Origin: Nanobdellota archaeon
Lineage (GTDB): Archaea > Nanobdellota > Nanobdellia > Pacearchaeales > GW2011-AR1
Assembly (NCBI GenBank): GCA_018898425.1
Contig: JAHIHG010000066.1
Coordinates: 1 to 23,690 of the forward strand
Length of the DNA: 23,690 nt
Direction of reading: 5' to 3'
This document shows, piece after piece, positions 1 through 23,690 of the stretch. The notes under the pieces are model-generated. The model did not search any database, had not been told where the DNA came from, and worked only from the letters and a program-made list of their open reading frames with translations. How positions within the stretch are numbered: the stretch's first letter is position 1; each line of letters opens with the position of its first letter. Position numbers and translations under genes: made by a program.

Positions 1-184
1 AAATAAAAATAAGAATAATAATCACCAAACCAAAAGAAAATAAATAAATATCAGCAAATACATCATTTATTGAGAGAGGATTTGCATTATCATTCATAAA
101 ATTTTGTTTAAAATTAAATTCATAAATAAATATGCCAAATATTAATAAAAAAATCAATCCCAACATCAATACCCATTTTTTCAT
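1..184 (-). CDS. partial small membrane protein; the 3' end runs off the window
   Basis: Manual read of the minus strand: ATG (cat at 182-184) followed by MKKWVLMLGLIFLLIFGIFIYEF..., open to the window edge. Hydrophobic signal/TM-like N-terminus. No recognisable family. Confidence 0.3.
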   Translation of the reverse strand, partial: MKKWVLMLGLIFLLIFGIFIYEFNFKQNFMNDNANPLSINDVFADIYLFSFGLVIIILIFI

Positions 185-231
185 AATATAATAAAACAAA
201 AAGGATATAAATATCTTTTTAACTCAAAAAA

Positions 232-441
232 TCAAGTAAAAAATAAAAAATAAGAACCAATTCCAATCACAATTAATCCAAAAAGAATAAGCAACCAAAT
301 CCATAATCTGGATTTTTTTTCTTCTTCAACAGGCTGCATTTGATTAACTGGTTGTTGTACTGGCTGTGTTGGAGGAGCAAATTGCTGATTTGAAGTTTGA
401 GAAGATTGTTGCACAGACTGTTGGGTTTGGTCTATCGCCAT
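232..441 (-). CDS. hypothetical small protein, Gln/Pro-rich N-terminus with a C-terminal TM anchor
   Basis: 69-aa ORF. It has a low-complexity Q/P-rich head and a single hydrophobic tail (LWIWLLILFGLIVIGIGSYFLFF). It ends in TGA. Confidence 0.4.
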   Translation of the reverse strand: MAIDQTQQSVQQSSQTSNQQFAPPTQPVQQPVNQMQPVEEEKKSRLWIWLLILFGLIVIGIGSYFLFFT

Positions 442-468
442 TTTATATTTAATACACGAAAAAAACCT

Positions 469-1290
469 TTAAATAGTTTTGCAAAAAACAATATATCTTT
501 CATTTCCAATCTCAAAATCATCTAAAACATCAAAATTACTTTTAATAAAGTTTAAAATCCAATTTCTTTTCACAACAAATCTTTTTTTAGAAACCAAACT
601 CCTAGTTGCAAAACTTATCGCAACCATCTTAACTAAGGGTGTAACTGCTTCAAGCAATTTTTTAGAATAATTTCTTTCCAGCATTTCTAATGAATCAAGG
701 GTTTTGAACAGGAAAATTATTTTTGGATGTTCTTGTTTTTTAATTAAACTCTTAATTTCTTCTAATTCAAATAAACTCATATGAACTGCTTCTCCTTTAA
801 TCTTTTTTTTCTTAAAATAATAATTCATAAACTCCACAAGCTGCCCCATTGCTTCAACCCCAAGATAATTAACTTTTTTATTTAATTTATTAAAAAAATC
901 ATAACTAAACCCATTTACACCAGCACCTAAATCAATAATGTTTATTTTTCCCTGAAAATCATAAAGCAATTTTTTATAAATTTCATCATAAAATTCATAT
1001 CTTTCTTTTGTAGATAAGTGTTTTTTTAAAATAAATTCTTCAGATTTATCTTTGATTTTTAAAAGTTTTTTACTTGTAAAAACACTAAAAACTTTTCTCA
1101 GCAAATCACGAGTTAATTTTATTTTTTCTTCATCAAGATATTGGGGCTTATCAAAATGAGAAAAAGCTATTTCAACATCTTTTTCAGGAAGTTGTGAAAA
1201 TTCTTTTTTCAAAATTATTTTCTCTATTAGTTCTTTAGTTGGGGTTTTGGACAAACTAGCTAAATTTTTTGATTTTTGTCTTTTATTCAT
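469..1290 (-). CDS. SAM-dependent 16S rRNA (guanine-N7) methyltransferase-like protein, FmrO/ArmA/RmtB family
   Basis: Start moved to the internal Met (MNKRQK, cat at 1288-1290); the longer ORF to 1590 overlaps the divergent GTPase gene. Motifs match remembered ArmA/RmtB blocks:
- HLSTKERYEFYDEIY vs (H)ASTKERL..LYDFIF
- IIDLGAGVNG, the SAM GxG motif
- IIFLFKTLDSLE vs LIFKLLPLLE
- VAISFATRSL vs MAVSFPTRSL
- IGNERYIVF vs IGTELIYLI. Confidence 0.7.
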   Translation of the reverse strand: MNKRQKSKNLASLSKTPTKELIEKIILKKEFSQLPEKDVEIAFSHFDKPQYLDEEKIKLTRDLLRKVFSVFTSKKLLKIKDKSEEFILKKHLSTKERYEFYDEIYKKLLYDFQGKINIIDLGAGVNGFSYDFFNKLNKKVNYLGVEAMGQLVEFMNYYFKKKKIKGEAVHMSLFELEEIKSLIKKQEHPKIIFLFKTLDSLEMLERNYSKKLLEAVTPLVKMVAISFATRSLVSKKRFVVKRNWILNFIKSNFDVLDDFEIGNERYIVFCKTI

Positions 1291-1339
1291 AATCTTTTCT
1301 CCACATAAATTTTTTAAGGGGAGATAGTTTAAAAGATAT

Positions 1340-2254
1340 ATGGCATCAACAAACCAGTCTCCAGCATATCTAAAAGCACAGGGAAAATTTTTCTCAGCAA
1401 ATACAGACCAAGAAAGACTTGAAGCATTAGACGCAATGATAAAAGAATGCCCAAAACATAAATCTTCAGAAAATATGCTGGCAAACCTCAAAACAAGAAA
1501 AAAGAAACTACAAAAACAAATTATAAAAACAAAAAAATCAGGAAAATCTGCAAAAACAGGAATAAAAAAAGAAGAGATGCAAGTAATCATAATAGGTTAT
1601 ACAAATTCAGGCAAATCATCACTATTAAACATTCTAACAAATGCTCAACCAAAAATATCTGAAATAAAATTCGCAACAACATTCCCAATTATAGGTATGA
1701 TGAATTATAAAACAATAAACATGCAAATTATTGAAAATCCTTCTATAGAATCAGATTATTATGATAAAGGATTGACAAATACTGCTGACACTCTTTTAAT
1801 TATTGTTAATTCTCTTGAAGAAATAAAAAAAATACAAACAGAAATAACAAAAGCTGATGGGGAAAAGATAATTATTTTTAACAAAACAGATTTATTATCT
1901 GAACAAGAAAAAAGAAAAATATCGGCAACACTCCAAAGCCAAAAATATAATTTTGTTTTAATATCAACTAAAACAAGGCAAGGAATAAATGAATTAAAAG
2001 AAAAAATTTTCCAGACATTCAATAAAATAAGAATTTATACAAAAGAACCAAATAAAAAAGAAAAATCCCCAAAACCAATTATAATGAAAAAAAACTCAAC
2101 AGTTTGCAATGTGGCTGAAAAAATTCTTAAAGGTTTTTCAAAAAAAATTAAAGAAACAAGAATCTGGGGCCCCTCATCTAAATTTCCAGGACAAAAAATA
2201 GGTTTAAAACACCAATTAAAGGATTTGGATGTTGTGGAATTTAAAACAAGGTGA
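1340..2254 (+). CDS. DRG/Obg-family GTP-binding protein with a C-terminal TGS domain
   Basis: G1 is GYTNSGKSS, G2 is FATT and G4 is NKTD. The C-terminal IRIYTKEP...VAEKI...IWG...GQKIG..H.L.D.DVVEF matches the DRG TGS domain. The G3 position is degenerate (IIENPS instead of DxPG). It ends in TGA. Confidence 0.8.
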   Translation: MASTNQSPAYLKAQGKFFSANTDQERLEALDAMIKECPKHKSSENMLANLKTRKKKLQKQIIKTKKSGKSAKTGIKKEEMQVIIIGYTNSGKSSLLNILTNAQPKISEIKFATTFPIIGMMNYKTINMQIIENPSIESDYYDKGLTNTADTLLIIVNSLEEIKKIQTEITKADGEKIIIFNKTDLLSEQEKRKISATLQSQKYNFVLISTKTRQGINELKEKIFQTFNKIRIYTKEPNKKEKSPKPIIMKKNSTVCNVAEKILKGFSKKIKETRIWGPSSKFPGQKIGLKHQLKDLDVVEFKTR

Positions 2255-2521
2255 TTATTTCAAAGCCCTAGAAATCAACCAGAGAAATAAAACACCAATA
2301 AAAGTTACAATAAAAGCAGTGATTACGCCTGCTTGAAAAATTGCAGTAGATTTAATATATTTTAAAACAAAATCATTTAAAGCAATAAGCAAAGGTTCTC
2401 TCCATGCAAAAGCAATAATAAAACCTGTTGCAGCACTTAAACCAATTCTCAAATGTTCTTTAAACTCTTTTGAAAATTTCTTTTTTCTTCCTCTTTTTTT
2501 CTTATATCTTTTAAGTGCCAT
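2255..2521 (-). CDS. small basic-headed membrane protein (DUF5654-like); paralog of 18539..18823
   Basis: 88 aa with a Lys/Arg-rich N-terminus, then GFIIAFAWRE and a C-terminal TM segment. The core FSKEFKEHLRI...GFIIAFAWRE aligns with FKKEFKRQLRI...GFTIAFTWRQ of the ORF at 18539. Confidence 0.6.
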   Translation of the reverse strand: MALKRYKKKRGRKKKFSKEFKEHLRIGLSAATGFIIAFAWREPLLIALNDFVLKYIKSTAIFQAGVITAFIVTFIGVLFLWLISRALK

Positions 2522-2529
2522 AATTTAAT

Positions 2530-3615
2530 TTATCTACTAACTTCAAAACTCTGTATTTTTTTCAATAATTCTTTTGCTTTTTTATTTTTCTTAAAATGTT
2601 CTCTGACTGGTTGTAAAAGTTCGTCAACATATCTTGCAATAGTATCTTTTAAATCTAAAGGATGAATCTTGCCTGCAATAAATAATTCTTTTAATTTATC
2701 ATAACTTTTAATTTCTAAATTGCCCCCATATTTTGCAGGCCTTTTTATAATGATACTTTTATATTTTTCAAAAACAATATATTTAGCATACTCTAAAATA
2801 GGGTTGTCTTTTTCTTCTTTTTCCGGGCAATAAGCTTTTTTGAATTTTCTAAAAACATCTTCTTTTGTATCTGTCATGAAAATAGCTGTTTCTGGCTTTG
2901 ACTTAGACATTTTTAATTCAATTTTTTTATCAATAGAATTCATTCCTTCAGTATTTTTATGCTGCAATCCCAATAACATATGATGGTGTACTGCAATAGG
3001 AGGTTTTAATCCCAACTTTGGAAAAATATCTCTTGCAAGCATATTAACTTTTCTCTGGTCTAAACCTAGTTGTGCTATATCTGCTTTAAGATGATGTATA
3101 TCAGCTGCTTGCATTAAAGGATATAATATCTGTGCAGATGGATTATTTGTACTTTCCTCCCTCCCCATTATTTGCCCACACCTCATAACACGATTTATAG
3201 TTGAATTCATAGATAATTTTAAAACAGTTTCCCAATATTCTGGATTTTTTTTAATAAAATCAGATGCCCAGATAAATTCAACATTTTTCATATCCAAACC
3301 ACACGCTTTCCACACTTCTATAAAATATTCTCCTACAATATGAATTTTGTTTAAATCCCCTCCTAGTTTATTATTTAACATTCCAAACCAGTCAGCAACC
3401 CAAAATTTAAATTTAACCCCGCAAGAAGTCAGTTTATTGACAGTTAATGTCCTCAACAACCCCTGAGCAATATGAATCTGGCCAGAAGGTTCAAAACCAT
3501 CATAGGCAATAATTTCTTTCTTTGTCCTAAATAATTCTCTAAGCTCCTCTTCATTAATAATCTCTTCAGCAAAACTTTTTATCAATTCTATTTTTTTATC
3601 TACGCTTAATCCCAT
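2530..3615 (-). CDS. tyrS: tyrosine--tRNA ligase (archaeal type)
   Basis: Aligns along its length with remembered M. jannaschii TyrRS: EEELRE, GFEPSG.IH, YP.MQ..DIH.L..D, QRK..MLAR, KMSKSK (the KMSKS motif), KKAYCP, NPI.E.AKY, KRP.K.GG.L, HP.DLK. Confidence 0.93.
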   Translation of the reverse strand: MGLSVDKKIELIKSFAEEIINEEELRELFRTKKEIIAYDGFEPSGQIHIAQGLLRTLTVNKLTSCGVKFKFWVADWFGMLNNKLGGDLNKIHIVGEYFIEVWKACGLDMKNVEFIWASDFIKKNPEYWETVLKLSMNSTINRVMRCGQIMGREESTNNPSAQILYPLMQAADIHHLKADIAQLGLDQRKVNMLARDIFPKLGLKPPIAVHHHMLLGLQHKNTEGMNSIDKKIELKMSKSKPETAIFMTDTKEDVFRKFKKAYCPEKEEKDNPILEYAKYIVFEKYKSIIIKRPAKYGGNLEIKSYDKLKELFIAGKIHPLDLKDTIARYVDELLQPVREHFKKNKKAKELLKKIQSFEVSR

Positions 3616-3657
3616 AAATAACCAAATAATTATTAATTATTAAATCTTTCTTATAAT

Positions 3658-4845
3658 ATGCTAATCCAACTTTTGTTGTTTATGCTAATAGGAATTATCG
3701 CAGGCACCTTTACAGGCCTTATCCCAGGAATTCATATAAATCTTATAAGTATTTTTCTTGTTTCAGCAAGCATATCTTTTCTTAGTTTTATTGAGCCAAT
3801 CTACCTAATAACTCTAATAACAGCCATGGCAATAACACACACTTTTATTGACTTTATTCCTTCTGTATTTTTAGGATGCCCAGACACAGATACAGAACTT
3901 TCTGTTCTTCCAGGACATGAATTATTAAAAAAAGGACAGGGATATCAGGCAGTTATTTTAACAGCTTATGGAAGCTTATTTGCAATTTTTATCTTAATTT
4001 TGATTGCTTATCCCTCAATATTTTTAATTGAAAAATCTTATAATTTTATTCAAACAATAATTCCTTATTTATTGATAATTATTTCACTTTCTTTAGTTCT
4101 ATTAGAAAAAAATAAAATCTCTGCAACACTTGCATTTTTATTATCTGGTTTTTTGGGCTTATGTGTTTTAAATCTTCCAGAAGTAAATCAGCCACTGCTC
4201 CCGCTTTTAACAGGGTTATTTGGTAGTTCTGCGTTAATACTCAGCATTAAAAATAAAATTCAAATACCTAAACAAAAAATTACAAAACCTAAAATAAAAA
4301 TTTTAAAACCTTTAACAGGAGCTTTAATAGCCTCTCCTTTATGCAGTTTCCTCCCAGGCTTGGGAAGCGGACAGGCAGCAATAATTGGGAATTTAATTTC
4401 AAGAACAAATCAAAAAGGTTTCTTGGTTTTATTAGGTGCAACAAATACACTTGTTATGGGCTTTTCTTTTATCTGCCTTTATGTAATTTCAAGAACAAGA
4501 ACAGGAGCAGCACTGGCAATCCAGCAAATAGCAGGAATACTCTCCTGGAAAATTCTTATTTTAATAATCATAATATCATTTATTGCAGGAATCATCTCTT
4601 TTTTTATAACACTTTTTTTAGCAAGATTTTTTTCTCAAAAAATAACAAAAATAAATTACACTAAAATATCTATAATGACTTTAATTTTATTAACAATAGT
4701 AGTAGTATTTATTGCAAAATTTATAGGATTAATAATTTTAATTGCTTCAACATTCACAGGAATTTATTGTATTTTATTAAAAGTCAAGAGAACTAATATG
4801 ATGGGATGTCTGATTATTCCAACTATTTTCTTTTATTTAATGTAA
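3658..4845 (+). CDS. polytopic membrane protein, TctA-family/DUF112-like putative transporter
   Basis: 395 aa and almost entirely hydrophobic, with many TM segments. The duplicated GLIPGIH and LPGLGSGQAA motifs are typical of the TctA/COG1784 family. Confidence 0.6.
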   Translation: MLIQLLLFMLIGIIAGTFTGLIPGIHINLISIFLVSASISFLSFIEPIYLITLITAMAITHTFIDFIPSVFLGCPDTDTELSVLPGHELLKKGQGYQAVILTAYGSLFAIFILILIAYPSIFLIEKSYNFIQTIIPYLLIIISLSLVLLEKNKISATLAFLLSGFLGLCVLNLPEVNQPLLPLLTGLFGSSALILSIKNKIQIPKQKITKPKIKILKPLTGALIASPLCSFLPGLGSGQAAIIGNLISRTNQKGFLVLLGATNTLVMGFSFICLYVISRTRTGAALAIQQIAGILSWKILILIIIISFIAGIISFFITLFLARFFSQKITKINYTKISIMTLILLTIVVVFIAKFIGLIILIASTFTGIYCILLKVKRTNMMGCLIIPTIFFYLM

Positions 4846-4893
4846 TTTTGCAAGAAACTAAAATTTACCTTTCCTAAAACAACATCTCCAGAA

Positions 4894-5019
4894 TTAAGCA
4901 CTATCCCAAATCCCATCTTCTTTATTATCCCATAATTTTTTCATTACAGATTTTGAAAGCTCTAACAAATCACTAAAATCCTCGTCATTAACATTTTTAT
5001 TAATTTTTCTCTCCACCAT
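4894..5019 (-). CDS. possible 41-aa small protein directly downstream of uppS
   Basis: Manual read: MVERKINKNVNDEDFSDLLELSKSVMKKLWDNKEDGIWDSA*. It starts 6 nt after the uppS stop on the same strand. Too short to assign; weak call. Confidence 0.2.
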   Translation of the reverse strand: MVERKINKNVNDEDFSDLLELSKSVMKKLWDNKEDGIWDSA

Positions 5020-5024
5020 TTATT

Positions 5025-6050
5025 TTAACTTCCCCCAAATCTTCTTTTTCTTTTTCCAAAAGATTTAATTGCCTTTCTCAAATCCCTTGGTTTAAATGAG
5101 GGAAAATGTTTTTTCACAAAACATAATTCAGCATAAACCCCTTGATAAGGCATAATTCCAGAAAGTCTTTGCTCACCAGAAGTCCTGATAATCATATCAG
5201 GATCAGGAATATCAGAACTATCCAGATATTTTTTAAAATCTTCTTCATCAATTTTCTTTTTTTTACTATTCAGGATTTTATTTACTGCTCTTACTATTTC
5301 ATCTCTCCCGCCATAATCAAGGCAAAACTGAATATTAAAATCAGAATAATTTTTTGATTCTTTTTCTAATTTTACTAACTCCTCTTTTAATTTCTTAGGA
5401 AATCTGTCTTTTCTTCCAAAATGTCTGAATCTTATTTTATGCTTATGAATAACCTTTCTTAAATCTTCTAAATTTTTAAAAAAAAGTTTAAATAAATTAT
5501 CAATTTCCTCTTTACCTCTTTTCCAATTTTCTGTTGAAAAACCCCACAAAGAAACATATTTTACCCCTAACCCTCTTGCTTCATTAAATAAAGAAAATAA
5601 ATTATCAAAATCAGCTGCCTTGTCATGCCCTTTTAATTTTTCAAGCCCTCTTTTTTTTGCCCACCTTCTATTTCCATCAGGAATAATAACTAAATGTAAA
5701 GGAGGAATAAACTTGCTTTTTTGAAAAGATTTGATTAAATTTGTTCCAGACTTAAATTTATCTAAAAAATAAGAATCTTTTTTTAAAATTTTAAAATCAG
5801 AATATTTTTCTAAAATTTTTATTTCTTTAATATTTAAATCCCTTACAAAACAGATTCCTTTAAAAGATTTTAACCAGGAAATGAATTTATCCAAATTTTC
5901 TTTATTTCCCTGAACAAGAACTAAAACACTTCCATCAGCCAAGTTTTCAACAAAACCATTTAATTGATTATTTTTTGCAAATCTTTTTATTCTTTCTCTA
6001 AATAAAACTCCTTGCACTCTTCCATAAATTTTTATTTCTAATTCTTGCAT
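5025..6050 (-). CDS. uppS: acylphosphatase-like domain fused to a cis-prenyltransferase (undecaprenyl-diphosphate synthase family)
   Basis: - N-terminus: IYGRVQGVLFR...NGFVENLADGSVLVLVQG matches the acylphosphatase signatures.
- C-terminus: IIPDGNRRWAKKRG, GFSTENWKR and IRTSGEQRLSG match the UPPS signatures.
- Start set at Met23 (cat at 6048-6050), with an A/T TATA-like box (ttttaaaa) about 30 nt upstream. Confidence 0.85.
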   Translation of the reverse strand: MQELEIKIYGRVQGVLFRERIKRFAKNNQLNGFVENLADGSVLVLVQGNKENLDKFISWLKSFKGICFVRDLNIKEIKILEKYSDFKILKKDSYFLDKFKSGTNLIKSFQKSKFIPPLHLVIIPDGNRRWAKKRGLEKLKGHDKAADFDNLFSLFNEARGLGVKYVSLWGFSTENWKRGKEEIDNLFKLFFKNLEDLRKVIHKHKIRFRHFGRKDRFPKKLKEELVKLEKESKNYSDFNIQFCLDYGGRDEIVRAVNKILNSKKKKIDEEDFKKYLDSSDIPDPDMIIRTSGEQRLSGIMPYQGVYAELCFVKKHFPSFKPRDLRKAIKSFGKRKRRFGGS

Positions 6051-6120
6051 AATTAAATCAATTGAAATTACTCTTTTAAAAGTTTTGAAAACATAAAATC
6101 CAATTTCTATAATCAAATAT

Positions 6121-6245
6121 CAAAACCATTACCCTTTACCGAATTTAAAAGGGAAACGTAAAATGGTTCTAAAGAACCATTGTCCTAATTTTTCCTGCTT
6201 TCATTTGGCCACGCTTTAGTTCGAAACTGAAATTTCGGACTAATG
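6121..6245. other. hairpin-rich, relatively GC-rich intergenic segment (candidate structured RNA, UTR or terminator); strand unknown
   Basis: - 6-bp stem cccttt/aaaggg at 6132-6153.
- Perfect 8-bp hairpin aatggttc-taaa-gaaccatt at 6162-6181.
- 10-bp hairpin (one G-U pair) tagttcgaaa-ctgaaa-tttcggacta at 6217-6242.
- No ORF, and no tRNA cloverleaf found. Confidence 0.25.
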
Positions 6246-6288
6246 AACAATCTTTTTAATTGTACTTAGACGAATGAATGGAAAAACC

Positions 6289-9200
6289 TTAAAAAAATTC
6301 ACTAAGAGGTTTTTGCTTCTCCAATTCTTTCCCAAAAATACTCTCAATATATCTTTTTACAAGTTCAAGATTTTGCTGTACATATGGTGAAAGGTCATAT
6401 TTTTTTGCTAAATCCAATGCAGGTTCTAGATATTTTTTAATTCCTCCTTCATGAATTGTAAAAATTAATTTCCCATTGCATTTAGGACAAGTTCCTTTTA
6501 AGGGAGGTCTTCTTATTATTTCATTACAAGCAACACACCTAAATTCCTGCATTGAAAATTTTCTTAAATTACCTCTCAAATCCCTAATAAAATGTCTTTC
6601 AATTACAAGTGTTGCTGTTGCAGTAGTATCTGCTGCCCTTATTCTTTCAACAAGTTCCATCTGATGCTGAACCTTTTCCTGCATTGTGGCTAAAAGCTTA
6701 TAAGAAGAGCAAGGAACCCCGTTATTAAAATCTGTTGTGTCATGAGTAAACCCTGCCCCAATAAAAGGATTTTCTCCTTTTCTTAAAATCTCTTTAACAT
6801 TATGTATTTTTAATTTTGAAGAATGTTCTTTTTTTTCAGCAAGTTCATACAATTCCAAAGGATATTCATAAACAAATTCAAAATCAAGTATCTGATCATC
6901 AACTTCTCCTGCATCTATTTTAGCATTCAAAACTAAAGGAGCATCTTGTGTTCCTCCCCTGTGACTTGGCAAAAATTCTCGTGAAAAATTAAGCAAAACA
7001 TCTCCTAAAAGCATAATAGCTGCCTCATCTCCATCACACCTCGCATTTATAATTTGTTCCCCCCATAAAACATTTTTATCCTCTTCACTCTCCCATTCCA
7101 CTTCAAAACAATATGAAGGAATTTTTTCTTTAAAAAAAACAACTTCTTTAATTATATCTACAAAAATATCATTCTCTTTTTCTAAACTAAAAAATTTATG
7201 ATTATATTTAATTTTTCTTTTTCTGCAATTTTTAAATTCAACATTTTTTATTAAAGCCAATTTTCTTTTATTCGCCGGATTTAAAATTTTAACTATTCCA
7301 TAAAAATCTTCTCCACTATAAACAAGATGCTGAAGAATATGCTTTTTTGGTTCCTTATTAAGCTCTTTATATCTTTCTAAAACCTTTTTTCCAGGGAGTC
7401 GCTCATTAGTTTTGCTAAATCTTCCAAATAATCCGAATTTACAACCTAATAAAGAAATGCCATCAAGAAGCTTCCTGCTAACAGAATAAAAACAGATAAA
7501 TTTTCTTTTACCATATACAATAGTCCCATCACCATCAAAATAACAAGATAAATAAGCCCTTACTTTTTTTTCAGAAACATTAAAAATAATGTTTGGAACT
7601 CTTTTCTCATAAGCACCACCACCAGCATCAAAACAATATTTAAATAAATAATAAACAAGTTTATTGCAAATAGTGATTTTAGTTTTATCCTCGCCAAAAC
7701 TAGGAATTAATCCAAAAGCACCTTTGATTGAAGATTCCAATTTTCTCCTTTGCTCTTTATCTATAATCCTAAAACAAATTTGTGACACAGTTTTTGTCTG
7801 CCTAGAATGCCCTTCAGCAGAATAATAACCCAAAACATTCATTAAATCCTCACCAACCTTAAACATTAAATCCCATTTTTTATTATTAAAAATAGTTCTT
7901 ATCTTTGCTGTTTTGGGGATGTCTTGCCACTTCATCAAACCATGATCAATAAATTTAAGCACATGATTTAAAGGAACTAATTTATACCAATCAGATAAAT
8001 TATTAAAATCATTATTAATATTAAACAATTTAATAAATTTAGATATGCCTACTTTTTTTACTAATTTCTTAAAAAATTCTTTGGCATCAACAACTCTTAC
8101 TTTAAATAATTCTTTTTCAGGAAGATTCTCTGATAAAAGTTTTGGAAGAAAAACCTCTTCAATTAAATTACTCTTAACATCAAATTTATTAATTAAAGCT
8201 ATTCTGTCTCCTTTTTTTATTTCGCCTGCTTTTTTTACTTGAAAATTATTTTTTTTATCAAGATAAATAAATTTGTGCCTTGGGGTCATAACTTGTTCTC
8301 TTCCACTAGAAGTCTTTATCTTAACCCATTTTTCAGGCGGAGCTCCTTTAATAAAATATTTAATCTTTTTTTTCTTCAACTTCTTGCTTACAGGATCAAC
8401 CCCAAATGCATAAAGCTCTTTATCTAAATCAACCCTAATAGTACCATAAGAATCAATCTTTCTTGTCTTATGTCCCTTCTCAATTAAATTTTCAACATAA
8501 TTTCCTATTGCCTCATTTTTAACTTCTCCATTATCAGAATAAATAAAATTTGTCATAGGATAAACACAATCTCTTCTAATAGCTGCATGCATATATGGGC
8601 TGGCAAACAAACCCAAAGTATTTGAAAAACCAATAAATCTGCAAATAACTCCTGCACAATTATGAGGAGCCATACAAACACCTAATTGCCCCACTAAATC
8701 TTCTCTTTTTTTAACATTATAAAAAGATTTTAATTTATAAAAATTTACAAGCAAATCATCAACAAAATTACAAATATTCATAAAAACATCTTCTCCTTTC
8801 TCATCTATTGTTTGTGAAAAATTTGGAATAAGAACATCATGAGGCATTAACTCTAAAATTTGTTCTTCATTAACAAGCTCCTTTCCATGAATATCTTTAT
8901 CATAACCTAATTCTTTTAATTTTTTCACACTCGTAAAAATTTCTTTTGGTTTAAAACACACCAAGGGTAATTCAGTTGCATCAAATCTTATTGTTCCATC
9001 TTTATTTACTTGCAAATTATGTTTTGCTCTTAAAACTCCTTTTGAAAGATTTTCAAGAGCATGATTTGTTGAAGAAGTTGTTCTAATTCCTTTAATCAAA
9101 AGAGGAGATTCAGATTTAATTATATTTAATTTTTGAATAGCTTTGTCAAAATAATGCATTATATCTAAATCCTGAACACAATATTGCGTTCCTTCTTCTT

Positions 9201-11286
9201 TTTCTTCATTAACTCTTTTAAAAGATTTTTCCTTATTTTTATAAAAATAATATTTTTTCCTGCATTTTCCCCCACAATCTTCGCAACAAGGATAAATAGT
9301 TTCTTTCTTGCATTTTTCACAATAATAAAGAGGAAACAAGCTTCTTACTTTCCCCTCTTCACATGCAGCCTGCACACTCCTCAATCTTCCTCCTTCTTTT
9401 CCAATAGGAAATAAAACATTCGGGCTTCCTGCTAATTTTCTTAATTTTGCTTTTTCAGGCCTACCCATTCTTGTTCCAATAAAATCTCCTGCTTTGTCTT
9501 TTATTTCAAATTCTGAAAAAGAATTTATGATTTCTAAAATATCTTTATTTAAATCAAATGTTTCTTTGATAACAGAATTTTTAAGAGAAAAATCTGTATT
9601 ATTTAACAAATTTAAATTCAATCCAAGATTAGCCAACAAAGATTTACTATTTTCTTTATTTAAAACAACATTTTCAATACTAACCTGATGTTCAATACCT
9701 AATAACTCCAAAGCTCTTTTACCTAATTTAAATTTTTCTTGTTCTAGTTTGTTAAAAGGAAAAATTATCCTCCTGTCTCTTATTACAGAGTGATGTAACC
9801 AATCAATAAAATTTAAAAATTGCTCTTTAGAAATTTCAGTCCAGTAAAAAATAAAATTTGGATGCAAAGGAATTTTAAATTTCTGACTTAATTCAACTGC
9901 TTTTTCAAAATCAACATTAAAATAATCTATTTCATTTTCTATTTCCTTAGATTTTGTTCTTAAATTAAGAGCCCACCATTCCTCAACATAACCTGGTTTA
10001 ATCAAAGTTGCATTTCTATTTGCCAAATCGCTAAAAGGAAACAAAATATCCCCTAAATAAATAATTTCTTCAATATCTGGATAAATTTGTTTAGCTTCTT
10101 CTTTTGTTTTTATTTTTTTTACACTTCCGCTAATTAATTTCACAATAGGTCCTTCAATAGAATCGCAAGAAGTAGTTACACACCCTTTAGTTGGTTTTTC
10201 TATTTTTAATTGAGTTCCTATTGCAATAAATCCATCGGTAATAGCCATTGTAGCAGGATGAATAGAGGCAGCACTAAAACCTGACACCCTACTCCTACCA
10301 TACCTAAATCTAAAGCCTCCTGAACAAGAAGGATGCCCAAAAACAGGCCTTCCAGCAACTAAATCCTTTATATAAGTTGGAGAAGCATCTGCTTTTCCTT
10401 TTTCTCTTTTTTCATGTAATTTAATATAATCTTCTAAAAAATCAAAACCTGTTGTTTTAATTCCATTTTTTTTAACACCTGCCAATAGTCTAAATCCTTT
10501 AGCAGCTTTTTGAGCTAATCCTTCTGCTAAAATCAAACAAAAACCACTTCTAAGAAAATTAGTATTAACTCTCTCAAGATTTTTATAATTAGAAACCTCT
10601 AGTTTTTCAGAAGCATCTCCTGCAACCTGGATAGGAATATGCCTTGCTAAAAAAAGTGTTTCCTCTTCTGTAGGCATATATTGCAAATTTGTAATTCTAT
10701 CATGAAAATCCCGTAATTCTGCATAAGTTCTTTTTATCTCTTCTTCAGTTGCATCATATTTTGCATAACCAAACAATTCCCTTAGATAATCTATGAGCAT
10801 TAGCACAACACAAGAAGCAGTAGTTCCAGCACTTCTAATTGGTCCTGAAAAACAAGCAATAAAATAGTCTTTTCCTTCTCTTGTTTTACCTAATTTTAAT
10901 TCAGTAAAGCCTTCAATTGGAGAAGAAACAACTCCTAAAGTAACATATGCAAAACCAATTCTTATTCCTGCATCAATTGCCTGCAATAAAGTTTCAAACC
11001 CGCAAAATTTTTGTTTAGCCACCTCTTCTGCAATCTTAAAAGCCACAGTTGTATCTAATTTCCCATATTCTTTTTCTAATTCAAGAATTCTTTTTGCAAT
11101 TCCAGAATTCATCATTTGAGGATAAATAGTTGAAATCAATCCCACAACTTTTTCAGCCATAGACATTGCCAAAGGAATTTCAACCTTATCAACAGGATCT
11201 AGTCCCTTGCTTCTTGCCTCTTCAGCAAGCTCATAGACATTTCTAACTTCTTTTTCAATATTTTTAAAATATAATTCTGTGTTCAT
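6289..11286 (-). CDS. polC: DNA polymerase II (PolD) large subunit DP2, interrupted by an intein
   Basis: 1665-aa ORF.
- Active-site region: PYMHAAIRRD[intein]CDGDEAAIMLLGDVLLNFS, compared with remembered HAAKRRNCDGDED...LLNFS.
- Internal Zn finger: CEKC...CCEDCGGKC.
- C-terminal Zn finger: CVACN...CPKCNGK.
- The host protein without the intein is 1155 aa. Confidence 0.93.
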   Translation of the reverse strand: MNTELYFKNIEKEVRNVYELAEEARSKGLDPVDKVEIPLAMSMAEKVVGLISTIYPQMMNSGIAKRILELEKEYGKLDTTVAFKIAEEVAKQKFCGFETLLQAIDAGIRIGFAYVTLGVVSSPIEGFTELKLGKTREGKDYFIACFSGPIRSAGTTASCVVLMLIDYLRELFGYAKYDATEEEIKRTYAELRDFHDRITNLQYMPTEEETLFLARHIPIQVAGDASEKLEVSNYKNLERVNTNFLRSGFCLILAEGLAQKAAKGFRLLAGVKKNGIKTTGFDFLEDYIKLHEKREKGKADASPTYIKDLVAGRPVFGHPSCSGGFRFRYGRSRVSGFSAASIHPATMAITDGFIAIGTQLKIEKPTKGCVTTSCDSIEGPIVKLISGSVKKIKTKEEAKQIYPDIEEIIYLGDILFPFSDLANRNATLIKPGYVEEWWALNLRTKSKEIENEIDYFNVDFEKAVELSQKFKIPLHPNFIFYWTEISKEQFLNFIDWLHHSVIRDRRIIFPFNKLEQEKFKLGKRALELLGIEHQVSIENVVLNKENSKSLLANLGLNLNLLNNTDFSLKNSVIKETFDLNKDILEIINSFSEFEIKDKAGDFIGTRMGRPEKAKLRKLAGSPNVLFPIGKEGGRLRSVQAACEEGKVRSLFPLYYCEKCKKETIYPCCEDCGGKCRKKYYFYKNKEKSFKRVNEEKEEGTQYCVQDLDIMHYFDKAIQKLNIIKSESPLLIKGIRTTSSTNHALENLSKGVLRAKHNLQVNKDGTIRFDATELPLVCFKPKEIFTSVKKLKELGYDKDIHGKELVNEEQILELMPHDVLIPNFSQTIDEKGEDVFMNICNFVDDLLVNFYKLKSFYNVKKREDLVGQLGVCMAPHNCAGVICRFIGFSNTLGLFASPYMHAAIRRDCVYPMTNFIYSDNGEVKNEAIGNYVENLIEKGHKTRKIDSYGTIRVDLDKELYAFGVDPVSKKLKKKKIKYFIKGAPPEKWVKIKTSSGREQVMTPRHKFIYLDKKNNFQVKKAGEIKKGDRIALINKFDVKSNLIEEVFLPKLLSENLPEKELFKVRVVDAKEFFKKLVKKVGISKFIKLFNINNDFNNLSDWYKLVPLNHVLKFIDHGLMKWQDIPKTAKIRTIFNNKKWDLMFKVGEDLMNVLGYYSAEGHSRQTKTVSQICFRIIDKEQRRKLESSIKGAFGLIPSFGEDKTKITICNKLVYYLFKYCFDAGGGAYEKRVPNIIFNVSEKKVRAYLSCYFDGDGTIVYGKRKFICFYSVSRKLLDGISLLGCKFGLFGRFSKTNERLPGKKVLERYKELNKEPKKHILQHLVYSGEDFYGIVKILNPANKRKLALIKNVEFKNCRKRKIKYNHKFFSLEKENDIFVDIIKEVVFFKEKIPSYCFEVEWESEEDKNVLWGEQIINARCDGDEAAIMLLGDVLLNFSREFLPSHRGGTQDAPLVLNAKIDAGEVDDQILDFEFVYEYPLELYELAEKKEHSSKLKIHNVKEILRKGENPFIGAGFTHDTTDFNNGVPCSSYKLLATMQEKVQHQMELVERIRAADTTATATLVIERHFIRDLRGNLRKFSMQEFRCVACNEIIRRPPLKGTCPKCNGKLIFTIHEGGIKKYLEPALDLAKKYDLSPYVQQNLELVKRYIESIFGKELEKQKPLSEFF
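7039..8568 (-). mobile_element. 510-aa intein with a LAGLIDADG homing-endonuclease domain, inside PolD DP2
   Basis: - Cys1 (tgt, plus-strand aca at 8566-8568) begins CVYPMTNF.
- Block B TxxH: MTPRHKF.
- LAGLIDADG motifs: LMNVLGYYSAEGHS and RAYLSCYFDGDGTI.
- Block F/G: SYCFEVEW...NVLWGEQIINAR, followed by Cys+1 (7036-7038).
- The C-terminal blocks align with the remembered P. abyssi PolII intein end (NVIINENIVTHQ|C). Confidence 0.85.
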
Positions 11287-11296
11287 TTTTCTATTT

Positions 11297-11863
11297 TCAT
11301 CCTAATAACAACATTGCTGCCTCATATTTTAGTTTAATTAACTTTCTTGATTCTTCTAATTCAATTTGATTCCATTTATTTTGCAATTTATTTTTGATCG
11401 AATTTCTTGCTTCTTCTAAAGATTTCTTCTCATACACAAGAGTTGTAAGAAATTGTTTTGAGATGTTATTAAAAGCATCTAAACTATCTGCTTCTGCGAT
11501 TATCTTGGCCTCAATAAATTCTCTTTGATTATTTTCTTCTTGTGAACCCCTATGATTTAAAATACAAATTTTAATTTTTTCAATTTTTTCCTGTGGATAA
11601 TTTAATTCATTTAATTTTTCTTCAGCTATTTTTGCTCCAGTTATATGGTGGTTTTCTCTTCCAGAAATAATAGAGCCAATGTCATGAAGCCATGCAGCAA
11701 TTTCAACTAATTCAATATCAGCATTTAATTCTTCAGCCAATTTTTTTGCAATACTATGCATTGAAATAAAATGATATTTATATGCCTCAGGATAATTAGC
11801 ATTAGGCTTTTTACACTCTTCTTCTACAAATTTTCTAACCATTTCCACAATATTTTTTTCCAT
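11297..11863 (-). CDS. HD-domain metal-dependent phosphohydrolase
   Basis: 188 aa. Contains H...AAWLHDIGS (HD motif) and a later NHRG histidine. Its start overlaps the DP1 stop (TAATG). It sits between the two PolD subunit genes and ends in TGA. Confidence 0.75.
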   Translation of the reverse strand: MEKNIVEMVRKFVEEECKKPNANYPEAYKYHFISMHSIAKKLAEELNADIELVEIAAWLHDIGSIISGRENHHITGAKIAEEKLNELNYPQEKIEKIKICILNHRGSQEENNQREFIEAKIIAEADSLDAFNNISKQFLTTLVYEKKSLEEARNSIKNKLQNKWNQIELEESRKLIKLKYEAAMLLLG

Positions 11864-12483
11864 TATTCAAAATCCAAAATTTTTATTTCTCTTGTTTTTA
11901 AATTAAACATAGGCACCTTGCAATGGTCTGGTGTATTTCCAAATTTTTCCTGATAAGGAGTCATAGCTTCCCAACAAGAAGTTGAAATAACTAAAATATT
12001 ATTATAATACGCAACAGCGCTTTTGTGCGTATGAGCTGCAACAAAAATATCTGGAATGTCTTTTATTATCAAGGGATCTTTTTCAAGAGGAAAATACTGG
12101 ATAGATTTATGTGTTGGAGCTAAATGTCTATTTTTTAAAAGATATTTCATAATTTCCTCTGGGCAATTCATAGCTTTTTTTAAAATTAATTTAGAAACAT
12201 TATTTGCATAATAAGGAAAAGAAAACCCATGATAAGTCAAAATATCAAAACCTGAAAACCCCTCAATTGCTCCAATATTAACTTTGCAAGGATTAGTTGT
12301 TAAAATAACATTTTTCATATCATATAATGGCCAGGCATATTTTTCATCAAAAAGTGGTTGAGGCTCAATTAATCTAACACAATCATGATTTCCAGGAGAA
12401 ATTATTATAATAATATCTTCTCTTATTTGTTTTAATAACTCAACAAGCCCTAAAAATTGCTCTTCAAGGTCTTTTATTTCCAA
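11863..12483 (-). CDS. polB: PolD small subunit DP1, C-terminal fragment (calcineurin/Mre11-like phosphoesterase motifs III-V)
   Basis: Contains IIISPGNHD (the GNHD motif), TYHGF and AAHTHKS. DP1-like sequence continues in frame upstream to 12528 (DIITGIGNYPNQEKD), directly after the TGA at 12529-12531. The TTG start in the ORF track is probably not a real start. Confidence 0.8.
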   Translation of the reverse strand: MEIKDLEEQFLGLVELLKQIREDIIIIISPGNHDCVRLIEPQPLFDEKYAWPLYDMKNVILTTNPCKVNIGAIEGFSGFDILTYHGFSFPYYANNVSKLILKKAMNCPEEIMKYLLKNRHLAPTHKSIQYFPLEKDPLIIKDIPDIFVAAHTHKSAVAYYNNILVISTSCWEAMTPYQEKFGNTPDHCKVPMFNLKTREIKILDFE

Positions 12484-12528
12484 ATCTTTCTCTTGATTTG
12501 GATAATTTCCAATGCCTGTAATAATGTC

Positions 12529-13539
12529 TCAAACAATAAATAAATATTTTATTTTTTTTACTTCAGGGGTATTTGGAACCTTTCCATTTAAATAATCAAT
12601 AAATTTCAAAAAATTCTCCCTTAAAAATAACTTACTTCCAAAATGCAAATCCCCTATAAAAAGAATAGATTCATCAACCAAAGATTTTTTTCTTTCTAAA
12701 ATCATTGCTTCAGGAAAAATAACATCATTTACAAAAACAATCTCTTTATTACCAGAGCAATTAATACCAATAACAGAATCTAAAGTTATCTCTTCAGCTT
12801 TTTCATAAAGTTCTTTTTTAGAACTATTCACTAAAACTTTTATTTTTCCTGTTAAATCTTCTAATTCAAACAAAATGTTTTTATTTTTAGTTATTTTTTT
12901 ATCAGAAACAATGCCAATTATAGAAATGTTTTGCCTATTTTCTGAAATTTTATTAATTGAAACTAAATTTTTTAAACAAGAGTTTTCCTGTAAAATATTT
13001 TTTAATTCAACAAACCTATTTTTAAAATAACTAACAAAATTTTTTACTTCTAATTTTTTTCCAACAAAAGGTGTTGCAGACATAATTTTAACACTTTCAA
13101 AAGAATTTTGTTTTTTCCCAATATCAAAATTCATCGTTTTTTGGGTTTTTTTAATCTCTTTATCAATAGTGTCATTTATAGAATTGTTTATAGAATTGTT
13201 TATAGAATTATCTGTAACCTCTCCCTTACCAAAATCTTCTACAAATTTATTCACAATTTCTTTTTCTTTTATTATTTCTATGCTTAAACCAAGTTTAATT
13301 TTTAATTTATCTATTGTTTTCTTATTTTTATTAGGAATATTTAAAAAAATTTGTTCAACTTTCTCCTTGTTTTTATTTAAAATTTTTTTAGTTATGATTC
13401 TCTGGCTTGTTTGTTTTGTTATTTGTTCTATAAAAATCTTAATAGACTCTATGTCTTCAAACTCATTAAATAACTTTAAAAGATCATTATCTAATAAAAA
13501 TCCTTTATGTGAGCAAAAACTAAGTATTTCTTTATTCAT
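12529..13539 (-). CDS. polB: PolD small subunit DP1, N-terminal fragment (N-terminal domain, OB-fold region, phosphoesterase motif I), ending at an in-frame TGA
   Basis: - ILFIGDLHFGS is motif I (DxH).
- KYLFIV is followed by TGA exactly where the Gly of motif II (GDxxDG) is expected.
- The two fragments plus the linker give a collinear DP1 of about 558 aa.
- The start lies 5 nt downstream of the cdc6 stop. Confidence 0.85.
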   Translation of the reverse strand: MNKEILSFCSHKGFLLDNDLLKLFNEFEDIESIKIFIEQITKQTSQRIITKKILNKNKEKVEQIFLNIPNKNKKTIDKLKIKLGLSIEIIKEKEIVNKFVEDFGKGEVTDNSINNSINNSINDTIDKEIKKTQKTMNFDIGKKQNSFESVKIMSATPFVGKKLEVKNFVSYFKNRFVELKNILQENSCLKNLVSINKISENRQNISIIGIVSDKKITKNKNILFELEDLTGKIKVLVNSSKKELYEKAEEITLDSVIGINCSGNKEIVFVNDVIFPEAMILERKKSLVDESILFIGDLHFGSKLFLRENFLKFIDYLNGKVPNTPEVKKIKYLFIV

Positions 13540-13544
13540 TTTAT

Positions 13545-14756
13545 TTAGGTATAATTTAAAGAATCTTCAATTATTTTTTTTGCCTGTTCAATTATACCTT
13601 TAGTGATTGCTAATTTTATCTCCCTCATTCTTCCACCTCTTCCTTTTGAAATAACTTTTACATTAATTATTCCAAGCATATCAAACTCTTGAATAATATC
13701 ACTTATTCTTCTTTGTGTTAAAATTTCTGATTTATTTTTAAGACATAATTCTTGATAATTATTATAAACATCTCCTGTAAAAATAGGCTCATTTTTTTGA
13801 TTTTCATTTAATTTTATTATAGAATGTAAAACAAGTTGAAATTGTTTAGGCTCTGATTTAATAATATCTAAAATTTTATCTCTTTCTAATTTACTATTAG
13901 CCTCATCTATATGCCTTACATAAATTTTTTTAGAAGAATCTCTTTCAGCTAATTCTCCTGCAACCCTTAGTAAATCCAGGGCTCTTCTTGCATCACCATG
14001 CTCCCTTGCAGCAAAAGCAGCACATTTAGCAATAACCCCTTCTTGAACAACATTTTCCTTAAAAACCTCATCAGACCTTTTTTTTAAAATTTCCTGTAAT
14101 TGTAAGGCATTATAAGGTGGAAAAACTATTTCTTCTTCTGAAAGTGAGCTTCTAACTCTTGGATCAATATTTTCTAAAAAAGTTAAATCATTACTTATTC
14201 CAACAATACAAATCTGAGTTTTAGAAAGTTCAGAATTTAATCTAGTTAAATTATATAAAAAATCATTAGAAATTTTCTTAACAGTCTGGTCTATTTCATC
14301 AAAAATTAAAACAATTAACTGCTTTTCAGAATCTATAATTTCAATAAATTTGCTATAAACTGCTTGAGTAGGCAAACCAGTAGAAGGAACCTCTCCACCT
14401 AATTTTTTAATAAGTTCTGCTAAAATCCTATATTCAGTATCAGAAATTTTTTTTAATTTACAGTTTAAATATTTTATTTTTAATTTAAAATCATTATTTT
14501 CATTAACCCTTTTTAATAATTTATCCCTAACATATTTTATTGAAAGTGTTTTACCAGTACCTGTTTTTCCATAAAGAAACAAATTACTAGATTTTTCACC
14601 TCTTAACACAGGAGCAAGTATTGAAGCAATTTGTTTAATTTGTTCACTTCTATGAGGAATATCCTCTGGTTGATAATTATTTTGTAAAAGAGATTTATTT
14701 TTAAAAATCAAATTTTTATCAAAAGATTCAAATATATTGTCTAATTCTGTTCCCAT
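13545..14756 (-). CDS. cdc6: Orc1/Cdc6 replication initiator (AAA+ with C-terminal winged helix)
   Basis: - Walker A: LYGKTGTGKT.
- Walker B: LIVLIFDEID.
- Sensor and winged-helix region: GDARRALDLLR, and ...RGGRMREIKL at the C-terminus.
- It lies immediately next to the ORB-containing intergenic region. Confidence 0.93.
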   Translation of the reverse strand: MGTELDNIFESFDKNLIFKNKSLLQNNYQPEDIPHRSEQIKQIASILAPVLRGEKSSNLFLYGKTGTGKTLSIKYVRDKLLKRVNENNDFKLKIKYLNCKLKKISDTEYRILAELIKKLGGEVPSTGLPTQAVYSKFIEIIDSEKQLIVLIFDEIDQTVKKISNDFLYNLTRLNSELSKTQICIVGISNDLTFLENIDPRVRSSLSEEEIVFPPYNALQLQEILKKRSDEVFKENVVQEGVIAKCAAFAAREHGDARRALDLLRVAGELAERDSSKKIYVRHIDEANSKLERDKILDIIKSEPKQFQLVLHSIIKLNENQKNEPIFTGDVYNNYQELCLKNKSEILTQRRISDIIQEFDMLGIINVKVISKGRGGRMREIKLAITKGIIEQAKKIIEDSLNYT

Positions 14757-14801
14757 TTTTAATTTAAATAAAATAAATTAAAAAATTTATACAATAAGAA
14801 T

Positions 14802-14827
14802 ACACACACAGTGATTTCCTATGGAAA
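14802..14827 (+). repeat. ORB-like box 1
   Basis: acacacacagtgATTTCCTATGGAAa. Confidence 0.65.
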
Positions 14828-14901
14828 ATCTTTTAAATTTAAATCATTCGTCAATAAAAAATTAAGTTATTATATAAAGTCTTATAACTACTAAAAAAGA
14901 A

Positions 14902-14924
14902 AAACACCTAAATTTCCTATGGAA
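14902..14924 (+). repeat. ORB-like box 2
   Basis: aaacacctaaATTTCCTATGGAA. Confidence 0.6.
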
Positions 14925-15000
14925 TATGTTTTTTTATTTTTAAAATTCCTAATCCCTTAATACTTACTTTATTATCTTCTTTTGATTTTATACTCTTTTT

Positions 15001-15125
15001 TCTTTTTTATTATTATTATTATAATTATTATATACTATATTTTTTTATAATAATAATAATAATAATAATAAACTATATACTATATAATATATATAAATAT
15101 AAATTAAATATAAATTAAAAATTTC
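15001..15125. repeat. A/T-only duplex-unwinding-element candidate with inverted trinucleotide tracts
   Basis: (tta)n at about 15007-15030 and the complementary (taa)n at about 15046-15072, followed by tatata-type low complexity. Almost no G/C across the segment. Confidence 0.6.
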
Positions 15126-15145
15126 AAAAAATCCTTTTTAAATAC

Positions 15146-15174
15146 TTCCATACGAAATCAAAGGGTGAGTGTGT
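15146..15174 (-). repeat. ORB-like box 3 (inverted)
   Basis: The plus strand reads ttccatacgaaatcaaagggtgagtgtgt. The reverse complement is acacactcaccctttgATTTCGTATGGAA, facing boxes 1 and 2 across the A/T element. Confidence 0.6.
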
Positions 15175-15369
15175 TTTATTATTATATCTCTTTTTTATAA
15201 TTATTCTTCTTATTCTTATAATTATTAACATAATCAACGCATATTCTTTTTTTATAAGAATAATAAAGTAAAATTATTAAGAAATCTAAAATAACCTTTT
15301 GTAATATATACTTTTAAATCCATTTATTTTTACAGAAAAGTTTATAAAGAATTTACCTCTAAAATTAAT

Positions 15370-15630
15370 ATGCAAGATAATAAAAAATTATTTAGTTCAA
15401 TTACTGGAAAAATGATTGTAACTAAAGAAGGTAAAAGATTAGGATTTGTTAGAGATATTACTTTTGAAACTAAATCAGGTGAACTTATTAATATAATAGT
15501 AAAAGATTCAACTCCTTATACAAAAAATCTTAATTTAGAAAAAACAAACTCACATGAACTTTTAATACCTTATAGTGCAATAATTGCTATAGGGGATTTT
15601 ATAATAGTTTCAGAAGAAGATTTAATATAG
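15370..15630 (+). CDS. PRC-barrel domain protein
   Basis: 86 aa. The pattern G..V.T.EG..LG.V.DI.FE..SGELI...V ... IPYS.I.AIGD.IIV is typical of small archaeal PRC-barrel proteins. A TATA-like tttataaa lies about 32 nt upstream. Confidence 0.65.
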   Translation: MQDNKKLFSSITGKMIVTKEGKRLGFVRDITFETKSGELINIIVKDSTPYTKNLNLEKTNSHELLIPYSAIIAIGDFIIVSEEDLI

Positions 15631-15646
15631 GTTTTTAATAATTAAA

Positions 15647-16072
15647 ATGAAAATTATAGGATTTAATTTTAACAAAATAAGTGCAGAAAAGACATCTAAT
15701 CAAATAAAAGAGTTAAAAATAACAACAAATATAGATATTTCTGAAATAAAAGAAATTGAATCTGATTTTTTAAAAACAAAAGAAGAGTTAATAGAAATAA
15801 ACTTCAAATACGATGTTGTTTATAATACAGATATAGCAAAAATAGAATTTAAAGGGAATTTAATAATCTCTTTAGAATCAAAATTAAAAAAAGACATATT
15901 AAAACAGTGGAAAGATAAAACATTATCTGATGAATTAAAACTACCTTTATTCAATGTTATTTTAAGAAAATCTAATTTAAGAGCTTTACAATTAGAAGAT
16001 GAGATGAATTTACCTTTGCATATATCTTTACCTATGTTAAGAAAAGAAGATAAAAAAGAGAAAAAAGAATAA
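15647..16072 (+). CDS. hypothetical protein (141 aa, acidic/lysine-rich tail)
   Basis: Clean ORF 16 nt after the PRC-barrel gene. I cannot name a family with confidence; a faint SecB-like C-terminal pattern is not enough to call. Confidence 0.45.
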   Translation: MKIIGFNFNKISAEKTSNQIKELKITTNIDISEIKEIESDFLKTKEELIEINFKYDVVYNTDIAKIEFKGNLIISLESKLKKDILKQWKDKTLSDELKLPLFNVILRKSNLRALQLEDEMNLPLHISLPMLRKEDKKEKKE

Positions 16073-16116
16073 TTCTTTAAAGAAAACTATTAAAACAACA
16101 AATTAGTCTTTTATTC

Positions 16117-16389
16117 ATGAAAATATCTGACAAAAAGAGAGAAAAGATTTCTGAACAAATAATTGATTTACTTTATTCTATTAATCCTAAATCTCTTTTT
16201 ACTCTTCATATAGCCCAGGAAATAGCTAGAGATGAGGAATTTATTAAGAAATTACTATTAAATTTAAAAAATAAAGGCATTATAACTGAAATTAAAAAAA
16301 ATCCTCAAGGAATATTATATAAAAAAAGATCTAGATGGACCTTAAGTGATGCTGCCTATAAATTATATAAATTTAAACAAACCTCTTAA
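16117..16389 (+). CDS. small winged-helix DNA-binding protein
   Basis: 90 aa. The pattern ...FTLHIAQEIARDEEFIKKLLLNLKNKGIITEIKK...RWTLSD fits helix-turn-helix plus wing. Confidence 0.5.
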   Translation: MKISDKKREKISEQIIDLLYSINPKSLFTLHIAQEIARDEEFIKKLLLNLKNKGIITEIKKNPQGILYKKRSRWTLSDAAYKLYKFKQTS

Positions 16390-16593
16390 ATTAACTTTTT
16401 TATTGCTTTTTAGAGTTAAATCTTTCACAGAAATTTATTATTAAATTAAATAGGATAAATAATTAAAGAAATTTATTCAAGGCATCAAAAATACTCTTTT
16501 TGAATTAATTAGGCTTCTTATTTAAAATTAGAATAGTTTTTGAATATAATCAATTATATTAATCTTTTTATATCAATGATTCTTGCATCTTAA

Positions 16594-17316
16594 ATGGAAA
16601 ATATAAAAAAAGCTTTTAGTAAAGTAAAAGAAGATATGATCTCTTTGAATTATGAAATTAATTCTTTAAAAAAGAATATTATAGAAAACAGAGCAAAAAT
16701 GATAGAAATGTGTGAAATTCTTAAGCAATTAAATGAAAAAATAATTCTTTTATCTGATAAAAAAGAAACTAAAGAGGACTTAGACACTTCGACAGACAGA
16801 CAGATAATTCAGACAGACAGACAAATACTTTCGACACATAATGAGCTTTTTAACCCTTTAAAACACCAAAATATACCTATTTCCATTGGAAATGAAGGGG
16901 CTTCGACAGACAGACAGACAGACACTTCGACAGACAGACAGACACAAAATATGCCTAAAAATGAAGAAAAAAGCTATATAAGAGATGCTTTAGATATTAT
17001 AAATTCCCTAGATGATTTAAAAAAAGAAATGAGGTTTAAATTTAAAAGACTTACAGAGCAGGAATTTTTAGTTTTTTCAACAATTTATCAATTAGAAGAA
17101 ACTATCAATAAGGAAGATTCTTTGAATTACAGGGTTCTTTCTGAAAAACTTAATTTAACTGAAAGTTCTATTAGAGATTATGTCGGAAGATTAATAAAAA
17201 AAGGTATTCCCGTCGAGAAAAAAAAATTAAATAATAAAAACATAATTCTTTTTTTATCAAAAGATTTTAAAAAAATGATTTCTTTACCTACTCTTTTACA
17301 ATTAAGAGATTTATAA
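16594..17316 (+). CDS. coiled-coil / STDRQ-repeat / C-terminal winged-helix DNA-binding protein
   Basis: - N-terminal heptad-like segment: FSKVKEDMISLNYEINSLKKNI.
- Central (S)TDRQ repeats, encoded by (GACA)n DNA.
- C-terminal wHTH: LTEQEFLVFSTIYQLEE...LSEKLNLTESSIRDYVGRLIKKGIPV. Confidence 0.6.
   Translation: MENIKKAFSKVKEDMISLNYEINSLKKNIIENRAKMIEMCEILKQLNEKIILLSDKKETKEDLDTSTDRQIIQTDRQILSTHNELFNPLKHQNIPISIGNEGASTDRQTDTSTDRQTQNMPKNEEKSYIRDALDIINSLDDLKKEMRFKFKRLTEQEFLVFSTIYQLEETINKEDSLNYRVLSEKLNLTESSIRDYVGRLIKKGIPVEKKKLNNKNIILFLSKDFKKMISLPTLLQLRDL
16786..16944 (+). repeat. tetranucleotide (GACA)n tracts inside the CDS
   Basis: gaca x3.5 at 16791-16804, agac x3 at 16811-16822, gaca x5 at 16905-16924 and gaca x4 at 16929-16944. 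Three of these are preceded by cttc. Confidence 0.85.
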
Positions 17317-17381
17317 CTACATAAAATAAAGTTATTCGTTCAAAAGGATAACTCTAAGTAAACTTTTTCATTCTTTTTATT

Positions 17382-17408
17382 AAATATTTTATCGACGATA
17401 AAATATTT
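17382..17408. promoter_or_regulatory. 27-nt near-perfect palindrome (13-nt arms, 1-nt centre) between convergent wHTH genes
   Basis: aaatattttatcg-a-cgataaaatattt. Related TCGACGATAAAA-type copies occur at 17957-17970, 18174-18190 (inverted) and 18377-18388 (partial). Confidence 0.5.
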
Positions 17409-17524
17409 TTTAACTTAATTTTTAATTCTCTATATTTTTCTTTTTATCTTTAATTCTCACATTTTCCCTATTAAATGTAAAAATATGTTTAACTCTCACT
17501 TTTAGTGTTTTAATACGGTCTTTT

Positions 17525-18136
17525 TTAGTCTTTTTTAGTCTTTTTTCTTAACTTAACACTCACTTTTGGCTTTTTAAGCATCTGTTCCTTTACACTTTCA
17601 GGTATAAAAATCCTTTTTTTACCATTTTTCTCTATTTTCTCTTGAATTAAACCCTCACTTTTCTGTTTTATACTATTTATTTGGCCTCTTATAGTAGATC
17701 TCTCTTTCCCCAGTACAGCAGCTAAATCATCATAGCTAAGCTTCATATCACTGTTTAACAAGATCCATAAAATAGCTCGTTCAGTTATAGAAAATTGCTC
17801 TAATTTTGGTGTTTGGACAGCTGTTTGGACAGCTGTTTGGACAGCATAAACAGCTGTTTGTTTATTAAACAGCTGTTTAGGTGTTTTAAACACGCTGTTG
17901 GGTTTTAAGTCATTCATAATTGAAAATATATTTTTTAATCCTTCTATCTCATTTTGTATCGACGATAAAACCTCTTTTATCTCTTCTACTTCTTTTTTTT
18001 GCATATTTTTTTCAGAATCAAGGTGTTTAATCCACCCGCTTACAGCAGTTATATCTTTTTTTACAGATTCAAAACTTGTTTTTGTATCGTCTTTTAACTT
18101 TTCAATCTCTTTTTTTCTTTTAAACAAACCAAACAT
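17525..18136 (-). CDS. coiled-coil / TAVQ-repeat / C-terminal winged-helix DNA-binding protein (same architecture as 16594..17316)
   Basis: - N-terminal coiled coil: FESVKKDITAVSGWIKHLDSEK...EIEGLKNI.
- Central repeat: TAVYAVQTAVQTAVQT.
- C-terminal wHTH: ITERAILWILLNSDMKLSYDDLAAVLGKERSTIRGQINSIKQKSEGLI. Confidence 0.6.
   Translation of the reverse strand: MFGLFKRKKEIEKLKDDTKTSFESVKKDITAVSGWIKHLDSEKNMQKKEVEEIKEVLSSIQNEIEGLKNIFSIMNDLKPNSVFKTPKQLFNKQTAVYAVQTAVQTAVQTPKLEQFSITERAILWILLNSDMKLSYDDLAAVLGKERSTIRGQINSIKQKSEGLIQEKIEKNGKKRIFIPESVKEQMLKKPKVSVKLRKKTKKD
17811..17875. repeat. 12-nt tandem repeat (gtttggacagct x3) plus further AAACAGCTGTTT palindromes inside the CDS
   Basis: CAGCTG occurs at 17818, 17830, 17851 and 17870. 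A degenerate cacgctgtt lies at 17891. Confidence 0.85.
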
Positions 18137-18240
18137 GATTAATAATAAATAAAAGCACTTTAAAAACTTTTTGTTTTTCGTCGATAAAAATTGATTTTGT
18201 AATTTTTTAAAAAAATAAAAAAGATGTGTCGAAGACCCTG

Positions 18241-18256
18241 GATTTCATATGGAAAA
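18241..18256 (+). repeat. ORB-like box in the accessory-region intergenic space
   Basis: GATTTCATATGGAAAA, compared with oriC box 1 GATTTCCTATGGAAAA: 15 of 16 identical by eye. Confidence 0.55.
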
Positions 18257-18258
18257 AC

Positions 18259-18413
18259 CAGCTGTTTAAACAAAAAAATACTGACAAACAGCCTGTTTAA
18301 ACAGCCTTAAACAGCTGCCCAAGAGATAAATAATTACAAACAGCTGTTTAAAGTTTAATAGAAATTTAATTTTCTCCCTCGATAAAACTAACAAACAGCC
18401 TGTTTAAACAGCT
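18259..18413. repeat. iteron field: five copies of AAACAGC(C)TG(TTTAAAC)
   Basis: - cagctgtttaaaca at 18259-18272
- acaaacagcctgtttaaacagcc at 18284-18306
- aaacagctg at 18309-18317
- acaaacagctgtttaaag at 18336-18353
- acaaacagcctgtttaaacagct at 18391-18413. Confidence 0.8.
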
Positions 18414-18443
18414 TTAAGATAAAGAAGAACAATAAAATTATAT

Positions 18444-18465
18444 AACTAAGTTAACCTAAGTGCAC
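18444..18465 (+). repeat. 22-nt direct repeat R1
   Basis: aactaagttaacctaagtgcac. Confidence 0.85.
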
Positions 18466-18538
18466 GAACTACACTATAAAATAAAATTTATTAAAAAATT
18501 CACAAAAATTTATAAATTTACATTCTTATAGCACTTTA

Positions 18539-18823
18539 ATGAAAGAGGGGTTTCTACATTTTTTTACTGGAAAGGGCAGACGTTTTAAAAAAGAGTTCAA
18601 AAGACAGCTTAGAATTTTAATTCTTTTTACTTTAGGTTTTACAATTGCTTTTACCTGGCGTCAAACAGTTTTTGATCTTTCACAATCAATTATACAGTTT
18701 TTTATAGAAATAAAAAATATCTCTGTTTTGAGCATCTTAACATCAACTTTTATTACAATCATAAGCATAATTTTAATTTATTTAACATCTTACTATTTAA
18801 GAGATTGTCCTGAAAATTATTAG
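18539..18823 (+). CDS. small membrane protein (DUF5654-like), paralog of 2255..2521
   Basis: 94 aa. RRFKKEFKRQLRILILFTLGFTIAFTWRQ plus a C-terminal TM segment. A TATA-like tttataaa lies about 25-30 nt upstream. The ORF is flanked by R1 and R2. Confidence 0.6.
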   Translation: MKEGFLHFFTGKGRRFKKEFKRQLRILILFTLGFTIAFTWRQTVFDLSQSIIQFFIEIKNISVLSILTSTFITIISIILIYLTSYYLRDCPENY

Positions 18824-18839
18824 TCTTTTGTATCTAAAG

Positions 18840-18861
18840 AACTAAGCTAACCTAAGTGCAT
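18840..18861 (+). repeat. 22-nt direct repeat R2
   Basis: aactaagctaacctaagtgcat; 396 nt from R1. Confidence 0.85.
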
Positions 18862-18939
18862 AACTTTCAAATAAAAGCAATATTTAAAAAAATATGCTGG
18901 TACAGCAATCTTTATTAATCAAATTTAATTAATTTTTTT

Positions 18940-19266
18940 ATGGATATTCGGGATTATAAGGGAAAACCCCTAAAAATTAATAGCCTTTATTTAAATACAT
19001 CTTCAAGGAGTGTTGAATATCTTACAGTTTTCCCATTACATTGCCCAGAAGGCATATGCAAAGTTACTGAGTTATATGAAGATAAAAACAAAGAGAAAAT
19101 TCTTAAAATAACCTATGAAATAAATAATTCTTCATTATGTTTTAAAGGAGATTCAGCATATGATTTTGGGGCACAATTATTACTTTTAAATCAGAGAGAC
19201 AAAGAAATTTTAATCAAAGATAGAAAAAGAAAATTATCTTTTTTAGAAGGTAGTGAATTAAGCTAA
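18940..19266 (+). CDS. hypothetical protein (108 aa)
   Basis: Clean ORF between R2 and R3. Its last codons and its TAA stop lie inside R3 (gaa tta agc TAA cct aag). No recognisable family. Confidence 0.45.
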   Translation: MDIRDYKGKPLKINSLYLNTSSRSVEYLTVFPLHCPEGICKVTELYEDKNKEKILKITYEINNSSLCFKGDSAYDFGAQLLLLNQRDKEILIKDRKRKLSFLEGSELS

Positions 19267-19277
19267 CCTAAGTGCAC
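19256..19277 (+). repeat. 22-nt direct repeat R3
   Basis: aattaagctaacctaagtgcac; 416 nt from R2. Confidence 0.85.
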
Positions 19278-19391
19278 ACAATCTGTAAGAAAATCATAAA
19301 TAAATAAAAAAATCTTTAAAATTATATTAAAATAACCCCGCTGCTTTAAATTACACAAGTTTCTCCTACTTTTAACGCAATATTTATATAC

Positions 19392-19442
19392 TTAGGGCAC
19401 CCTAAATATACGTGAACTTGGTTAACAATACCCTAAGTTCAC
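19392..19442. promoter_or_regulatory. two adjacent palindromic sites related to R1-R3 (candidate recombinase binding or crossover sites)
   Basis: - Site A: TTAGGG-ca-CCCTAA at 19392-19405.
- Site B: GTGAACTTggttaacaataccctAAGTTCAC at 19412-19442. Its inner part (cttggttaac....cctaagttcac) parallels R1 (ctaagttaac-cctaagtgcac).
- Site B ends 16 nt before the operon ATG, which has a GAGG Shine-Dalgarno-like box. Confidence 0.5.
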
Positions 19443-19457
19443 ATTTTAAAGAGGAAA

Positions 19458-19934
19458 ATGACTATATTTTTTATATCTGGAGCAGAAGGTGTTGGGAAGA
19501 CAACAATATTAGGACATTTAATAAGAGAATTGCCGGATAAAGATATTCATGATTTTGATGAGATTGGAGTTCCAAAAAATCCTAAATTAAGCTGGAGATA
19601 TAAAACAACAAAACATTGGCTAAAAATAGCTAAGAATAATGAAAAAATTGGAAAGGATACAATTATTGTGGGATTAAGTTTTCCAAGCGAAATTATAAAA
19701 TTTTCAAAGAAAAAGAATTTTCATTTTTGTTTGTTTGATATTAGTATAAACGAGCGAGAAAAAAGATTAAGAAAAAGAAAATCTACAAAAGGAGTAATAG
19801 ATGATTTAGAACAATTAAAACAACTAAGGGAAGAATTTAAAAAATTAAAATCAAAAAAGATTATTAATATTTCTCATTTAACTCCTAAAGAAATTTCTTC
19901 AAAATTAATTAAATGGATTAATAGCTTAAAATGA
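19458..19934 (+). CDS. P-loop NTPase / small kinase-like protein
   Basis: Walker A ISGAEGVGKTT at the N-terminus. Its size and layout resemble nucleotide-kinase-like AAA proteins. Its TGA stop overlaps the recombinase ATG (ATGA). Confidence 0.65.
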   Translation: MTIFFISGAEGVGKTTILGHLIRELPDKDIHDFDEIGVPKNPKLSWRYKTTKHWLKIAKNNEKIGKDTIIVGLSFPSEIIKFSKKKNFHFCLFDISINEREKRLRKRKSTKGVIDDLEQLKQLREEFKKLKSKKIINISHLTPKEISSKLIKWINSLK

Positions 19935-20695
19935 CCCCAAACAAACCATTAGCAGCAATCTATGTCCGAGTTTCAACTCAAGACCAAGCTCAGCATGGAT
20001 ATTCCTTAAAAGCCCAACAAGAAGCACTAGAAAATTATTCTAAAGCATTGGGATATGAAATATTCAAAATATATAAGGATGAAGGAAAATCTGCAAAAAA
20101 TATGAACCGCCCACAAATGATTAAAATGTTAGAAGATGCTGAAAGCAAAAAGTTTTCAGCTATTTTTATTTATAAGCTTGATAGATTTTCAAGGAGTGTT
20201 GTGGATGCAATATTAACAATTGATAAATTAAAAAAATGGGGGATTGATTTTGTTTCAATGCAGGATAAGATAGAAACTGCATCTGCCACAGGAAAGTTAA
20301 TGTTCCATATGATTTCTGCCTTTGCAGAATTTGAAAGAAATATGATCGGAGACCGAACAAAATTTGGGATGGAAAGAAAAGTAAAAGAAGGAGGGTTTAT
20401 TACAAAAGCCCCAAAAGGATACAAACTTGTAGATAAGCAACTTGTTCCTAATGAGGATTCTGAAAATTTATCTAAAATTTTTGAAAAATTCTTTAATCAA
20501 AGCATAAGTTTAACACAATTAGCTAAAGAAAATAACATGACTGCTTCTGGTATGAAAAAATTACTCCAAAATACAACATATATAGGAAAAGTTAAATTCG
20601 CACATGAAGAGTCTCAAGGAAATCATCAGCCTATCTTATCTAAACAGCTGTTTGAACAGGTTCAAGATAAAATTAAACAGCTTGGATGGAGTTAA
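19931..20695 (+). CDS. serine recombinase (resolvase catalytic domain plus recombinase domain; no zinc-ribbon/coiled-coil C-terminus)
   Basis: - Catalytic domain: AAIYVRVSTQDQ (catalytic Ser motif), DEGKSAK, KLDRFSRS, AEFERNMIGDRTKFG.
- Recombinase-domain pattern: Y.GK..F.....QGNHQPILS..LF..VQ.
- It is only 254 aa long. Confidence 0.9.
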   Translation: MTPNKPLAAIYVRVSTQDQAQHGYSLKAQQEALENYSKALGYEIFKIYKDEGKSAKNMNRPQMIKMLEDAESKKFSAIFIYKLDRFSRSVVDAILTIDKLKKWGIDFVSMQDKIETASATGKLMFHMISAFAEFERNMIGDRTKFGMERKVKEGGFITKAPKGYKLVDKQLVPNEDSENLSKIFEKFFNQSISLTQLAKENNMTASGMKKLLQNTTYIGKVKFAHEESQGNHQPILSKQLFEQVQDKIKQLGWS

Positions 20696-21253
20696 ATGAG
20701 AATTTTACCAAAAACTTTTAATGAGGCATTAAATTTGGTTTGCAATATTTTAATTCAAGGAGATTCTAGGTATAATAATTCTGAAAATGAAGTTTTCTTA
20801 GCCAACTCAATATTAAATGAAATAATTAATTTAGAGGAAAAAGAAATTCCAAAAATAAACAAACCAAATGAAAACAATTTATTGAAAATGGGTTATGTCC
20901 AAAAACATGAAAAATATGTGGCAAAAATACTTCTTAAACAAAATGGTTTTCAAGATAGCGAAATATTTTTTGAGAGGAGATTTAGGGGATCAAGACCTGA
21001 TGTTTTAGGGGAAAAAGAAGAGGCATTTATCCCAGTTGAATGCTGTTCATGTAGAATAGATAAAATCATTGACTATCTCCAAGAATCAGAAGAAGTTTGG
21101 ATTATAACAAGAGAATTTTGTAATGAAGAAATGAAATGGTTTGTTTTTAAAAAAGGATTAAATTGGCAGAGATATTCTAAAATTAAAAAAATACAACAAG
21201 AAAAACTAAAAAGAATTAAATCACCTTTAGATGATATCATGGGCAGAAAATAA
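20696..21253 (+). CDS. hypothetical protein, possible PD-(D/E)xK-like nuclease fold
   Basis: Starts immediately after the recombinase stop (TAAATG). The segment HEKYVAKILLKQNGF...RPDVLGEKEEAFIPVECCSC loosely resembles the E...PD...(D/E)x(K) layout of Hjc/restriction-type nucleases, but the Lys position is not conserved. Weak call. Confidence 0.45.
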   Translation: MRILPKTFNEALNLVCNILIQGDSRYNNSENEVFLANSILNEIINLEEKEIPKINKPNENNLLKMGYVQKHEKYVAKILLKQNGFQDSEIFFERRFRGSRPDVLGEKEEAFIPVECCSCRIDKIIDYLQESEEVWIITREFCNEEMKWFVFKKGLNWQRYSKIKKIQQEKLKRIKSPLDDIMGRK

Positions 21254-21286
21254 TCAAAATAAAAAGCCCAATAGATAGTTTATAAA

Positions 21287-21430
21287 ATGAAACTCAAAAA
21301 CCCAAAAGTTGTAATTTACTCAATTATTGCATTATTCTGCTTAGTTTTATCTTTTATAGTTGATTGGTTATTTATTATTCCTGCAGCAATCTTAATGTAT
21401 TTAAATCAAAAAGAATTAATGAAAAAATAA
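21287..21430 (+). CDS. possible 47-aa membrane peptide
   Basis: Manual read: MKLKNPKVVIYSIIALFCLVLSFIVDWLFIIPAAILMYLNQKELMKK*. It stops 1 nt before the next ATG. Confidence 0.3.
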   Translation: MKLKNPKVVIYSIIALFCLVLSFIVDWLFIIPAAILMYLNQKELMKK

Positions 21431-21431
21431 A

Positions 21432-21980
21432 ATGAAAACTAAATGTATAAAATGCGGATTTGAGTCAGAGGAAAATTTAGAGAAATTCAGAGTTCCTATA
21501 TGCAATATTTGTTTTAGATTTGCTCCAAATAGTGAAGATAAATTTAAAGAATATGTTTCTGAAAAAATAGAAAGTTTATGCTTGGATTCTTTTAGAAAAT
21601 TTTCTGAACTAGGAAATCCTCAAAAAAAAGCTATGATTAAAAAAGCCTCACAGGGAAATTTTATGTCAAGAGCAGCTTTTGGATATAAAATTCAAAATAA
21701 AAAATTAATTCTTGCTGAAAATTTTAGAGAAATTCAGGAAATTTTTGAAGAATTTTTAAATCAAAACATAAGTTTAACACAATTAGCCAAAAAACACAAT
21801 TTTTCTGTTAACGGGTTAAAAAAAATACTGACAAATTTTACTTATTTAGGTAAAATAAGATTTAATAATCAAATACATCAAGGGAATCATCAACCTCTTG
21901 TCTCTTCAACTTTGTTTAATCATGTACAAAACAAGCTTGAAAGATTAAAATCAAATAAAAATTGCAAAATAGAGGAATAA
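21432..21980 (+). CDS. Zn-ribbon protein carrying a recombinase domain paralogous to 19931..20695 but lacking the serine-recombinase catalytic domain
   Basis: - N-terminus: CIKCGF...CNIC (CxxC..CxxC).
- C-terminus: FLNQNISLTQLAKKHNFSVNGLKKILTNFTYLGKIRFNNQIHQGNHQPLVSSTLFNHVQNKL aligns with FFNQSISLTQLAKENNMTASGMKKLLQNTTYIGKVKFAHEESQGNHQPILSKQLFEQVQDKI.
- DNA 21759-21787 matches 20495-20523 at 28 of 29 positions. Confidence 0.65.
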   Translation: MKTKCIKCGFESEENLEKFRVPICNICFRFAPNSEDKFKEYVSEKIESLCLDSFRKFSELGNPQKKAMIKKASQGNFMSRAAFGYKIQNKKLILAENFREIQEIFEEFLNQNISLTQLAKKHNFSVNGLKKILTNFTYLGKIRFNNQIHQGNHQPLVSSTLFNHVQNKLERLKSNKNCKIEE

Positions 21981-22029
21981 TAAAACTTGAGTATAAAAAC
22001 ATTTTAATAGTGTTTTTGCATTTAGAATT

Positions 22030-22374
22030 ATGGAAAGAAAAAGATTAAATTCAAAACTTAAATATCCTCAACCACACAGCATTCACATTGATACAGGCAA
22101 TTCTGCTCTTAATGCAAGAACTATAGATTATTTACATGCAAAAGCCAAGCATAAAGCAAAATTAACTCAGAAACAAAGACGAACAGAAAAAAGAAAAGAA
22201 ACTATCTTAAATCTTGCCTTAGAAGAAAAAATTTATTGCATATCTCATAAAAGATTTCTTTCACCAGAGAGTGTTCTTGAACATAAATGTTATATAAGGC
22301 ATGGAAATCCTCCTGTTTGCAAATATCTTTATTATGAAAATTCAAAAAAACAATTGAAGAGATATCAAAAATAA
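22030..22374 (+). CDS. hypothetical basic protein (114 aa)
   Basis: Lys/Arg-rich ORF with scattered Cys/His (CISH...HKCYIRHGNPPVC). It is convergent with rps9. No family recognised. Confidence 0.4.
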   Translation: MERKRLNSKLKYPQPHSIHIDTGNSALNARTIDYLHAKAKHKAKLTQKQRRTEKRKETILNLALEEKIYCISHKRFLSPESVLEHKCYIRHGNPPVCKYLYYENSKKQLKRYQK

Positions 22375-22376
22375 AA

Positions 22377-22790
22377 TTATCTCTTAGAACTCTGTCTCTT
22401 TTTTCTTGCTTTACTATCGCCTGGTTTATAAGCTTCTTTTCTTCTTACGTCTGCTACAAGCAAGTTTCTGTCATAATTTGAAAAAGCTTTTGATAATGCT
22501 TCTGATTTTGTAAAATTAACAATTGCTTTTGCTAAAGCAAGTCTGGCAGCTTCAACCTGGCTTTTTTCTCCACCACCTTTTACTTCAATATTTACATCAA
22601 AATTTATTGGTCCAATTATTTTTTCTGCTATTTTTAATGGTTCTTGTATTTGAAGTTTATCGAACATTTGCATGTTTTCATAATTTTTTTTATTGATTTT
22701 AATTTGTCCAGAACCTTTCATGATAATTGCTCTTGCTTTAGCTGTTTTTCTTTTTCCTGAAGCAACAATTCTTTTTAATTTATTTTCCAT
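22377..22790 (-). CDS. rps9: 30S ribosomal protein S9 (uS9)
   Basis: ASGKRKTAKARA..., ...VKGGG..SQ.EA.RLA.AKA..., and the C-terminal ...KARKKRQSSKR are typical of uS9. Confidence 0.93.
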   Translation of the reverse strand: MENKLKRIVASGKRKTAKARAIIMKGSGQIKINKKNYENMQMFDKLQIQEPLKIAEKIIGPINFDVNIEVKGGGEKSQVEAARLALAKAIVNFTKSEALSKAFSNYDRNLLVADVRRKEAYKPGDSKARKKRQSSKR

Positions 22791-23184
22791 TTTGTTTTGA
22801 AAGGTGATTTAAGCTAATAAATTTATTATTTTTCTTTTTTCCTGCAAATATTTTTTCAGATTTTTCAAATTCTTTTGGAATTTTATCATAACATTTTATT
22901 TTTGTAAATGCATCTTTTCCTCGCCCTTTTCTGTGGTCTGGAAGCATCCCCCTAATAACTCTTTTAACAATTTTTTCACTTATTCTTGAATGTTTTGGCC
23001 CTTTTTGACTGCTTCCTACCCTTGATCTTTTTTCCTTAAATTCTTTTTCAATATTTTTTTTACTGCCTGTGATTATAACTTGTTCGCAATTTAATATAAT
23101 TATATCCTCTCCTTTTAGCGCTTCTTTAGCAGCATAACTAGCTAATCTTCCTAAAACAGCGTTTTTTCCGTCTATTATTTTCAT
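22780..23184 (-). CDS. rpl13: 50S ribosomal protein L13 (uL13)
   Basis: IDGKNAVLGRLASYAAKEALKGE.I.I.N.E...ITG and ...RGMLP are typical of archaeal uL13. Its position between L18e and S9 is canonical. Confidence 0.92.
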   Translation of the reverse strand: MKIIDGKNAVLGRLASYAAKEALKGEDIIILNCEQVIITGSKKNIEKEFKEKRSRVGSSQKGPKHSRISEKIVKRVIRGMLPDHRKGRGKDAFTKIKCYDKIPKEFEKSEKIFAGKKKNNKFISLNHLSKQNGK

Positions 23185-23552
23185 TTTAATATTTTAACTC
23201 CTTTAGCTTCTGGATATTTTTTTATTCCATCTATTATGCTAAGAATTTCGTGTTTTGATTTTAATAACTTTTCTTTAGCTTTTTCAGAAAAATTTAAAGC
23301 AATAATTTTAATCTTTTTATTTAATTCTCCTTGAGATAAGACTTTTCCTGGGATTATAATTATCTCCCCTTCTTTTGCTTGTTTTTCTATTTCATCAAGG
23401 TTCATTGCTTTTAATTTTCTTCTTGGACCAGAAAGAATAGAGGCTATCTCCAACCATTTTGGATTTTTTTTGCATCCCCTTATTGTTTCAACTAAGATAG
23501 AATTTGTTTTTTTCTTAGTTTGTTTTTCTATTTTTGTTTTACTTTTAATCAT
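23181..23552 (-). CDS. rpl18e: 50S ribosomal protein L18e (eL18)
   Basis: Start set at the internal Met (MIKSKTK, cat at 23550-23552). The sequences ...W..IA..LSGPRR....NL..I......GE.I..PGKVL..G.L.KK and the gene-order context fit eL18. Its TGA stop overlaps the rpl13 ATG (ATGA). Confidence 0.85.
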   Translation of the reverse strand: MIKSKTKIEKQTKKKTNSILVETIRGCKKNPKWLEIASILSGPRRKLKAMNLDEIEKQAKEGEIIIIPGKVLSQGELNKKIKIIALNFSEKAKEKLLKSKHEILSIIDGIKKYPEAKGVKILK

Positions 23553-23690
23553 TTTTATTATTATATTCAACAAGAAGTCTTCACTTCTTGCTAACGCTAT
23601 TAACTCGCAAGTTGATAAAAAACCGAGTAAATTAAGGTATTTAAATCTAACGCATCTCGCAGTATCTCCGAATAAAAATATATAAAGCAT

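Follow-up and report, generated by a model that had tools for sequence, protein, structure and literature searches.

Organization of the PolD Locus

The window, i.e., the whole analyzed stretch of 23,690 nucleotides from a contig of a Nanobdellota archaeon (JAHIHG010000066.1), harbors genes for both the large (DP2) and the small (DP1) subunit of the DNA polymerase PolD; the features discussed below are collected in Table 1. The DP2 reading frame is matched by the Pfam profiles PolC_DP2_N, PolC_DP2_central and PolC_DP2_cat, and the product expected after removal of its intein matches the DP2 chains of PDB 6KNB and 6HMS with E-values of 1e-116 to 1e-118. Rfam and tRNA scans across the window gave no matches.

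The splicing domain of the intein is recognized by the Intein_splicing profile (PF14890; 45.4 bits vs. a cutoff of 35.8), and its two-motif endonuclease by LAGLIDADG_3 (PF14528; E = 6e-12). The AF2 model of the intein has a mean pLDDT of 81, falling below 50 in the last eight residues, Arg510 among them. In a fold search with this model, the inteins PI-PkoII (Tko Pol-2, PDB 2CW7), TliVMA and PI-PfuI came out on top (E down to 6e-26), and the endonuclease fold was matched by PI-PkoII and I-DmoI. For the HINT plus LAGLIDADG architecture as a whole, the three inteins are the best matches in both structure and sequence; all are described class 1 inteins, but they reside in other host proteins and at other insertion sites than the window intein.

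Table 1. Coordinates of the PolD genes and of the elements of the DP2 intein in the window.
Feature	Position	Strand	Remarks
PolD large subunit DP2 gene	6289..11286	-	ORF; precursor of 1665 aa, 1155 aa without the intein
Intein, 510 aa	7039..8568	-	DP2 residues 907-1416; HINT splicing domain with nested LAGLIDADG homing endonuclease
Cys1, N-terminal nucleophile, block A	8566..8568	-	Invariant in the alignment of relatives
Block B TPRH (Thr95, His98)	8275..8286	-	T95 and H98 invariant across Arg-ending inteins
LAGLIDADG motif 1, LGYYSAEGHS	7807..7836	-	Catalytic Glu252; E252 and G253 invariant
LAGLIDADG motif 2, SCYFDGDGT	7519..7548	-	Catalytic Asp347; G346, D347 and G348 invariant
Cys487, block F position 4 (SYCFEVEW)	7108..7110	-	Invariant in Arg-ending inteins
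Lys498	7075..7077	-	Counterpart of the block-F His of the Pho/Pab PolII inteins
C-terminal Ala509-Arg510 (gcg agg)	7039..7044	-	In place of His-Gln/Asn
Arg510 codon AGG	7039..7041	-	
Cys+1	7036..7038	-	First C-extein residue, of CDGDE
PolD small subunit DP1 gene	11863..13539	-	Single frame broken by an in-frame TGA (12529..12531)

Splice Junctions and Insertion Site

With the slash marking the splice points, the junctions read ...MHAAIRRD/CVYPMT...NVLWGEQIINAR/CDGDEAA, which places the insertion between RR(N/D) and CDGDE of DP2, the PolII active-site allele. Removal of the intein, inserted in frame, gives back a canonical DP2 active site: the spliced product aligns to DP2 of T. kodakarensis (PDB 6KNB, hpyyhaakrrnCDGDEDAVMLL) with zero gaps across the junction, hence the intein boundaries are exact. 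The ending of the P. abyssi intein in PDB 2LCJ, ...KKYHNVIINENIVTHQ, aligns residue for residue with ...EDKNVLWGEQIINAR of the window intein.

The preliminary description of this DNA, made from the sequence alone, had claimed a 510-aa LAGLIDADG intein with Cys1, the TPRH motif, two LAGLIDADG motifs and Cys+1, seated at the site of the Pab/Pho PolII inteins and ending in Ala-Arg in place of His-Asn/Gln. The intein is borne out by the ORF, the Pfam domains and the junction reading; each of the motifs was found in the sequence, and the insertion site is indeed the same, RR(D/N)/CDGDE. The replaced ending is confirmed by the codons at the C-terminal junction, aat gcg agg tgt (Asn-Ala-Arg-Cys), and the P. 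abyssi ending given there for comparison was correct according to the 2LCJ alignment. Alignment of the block G boundary, proposed there as a check, agreed with the reading against both 6KNB and 2LCJ, and the misplaced boundary that the description had allowed for is rejected, as the excised product is gapless against a solved DP2. The Asn at position -3 had rightly been judged no better junction: the wider Arg-ending group has N, Q, T, S or M there and the next residue is never a nucleophile, which disposes of a hidden Asn junction.

Terminal Arginine in Related Inteins

At position G:7, where class 1 inteins carry a cyclizing Asn, Gln or Asp, the window intein carries Arg510. The same residue is invariant in 35 distinct C-termini of related Arg-ending inteins and was found at each of the 26 related loci from genomes and metagenomes as well as in 18 protein clusters; repeating the word-index search of proteins with a wider profile recovered only the seven proteins already found. 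The relatives encode it by AGA, AGG, CGA or CGG in genomes with a GC content of 27-72%, the deep members of the group still having CGA or CGG. Their hosts belong to Woese/Pacearchaeota, Nanoarchaeia and Thermoplasmatota, with one halophile-like contig in addition; at least three phyla are represented in the group. Judging by this comparison, the terminal Arg is a family trait and not a single-genome oddity, a point that the preliminary description had not seen, and its conservation over 35 distinct C-termini is far beyond chance. Reassignment of the AGG codon was also considered and ruled out, both by the occurrence of AGG at DP2 positions where Arg is universally conserved and by the use of four Arg codons among the relatives.

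Changes in Other Splicing Residues

The residues that class 1 inteins need for steps 1 and 2 are retained, namely the N-terminal nucleophile Cys1, the block B Thr and His, and Cys+1. Among the Arg-ending inteins, Cys1, T95, H98, Y486 and C487 are invariant, as is Cys+1. The residues surrounding the C-terminal junction behave differently. At the block-F His position, 12 residues ahead of the terminus, Lys is present in 17 and Arg in 18 of the 35 distinct Arg-ending tails vs. His in 21 and Lys in 2 of the 49 tails with other endings. The penultimate His, missing from about 5% of functional inteins (position G:6), is found in none of the 35 Arg-ending tails: it is replaced by Ala509 in the window intein, and T, I, M, A, F, V, L or P occupy this position in the group. 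Comparison of the tails thus portrays a step-3 apparatus that is altered in coordination, with Arg in place of Gln/Asn, Lys or Arg in place of the block-F His, and Thr or an aliphatic residue in place of the penultimate His.

Other candidate partners of the terminal Arg were rejected. Trp81 and Cys at F:4 are not Arg-specific catalytic residues, both being common to the neighboring Gln/Asn-ending sequences (Cys F:4 occurs in 38% of the other DP2 inteins as well). The same is true of Asp at position -1, since RRD and RRN are each found with Arg-, Gln- and Asn-ending inteins.

Comparison with Known Systems

The closest described systems are the Pab/Pho PolII inteins (PDB 2LCJ, 5BKH, 7OEC), which share with the window intein the host DP2, the insertion point RRN/CDGDE, Cys1, the block B TxxH motif and Cys+1. 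The profile of the Arg-ending inteins matches them with E-values of 3e-11 (2LCJ), 3e-9 (5BKH) and 9e-9 (7OEC), and their C-terminal 14 residues align without gaps with those of the window intein. They possess an atypical terminal Gln, which forms a six-membered ring. In the Pho PolII intein, the block-F His sits 3.4 A from the carbonyl of the terminal Gln and has an activating role in Gln/Asn cyclization (PMC8229266). In place of this His-Gln end with a block-F His near Gln, the window intein displays Ala-Arg and Lys; besides, it has Cys instead of the Ser of the Pab intein at F:4, and it includes a LAGLIDADG endonuclease whereas the Pab/Pho PolII inteins are mini-inteins.

Natural non-Asn termini with splicing retained are known from Gln- and Asp-ending inteins (CIV RNR, Mma/Pab PolII and others), in some of which compensating changes make the atypical residue outperform Asn (PMC4031507). 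Still, their amide or carboxylate cyclizes like Asn, whereas the window intein offers the guanidinium of Arg.

Two further systems resemble the Arg-ending inteins in a single respect each. Class 3 inteins (WCT motif) have an invariant Cys at F:4 but lack the N-terminal nucleophile and feature Trp at B:12, Thr at G:5 and a terminal Asn; the window intein, with Cys1 present, Phe100 at B:12, Asn508 at G:5 and a terminal Arg, does not belong there. BIL domains are HINT domains with non-canonical C-terminal junctions, like the window intein, and those of type A ligate by the attack of a free amine (PMC4031507). However, they are bacterial, devoid of a +1 nucleophile and located outside conserved active sites, in a non-essential host context, whereas the Arg-ending inteins have an invariant Cys+1 and interrupt the catalytic motif of DP2.

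Phylogeny, Selection and Homing

In the NJ tree, the Arg-ending inteins cluster inside the DP2-site inteins, other members of which have a terminal Gln, Asn or, in rare cases, Asp. One clade comprising all Arg-ending inteins together with the Asn-ending intein P0009 has a weak bootstrap (36%, NJ). This Asn-ending intein (P0009/P0165) nests among the Arg-ending ones and retains the block-F Lys, hence the Lys is not strictly tied to the chemistry of Arg.

The dN/dS ratio is 0.05-0.16 in the splicing domain, 0.10-0.30 in the endonuclease and 0.02-0.19 in the exteins; purifying selection thus acts on both the intein and its endonuclease. Between two loci from different genomes (L001 and L002), divergence amounts to 3.2% in the intein and to 10.2% in the exteins (Fisher p = 9e-18), and identity changes stepwise at the intein borders; inteins that are far more alike than their exteins indicate recent homing. 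A derivative that has lost its endonuclease, a mini-intein of 176 aa (NCBI HLD10944.1), still ends in ...NIINMR/C. The mini-intein protein is identical on 18 contigs, displays synteny with the window and adjoins an intact DP1.

In the window itself, DP1 is not intact. Homologous loci have Gly at the position of its TGA (FIVGD) and an intact DP1, and DP1 is likewise intact beside DP2 in other lineages with Arg-ending inteins. Elsewhere TGA occurs only at ORF ends, and the other long ORFs are free of it over about 6000 codons; hence the genome is not recoded. The TGA in DP1, which the preliminary description had missed, casts some doubt on PolD, in the window's genome only.

Possible Mechanism and Alternative Explanations

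Textbooks give cyclization of the C-terminal residue as the third step of protein splicing. The C-terminal residues named for inteins in the reviews are limited to Asn, Gln and Asp (PMC4031507, PMC7664689), and these are among the sole residues omnipresent in class 1 inteins (PMC7664689). In the literature searched, which lies mostly outside the subscription journals, no description of an Arg-terminal intein was found. By the comparative evidence, the window element is a mobile PolII-site intein of a previously undescribed Arg-ending group, whose members probably still splice and in which the Arg-Cys+1 bond would be cut without Asn/Gln/Asp cyclization. In general, the Arg-ending inteins have most likely kept their activity and carry out C-terminal cleavage in a non-canonical way.

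The terminal Arg is not a product of decay: its conservation extends across phyla, four synonymous codons are used for it, and the step-3 residues co-vary with it; purifying selection, the persistence of Arg in the mini-intein and the signature of homing speak against decay as well. The preliminary description had offered three possibilities, of which the misplaced boundary fell with the junction alignments and the inactive or decaying DP2 falls on the evidence just listed; non-canonical splicing is the one best supported, as an interpretation of these data. Its conclusion that the C-terminal Ala-Arg rules out the succinimide or glutarimide chemistry of Asn/Gln holds.

How the Arg-Cys+1 bond might be broken is a matter of more tentative proposals. 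Steps 1 and 2 would proceed as in class 1 inteins, by an N-to-S acyl shift at Cys1 and transfer to Cys+1. In step 3, the N-epsilon of the terminal Arg would attack the backbone carbonyl of the same residue, yielding a six-membered delta-lactam. The size of this ring equals that of the glutarimide formed by the PolII Gln, and the N-epsilon of Arg would be placed where N-epsilon2 of Gln is. Activated arginine readily yields a delta-lactam. A guanidinium, with a pKa above 12, is nevertheless poorly nucleophilic; its pKa might be lowered by the conserved Lys/Arg nearby together with the apolar residue in penultimate position. No protein is known to us that cuts a peptide bond via Arg cyclization. 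Breakage of the Arg-Cys+1 bond by self-cyclization of the terminal Arg, the mechanism favored here, is regarded as possible, with the odds rather against it. Its evolution would have involved a single transition from CAR (Gln) to CGR (Arg), along with adjustment of the residues at the block-F and penultimate positions. By the same tentative reasoning, the Arg-ending inteins may form a new class in terms of splicing chemistry, evolved from the Gln-glutarimide step of PolII inteins, with the branched intermediate resolved by an Arg delta-lactam ("arginine lyase").

Splicing could instead rely on another nucleophile, such as Cys487, the freed thiol or amine of Cys1, or an N-to-S shift at Cys+1, with the terminal Arg and the block-F Lys/Arg acting as electrostatic or oxyanion catalysts. 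In the Cys1 variant, the product would be a thiolactone or a cyclic intein; in the Cys+1 variant, hydrolysis or aminolysis would come after the shift, as it does in type A BILs. The presence of two conserved basic residues at the scissile bond suits an electrostatic role, Cys at F:4 is invariant in the Arg-ending inteins and nucleophilic at the same position in class 3 inteins, and type A BILs are a precedent for ligation through a free alpha-amine (PMC4031507). However, the presence of Cys F:4 does not track that of Arg, and a purely electrostatic side chain would be expected to be Lys or His in some cases, which is so in none of the 35 tails. Involvement of another nucleophile is considered doubtful.

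It is improbable that the exteins are not ligated at all, the insert being retained, or cleavage alone leaving a nicked, two-piece or insert-bearing DP2, or PolD being dispensable. Split or reduced genes are frequent in DPANN genomes, and the in-frame stop in DP1 of the window fits such a scenario. The described chemistry, moreover, cannot resolve the branched intermediate at Arg (PMC4031507, PMC7664689). Yet the insertion interrupts the catalytic motif itself, strong purifying selection acts on the exteins and DP1 is intact in other lineages, while the Cys1, T..H and Cys+1 residues are invariant. The occurrence in at least three phyla along with recent homing is hard to square with an element disabling or splitting an essential polymerase on arrival, and the endonuclease-less mini-intein has been kept with every splice-site residue.

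An artefact or a local lesion (sequencing error, recent decay, wrong boundary or reassigned AGG), which one window alone could not exclude, the more so next to a gene with a nonsense codon, has a negligible chance of being true and is already refuted by the comparative data: Arg in every relative via four codons, AGG at invariant Arg positions of DP2, TGA confined elsewhere to ORF ends, the gapless extein junction and the variable position -3.

Significance

The Arg-ending inteins represent either an undescribed way to break the bond between intein and C-extein or a replicative polymerase that tolerates an unspliced insert in its active site. A new cleavage chemistry would add to the self-cleaving tags and ligation reagents available. 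It would also change the definition of block G in intein-finding software, since Arg-ending inteins may now be annotated as degenerate. If true, the Arg lactam would be the first natural case of peptide-bond cleavage by a guanidino nucleophile.

Boundaries and Terminal Residues of the DP2 Intein

In the DP2 reading frame, the Pfam domains PolC_DP2_N, PolC_DP2_central, and PolC_DP2_cat are broken up by Intein_splicing and LAGLIDADG_3 (see the table). The junctions of the insert read MHAAIRRD/CVYPMT...NVLWGEQIINAR/CDGDEAA, and Cys1, the block B motif TPRH, both LAGLIDADG motifs, and Cys+1 are present. These boundaries are exact, since DP2 with its exteins joined aligns gaplessly over the junction with the solved DP2s of T. 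kodakarensis and P. abyssi (…hpyyhaakrrnCDGDEDAVMLL…, E about 1e-117). The Ala-Arg ending reported in the preliminary description (codons aat gcg agg tgt) was confirmed. Its alignment with the Pab PolII intein also proved right: the C-terminus in PDB 2LCJ, …KKYHNVIINENIVTHQ, matches …EDKNVLWGEQIINAR position for position, with His replaced by Ala and Gln by Arg.

The AF2 model of the intein (mean pLDDT 81; best fold match, PI-PkoII) leaves the block G strand unplaced, since its pLDDT falls below 50 over residues 503-510 (GEQIINAR) and a short helix is drawn at residues 495-499; given the low score of the last eight residues, the model is uninformative on mechanism. An extra helical segment of ~45 aa (…AKEFFKKLVKKVG…WYKLVPLNHVLKFIDHGLMKWQDIP…), located between the N-terminal splicing domain and the endonuclease, also occurs in the related proteins P0001, P0006, P0011, and others; P0002-P0004 are without it.

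The terminal residue is a genuine arginine. Recoding was rejected, since AGG encodes universally conserved Arg of the same DP2 (GGFRFRYGRSR, GTRMGRPEKA, PSHRGGTQDAP) and TGA terminates four ORFs of the window, with no occurrence in the roughly 6000 codons that the other long ORFs comprise. A hidden Asn at position -3 was likewise rejected: this position is N, Q, T, S, or M in the 35 distinct Arg-ending tails.

Features of the window and of related loci
Feature	Location	Strand	Remarks
Prenyltransferase, undecaprenyl-diphosphate-synthase type	5025..6116	minus	TTG start
PolD large subunit DP2	6289..11286	minus	ORF, 1665 aa
Intein	7039..8568	minus	DP2 residues 907-1416, 510 aa
Intein residues 503-510	7039..7062	minus	
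Extra helical segment	~7890..8080	minus	intein residues ~165-225
HD-domain protein gene	11297..11863	minus	between DP1 and DP2
PolD small subunit DP1	11863..13539	minus	single reading frame, in-frame TGA at 12529..12531
cdc6/orc1	13545..14756	minus	
ORB-like boxes	14815..14826, 14913..14924, 15146..15157		region 14796..15160, upstream of cdc6/orc1
(TAA)n near-palindrome	15004..15072		AT-rich
Arg-ending intein pair	L001 2211..3620; L002 5814..7223		two Woesearchaeota MAGs
Mini-intein protein P0169	L031 4001..7984		Arg group; mini-intein of 176 aa
Asn-ending intein protein P0165	L035/L036 3001..8331		cluster representative P0009; codons agt agt aat tgc

Distribution of the Arg Terminus

The first protein search returned seven homologues (41-62 % identity), and all those reaching the junction end in …WGEQ(I/M)(I/L)N-x-R/CDGDEA. 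The identical Arg ending, encoded by AGA, AGG, or CGA, recurs in sixteen metagenome loci and in ten GTDB genomes (Woesearchaeota and Pacearchaeota). When 1.84 billion representative proteins were searched with a profile, the DP2-site inteins found ended in Gln, Asn, Arg, and, once, Asp. The distant Arg-enders among them (…WGNQLFQIR, …LLNNQILTIR, …WHNQLLQIR, …LLGNGLYQIR; terminal codon CGG or CGA) come from a Thermoplasmatota MAG, from a contig of 72 % GC whose neighbour genes are of haloarchaeal type, and from a lineage that carries DP2 on a 1.37-Mb contig. The retrieved proteins contain 104 recognised intein C-termini, in which terminal Arg is confined to the DP2 site.

In a neighbour-joining tree of 54 complete DP2-site inteins, the Arg-enders fall all together, adjoining four Gln/Asn-ending sequences. 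Bootstrap values are modest (36 % for all Arg-enders with P0009, 71 % for the DPANN subgroup with P0009). The Asn-ending intein of P0009/P0165 (…LILSSN/C) nests inside the Arg group, suggesting an apparent Arg-to-Asn reversion; it retains the block-F Lys.

Coordinated Changes at the Step-3 Site

In Pho PolII, the block-F His, 3.4 A from the carbonyl of the terminal Gln, is believed to activate cyclisation (PMC8229266; PMC8175363). In all 35 Arg tails this position is Lys (17) or Arg (18); the 49 non-Arg tails have His there in 21 cases and Lys in just 2. None of the 35 carries the penultimate His, position -2 being T, I, M, A, F, V, L, or P. Cys1, Thr95, His98, Tyr486, and Cys487 (block F position 4) are invariant in the Arg-enders.

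Selection, Mobility, and a Mini-Intein

For unsaturated pairs, dN/dS was 0.05-0.16 in the splicing domain, 0.10-0.30 in the endonuclease, and 0.02-0.19 in the exteins. The inteins of L001 and L002 diverge by 3.2 %, against 10.2 % for the DP2 sequence around them (Fisher p=9e-18), and the identity step coincides with the intein borders, a signature expected from recent horizontal transfer (homing). A patch of 84 % identity was observed within this intein pair at about nt 500-650. The 176-aa mini-intein P0071/P0169 (…NIINMR/C) has lost the endonuclease and retains Cys1, T..H, Arg, and Cys+1; the same protein occurs, with no sequence difference, on 18 contigs from several samples.

DP1 and the Neighbouring Genes

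The in-frame TGA of DP1 (…KIKYLFIV*DIITGIGNYPNQ) takes the place of the conserved Gly in the phosphoesterase GD motif; the intact gene of relatives reads FIVGD here. As TGA also ends other ORFs of the window, it looks like a GGA-to-TGA nonsense change, which may be an error, a strain variant, or a real nonsense mutation making DP1 a pseudogene. The stop matters for the question of whether PolD functions in this particular genome, not for the Arg terminus, an ancestral trait of the group. In L031, syntenic with the window, the order is Cdc6, intact DP1, DP2, and, on the opposite strand, TctA; DP1 is intact next to DP2 in the other lineages examined as well. The HD-domain gene directly adjoins the DP1 stop, and 10 nt separate its end from the DP2 start; in L031, DP1 directly overlaps DP2 with no such gene between them.

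The boxes resembling archaeal origin-recognition boxes (TTTCCTATGGAA; two exact copies and one inverted copy with 1 mismatch) flank the near-palindrome; the region is probably the replication origin, adjoining the cdc6-DP1-DP2 cluster. The prenyltransferase ORF also encodes an N-terminal acylphosphatase domain, an unusual fusion.

Does the Intein Splice?

According to reviews, class 1 inteins end only in Asn, Gln, or Asp (PMC4031507; PMC7664689), and no description of Arg-terminal inteins was found in the literature searched. The most likely reading of the sequences is that Arg-ending inteins splice, the third step proceeding by chemistry other than Asn/Gln/Asp cyclisation. A decayed or PolD-blocking element would not combine five traits: an Arg that stays invariant while its codons turn over synonymously, active-site residues that change in concert, purifying selection, recent movement between diverged hosts, and persistence after loss of the endonuclease. 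The earlier view that an Ala-Arg intein cannot splice, so that DP2 may be dead, is unsupported as a general reading; of the options raised along with it, a non-canonical route is the best supported.

That Arg is strictly required, never replaced by Lys or His, argues for a role of the side chain itself. Tentatively, step 3 could be cyclisation of the Arg, the N-epsilon attacking the backbone carbonyl to give a six-membered lactam. The distance of this atom from C-alpha equals that of Gln N-epsilon2, and the ring would match in size the glutarimide, also six-membered, that Gln-ending relatives form; the conserved nearby Lys/Arg and the apolar penultimate residue could lower the guanidinium pKa. 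In peptide chemistry, delta-lactam formation is a well-known reaction of arginine with an activated carboxyl group. The CAR to CGR change would take a single transition, and CGA/CGG occur in deep members of the Arg group. Slightly less likely is cleavage of the bond by the invariant Cys487 or Cys1, or by an N-to-S shift at Cys+1 with subsequent hydrolysis or aminolysis. That the exteins are not ligated at all is improbable.

For biochemistry of these putatively splicing Arg-ending inteins, the P0169 mini-intein is the handiest construct, and P0009/P0165 represents a natural comparison partner for experimental work.

Follow-up and report, generated by a model that had tools for sequence, protein, structure and literature searches.

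The stretch of DNA analysed here, called the window, comprises 23,690 nucleotides of contig JAHIHG010000066.1, and its GC content is 26.7%. The organism is a Pacearchaeota-type DPANN archaeon; the nearest database relatives of its DP1 are annotated as Pacearchaeota, Nanoarchaeota or Woesearchaeota, all of them DPANN archaea. On the minus strand, the central part of the window holds a replication cluster of classic archaeal type, in which the two subunits of DNA polymerase D (PolD) are encoded together with Cdc6/Orc1 and an HD-domain protein (Table 1). The catalytic domain of the large subunit DP2 is interrupted at residues ~956-1397 by an intein with a LAGLIDADG homing-endonuclease domain, and this intein is also found in L001, a relative that is 90% identical to the window. 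The cluster of L001 carries two extra genes, a HIT-family gene between cdc6 and DP1 (8627-9049), cleanly absent from the window at 13540-13544, and a gene for a 193-aa protein between the HD gene and DP2 (11261-11842), cleanly absent at 11287-11296. Genes have thus been gained or lost inside the replication cluster at only ~10% divergence.

Table 1. Genes of the replication cluster, the two parts of the DP1 frame and the positions at which the window differs from the ERZ27247124 contig.
Feature	Coordinates	Strand	Remarks
Cdc6/Orc1	13545..14756	-	immediately upstream of DP1
PolD small subunit DP1	11863..13539	-	558 codons + TAA; intact except one TGA
DP1 5' ORF, standard code	12529..13539	-	336 aa; N-terminal domain, OB fold, motif I (DLHFG); ends ...KYLFIV
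DP1 3' remainder, same frame	11863..12528	-	Asp338 of motif II, motifs III-V (GNHD, YHG, HTH)
HD-domain protein	11297..11863	-	ATG overlaps DP1 TAA; ends in TGA
PolD large subunit DP2 with intein	6289..11286	-	1665 aa; N-terminal, central and catalytic domains
Difference from ERZ27247124 (stop)	12531	+	window A, contig C
Difference from ERZ27247124	15711		window Glu (GAG), others Gly (GGG); residue 22, 141-aa protein of unknown function
Differences from ERZ27247124	17289 and 17292		both synonymous

Upstream of cdc6, an ORB-like element of the form ACAC..GATTTCCTATGGAA(A/T)AT is present in two direct copies (~14802-14829 and ~14905-14927) and a third, inverted copy (~15144-15174). These copies flank a (TTA)n/(ATA)n stretch of 18% GC at 15003-15120, and the GC skew changes sign near 15000. 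A replication origin probably lies in this region, at 14757-15369. Elsewhere in the window, repeats occupy 16788-16944 and 17810-17908: (GACA)n runs occur inside the gene of a 240-aa HTH protein, and a perfect 12-nt x3 repeat (TGTTTGGACAGC), with 19-nt repeats after it, lies within ORF 17525-18136 of the minus strand, at its 5' end. A serine recombinase with Resolvase and Recombinase domains is encoded at 19931-20695, among small ORFs without a family match (19458-22374), and this segment may be an integrated mobile element. The L001 version of the recombinase region is arranged differently, with an extra HNH/Recombinase gene.

From its N-terminal domain, the DP1 protein continues through a low-complexity linker and an OB fold into a calcineurin-like phosphoesterase domain, which carries motifs I-V. 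With Gly placed at the stop, the Pfam families DNA_pol_E_B and Metallophos match residues 292-507, across the junction. The OB family tRNA_anti-codon matches residues 206-260 (E=6.9e-6) at 26.3 bits, just under the curated cut-off of 27, and the OB region of DP1 aligns with that of 6KNB. Solved DP1 chains from Thermococcus and Pyrococcus were matched at E=5e-78 to 1e-66, with 6KNB (E=5.2e-78) and 5IHE (E=2.1e-68) covering residues 137-557. Residues D297, H299, D338, N384, H437, H503 and H505, after the seven-metal-ligand set of DP1 (PMC4996933), are invariant in an alignment of 16 sequences that includes the window (alignment A1). Judged by its predicted protein, the gene is a typical representative of the DP1 family, in which every testable defining feature was found. 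The DP1 linker contains NSINNSINNSIN, encoded by a perfect 12-nt x 2.9 tandem repeat at 13175-13209 that the 89-90%-identical orthologue P0001 lacks.

Translation of the whole DP1 frame gives a sole internal stop, at codon 337 (window 12531..12529, minus strand), in the context KYLFIV*DIITGIGNYP; the flanks of the codon can be written YLFIV-X-DIITGIGNYPNQEK. At ~12549..12499 the minus strand reads aaa tat tta ttt att gtt TGA gac att att aca ggc att gga aat tat cca, and past the TGA the frame stays open as far as the TAA at 11865..11863. In alignment A1 the column of the stop holds Gly in 15/15 orthologues and stands directly before the invariant Asp338. Gly337 itself is no metal ligand; the ligand is the next residue, Asp338, whose counterpart is D407 of P. 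abyssi DP1 (PMC4996933). The aligned segments are 'iiGGDVVDGVGIYPGQ' in 6KNB and 'fivGDiitGiGnYPnQ' in the window. Much of this had been proposed in an initial annotation made from the window, and most of that proposal stood. The TGA was borne out when the minus-strand sequence quoted there was re-read, the naming of the gene as PolD small subunit DP1 is upheld by the Pfam and solved-structure matches, and the orthologue alignment places the stop on the Gly of the GD motif, as had been claimed. The further claim that the frame continues to 11863 free of other decay is likewise correct, since one lesion only is present. For motif II, a Gly before the Asp had rightly been expected, but the full form GDxxDG had not: the orthologue alignment and the species representatives show that the clade carries GDxx[T/A/S]G. 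The second Asp of motif II (window 12514-12531; loci L010-L089) is replaced clade-wide, with all metal ligands kept.

Contigs of the same population were found by exact look-up of the neighbouring Cdc6 and HD proteins, and they come from five samples: ENA ERZ27247124 (55 kb), Logan SRR9644742, Logan SRR6516051, ENA ERZ27247113 and ENA ERZ27247111, the first four of which span the site. These four assemblies are 99.4-99.98% identical to the window, and a 558-aa gene is called on each. Codon 337 is GGA in 4/4 of these independent assemblies, in a 63-nt context that is otherwise identical, so that the single GGA>TGA substitution suggested at the outset is confirmed. GGA in the reads had been named as the refuting outcome, and GGA is what these assemblies, the closest proxy for the reads, show. 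On the + strand, position 12531 is A in the window and C in the other assemblies, which corresponds to G>T on the coding strand. Over 20,567 aligned bases, the window and the ERZ27247124 contig differ at 4 positions, the stop among them (Table 1).

With L001 as the outgroup for polarising alleles, the T responsible for the stop is a derived base and occurs in the window alone. At 15711 and 17292 it is the window that keeps the ancestral base and the other assemblies that are derived, which shows that the window represents a genuine, slightly different haplotype; the Glu/Gly difference at 15711 is a natural polymorphism in which the window allele matches the outgroup. Position 17289 is another derived substitution on the window lineage. 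Within DP1, the stop is the only difference between the window and assemblies L003 and L004, while L005 and L006 differ from these two at 3 and 4 positions, respectively, all of them synonymous transitions. Among the DP1 differences of the population, the stop therefore stands alone, both as a non-synonymous change and as a transversion. Against L001, dN/dS amounts to 0.25 in the part of DP1 before the stop and to 0.057 in the part after it, and the latter value indicates strong purifying selection on the part 3' of the stop. Neither the window's 336-aa fragment nor the 141-aa protein with the window-specific E22 has an exact match in public gene tables, and a DNA pattern with G or T at the site had no match in GTDB species genomes or JGI metagenomes. 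The intact 558-aa protein is absent from the cluster collection searched. The window's own haplotype is in no collection searched, hence the exact strain has no replicate.

The same picture was obtained among wider relatives. All of the listed DP1 homologues (120/120) are full length, at 516-603 aa, and no fragment ending at FIV occurs among the matches listed, of which the closest is P0001, with 89% identity by BLASTP and 90% in alignment A1. Eighty species-representative genomes were examined, and motif II was readable in 76. Codon 337 encodes Gly in every one of these 76, as GGA in 44, GGG in 17, GGT in 13 and GGC in 2, and TGA in none; L001 and L002 also have GGA at the site. The comparison with orthologues that had been put forward as a check on the stop thus returned a Gly codon throughout, with TGA private to the window record. 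These data establish that the TGA is a one-off substitution private to one record.

One way to keep a full-length DP1 would be for UGA to be read as an amino acid at codon 337, whether as Gly (code 25), as Trp (code 4), as selenocysteine or by programmed read-through. The position of the stop coincides exactly with that of a Gly codon, and reassignment of UGA to Gly is known from bacteria, in the low-GC Gracilibacteria and their relatives (PMC6851277); the low GC content of the window would be in keeping with it. However, in-frame TGA was counted once in the 7,062 codons of the 26 window genes, against 348 GGN and 46 TGG codons. The additional in-frame TGA codons for which the initial annotation had suggested a search did not turn up in the window, where codon 337 is the only case; DP2, with its 1665 aa, has none. 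TGA instead terminates five window genes, two of which have an ATGA stop/start overlap (19931-19934 and 23181-23184). Among the genes that end in TGA is a GTPase gene (1340-2254), in which the match to the Pfam TGS domain runs to the very end of the domain, at residue 303 of 304. The HD gene ends in TGA in its L001 orthologue as well, and 6/21 called genes of L001 do so, with ATGA overlaps again present. A reassignment like that of code 25 was rejected, since TGA is rare in frame, is used as a terminator and is not shared with relatives.

The more specialised forms of recoding fared no better. The window holds no tRNA gene, and Rfam, SECIS included, gave no match in the window at the gathering score and none at E<=1 over 11200-13700. 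Cys never occurs at the position of codon 337 in the homologues, which always have Gly there, and selenocysteine insertion was rejected on both of these grounds. The 100 nt 3' of the TGA fold somewhat better than shuffles (z=-2.5), which could be taken to favour read-through. The other assemblies have this sequence unchanged next to GGA, however, so the fold is no adaptation to the stop. Programmed read-through was rejected because the stop is conserved in no relative and its flanking context is identical in the GGA copies. A literature search for UGA recoding in DPANN archaea found no report, only bacterial (CPR) and Asgard cases. With TGA missing from the same population and from the related species that could be read, decoding of UGA as an amino acid at codon 337 is extremely unlikely. 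The organism reads TGA as a stop, and its population carries GGA (Gly) at codon 337.

Another reading takes DP1 as a functional split gene, whose two polypeptides assemble into the active subunit. Both ORFs lie in one frame with no gap between them, and the nearest start codon that this frame offers past the stop is a TTG at 12483, 46 nt downstream. The range 12484-12531, under which the event had been annotated, extends from the TGA down to the base before this TTG (12483..12481), which opens the downstream ORF listed at that time. As the TTG lies beyond Asp338, a functional active site could not be regained by re-initiation; the two pieces would be without residues 337-352, the metal ligand included, and the break would fall inside a core motif of the phosphoesterase fold. 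Nor is a split conserved in any relative, and none of the four assemblies that span the site is split. The split-gene reading was rejected for the loss of Asp338 and for this lack of conservation, and its probability is close to negligible.

Two accounts of a private TGA in a gene read with the standard code are left to be weighed. In the first, an otherwise normal DP1 would carry a G>T change in coding orientation (C>A at 12531 of the + strand) through a wrong base, introduced during sequencing or when the consensus was built, or through a minority variant captured in the consensus, and the TGA would not be a feature of a living lineage. In the second, the TGA would be a real and very recent nonsense mutation that cuts DP1 after residue 336 and inactivates PolD; such an allele could be deleterious and caught before its loss, or be sheltered by polyploidy, a second copy or another polymerase. 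Decay of a longer-standing pseudogene was rejected, given a single lesion, no other difference from the intact copies and the low dN/dS downstream; a very young pseudogene status of DP1 is possible.

Some observations argue for a real allele. As a natural haplotype, the window stands apart within its species and is ancestral at 15711 and 17292, so that a true mutation of this strain is possible in principle, and the derived substitution at 17289 shows that real changes have occurred on the window branch. A single lesion without decay is also what would be expected of a very young mutation. Substitution errors are rare in assembled consensus sequence at good coverage, which likewise counts against an error. 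On the other side, G>T / C>A changes are the artefacts that oxidative damage classically leaves in sequencing libraries, and a lone non-synonymous transversion would fit a change that selection has not filtered. The allele is seen in no other assembly, and DP1 is under purifying selection (dN/dS 0.06-0.25), with population changes that are otherwise synonymous only. An N-terminal piece and a piece begun at the TTG would, moreover, both be without the ligand Asp338. Archaea are described as needing PolD for replication (PMC6741145, PMC7594292), and this too speaks against survival of the allele.

An error is favoured by the strong selection on DP1, where all real variation consists of synonymous transitions, by the described requirement for PolD, and by the consideration that a stop in a core motif is likelier to come from an unfiltered error than from a substitution that survived. 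We therefore rank an error above a real young nonsense allele, as the most likely origin of the TGA. A base error or captured minority variant is probably, on the balance of these points, the source, while a genuine nonsense mutation is a tenable but clearly less probable one. The initial annotation had left three options side by side, a very recent event, an error, or read-through and recoding. The first two agree with a TGA that is private to the record; the third is contradicted by GGA in 4 assemblies, by Gly in 76/76 readable species and by TGA as a terminator.

It is very improbable that a strain truly carries UGA at Gly337 and survives, be it by near-cognate read-through, at a low level that still yields enough full-length DP1, or by replication without a functional DP1. 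A strain that did survive without the PolD small subunit, perhaps through a family-B polymerase or the support of its host, would amount to a knock-out made by nature, in a polymerase considered essential. An archaeon that reads UGA as Gly would have been without precedent, as would one that lives without DP1; neither is shown by the evidence. The locus holds nothing novel, and the fitting entry for it is that of a probable error in the record or of a private nonsense allele. The record should not be annotated as a DP1 pseudogene or as a case of an alternative code unless reads support it.

Compared with known systems, the gene resembles the DP1 of Thermococcus kodakarensis (6KNB) and Pyrococcus abyssi (5IHE), with which it has the OB fold and the calcineurin/Mre11-like phosphoesterase domain in common. 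All metal-ligand positions of known archaeal DP1 are kept, and the window gene is encoded beside DP2 and Cdc6. It differs from them in motif II, which is GDxxDG in Thermococcus DP1 (6KNB) and GDxx[T/A/S]G in the Pacearchaeota-type clade, and the record differs in having TGA where Gly337 is expected. The window shares with code 25 of Gracilibacteria/Absconditabacteria a UGA where homologues have Gly, a low-GC genome and an ultra-small organism. Unlike code 25, it has a single such codon in a single record, TGA ends its other genes, and its relatives and its own population have GGA. No difference distinguishes the window from an ordinary nonsense allele or consensus error in metagenome-assembled sequence: as in such cases, there is a single private substitution that runs against the direction of selection, free of decay, and a transversion amid variation that otherwise consists of transitions.

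Follow-up and report, generated by a model that had tools for sequence, protein, structure and literature searches.

A conserved repeat element in two clusters, one of them inside a winged-helix gene, at an origin-proximal two-gene module of Woesearchaeota/Pacearchaeota chromosomes

Introduction

Proteins of the MarR-like winged helix-turn-helix (wHTH) class commonly autoregulate, and binding sites can also lie within the gene of a DNA-binding protein: Lin and Grossman reportedly placed a parS site inside the parB (spo0J) gene in 1998. Some replicons also have their origin inside the initiator gene. One case is ori-lambda, which consists of four 18-bp iterons and an AT-rich stretch inside gene O and is bound by the O protein (PMC3349717). 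Among archaeal origin factors, UBP is an abundant protein of the nucleoid that has over 300 sites, and the ucm motif is located within the DUE (PMC12141716). The same paper raises the question of analogous proteins in other archaeal lineages (PMC12141716). Our literature search found no replication-control work for the DPANN group studied here, no papers on ORBs or origins in DPANN/Woesearchaeota, and no earlier description of the array module reported below.

The window (the whole 23,690-nt stretch of DNA that was analysed) contains a repeat element, M1, both upstream of and inside a wHTH gene, wH203.

Results

M1 repeats form two clusters at the wH203 gene

The features first needed are these:
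17525–18136, minus strand: the wH203 gene.
17806–17899, minus strand: in-gene M1 array of about six units AAACAG[C/G](N)TGTT[T/C], comprising a 12-nt x3 tandem, two perfect copies of AAACAGCTGTTT, and AAACACGCTGTT; it codes for wH203 linker residues ~80–110 (NSVFKTPKQLFNKQTAVYAVQTAVQTAVQTP).
18256–18413, no strand assigned: upstream M1 array, with AACCAGCTGTTTAAAC, two 23-mers ACAAACAGCCTGTTTAAACAGC[C/T], TTAAACAGCTG and AAACAGCTGTTT.
18286–18303: 18-mer core TGTTTAAACAGGCTGTTT (gene strand), 167 nt 5' of the ATG; another copy is at 18393–18410.

CAGCTG occurs 10 times in the 23.7-kb window against 1.97 expected, with seven of the ten within 17818–18346, and AACAGC occurs 27 times against 7.1 expected, with 15 within 17820–18412. 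The exact 12-mer AAACAGCTGTTT is found at 17848, 17867 and 18338 in the region and once more at 20642, while the expanded form AAACAGCCTGTTT is found twice in the region. The sequence-only reading had counted about nine copies of the motif, a fair figure when near-copies of AAACAGCTGTTT are taken together with the two expanded forms. Its finer details also held: the 12-nt x3 tandem TGTTTGGACAGC is placed at 17810–17845, the two 23-mers (18284–18306 and 18391–18413) have a single difference at the final base, and translation of the in-gene copies gives KQLFNKQTAVYAVQTAVQTAVQTP, the TAVQ repeat. It had further described an array running continuously from the intergenic DNA into the coding repeat, which is not what we find. 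The M1 sites form two clusters, 17806–17899 and 18256–18413, separated by a gap of ~355 nt made up of the 5' third of the wH203 gene and its promoter. The upstream cluster lies ~100–280 nt 5' of the gene.

The recurring unit is better described as a 6-bp half-site, AAACAS, laid out in two ways: as palindromes whose centre is 2 or 3 nt long, and as direct repeats with a phase of 10–12 bp (10 bp in the upstream array, 12 bp in the in-gene array). Half-sites matching AAACA[GC]/[GC]TGTTT number 20 in 611 nt (17805–18415), ten coding and ten intergenic, a density of 32.7/kb versus 1.73/kb in the remaining window (18.9-fold, Poisson P=4.7e-19). No DUE is present beside the M1 direct repeats in the window, where a T6–8 run alone adjoins them. 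Scans of the window with Rfam (gathering threshold) and for tRNAs gave no known RNAs.

The wH203 protein and its promoter

A structure model of wH203 contains a long N-terminal helix or coiled coil (residues 2–77), a linker (78–110) and a C-terminal MarR-like winged HTH (117–186). The in-gene array is the DNA for the inter-domain linker, for which pLDDT is below 50 and disorder is predicted. More than 3000 homologues of wH203 were found, in Nanoarchaeota. A Pfam scan returned only HTH_11 and HTH_29 matches below gathering thresholds, Foldseek matched the model to generic MarR-family wHTH folds at E~2e-3, and a search of PDB sequences using the family profile gave nothing below E=0.16. By Pfam, the PDB sequence search and its single MarR-like wHTH fold, wH203 is not a Rep-type protein (WH1-WH2 or other Rep family), and no ParB or SegB features were detected by Pfam scan, PDB sequence search or Foldseek. 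No plasmid or viral homologues of wH203 were found.

Further elements lie in and around the gene:
18159–18190, minus strand: probable wH203 promoter (as we infer it), with TATA-like TTTTTAAA at 18159–18166.
18174–18190, minus strand: M2 palindrome-like sequence TTTTCGTCGATAAAAA, just 5' of the TATA-like box on the gene strand (higher window coordinates).
17957–17972, minus strand: M2 palindrome TTATCGTCGATA inside the wH203 coding sequence (L57 S58 S59 I60).
17450–17665, minus strand: four copies of M3, AAAAGTGAG(R)GTTAA, two non-coding (17450–65 and 17489–503) and two in the wH203 3' coding region, read in two frames (17552–69, KVSVK; 17647–65, QKSEG).

The TATA-like box ends ~22–24 nt before the wH203 ATG, which suggests a leaderless mRNA. 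A block (T)CGTCGAAAAACAAAAnATTTTTAAA is kept at the equivalent promoter position in most loci. M2 has a further copy at 17385–17405, in the 3' spacer, and its two serine codons are TCG TCG in 66/71 and 51/57 orthologues, although codon usage is AT-rich. M3 is found in 76/77 loci, with the AGT GAG / AAA GTG AGA GTT codons fixed. A candidate internal promoter, composed of M2 and a TATA-like stretch within the gene and giving a short isoform from Met74, was dropped because its TATA-like box lies ~9 nt from the Met74 ATG, as against the spacing seen at the real promoter. The upstream M1 array in the window is ~95–250 nt 5' of the TATA box, its nearest site being at ~95 nt, a placement not typical of repressor sites in archaea. 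In the divergent orthologues L134 and L161, M1 sites lie on either side of the TATA box.

M1 is conserved at the DNA level

Both M1 clusters are kept in nearly all of the loci examined, which come from well over a hundred related species. The DNA of the linker array is conserved across 77 loci, and the upstream array is present in essentially all. In the 77 genome loci, ACAGSTGT has 104 matches in the 400 nt 5' of the start codon and 270 at +200 to +400, with ~1–3 in each of the other 200-nt bins. The density of half-sites across loci is 22.5/kb upstream, 56/kb in the linker and 1.9/kb over 860 kb of flanks; these scans covered the locus and its flanks, and M1 sites may exist at a greater distance.

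Codon choice in the linker is close to invariant. Threonine is encoded by ACA in 70/70, 73/74 and 72/73 orthologues at three positions, while elsewhere in the wH203 gene ACA and ACT are used roughly 50:50. Alanine is GCT (53/53), glycine is GGT (47/47) and Gln88 is CAG (49/49), the remaining glutamine codons being CAA. Pairwise synonymous codon identity is 0.87 for the linker array versus 0.62 (P=4e-9). Further, the motif is encoded in three frames, as TNRVF, KQ[LV]F and QT[AG]VY, and is found in both orientations in non-coding DNA. The same peptide spelled with different codons was the pattern that the sequence-only reading took to speak against a DNA-level role. In the ~75 orthologues checked the codons are conserved, from which we conclude that, as judged from sequence, the M1 repeat is a DNA-level cis-element. 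Because the motif DNA is kept letter for letter across loci, the TAVQ peptide repeat is most plausibly a by-product of the DNA signal, one of the two directions that had been considered; the three reading frames, the disordered linker and the non-coding copies in both orientations point the same way. The coding A/G variant (GCT versus GGT) tracks the upstream C/G variant (CTGTT versus GTGTT) weakly (0.25 versus 0.39), and since the trend is weak we do not use it as evidence.

The locus is chromosomal and linked to a canonical origin

In metagenomes, the 18-mer core is found almost only upstream of wH203 homologues: 79 of 120 matches lie 5' of such a gene, mostly by 146–198 nt and in the same orientation, and another 19 are at contig ends, several with syntenic neighbours. 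Among the loci compared, the core is present in 76 of 97, at a median of 174 nt 5' of the start codon (IQR 164–177). By both counts the palindromic sites are specific to the gene's own promoter region, as in an autoregulatory operator. The viral contigs searched contained no match.

The gene order is ribosomal proteins, wH203, wH240, wH90, p141, PRC-barrel, oriC, Cdc6 and PolD. Synteny with oriC and cdc6 is seen in all 80 Woesearchaeota/Pacearchaeota genome loci, cdc6 lying within the fetched flank in 60. The sequence-only reading had regarded such arrays as typical of plasmid or viral origins, a context that is not borne out here. The wH203 locus is chromosomal, and its synteny in 80 genomes, together with the lack of viral-contig matches to the core, leads us to reject a mobile-element origin of the array. 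No conserved ParA/SegA-type ATPase adjoins wH203 in the 80 loci, and the nearby P-loop NTPase158 is not syntenic.

The origin and the partner gene comprise the following:
13545–14756, minus strand: orc1/cdc6 initiator gene (Cdc6_C 2.9e-26, Cdc6_lid 8.9e-24).
14803–15175, no strand assigned: canonical oriC, in which ORB1 (14803–31) and ORB2 (14904–30) face ORB3 (15143–75).
16594–17316, plus strand: wH240, the convergent partner gene (HTH_24, E 8.7e-6).
16789–16830: first GACA block, in wH240.
16880–16948, plus strand: canonical-looking ORB TTTCCATTGGAAATGAAGGGGCTTCGACA and, immediately after it, a (GACA)n tract encoding ISIGNEGASTDRQTD, both embedded in wH240.
18227–18255, minus strand: ORB-like element TTTCCATATGAAATCCAGGGTCTTCGACA, abutting the upstream M1 array.

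Between the facing ORBs lies a DUE (~14990–15130) of nearly pure A+T, with a GC minimum of 0.158, and the same ORB-DUE-ORB layout is seen in other loci. This canonical origin (14.8–15.2 kb), like orc1/cdc6, is ~3 kb from the M1 arrays. The M1 repeats are not ORBs, which carry the dyad TTCCAnnGGAAA and a G-string and occur as inverted copies flanking the AT-rich DUE beside orc1/cdc6. The ORB-like element at 18227–18255 and the ORB in wH240 form an inverted pair with 83% complementarity, and such an ORB-like element is present in ~10–12 of 77 loci.

wH240 lies next to wH203 in 80/80 loci and matches its architecture of coiled coil, repeat linker and wHTH. Paralogy of the two was considered, and since BLASTP gives E=0.34 we claim only a shared architecture. 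The ORB core is present in 85 of 91 wH240 orthologues, embedded in the linker together with a tetranucleotide tract, and synonymous identity at the embedded ORB is 0.79–0.97 versus 0.41–0.6 elsewhere in the gene. The 4-nt repeats of the wH240 linker are read through all frames.

A distant lineage uses other repeat units

The coiled-coil/wHTH design with in-gene repeats is kept in a second, distant lineage, as is the oriC/cdc6 linkage, despite gene insertions. There the linker DNA of the wH203 counterpart holds not M1 but an 8-nt tandem, GTTCAATC, and TGAACGTTCA palindromes, and the 8-nt repeat is read through all frames. The partner gene contains an ORB with (CAAT)n or (ATTC)n. The in-gene repeat is present in this lineage and a matching upstream array was not detected, so the two M1 clusters may not be one functional unit. 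Repeat type follows recognition-helix type (STxRGQ versus VTxRRH), an association that is confounded by phylogeny because it rests on two clades.

Discussion

A proposed role for M1

We propose that M1 represents two clusters of a conserved recognition element, part of a two-gene module near the origin of Woesearchaeota/Pacearchaeota chromosomes and bound most likely by wH203 itself. We put the probability of this reading at about 0.5. wH203 would dimerise or oligomerise via its N-terminal helix and occupy both the upstream array and the array in the DNA encoding its own flexible linker. Such occupancy could lead to cis-preferential loading and autogenous control, and wH203 on the arrays may build a higher-order nucleoprotein complex beside oriC that includes Orc1/Cdc6 on the ORB embedded in wH240. 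From the sequences we infer both the binder and the outcome of binding, be it autoregulation or a function in origin activity or segregation; wH240, wH90 or an unlinked factor could bind instead. The data are compatible with each of three roles, as iterons, as a centromere or as an operator.

A broader reading is possible, though we hold it only tentatively. In Woesearchaeota/Pacearchaeota DPANN and at least one distant lineage, the module may be 'self-encoding', with two convergent coiled-coil/wHTH genes holding origin or segregation parts in the DNA of their disordered linkers (an Orc1/Cdc6 ORB and a lineage-specific tetranucleotide tract in one, a palindrome or iteron array, likewise lineage-specific, in the other) and with repeats that co-evolve with the recognition helices. 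Since such parts lie in the linker DNA of both genes, the proteins might be accessory initiation or partition factors that are loaded in cis on sites in their own genes.

Alternative explanations

The M1 sites might instead be multi-site operators with a purely transcriptional role, used by wH203 or by a regulator nearby to control wH203 expression only, the proximity to oriC being incidental. Those upstream would then serve as a UAS or for looping, and those within the gene as an elongation roadblock. The fixed distance of the 18-mer core from the ATG, its near-confinement to the wH203 gene, the sites flanking the TATA box in divergent orthologues and the MarR-like fold all agree with this. 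However, some 20 half-sites and a costly embedding in coding DNA far exceed what autoregulation typically needs, the partner gene has a bona fide ORB at the equivalent linker position, and the cdc6/oriC linkage persists in two deep lineages despite gene insertions; we therefore consider operators alone rather doubtful, if deserving of serious attention. A centromere-like partition site, with parS-like palindrome clusters and wH203 as the centromere-binding protein, would parallel parS inside parB/spo0J. It would account for palindromes clustered near oriC with copies inside the presumed binder's gene, and the coiled coil could bridge DNA, but without a conserved adjacent ParA/SegA-type ATPase or any ParB or SegB features in wH203 this is unlikely. 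Recombination or accessory sites, like res or hix, that serve the serine recombinase and the cassette-like Box A array nearby are highly improbable. Recombinase genes are indeed found repeatedly upstream, of the serine type in the main clade and of the tyrosine type in the distant lineage, and M1 sites are palindromes with short variable centres, yet a catalytic recombinase is present in only ~15/80 loci, which leads us to disfavour this reading given the universal M1 arrays, and the many copies phased 10–12 bp are unlike crossover sites.

Two further explanations place the signal outside the DNA. The linker sequence could work at the mRNA level, affecting translation or stability either through a structure or by binding a protein or an sRNA, and the linker RNA of the window does fold strongly (-34.2 kcal/mol, z=-6.1); that the distant lineage has in-gene repeats only would also fit. 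The fold is not conserved, though: the RNAalifold consensus over 38 orthologues is -2.73 kcal/mol with a covariation term of 0.02, and for this reason we reject RNA structure as the main explanation. CAGGTG units without matching CACCTG partners, the non-coding copies of M1, which run in both orientations and include direct repeats at a 10-bp phase, and the lack of an Rfam match likewise make an RNA element very unlikely. Alternatively, QT[AG]V may function in the protein, its DNA likeness to the intergenic copies being coincidence or codon bias. Within the main clade the peptide hardly varies, but codon fixation far exceeds the gene's own usage, the motif is read in three frames, as are the 8-nt repeats of the distant lineage and the 4-nt repeats of the partner gene (in all frames), and the region is predicted to be disordered, all of which leaves a peptide-level origin scarcely credible.

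If the proposed recognition element is real, the module would supply candidate lineage-specific accessory origin or segregation factors, together with the cis sites on which they act, for DPANN archaea that are uncultured and have reduced genomes. It would also be a clean natural case of a DNA signal that dictates the seemingly invariant peptide repeat it overlaps, and the principle of 'binding sites in the binder's own gene', known from lambda O and parB, would be extended to a chromosome in archaea. Both the 18-mer core and the ORB embedded in wH240 offer handles for heterologous biochemistry with Orc1/Cdc6 and the wHTH proteins on defined oligonucleotides, and for origin mapping by metagenomic coverage.

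Comparison with known systems

The closest folds to wH203 are MarR/Lrs14-type wHTH autoregulators, an assignment made at a Foldseek E of only ~2e-3 and with Pfam matches below gathering thresholds. These regulators recognise palindromes, which commonly lie at the promoter of their own gene; wH203 differs in also having a coiled coil of 75 residues and a linker with repeats, and its locus in having ~20 half-sites, in-gene copies included. Iteron-plasmid Rep systems combine direct-repeat iterons with an inverted-repeat operator at the rep promoter, and here too phased direct repeats lie beside an inverted repeat 5' of a winged-helix gene. It is plausible that wH203 acts in both replication and autoregulation. 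Unlike those systems, the locus is chromosomal, its period is 10–12 bp rather than ~22 bp, and wH203 is not a Rep (WH1-WH2) protein. The parS/ParB systems share palindromic, origin-proximal sites, one set of which is in the presumed binder's coding sequence, but their sites are dispersed single 16-mers rather than clustered arrays, and the M1 locus has neither a ParB fold or CTPase domain nor an adjacent ParA.

Archaeal origin accessory factors (ORB/Orc1-1, WhiP at Sulfolobus oriC3, ucm/UBP) likewise pair a lineage-restricted small DNA-binding protein with a motif beside Orc1/Cdc6 sites, a role that is putative for wH203. In contrast to ucm, M1 is locus-specific, outside the DUE and embedded in coding DNA, and wH203 has no homology to UBP or WhiP. 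The ori-lambda arrangement differs in its 18-bp iterons, compared with the 6-bp half-sites and 12-bp palindromes of M1, and in its AT-rich stretch, no distinct block of this kind lying beside the in-gene array. Lambda O binds ori-lambda, whereas self-binding by wH203 is putative, and the present locus is on the chromosome of an archaeal cell, where the canonical ORB-DUE-ORB origin is a separate site at a distance of 3 kb. In both, repeated sites lie within the coding sequence of a DNA-binding protein, between two domains, with a peptide that mirrors the DNA repeats, an arrangement that in the ori-lambda type is associated with cis action.

A half-site repeat in two clusters at the wH203 gene

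At this locus the half-site AAACA[GC]/[GC]TGTTT best describes the recurring unit, M1; 20 copies lie within 17805-18415 (10 coding, 10 intergenic), an 18.9-fold enrichment over the remaining window (Poisson P = 4.7e-19). The sequence-only reading had reported a dense CAGCTG-type repeat field here, and the counts bear this out: the 23.7-kb window contains 10 copies of CAGCTG (1.97 expected), 7 of them within 17818-18346, and 27 copies of AACAGC (7.1 expected), 15 of them within 17820-18412. Inspection of the sequence likewise confirmed a threefold 12-nt tandem at 17810-17845 and two 23-mers that differ by one base. The array had also been described as running continuously from intergenic DNA into the gene; instead, there are two separate clusters, with a gap of ~355 nt that comprises the 5' third and the putative promoter of wH203, which encodes a protein with a coiled coil, a linker and a winged helix-turn-helix (wHTH).

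17525-18136, minus strand: wH203
17806-17899: in-gene M1 cluster, inside wH203
18256-18413: upstream M1 cluster, 5' of wH203

A fourth perfect AAACAGCTGTTT, again encoding KQLF, lies at 20642-20653 in the 3' end of a serine recombinase gene. It is the sole perfect copy outside the locus in the window and is probably a chance occurrence.

Genomic context and the probable chromosomal origin

The window is AT-rich archaeal DNA. Besides the features listed here, it encodes a PRC-barrel protein, three small wHTH proteins and ribosomal proteins L18e, L13 and S9.

6289-11286: PolD DP2, with a large insertion inside
11863-12483: DP1 (PolD small subunit), 206-aa ORF, TTG start
12529-13539: DP1, 336-aa ORF
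13545-14756: Orc1/Cdc6
14803-15175: probable oriC, three Orc1/Cdc6 origin recognition elements (ORBs) inverted across a pure A+T unwinding stretch (DUE), beside orc1/cdc6

A spacer of 614 nt divides cdc6 from the PRC-barrel gene and is organised like a canonical archaeal origin. Its ORB-like elements at 14815 and 14913, both TTTCCTATGGAAA, are opposed by a third in inverted orientation at ~15143-15175; the stretch they flank is nearly pure A+T, its GC of 0.158 being the window minimum. It is probable that 14803-15175 is the chromosomal oriC. This layout of three ORBs around a DUE recurs in other loci, and the ORB2-type consensus, TTTCCATWAGAAATnnAGGTGTTTTTC, includes the M1-like half-site GGTGTTT. 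This oriC lies ~3 kb from the M1 array and not within it.

Gene order is nearly constant in 80 loci fetched from genomes of different species (Woesearchaeota, Pacearchaeota or Nanoarchaeota by title). It runs from L18e-L13-S9 through a recombinase-domain protein and variable small genes to wH203 (forward), followed by its convergent neighbour wH240, the neighbour genes wH90 and p141 and the PRC-barrel gene (all reverse), oriC, then Cdc6, DP1 and DP2 (all forward). This near-invariant chromosomal order excludes a plasmid or viral element, which had also been proposed.

Within the 1665-aa DP2 lies a large insertion, presumably a candidate intein, in which LAGLIDADG-like motifs occur (e.g. YFDGDGTIV). 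The two DP1 ORFs are separated by 45 nt, while DP1 in L204, a locus of the distant lineage described below, is a single 485-aa gene; the two ORFs in the window might reflect a frameshift, a pseudogene or a sequencing error, or the gene might be genuinely split.

The in-gene array is conserved as DNA

Homologues of wH203 at ~70-80% identity number more than 3000, and where a source is named it is Nanoarchaeota or uncultured archaeon; the family is small (202 clusters at 50% identity). The AlphaFold model comprises a long N-terminal helix (residues 2-77), a linker with pLDDT below 50 (78-110) and a confident C-terminal winged HTH (117-186). A search of PDB sequences found no match; the nearest folds in structure comparison are MarR-family regulators, weakly (E ~ 2e-3). 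The M1 repeat region coincides exactly with the linker, which is predicted to be disordered, yet is the best-conserved part of the gene: linker DNA is near-identical among species with only ~70% protein identity.

Codon use in the wH203 linker and in the rest of the gene
Thr: ACA in 70/70, 73/74, 70/74, 70/75 and 72/73; rest, ACA and ACT about equal
Ala: GCT in 53/53; rest, mixed
Gly: GGT in 47/47; rest, mixed
Gln88: CAG in 49/49; remaining Gln codons, CAA
Val: GTA never used; rest, GTA common

Pairwise synonymous codon identity is 0.87 over residues 83-112 versus 0.62 elsewhere (Mann-Whitney P = 4e-9). The motif occupies all three frames of wH203, as ACA AAC AGG GTG TTT (TNRVF), AAA CAG STG TTT (KQ[LV]F) and CAA ACA GST GTT (QT[AG]V), and it recurs in non-coding DNA in both orientations. 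Several independent lines (codons, synonymous constraint, frames, non-coding copies and the disorder of the segment) thus indicate that the in-gene repeat is a DNA element. A peptide-level repeat was considered by looking for homologues with the TAVQ-type repeat in different codons, as the sequence-only reading had proposed; the codons proved fixed, which together with the synonymous constraint, the three frames and the non-coding copies argues against a peptide conserved for its own sake. RNA structure is a weak explanation: the linker RNA of the window folds well (z = -6.1), but the consensus fold of 38 orthologues reaches only -2.7 kcal/mol and shows no covariation, and no Rfam match was found for the window.

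The upstream array

The upstream array is as conserved as the in-gene array. Across 77 loci, ACAGSTGT has 104 matches within 400 nt 5' of the start codon and 270 at +200 to +400, with 1-3 per other 200-nt bin; half-sites number 22.5 per kb upstream and 56 per kb in the linker, versus 1.9 per kb in 860 kb of flanking DNA. Copy number is steadier in the gene (median 8) than upstream, where it varies from 4 to 17 half-sites. The upstream layout is stereotyped, with 2-4 direct repeats of STGTTTAAGG in 10-bp phase at the gene-distal end, then an inverted core, TGTTTAAACAG(G/C)CTGTTT, and, towards the gene, ~8 nt, a T6-8 run and GACAAACAS. The core lies a median of 174 nt 5' of the ATG (interquartile range 164-177 nt; 76 of 97 loci). 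On its gene side, an ORB-like element ending TTCGACAC is present in ~10-12 of 77 loci, the window (18227-18255) among them. A TCGTCGA/A-rich/TTTTTAAA block, conserved ~25-45 nt 5' of the ATG, is a putative promoter of a leaderless mRNA.

The 18-mer core had no matches in viral contigs and at least 120 in metagenomes. Among the matches listed, 79 lie 5' of a wH203 homologue and share its orientation, at 146-198 nt with few exceptions; 19 lie at the end of a contig, where several have syntenic neighbours, and 22 are in unrelated, mostly GC-richer contigs. The absence from viral contigs and the predominance of sites upstream of wH203 indicate that the element is specific to this locus. Three AT-rich contigs (L082, L088 and L095) carry the core with no wH203 homologue detected nearby; L095 carries L13, L18e and S9. 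These contigs could stem from divergent lineages or show the element in a second context.

Further motifs embedded in coding DNA

wH240 has the same domain layout as wH203, and its linker DNA contains a canonical-looking ORB followed by (GACA)n, with the consensus ATTTCCACTGGAAATGAAGGGGTTCCAACAGACAGACAGAC. The ORB core is kept at the nucleotide level in 85 of 91 orthologues, and the (GACA)n tract passes through three frames and encodes TDRQ. Synonymous identity here is 0.79-0.97 versus 0.41-0.6 in the protein-conserved wHTH domain. Two further motif families, M2 and M3, behave like M1 and the ORB, being embedded in coding DNA with fixed codons.

16594-17316: wH240
16880-16948, also 16789-16830: embedded ORB and (GACA)n, in linker-coding DNA of wH240
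17385-17405 (3' spacer), 17957-17972 (coding), 18174-18190 (upstream): M2 palindrome TTATCGWCGATAA, TTATCG(A/T)CGATAA
17450-17665: M3, AAAAGTGAGRGTTAA / AAAAGTGAG(R)GTTAA, four copies in one orientation, two in the 3' spacer and two inside wH203

Inside wH203, M2 fixes Ser as the rare codons TCG TCG; its copy at 18174-18190 directly precedes, on the gene strand, the putative BRE/TATA, and M2 is possibly the site of a second regulator. M3, found in 76 of 77 loci, occupies two frames of wH203 with fixed codons and is repeated just 3' of the stop codon. It resembles the G-string flank of ORB3 in oriC (CAAAGGGTGAGTGTGT).

A second, distant lineage

Distant homologues (26-45% identity) keep the coiled coil-linker-wHTH design with a different peptide repeat, ERVQSFNRSNQSFMNVQS. 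The underlying DNA in three loci, an 8-nt tandem GTTCAATC(G) with TGAACGTTCA/GAACGCGTTC palindromes, uses all frames and is conserved at the DNA level. The convergent partner again embeds an ORB, followed by (CAAT)n or (ATTC)n instead of (GACA)n, and the pair is linked to a canonical cdc6-adjacent origin ~6.5 kb away. The repeat units of both genes have a lineage-specific core in common, which is ACAG for the main clade and TCAA/TTCA for the distant lineage. Repeat type tracks recognition-helix type (ST[ILV]RGQ versus VTxRRH) in a comparison of two clades only. No upstream array matching the in-gene repeat was seen in the distant-lineage loci.

Box A and recombinases

Between wH203 and the recombinase/p182 genes, 75 of 77 loci scanned carry 2-5 copies of a 20-25-nt 'Box A', AACTAAGYTAACCTAAGTGCA. 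It is confined to this stretch (250-2000 nt upstream of wH203 in the 80 genome loci), with copies spaced ~350-650 nt and nearly all in one orientation. Each window copy lies 5' of a small ORF (TM94, p108 and NTPase158), and Box A resembles a cassette array or a common upstream box.

18443-18465, 18839-18860, 19255-19276: Box A copies
19931-20695, 21432-21980: recombinase genes

A recombinase recurs upstream of the module. In the main clade, ~15 of 80 loci have a serine recombinase, and 46 of 80 have a Zn-ribbon and Recombinase-domain protein without a catalytic domain; all four distant-lineage loci (L201-L204) have a tyrosine integrase.

Proposed function and comparison with known systems

Purifying selection acts here on a set of origin-linked, locus-specific DNA elements, several of which lie within coding sequence. 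We propose that M1 comprises putative cognate sites of the wHTH protein that wH203 itself encodes. wH203, as a dimer or oligomer through its coiled coil, would load preferentially in cis on M1 and exert autogenous control, and with Orc1/Cdc6 at the embedded ORB it may form an origin-proximal nucleoprotein complex. This composite reading, to which we give a probability of about 0.5, is weakened by the weak co-variation of coding and upstream M1 variants, by the lack of an upstream array in the distant lineage, and by the position of the array well upstream of the TATA box in the window. A purely transcriptional operator is a less probable alternative, and smaller weight still attaches to a centromere-like site, recombination sites, an RNA-level element or a peptide-level repeat.

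Iteron-plasmid Rep/operator layouts and the case of parS inside parB/spo0J are analogous to the M1/wH203 arrangement. The nearest analogue in logic is ori-lambda, where the O protein binds four iterons that lie within gene O (PMC3349717). Archaeal systems to compare are accessory origin factors, for example ucm/UBP, whose authors raise the question of analogues in other lineages (PMC12141716). Membership in these families was rejected because defining features are missing: wH203 is not a homologue of Rep, ParB or UBP, the M1 sites do not qualify as ORBs of archaeal origins, and the context, unlike that of plasmid or viral origins, is not extrachromosomal. Full-text searches found no literature on ORBs or origins in DPANN. 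On these grounds we rate the arrangement as a variation on a known principle, that of iteron- or operator-like cis sites embedded in the gene of their putative binder, and the two-gene module as a whole has a substantial chance of being previously undescribed.

Follow-up and report, generated by a model that had tools for sequence, protein, structure and literature searches.

The window analysed here, a stretch of 23,690 nucleotides, carries an ORB-type element (box 4) in the promoter region of the core gene wH203 and a closely related box (box 5) inside the coding sequence of its convergent neighbour, wH240. Sequence comparison across related genera, together with the analogy of known archaeal systems, gives in our judgement an even chance that box 4, a second copy of the wH240 ORB restricted to certain lineages, acts as an auxiliary Orc1/Cdc6 site upstream of wH203, in its promoter region. 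The genome scanned is a 969,031-bp draft in 112 contigs (G000), of which the window is contig C27 (28.7% GC); the names carried by homologues assign it to Candidatus Pacearchaeota.

Table 1. Coordinates of the origin, of the ORB-type boxes and of the genes and repeats around them in the window.
Feature	Position	Strand	Remarks
orc1/cdc6, the genome's only detected copy	13545..14756	-	PolD genes follow
oriC ORB-a, adjoining the cdc6 start	14801..14828	-	28.7 bits
oriC ORB-b	14899..14926	-	26.0 bits
oriC DUE	14960..15140	.	sole 80-nt windows at least 90% AT between 14.6 and 19 kb
oriC ORB-c, opposite in orientation to ORB-a/-b, G-string facing away from the DUE	15144..15171	+	33.0 bits (all-ORB matrix), 35.9 bits (ORB-c-only matrix)
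wH240, core gene carrying box 5	16594..17316	+	coiled coil, disordered linker, MarR-like wHTH
Box 5, ORB plus CTTCGACAGACAGAC repeats in the linker-coding part of wH240	16879..16945	+	TTCCATTGGAAAT-GAA-GGGG
wH203, single-copy core gene with box 4 in its promoter region	17525..18136	-	coiled coil, linker, MarR-like wHTH
wH203-linker iterons (A/G)ACAGCTGT(T/C)	17810..17890	.	encode TAVQ repeats
Putative wH203 core promoter	18155..18193	-	BRE/TATA-like AAAAGTTTTTAAAG preceded by conserved TATCGACGAAAA; alignment blocks, inferred function
Box 4, ORB-type full-length element	18225..18256	-	minus-strand reading TTTTCCATATGAAAT-CCA-GGGT-CTTCGACACA
Parts of box 4	dyad 18242-18254; G-string 18236-18239; CTTCGACAC flank 18226-18234		
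Intergenic iteron field AAACAG(G)CTGTTT	18257..18410	.	upstream of wH203 in every genus examined
Local repeat motifs CTTCGACAGACAGAC, AAACAGCTGTTT and TATCGACGATAAAA			candidate sites for wH240/wH203/wH90

Origin recognition boxes at oriC and upstream of wH203

Upstream of cdc6, which holds the one Cdc6_C match in the genome, three ORB-like boxes at 14813 (+), 14911 (+) and 15146 (-) surround a near-pure A/T stretch. Read on the minus strand, the oriC boxes consist of TTCCATAGGAAAT, a gap of 3-4 nt and a G-rich tail (GTGTGTG, GGTGT or GGGTGAG). The 18 other family loci that reach cdc6 follow a similar origin plan, with boxes of the ORB-a and ORB-b types on the cdc6 side and the inverted ORB-c, where detected, beyond the A/T stretch, from which the G-strings point away.

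The initial annotation of the window had drawn attention to GATTTCATATGGAAAA at 18241-18256 as a near-copy of oriC box 1 that abuts an iteron. We confirmed its coordinates, its single mismatch to GATTTCCTATGGAAAA (14813-14828) and its immediate contact with the first iteron, CCAGCTGTTTAAAC. The statement that its core fits all three oriC boxes holds for those at 14813 (+) and 15146 (-) and fails for the one at 14911 (+), which begins AATTTCC, the first base being A in place of G. The 969-kb genome contains no more than three exact matches to GATTTCNTATGGAA: two at oriC and, within the flagged sequence, GATTTCATATGGAA (18241-18254). About 0.08 exact matches per genome are expected by chance from base composition (28.7% GC, both strands). 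Allowing up to two mismatches, the window contains seven matches against 1.78 expected, a number reached in none of 100 shuffles. The match was indeed unlikely to have arisen by chance, as had been supposed, and the proposed genome scan confined the 13-base exact core to oriC and box 4 in G000.

Box 4 extends well beyond this core. On the minus strand it reads TTCCATATGAAAT, three bases (CCA), GGGT and then CTTCGACAC. The TTCCATATGAAAT portion carries both TTCC and GAA, matching oriC TTCCATAGGAAAT and TTCCATACGAAAT; in Pyrococcus these two motifs are essential for Cdc6 binding (PMC1904270). Its dyad, TTCCA-N3-GAAAT, is of the ORB-c type, which in the oriC of a related genome (G074) reads TTCCATATGAAACCAAGGGGTC. 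The G-string begins 4 nt past GAAAT, in the same register as the GGGG of box 5 and one base off that of oriC ORB-c, and it is GGGG in other carriers of box 4. Judged by these elements, box 4 is a genuine full-length origin recognition box with a TTCC-N5-GAAAT dyad and a G-string, and makes a credible Orc1/Cdc6 site, the adjacent iterons being probably bound by a neighbouring wHTH protein.

Position weight matrices (PWMs) were built solely from the oriC ORBs of other genera and run over ~1.9 million genome positions. With the all-ORB matrix (19 oriC ORBs), the first three ranks went to ORB-c, ORB-a and ORB-b of the G000 oriC (scores in Table 1) and the fourth to box 5 (24.0 bits), with background starting at 15.6 bits; box 4 came eighth (13.9 bits), in a tier that it shares with three or four hits from other parts of the genome, presumably due to chance. 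With the ORB-c-only matrix (10 ORB-c sites, all from other genera), oriC ORB-c again scored highly (Table 1), box 5 ranked third (19.3 bits) and box 4 seventh (15.0 bits), level with the genuine ORB-b (14.9 bits) and several background hits. Box 5 stands directly after the oriC ORBs in both genome-wide scans. Taken alone, the core score of box 4 is at the top of the background tier; the box is convincing because of where it lies, because it has a G-string and the CTTCGACAC flank, and because orthologous copies exist in other genera.

These properties bear on whether the core motif came to lie 3.4 kb from oriC purely by chance, which is barely credible. A scan of 41 genomes did return nine exact core matches away from cdc6, some of them in coding sequence (one at an MCM start codon), and box 4 shares its PWM rank of 7-8 with background hits. 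Only ~0.002 matches are expected in the window (~0.08 per genome), however, and box 4 has in addition a G-string, the locus-specific CTTCGACAC flank and orthologues at the same position in 10 other genera. It is this orthologous conservation that refutes chance.

Core matches in other genomes were also inspected. At L017 5570-5583 (G018:C21), from a related genus, the exact core with a CCCT G-string lies across the start codon of the MCM helicase gene. The MCM gene of G000 (contig C93) has no comparable box at its start and only a weak in-gene PWM hit. The idea that Orc1 governs a regulon of replication genes was abandoned. At L019 4733-4746 (G017:C8), the exact core with a CCCT-type G-string sits among small unannotated ORFs 1-2 kb from resolvase fragments and may be a mobile-element-borne ORB in another genus. 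Two core matches at L021 4809 and 9244 (G012:C9) have identical 22-nt left and 10-nt right flanks, i.e. they belong to a repeated sequence.

An ORB within wH240 and the history of its copy

The closest relative of box 4 proved to be the intragenic ORB of wH240 and not, as first annotated, oriC box 1. A repeat search returned a 29-nt inverted match (83%) between 16880-16908 in box 5 and 18227-18255 in box 4. Of the four genomic copies of the 10-mer CTTCGACA[CG]A, the wH240 linker contains three and box 4 the remaining one; box 4 is therefore a copy of the box 5 composite and not of oriC box 1.

The ORB part of box 5 (16881-16909) reads TTCCATTGGAAAT-GAA-GGGG-CTTCGACAG, which encodes ISIGNEGASTDRQ in wH240. 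In the AlphaFold model, residues 59-126 of wH240 have pLDDT below 50 and form a disordered linker between a long N-terminal helix and the C-terminal MarR-like wHTH. We counted codons in 79 genera with the strict box 5 peptide motif, taking the same genes elsewhere as background. The codons TCC (10% of Ser codons in the background), GGA (45%), GGG (20%) and ACA (62%) were each used in 79/79 genera, GAC made up 71/71 of the Asp codons at its position (26%) and CAG was found in 69/74 (25%). The two spacer codons, at the dyad centre and between GAAAT and GGGG, vary freely. This constraint holds across wH240 proteins that are ~28-63% identical to the G000 protein. Because synonymous codons are fixed in 79/79 genera, selection acts on the DNA of box 5, and the pattern of constraint, to judge from the codons, is that of an ORB (dyad, spacer, G-string) and not of a peptide. 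The (GACA)n tract within 16879-16945 also shows conservation of its DNA.

Conservation of box 5 reaches well beyond the family. The motif TTCCA(T/C)AGGAAAT-N3-GGGGTT recurs in seven further families of the order, in proteins 28-40% identical, which places box 5 in all eight families sampled; wH240 itself was found in 76/81 genomes of the order. No usable covariation of the oriC ORBs with boxes 4 and 5 was found across genera and families, since the dyad is identical throughout the order and leaves none to exploit. An RNA hairpin as the cause of the constraint on box 5 was rejected, since box 4 precedes the predicted promoter and no predicted transcript would include it.

In some genera the wH240 linker holds two ORBs, namely at L056 6159/6217 (G053), L059 3399/3468 (G122), L064 5703/5817 (G158) and L074 3838/3881 (G123). 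The pairs of G053 and G122 are inverted with G-strings facing inward around an (ACAG)n tract, a geometry that they share with boxes 5 and 4.

The distribution of box 4 is much narrower. We surveyed the region upstream of wH203 in 97 genera and found the composite of ORB and (C/T)T(T/C)CGA(C/T)A in 11. The initial annotation had regarded absence from homologous elements as counting against the box, and this applies in part, to the 86 of the 97 genera that lack it. Where present, box 4 always lies 103-130 bp before the wH203 ATG, in one orientation and adjoining an AAACAGC iteron. In the alignment of carriers, whose wH203 proteins are 64-75% identical to that of G000, the blocks TTTTTCCA, GAAA, GG and CTTCGACA hardly vary, and no alignment is possible for the spacer on the promoter side. 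One further genus (L051) has lost the ORB part and retains TTCGACAC alone at the position of box 4. Two near-identical strains (L077 and L079) have kept box 4 and share 99-99.9% identity over the region, too close to be informative.

In the wH203 protein tree the carriers all fall inside one 74-member part, and well-supported branches force at least four changes; with 51/94 inner branches open, the tree dates the gains and losses of box 4 only imprecisely. The simplest history from these data would be a single gain, when the box 5 composite was duplicated, with several losses thereafter, and the distribution fits an ancestral site repeatedly lost. The role of box 4 is dispensable, as it is missing in 86/97 genera with at least four gains or losses, and yet the alignment of carriers indicates that the box is under selection where present.

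The same losses suit a view of box 4 as a functionless, slowly decaying relic of a wH240 linker segment that was duplicated upstream of wH203, which we regard as improbable. Besides the absence of box 4 from most genera through several independent changes, a relic would account for the reading of box 4 in the wH240 frame, SI*NPGSST against SIGNEGAST, and for the TGAAAT and GGGT of the G000 copy in place of the GGAAAT and GGGG found in many other copies. In the 11 carriers, nevertheless, there is hardly any variation in the columns of the ORB and of CTTCGACA, next to a spacer that cannot be aligned, and position and orientation are fixed. Nor is the dyad a sign of decay, since TTCCA-N3-GAAAT is the normal dyad of an oriC ORB-c.

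A second reading concerns the protein that binds. Boxes 4 and 5 have GGGG-CTTCGACA as G-string and flank, whereas oriC ORB-a and ORB-b have GGTGT or GTGTG. A different protein could read the composite. In that case the ORB-like dyad, the GGGG and CTTCGACA would together be recognised by a local wHTH protein (wH240, wH90 or wH203) instead of Orc1/Cdc6, likeness to the oriC ORBs would reflect ancestry or convergence, and the wH203 promoter would simply have box 4 as an ordinary operator. We think this rather unlikely, although several observations favour it: CTTCGACA[CG]A and (ACAG)3 are unique to the locus, the same flank accompanies every copy of boxes 4 and 5, TTCGACAC persists at L051 where the ORB part is gone, and wH240 and wH203 each combine a MarR-like wHTH with a potentially dimerising coiled-coil region. 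On the other hand, the constrained positions of box 5 are exactly the ORB dyad and the G-string, with free spacers, and box 5 comes next after the oriC ORBs with matrices trained on the oriC ORBs of other genera. Moreover, the flank of box 5 is TTCCAACA and not TTCGACA in 52/79 genera, and is therefore less conserved than the ORB part.

The conserved neighbourhood of oriC

The initial annotation placed the box in an accessory region, a placement that the comparative data overturn: throughout the family and the order, wH203, wH240, wH90 and the iteron field belong to the core, occur once and stay linked to oriC. Matches to wH203 were found in 175/201 family genomes and in 39/41 high-quality ones, nearly always as a single match. 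The order DP1, cdc6, ORBs, PRC, o141, wH90, wH240 and convergent wH203 recurs without exception in the 18 larger loci of the family that extend to cdc6, and the same order from cdc6 to wH203 is seen in G010, whose cdc6 is 80% identical. Other families of the order have an insertion of a few kb between o141 and wH90. Variable content (tm94, other small genes and a serine recombinase) starts only past the iterons, at ~18440, and in many genera a GTGCACTTAGG-type repeat marks the boundary between conserved and variable sequence. By this synteny box 4 is within the conserved neighbourhood of oriC and not in a mobile element, and 16.4-18.4 kb should not be labelled a mobile island in annotation.

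A GTGCACTTAGGTTA-type repeat occupies 18444-18470 of the window, directly beyond the iteron field and at the edge of the oriC-linked conserved block; it is found at equivalent places in L026, L028, L031, L033, L036, L037, L050 and L053.

The earlier proposal read the box as a second origin, or as a site that titrates the initiator, on an integrated element with its own iteron-binding wHTH proteins. The ORB-like box and iterons do have wHTH genes as neighbours, 1.7 kb further on there is a serine recombinase with a region of variable cassettes, and the cumulative GC skew has its minimum near 18.5-19.5 kb, a measure unable to separate two sites 3.4 kb apart. Against such an element stand the single-copy conservation of wH203, the cdc6 synteny in 18/18 loci and the order-wide occurrence of wH240. 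A second origin also finds no counterpart in the local architecture. The oriC DUE alone yielded 80-nt windows that are 90% AT or more in the stretch from 14.6 to 19 kb, no partner ORB in oriC geometry was found for box 4, and the Cdc6_C search found no second cdc6 in the genome, wH240 and wH203 having generic MarR-like wHTH folds. Boxes 5 and 4 are inverted with their G-strings inward, opposite to the outward G-strings of oriC in this family; in Sulfolobus, both inverted DUE-flanking ORBs are individually required (PMC12141716). As for titration, only two ORB-like boxes (4 and 5) outside oriC emerged from the genome-wide scans, and so few extra sites have no capacity to titrate the initiator. 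The comparative data thus largely refute the second-origin and titration proposals, and we hold them to be very improbable.

In every genus examined, the region upstream of wH203 carries an iteron field of the GTGTTTAAACAGGCTGTTT kind, together with a TATA-like AAAAGATTTTTAAAG block and a conserved TATCG(A/T)CGAAAA motif. The palindromic iteron AAACAG(C/G)TGT both occurs in the wH203 linker and fills the upstream intergenic region, an arrangement that resembles lambda O and its ori. Codons of the TAVQ repeats in the wH203 linker are constrained, with GCT or GGT but never GCA or GGA, and never GTA. In G000 the iteron, (ACAG)3 and GTTTAAACAG motifs occur exclusively, or for by far the most part, within C27:16.5-18.6 kb. 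A third motif, the partly palindromic TATCG(A/T)CGATAAAA, lies at 17388-17404, 17955-17970, 18176-18190 and 18378-18390; one copy is just upstream of the TATA-like block of wH203 and is conserved in most genera. As for the proteins that might bind these repeats, wH90 is a candidate binder of TATCG(A/T)CGATAAAA, a dimer of wH203 would match the palindrome of the iteron, and wH240 may be the protein that recognises the CTTCGACAGAC unit.

For both wH203 and wH240, predicted structures and fold searches returned a generic MarR-like wHTH behind a long helix and a disordered linker, with no link to Cdt1/WhiP, Rep or Orc wH domains. Profile searches of the two proteins against the PDB gave nothing specific, and a PHROGs search of the local genes nothing meaningful.

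A possible role for the boxes and comparison with known systems

Boxes 4 and 5 form part of a conserved, oriC-linked module of two convergent coiled-coil/wHTH genes, whose linker DNA and shared upstream region are packed with candidate sites (ORBs, CTTCGACAGAC units, AAACAGCTGTTT iterons and TATCGACGA motifs). By analogy with the dp1 gene of Pyrococcus, we infer that Orc1/Cdc6 may occupy box 5 in all genera and box 4 in some. On box 4, situated between the iteron field and the wH203 promoter, the single Orc1/Cdc6 of the cell would sit as a monomer ~70 bp upstream of the putative wH203 TATA box, flanked by wHTH proteins on their own sites. Bound there, it could modulate wH203 transcription, extend an Orc1 nucleoprotein domain around oriC, or both.

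The surrounding wH240/wH203 module is more interesting than box 4 itself. Tentatively, and with rather low confidence, we suggest that it is an undescribed origin-accessory module of Pacearchaeota, in which the DNA for disordered linkers holds the proteins' own binding sites together with the ORB of the initiator. Orc1 and both proteins would then co-assemble on boxes 5 and 4 and the iterons and so control initiation or origin segregation, with box 4 as the promoter-side anchor. To our knowledge, replication control in DPANN archaea (e.g. Pacearchaeota) is essentially unstudied, and these organisms have not yet been grown alone. What the window offers is a compact set of cis-elements by a single origin: three oriC ORBs, one order-wide intragenic ORB and one optional promoter ORB. 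If Orc1 binds the extra boxes, the coding-sequence ORBs of Thermococcales would be extended to a distant lineage and the initiator would be linked to two conserved regulators of unassigned function.

Compared with the oriC1-type ORBs of Sulfolobus, Aeropyrum and Pyrococcus, box 4 likewise has a TTCC/GAA dyad with a one-sided G-rich extension and likewise lies within a few kb of orc1/cdc6. Its sequence is close to that of the P. furiosus ORB1 oligonucleotide, whose reverse complement reads TTCCAGTGGAAATGAAAC...GGGGGG (PMC1904270). Unlike the oriC1-type boxes, box 4 is solitary and upstream of a promoter and does not belong to a DUE-flanking inverted pair; it also has an extra CTTCGACAC flank that the oriC ORBs lack.

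The nearest parallel to box 5 is in Pyrococcus, where the coding sequence of dp1 contains an ORB cluster to which Cdc6/Orc1 binds both in vivo and in vitro, a cluster that is conserved in Thermococcales and presumed to support initiation (Matsunaga et al. 2007; PMC1904270). Single full ORBs are bound well there, whereas a lone mini-ORB gives no stable Cdc6 binding in vivo (PMC1904270). In both cases the extra ORBs lie outside the core origin and within ~5 kb of cdc6, and box 5, like the dp1 sites, is in coding sequence and kept across an order; the Pyrococcus sites are bound by Cdc6 in ChIP and EMSA. The host gene here is instead a lineage-specific wHTH regulator on the opposite side of oriC, it holds a single full ORB (two in some genera) and not a cluster of mini-ORBs, and box 4 is intergenic.

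The placement of binding sites within linker-coding DNA recalls the O gene and ori-lambda of phage lambda, where iterons lie inside the coding sequence of the initiator itself. The repeats likewise fall in DNA for a flexible linker between two domains, here a linker of predicted disorder. In contrast to lambda, the setting is a cellular chromosome, one of the embedded sites is the box of the host initiator and not the protein's own, and the fold searches gave wH240 and wH203 no link to the wH domains of initiators.

Bacterial DnaA boxes in promoters and at datA are examples of initiator boxes that serve regulation or titration away from the origin. Among archaea, Orc1-2 of Sulfolobus acts as a transcription regulator (PMC9738581). 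Box 4 is likewise upstream of a promoter and could couple expression to the level or nucleotide state of the initiator; unlike datA, the locus has just one or two sites and lacks titration capacity, and unlike in Sulfolobus, a single Orc1 would serve both roles.

ORBs outside the core origin and within genes are thus already known from Thermococcales. New here are the DPANN host lineage, the lineage-specific wHTH host gene, synonymous codons fixed throughout an order, a partner gene that bears iterons in its own linker, and the optional promoter copy of the ORB. The fixed synonymous codons of box 5, in particular, provide a clean example of a coding region constrained by an overlapping DNA site.

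Follow-up and report, generated by a model that had tools for sequence, protein, structure and literature searches.

A short repeated element at the joints of a strain-variable gene array beside a site-specific recombinase in Woese- and Pacearchaeota

Short direct repeats that alternate with single small genes, just upstream of a gene for a serine recombinase, raise the question of whether this archaeal chromosome carries a cassette platform and, if so, what the repeat contributes to it. Here, we consider that question for the window, that is the whole stretch of 23,690 nucleotides that was analysed, and for related loci in genomes and metagenomes.

The repeat R and its chromosomal setting

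Scanning the window with the pattern AAYTAAGYTAACCTAAGTGCAY gave exactly three matches, at 18444-18465, 18840-18861 and 19256-19277, all on the + strand and with 0 mismatches, and none over 100 shuffles. These are precisely the three near-identical direct repeats listed in a preliminary description of this DNA, and its spacings of 396 and 416 nt were recovered unchanged; its further statements, that each interval holds a single small ORF (18539-18823, 94 aa, and 18940-19266, 108 aa, both on the + strand) and that the second ORF stops within the third repeat (TAA at 19264-19266), were likewise borne out. The possible degenerate copy that it had placed at 17348-17363 did not hold up, being outside a scan allowing six mismatches; of 98 related loci, only 10 have CTAAGT or ACTTAG in the corresponding intergenic space. 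All five occurrences of the heptamer CCTAAGT in the 23.7-kb window fall within 18455-19438. The copies, as delimited by the pattern scan and by a logo of 225 unique copies, and the features to their left are:

17525..18136, - strand: wH203, a coiled-coil and winged-helix protein, conserved left anchor of the island (weak HTH_11/HTH_29 matches)
18137..18443, no strand: wH203-R1 spacer with four to five palindromic boxes AAACAGCTGTTTAAAC (repeat family D9)
18444..18467, + strand: R1, AACTAAGTTAACCTAAGTGCAC followed by GA
18840..18863, + strand: R2, AACTAAGCTAACCTAAGTGCAT followed by AA; left joint of the strain-variable segment
19256..19279, + strand: R3, AATTAAGCTAACCTAAGTGCAC followed by AC; holds the stop codon of the 108-aa ORF

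R spans about 24 nt with well-defined limits and is present in one to five copies per locus; the logo has 24 conserved positions and a sharp 5' edge. Its core consists of two CTWAG pentamers one helical turn (10-11 bp) apart, followed by GTGCAC, and its symmetry is odd (8+1+8). TAA stands at positions 4, 9 and 14, and thus in all three + frames, and TAG in three frames on the - strand. About 20% of the copies lie within ORFs that read through them as ..NKANLSA.., with the frame-1 stop lost and the DNA sequence retained.

We found R at one syntenic locus in about 40 Woese- and Pacearchaeota genomes and at 80 metagenome loci, in a setting with a conserved winged helix-turn-helix (wHTH) gene on one side, rpS9/rpL13 on the other and orc1 near. 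Homologues of wH203 (46-78% identity) lie directly left of the first R, divergently oriented, in essentially all related loci, and in 69 of 94 loci the 9-mers of the spacer boxes are found again within the coding repeat of wH203. The preliminary description had considered that the repeat might be dispersed genome-wide; this is not so, as a scan of 185,579 species genomes with an exact 18-mer of R gave matches in about 40 species, confined to one locus in each genome. Three bacterial loci (L023, L024 and L035) also match the 18-mer and were taken as accidental, because by our own estimate tens of matches are expected by chance in 596 Gb under uniform composition. The sole genome with two R matches has both on short contigs, apparently neighbouring pieces. 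As for orientation, 130 of 130 further copies in the metagenome loci were on the + strand, and in the genome loci the count was 39 against 6.

A dispersed repeat (MITE end, REP or terminator) was rejected on the single locus per genome, the single orientation and the lack of a stem or T-run; the sole terminator-like match in the region, 18895-18907, falls outside the R copies. No Rfam model matched at R (E <= 1), ARAGORN found no tRNA in the window and the GC patches 3' of R are not consistently complementary, and R was accordingly rejected as a noncoding RNA or tRNA fragment. An attC-like hairpin was also dismissed: folding of R together with its flanks yields -0.6 to -1.7 kcal/mol (z -0.6 to +1.3), and R plus downstream sequence gives no consistent hairpin. 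An origin recognition box (ORB) is likewise unlikely, since none of the related loci has an R-like copy on its orc1 side; R is not known to resemble published ORB cores.

Module genes and their exchange between strains

The two stretches bounded by the R copies of the window, together with the spacer that follows R3, contain:

18539..18823, + strand: module 1 gene, a DUF5654-like membrane protein of 94 aa, family F1
18864..19369, + strand: strain-variable segment, comprising a promoter, the 108-aa orphan ORF (18940-19266), R3 and a spacer

In the family searches suggested in the preliminary description, the 94-aa protein gave a weak DUF5654 match, below the Pfam cut-off, and p108, the 108-aa protein, had no homologue among 5.8e9 proteins. 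Of the 118 module gene families across the loci, 97 have a single member. The modules measure 0.1-1.5 kb, their ORFs are nearly all co-oriented, and each has its own TATA-like promoter between R and the start codon; starts lie 55-110 nt past R and, in about half of the cases, the stop codon falls between -16 and +30 nt relative to the R that follows. Three families of small membrane proteins, F1-F3, are conserved over dozens of species (homologues of F1 occupy the first module in 36 loci), and their constant order points to vertical inheritance rather than shuffling.

The modules between R copies nevertheless turn over, and strains exchange them at the borders of R and of P, the promoter/operator element of the recombinase operon. 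An invariant arrangement, also considered in the preliminary description, was not found: copy number (1-5), R-R spacing (75-1546 nt) and gene content all differ. The window and locus L137 have flanks that are 99.9% and 99.85% identical around a non-homologous middle; in L137, L139 and L141, with flanks of 98.9-99.9% identity, 413 non-homologous nt containing a 104-aa ORF and its own copy of R stand in place of 18864..19369. The junctions between the window and L137 are the 3' edge of R2 (identity ends at 18863-18867) and the 5' edge of P, so that the R3-to-P spacer is also exchanged, which a simple R × R exchange does not predict. Between L013 and L034, the swapped stretch runs exactly from the end of R2 to the start of R3, and the window diverges from L082 from R2 on. 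In the two closest strain pairs, and between the window and L082, the module that differs is the one most proximal to the recombinase. In L118/L119 and L055/L056, the breakpoints do not coincide exactly with R; the close pairs are few, with 11 informative ends in all.

Contig termini in several runs cluster at 18837|18838 and 19369|19370: contigs begin at 18838 or stop at 18837 in several assemblies, and four contigs from four sequencing runs all begin exactly at 19370. Because contigs break off at the junctions, both module variants appear to coexist within samples.

The recombinase operon, site P and the PF07508 domain

To the right of the array, the island continues with:

19370..19457, + strand: P, conserved promoter/operator of the recombinase operon, with BRE/TATA TTTTAACGCAATATTTATATA and an SD-like GAGG
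19388-19409, within P: palindrome P1, ATACTTAGGG-CA-CCCTAAATAT
19412-19442, within P: P2, GTGAAC..CCCTAAGTTCAC
19458..19934, + strand: P-loop kinase-like cargo gene, first of the operon (weak thymidylate/guanylate-kinase matches)
19931..20695, + strand: serine recombinase, 254 aa (PF00239, E = 4e-43, residues 8-154; PF07508, E = 3e-8, residues 179-249)
20696..21253, + strand: 185-aa protein without a family match (homologues in L027, L032, L070 and L082)
21432..21980, + strand: RecD182, with a degenerate HNH/Zn ribbon and a 'Recombinase' domain (PF07508, E = 3e-8)
22030..22374, + strand: basic protein of 114 aa, whose gene closes the island ahead of rpS9 (22377-22790, - strand)

The palindrome at 19412-19442 noticed in the preliminary description is real, and proved to be part of the larger element P. 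It adjoins P1, a 10+2+10 palindrome centred on CA or TG that overlaps the TATA/TSS region; R3 starts 132 nt upstream of P1, and the other R copies lie 400 nt or more away. P folds into two palindromes (z = -3.35); an RNA hairpin in the 5' UTR was rejected as the nature of P2, because the arm substitutions between loci are not consistently compensatory. The slot of the cargo gene is filled in other loci by different genes (a HAD hydrolase and others). The 254-aa recombinase has catalytic and 'Recombinase' domains, with neither a zinc ribbon nor a coiled coil. Among solved structures, the catalytic domain of TP901-1 integrase is closest to it (E = 4e-29). Its best NCBIfam model is CcrB (E = 1e-42), with a score of 146 bits, far short of the cut-off of 900, and an alignment spanning only profile positions 9-281 of 542. 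RecD182 is a paralogue of the C-terminal half of the recombinase, the two sharing repeat D2 (20475-20598 versus 21739-21862, 74% identical).

The R array always lies directly upstream of the locus's one site-specific recombinase, which is not always of this type: among 29 complete loci, 17 have a serine recombinase with a palindromic P and 12 have XerA with a dif-like site, and none has both. From the start of the last R, it is 58-70 nt to the dif-like core (eight loci) and approximately 60-110 nt to P1 in the serine-recombinase loci. All 12 complete XerA loci lack the strict P1 pattern, which eight of the 17 complete serine-recombinase loci possess, as do several incomplete ones; variants of it are still recognizable in most of the remaining serine-recombinase loci. 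The XerA of the relatives reaches the XerA equivalog cut-off (231.8 versus 220) and stays below that for integron integrases (215 versus 265). No dif-like site was found in the window within three mismatches, and xerA is likewise absent from it.

R arrays are equally present in the 12 of the 29 complete loci that have no serine-recombinase catalytic domain, and a PF07508 domain of the window type is encoded in all 29. In at least four of the 12 XerA-type loci, this domain occurs only in a protein made of a coiled coil and PF07508, and the universal role of R is therefore something other than recombination by a locus-encoded enzyme. We infer that CTWAG is the half-site of the PF07508 domain and common to R and P, which share the half-site CCTAAGT. 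Loci whose serine recombinase has a different PF07508 domain (L082 and L028) also have a different P1, with R unchanged.

Known systems and the possible roles of R

Because the array varies between near-identical strains and always lies upstream of a recombinase, the locus behaves like a cassette platform, and it lies outside every one described; our literature search on serine-recombinase cassette systems in DPANN or other archaea returned nothing relevant. The preliminary description had seen in it the logic of an integron or cassette platform, and the cassette-platform logic is supported in part. The repeats at the module joints and the variable content agree with it, but 12 of 29 complete loci lack the serine recombinase, F1-F3 are conserved and some breakpoints are off R; there is no integron integrase, and R is not attC-like. 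The locus is neither an integron nor an SCC element.

As in integrons, a fixed platform beside a site-specific recombinase gene carries co-oriented, mostly single-gene and mostly orphan modules, the repeated site between modules often contains a stop codon, the recombinase-proximal module differs between close strains, content varies with junctions at the sites (the window versus L137, L013 versus L034), and arrays without a recombinase exist, comparable to CALINs. However, the recombinase is of the serine type (or XerA) rather than the tyrosine recombinase IntI, R is a sequence-conserved, unfolded, duplex-type site of about 24 bp whereas attC is a structure-conserved hairpin of 57-141 nt, and the modules here each have a TATA-like promoter, several of them being conserved across species, with only one to five sites per array. 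With SCC (CcrAB/CcrC) the locus shares a serine recombinase of the LSR lineage (CcrB being the best model) with a catalytic domain followed by a recombinase domain, one conserved chromosomal site near a replication-initiator gene and, by analogy only, short sequence-conserved direct repeats bounding tandem elements, some without a recombinase. It differs in a protein of 254 aa rather than some 450-700 aa, lacking the zinc beta-ribbon and embedded coiled coil and scoring far below the Ccr cut-offs, in modules of 0.1-1.5 kb rather than 3-60 kb, in its archaeal host, and in that R is intergenic beside a wHTH gene and not at the 3' end of rlmH (orfX).

The Xer/dif hitch-hikers (IMEX, Acinetobacter pdif) offer another parallel, in that 12 of 29 loci have xerA and a canonical 11-6-11 dif-like site directly beside the array, small modules are bounded by short recombination-type sites, and integrase-less viruses carry copies of a host site. 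R, however, lacks 11-bp inverted arms around a 6-bp spacer, and the dif-like site (Q) is found only in XerA-type relatives; since R is not dif-like, XerA is not expected to act on it. Finally, the res sites of Tn3/gamma-delta, Sin and beta resemble the locus in the palindromic crossover-type P1 (10+2+10) within the recombinase's own promoter and in further elements with the same half-site at other spacings on one side (P2 and R), with a direct-repeat logic; but R copies lie hundreds of bp apart with genes between, whereas res sites fit into about 120 bp, DNA binding falls to PF07508 rather than to a small HTH, and there is no transposon context.

The reading that we favour, tentatively and at not quite an even chance, is that R is a protein-binding joint of a single-gene module array, with the PF07508 domain as its likely reader. 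R would then be an orientation-fixed putative protein target of about 24 bp at the joints of a short hypervariable array. The array itself is set between a conserved regulator block (wH203 and its boxes) and the single site-specific recombination module of the locus, which is an LSR-derived serine recombinase with P in the window and XerA with a dif-like site in other lineages. The candidate reader, the PF07508 'Recombinase' DNA-binding domain, is present in every locus and, as that of the window is fused to a serine-recombinase catalytic domain, the recombinase probably binds both P1 and R. On P1 it would repress its own operon, and on R it could cut and rejoin R × R, excising or inserting modules. 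In lineages with only HNH, Zn-ribbon or coiled-coil versions of PF07508, R would be bound without site-specific recombination, and exchange would be homologous or nuclease-stimulated. Against enzymatic action, the odd symmetry of R, in contrast to the 10+2+10 of P1, is a poor geometry for a serine-recombinase crossover; against PF07508 as the reader, three wHTH proteins encoded beside R1 are equally universal candidate binders.

Those proteins (wH203, wH240 and wH90), or a noncatalytic PF07508 protein, would be the binders if R were purely regulatory or architectural – an operator/UAS, a transcription roadblock or a chromosome-boundary element by dif – with its copies serving as the sole homology patches for ordinary homologous swaps. 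We consider this rather unlikely, although much is consistent with it: R1 always adjoins the divergently transcribed wH203, R keeps a fairly constant distance from module starts with a TATA-like box between, paired CTWAG motifs at this spacing are what a dimeric HTH protein typically recognizes, the related P1 covers the TATA/TSS region in the manner of a repressor operator, R is kept in loci without an R-specific enzyme, and the recurring F1-F3 resemble a regulon. There is also a precedent in Thermococcus, in which a wHTH nucleoid protein on dif-flanking sequences forms chromosome boundaries (PMC11840125). Yet 18-24 invariant positions over roughly order-level divergence, in one orientation and 225 copies, exceed what is usual for an operator, the copies read through within ORFs still keep their DNA sequence, 22-24 bp is short for efficient homologous exchange although the junctions fall at the very edges of R, and the mostly orphan modules are left unexplained.

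Orphan genes and a strain-variable recombinase-proximal module would also fit an array of integration scars, left one after another by viruses or small circles that lack their own integrase, carry R, with or without a dif-like site, and exploit the host recombinase as IMEX elements do at bacterial dif; each integration would add one R, and decay would leave single-gene remnants. Head-tail virus contigs in IMG/VR do carry single R-like 21-mers in long non-coding regions, with no integrase beside them in the fetched parts of the contigs; in one (L128) a dif-like site follows R after about 50 nt, the layout of the host loci, and a perfect dif-like site is present in L158. By our own estimate, of the order of 1-3 matches to the 21-mer pattern are expected by chance in IMG/VR, and some of the viral matches may therefore be accidental. 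In addition, the dif-like site is absent from five of the six R-bearing viral contigs, neither a provirus nor a further dif-like or P site is seen between R copies in about 120 loci (the largest interval being 1.5 kb), and F1-F3 are host-like, all of which makes this origin improbable. Least probable by far is a module terminator without a DNA-binding partner, whose stop codons in six frames would close any upstream ORF: TAA in every + frame, TAG in every - frame and the many module ORFs ending within R agree with it, but stops need only 3 nt each and leave the conservation of GTGCAC(AA) and the spacing unexplained, the frame-1 stop is lost and read through in about 20% of copies, and the same half-site recurs in the operator-like palindromes of P.

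Should R indeed function as a joint for recombination or binding, the locus would represent a clade-wide, previously undescribed way of holding and exchanging genes in genome-reduced DPANN archaea, in which small accessory genes are exchanged at one safe chromosomal site. Its parts, a short duplex site and a domain derived from LSRs, would differ from those of integrons. A bolder and unlikely extension is that Woese- and Pacearchaeota independently invented an integron-like but serine-catalysed cassette capture by the PF07508 domain and the 24-bp duplex site R, in which the domain, when fused to a serine-recombinase catalytic domain, would excise and insert single-gene modules at R, and that the serine recombinase with P1 has repeatedly replaced XerA/dif in chromosome-dimer resolution. 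The platform occupies the position of XerA and dif in relatives, so it may be the dimer-resolution locus of the chromosome; whatever the role of R, the fact that one position takes either the serine recombinase with P or XerA with dif, and never both, suggests replacement in dimer resolution or competition of two recombinase modules for the slot. Were the former true, this would be the first serine-recombinase system for chromosome-dimer resolution. The strain-level variants in public read sets provide concrete samples in which to look for excision circles.

A locus-specific repeat array

The preliminary description of this DNA, made by a model from the sequence only, placed three direct repeats of 22 nt ahead of a serine-recombinase operon, with one ORF in each interval and the stop codon of the second ORF inside the third repeat, and all of this was borne out. 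The repeats, R1 to R3, have 0 mismatches (0 matches in 100 shuffles), the two ORFs, of 94 and 108 aa, are on the plus strand, the stop within R3 is TAA, and the operon comprises a P-loop kinase-like gene and the gene for a 254-aa recombinase (PF00239 and PF07508). Behind the recombinase gene come a 185-aa ORF, a gene for a 182-aa protein and a 114-aa ORF, and beyond them rpS9 and rpL13 on the opposite strand. Upstream of the array, this DPANN archaeon (GC about 27%) carries the genes for the DP2 and DP1 subunits of PolD, Orc1/Cdc6, a PRC-barrel protein and three wHTH proteins.

Features of the window
2255–2521, minus strand: gene for a second DUF5654-like small membrane protein, 88 aa, 16 kb off the array and with no R copy
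6289–11286, minus strand: DP2 (PolD large subunit) gene, ORF of 1665 aa, containing an intein with a LAGLIDADG homing-endonuclease domain (PF14890, PF14528)
14757–15369: gap of 18% GC upstream of orc1/cdc6, candidate replication-origin site
15004–15072: long (ATT)n/(AAT)n inverted repeats
17525–18136, minus strand: gene for the wHTH protein wH203
18444, plus strand: R1
18840, plus strand: R2
19256, plus strand: R3
19370–19457: P, promoter/operator of the recombinase operon
19388–19409: P1, 10+2+10 palindrome within P
21432–21980: gene for the 182-aa protein, with PF07508 only

Were the origin to lie at 14757–15369, the dif-like/serine-recombinase locus would be just 4–5 kb away, and dimer-resolution sites do not usually lie so near an origin.

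A search with TAAGYTAACCTAAGTGCA, in one genome per species, returned 43 loci, 40 of them in Woese-, Pace- and Nanoarchaeota MAGs; tblastn showed synteny of these loci with the window. R is a clade-wide, locus-specific element rather than a repeat dispersed through the genome. The shared order is DP2-DP1-Orc1, then PRC, p141, wH90 and wH240, then wH203 on the opposite strand, 200–1100 nt, the R copies, variable genes and rpS9-rpL13, and the same layout was found, via wH203, in 80 more metagenome loci. Each locus has 1–5 copies of R once degenerate ones (up to 4–6 mismatches) are counted, and the further copies are on the plus strand in 130/130 cases in the metagenome loci and in 39 vs 6 in the genome loci. 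The logo of 225 unique copies, [A/c]AC[T/a]AAG[c/t]TAACCTAAGTGCA[c]AA, has an abrupt 5′ boundary and allows two readings: one has a pair of CTWAG pentamers at a distance of 10 bp and then GTGCAC, the other an imperfect 8+1+8 palindrome, of which two loci (L039 and L069) have perfect variants. R provides TAA stops in the three plus frames and TAG in the three frames of the other strand.

Copies of R are spaced by 75–1546 nt (median 420). The module ORFs between them, nearly all on the plus strand, have a TATA-like box in front and start about 55–110 nt past R; many end between −16 and +30 nt from the next R. In about one-fifth of the copies ACAAAG replaces ACTAAG, and these copies lie within ORFs whose translation continues across R as ..NKANLSA..; because these ORFs still carry R, its DNA sequence is kept even within coding regions. 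Most of the array protein families (97/118) are singletons, and the 108-aa protein of the window had no homologue among 5.8 billion proteins. Three families of small membrane proteins recur in constant order: F1, which is DUF5654-like and includes the 94-aa protein of the window, at 36 loci, F2 at 23 and F3 at 11. The 88-aa protein is nearer to the first-module proteins of L012, L013, L017 and L034 than is the module-1 protein of the window. The DUF5654-like gene of L013 (3139–3400) has an in-frame TGA where the 95%-identical L034 (604–840) has TGG (Trp), which may reflect a pseudogene, a sequencing error or recoding.

Exchange of modules between close relatives

The arrangement is not fixed among related genomes: arrays differ, and strains that are almost identical have exchanged single modules at the repeat. 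Contigs from other samples were recovered by exact-protein look-up (L137, L139 and L141); the first is 99.9% identical to the window over 17810–18867 and 99.85% over 19360–21318, and the other two are 98.9–99.4% identical across the parts covered. In the middle, all three have 413 nt unrelated to the approximately 500 nt of the window, in which a different ORF, of 104 aa, runs through an R copy of its own to end ..QANLSA*, and the R-to-P spacer differs as well. The swap is bounded on the left by the 3′ edge of R2 and on the right by the 5′ edge of P. Several independent runs yielded contigs that begin at 18838 or stop at 18837, and four contigs begin exactly at 19370, the pattern that assembly graphs give if a sample contains both variants. 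Similarly, L013 and L034 (about 95% identity) have a non-homologous R2–R3 segment, identity ending at the last base of R2 and resuming at R3. The window and L082 (89–93% identity) diverge from R2 to the middle of the recombinase gene, and the R2 of L082 has decayed. Some mosaic boundaries lie off R, 34 nt before a copy in L118/L119 and in the wH203–R1 spacer in L055/L056, and the events are too few for a formal test of boundary enrichment at R.

The recombinase end and candidate readers of R

Two kinds of element stand at the promoter of the terminal operon.

P, ahead of the serine-recombinase operon: TATA; P1, ATACTTAGGG-(CA|TG)-CCCTAAGTAT; GTGAAC, about 14 nt, CCCTAAGTTCAC; a Shine–Dalgarno-like GAGG; start codon
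Q, in loci without the serine catalytic domain: rGTTCGYACAA-NNTATA-TTGTRCGAACy, with 11-bp inverted arms and a 6-bp spacer
Related loci at the serine-or-XerA slot (19370–20695 in the window): L016, L027, L032, L046, L049, L056, L068, L089, L091, L098, L103, L115

The strict P1 pattern occurs in 8/17 complete serine-recombinase loci, and several incomplete ones, vs 0/12 complete XerA loci, with recognizable variants in most other serine-recombinase loci; the right-hand element of P is identical to the right half of R. The 11-6-11 layout of Q is the dif architecture known from bacteria and archaea (PMC2958812), and its operon encodes a tyrosine recombinase that passes the NCBIfam XerA equivalog cut-off; in haloarchaea, too, dif is reported upstream of a xerA operon (PMC11840125). 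The window has no dif-like site. Of the 29 complete loci, the serine recombinase is present in 17 and XerA in 12, with no locus having both or neither, which suggests one slot in which either Xer/dif has repeatedly been replaced by a serine recombinase or two modules compete. As the two types are interleaved on the wH203 tree and the recombinase allele differs between close relatives, the end module is exchanged too.

The proposal of a serine-recombinase cassette platform stands in part. Its cassette logic passed the tests applied, R being confined to the locus and modules being exchanged at it, but R does not require the serine recombinase, as the array is also retained at XerA-type loci. Nor is the locus an integron, having neither IntI nor a folding attC, or an SCC element, its recombinase being a truncated LSR-type protein of 254 aa that falls far under the Ccr cut-offs.

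A PF07508 domain of the window type is present in 29/29 complete loci, fused to the serine catalytic domain, an intact HNH nuclease or a degenerate Zn ribbon, or with a short coiled coil only. In two loci (L082 and L028) the serine recombinase is of a second allele, with another PF07508 domain; the P1 there has a different sequence, whereas R and the CCCTAAGT element stay the same, and both loci also have the window-type domain, fused to HNH. This covariation of PF07508 with P1, and the CTWAG half-sites common to R and P1, make PF07508 the best candidate for binding R, the adjacent wHTH proteins, whose box motifs fill the wH203–R1 spacer, being alternatives. The last R starts 58–70 nt upstream of the dif-like core (eight loci) or 60–110 nt upstream of P1 (serine-type loci), so that R is also placed as an accessory site to the core recombination site would be. 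The reading best supported by these sequences makes R a protein-bound joint, with PF07508 as its probable reader, in a hypervariable array abutting the site-specific recombination module of the locus; exchange at R may be catalysed, whether by the serine recombinase or with stimulation from HNH, or may be homologous. Nearly as likely, R may be only an operator or architectural site, with exchange as a by-product.

One PF07508-coding segment, with about 87–89% nucleotide identity, is in-frame with the serine catalytic domain in the window (20396–20695) and with an intact HNH in its closest relative, L082 (2774–3085), and so N-terminal catalytic modules are swapped on a constant DNA-binding domain. 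The linker-coding tandem repeats of the coiled-coil wHTH proteins (AVQT, STDRQT) share 9–10-mers with palindromic boxes of the wH203–R1 spacer (wH203 gene, 17805–17878 and 18260–18420; wH240 gene, 16782–16951 and 18226–18240). The shared motif covaries between lineages (AACAGCTGT vs AACAGGTGT), and sharing for wH203 was counted in 69/94 loci, a count without an unrelated-gene control.

R and dif-like sites in viral contigs

Six IMG/VR contigs carry an R-like 21-mer, of which about 1–3 would be expected by chance (own estimate), and the matches in L044 and L045 may therefore be accidental. The R-bearing contigs are of head-tail viruses (terminase, portal, capsid, Hjc), with no recombinase in the parts fetched and no integrated form seen. 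The other four (L126–L129) have the extended R consensus and a T-variant of R in common, and in L128 a dif-like site follows R by about 50 nt, as at the host loci; a further contig, L158, has a perfect dif-like site and no R. These findings hint that integrase-less elements exploit the host locus.

Five of the contigs (L044, L126, L128, L129 and L158) are 11.7–12.6 kb long, with head-tail terminase, portal and capsid genes, and no integrase was found in the four that were scanned, L158 being compared with the proteins of this locus only. One member of the scanned set (L044–L045, L126–L129) has a match to archaeal Hjc resolvase. L129 (12.2 kb) is probably a whole genome, its direct terminal repeat being 127 nt long. 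The small head-tail contigs are possibly Xer-exploiting viruses of DPANN archaea.
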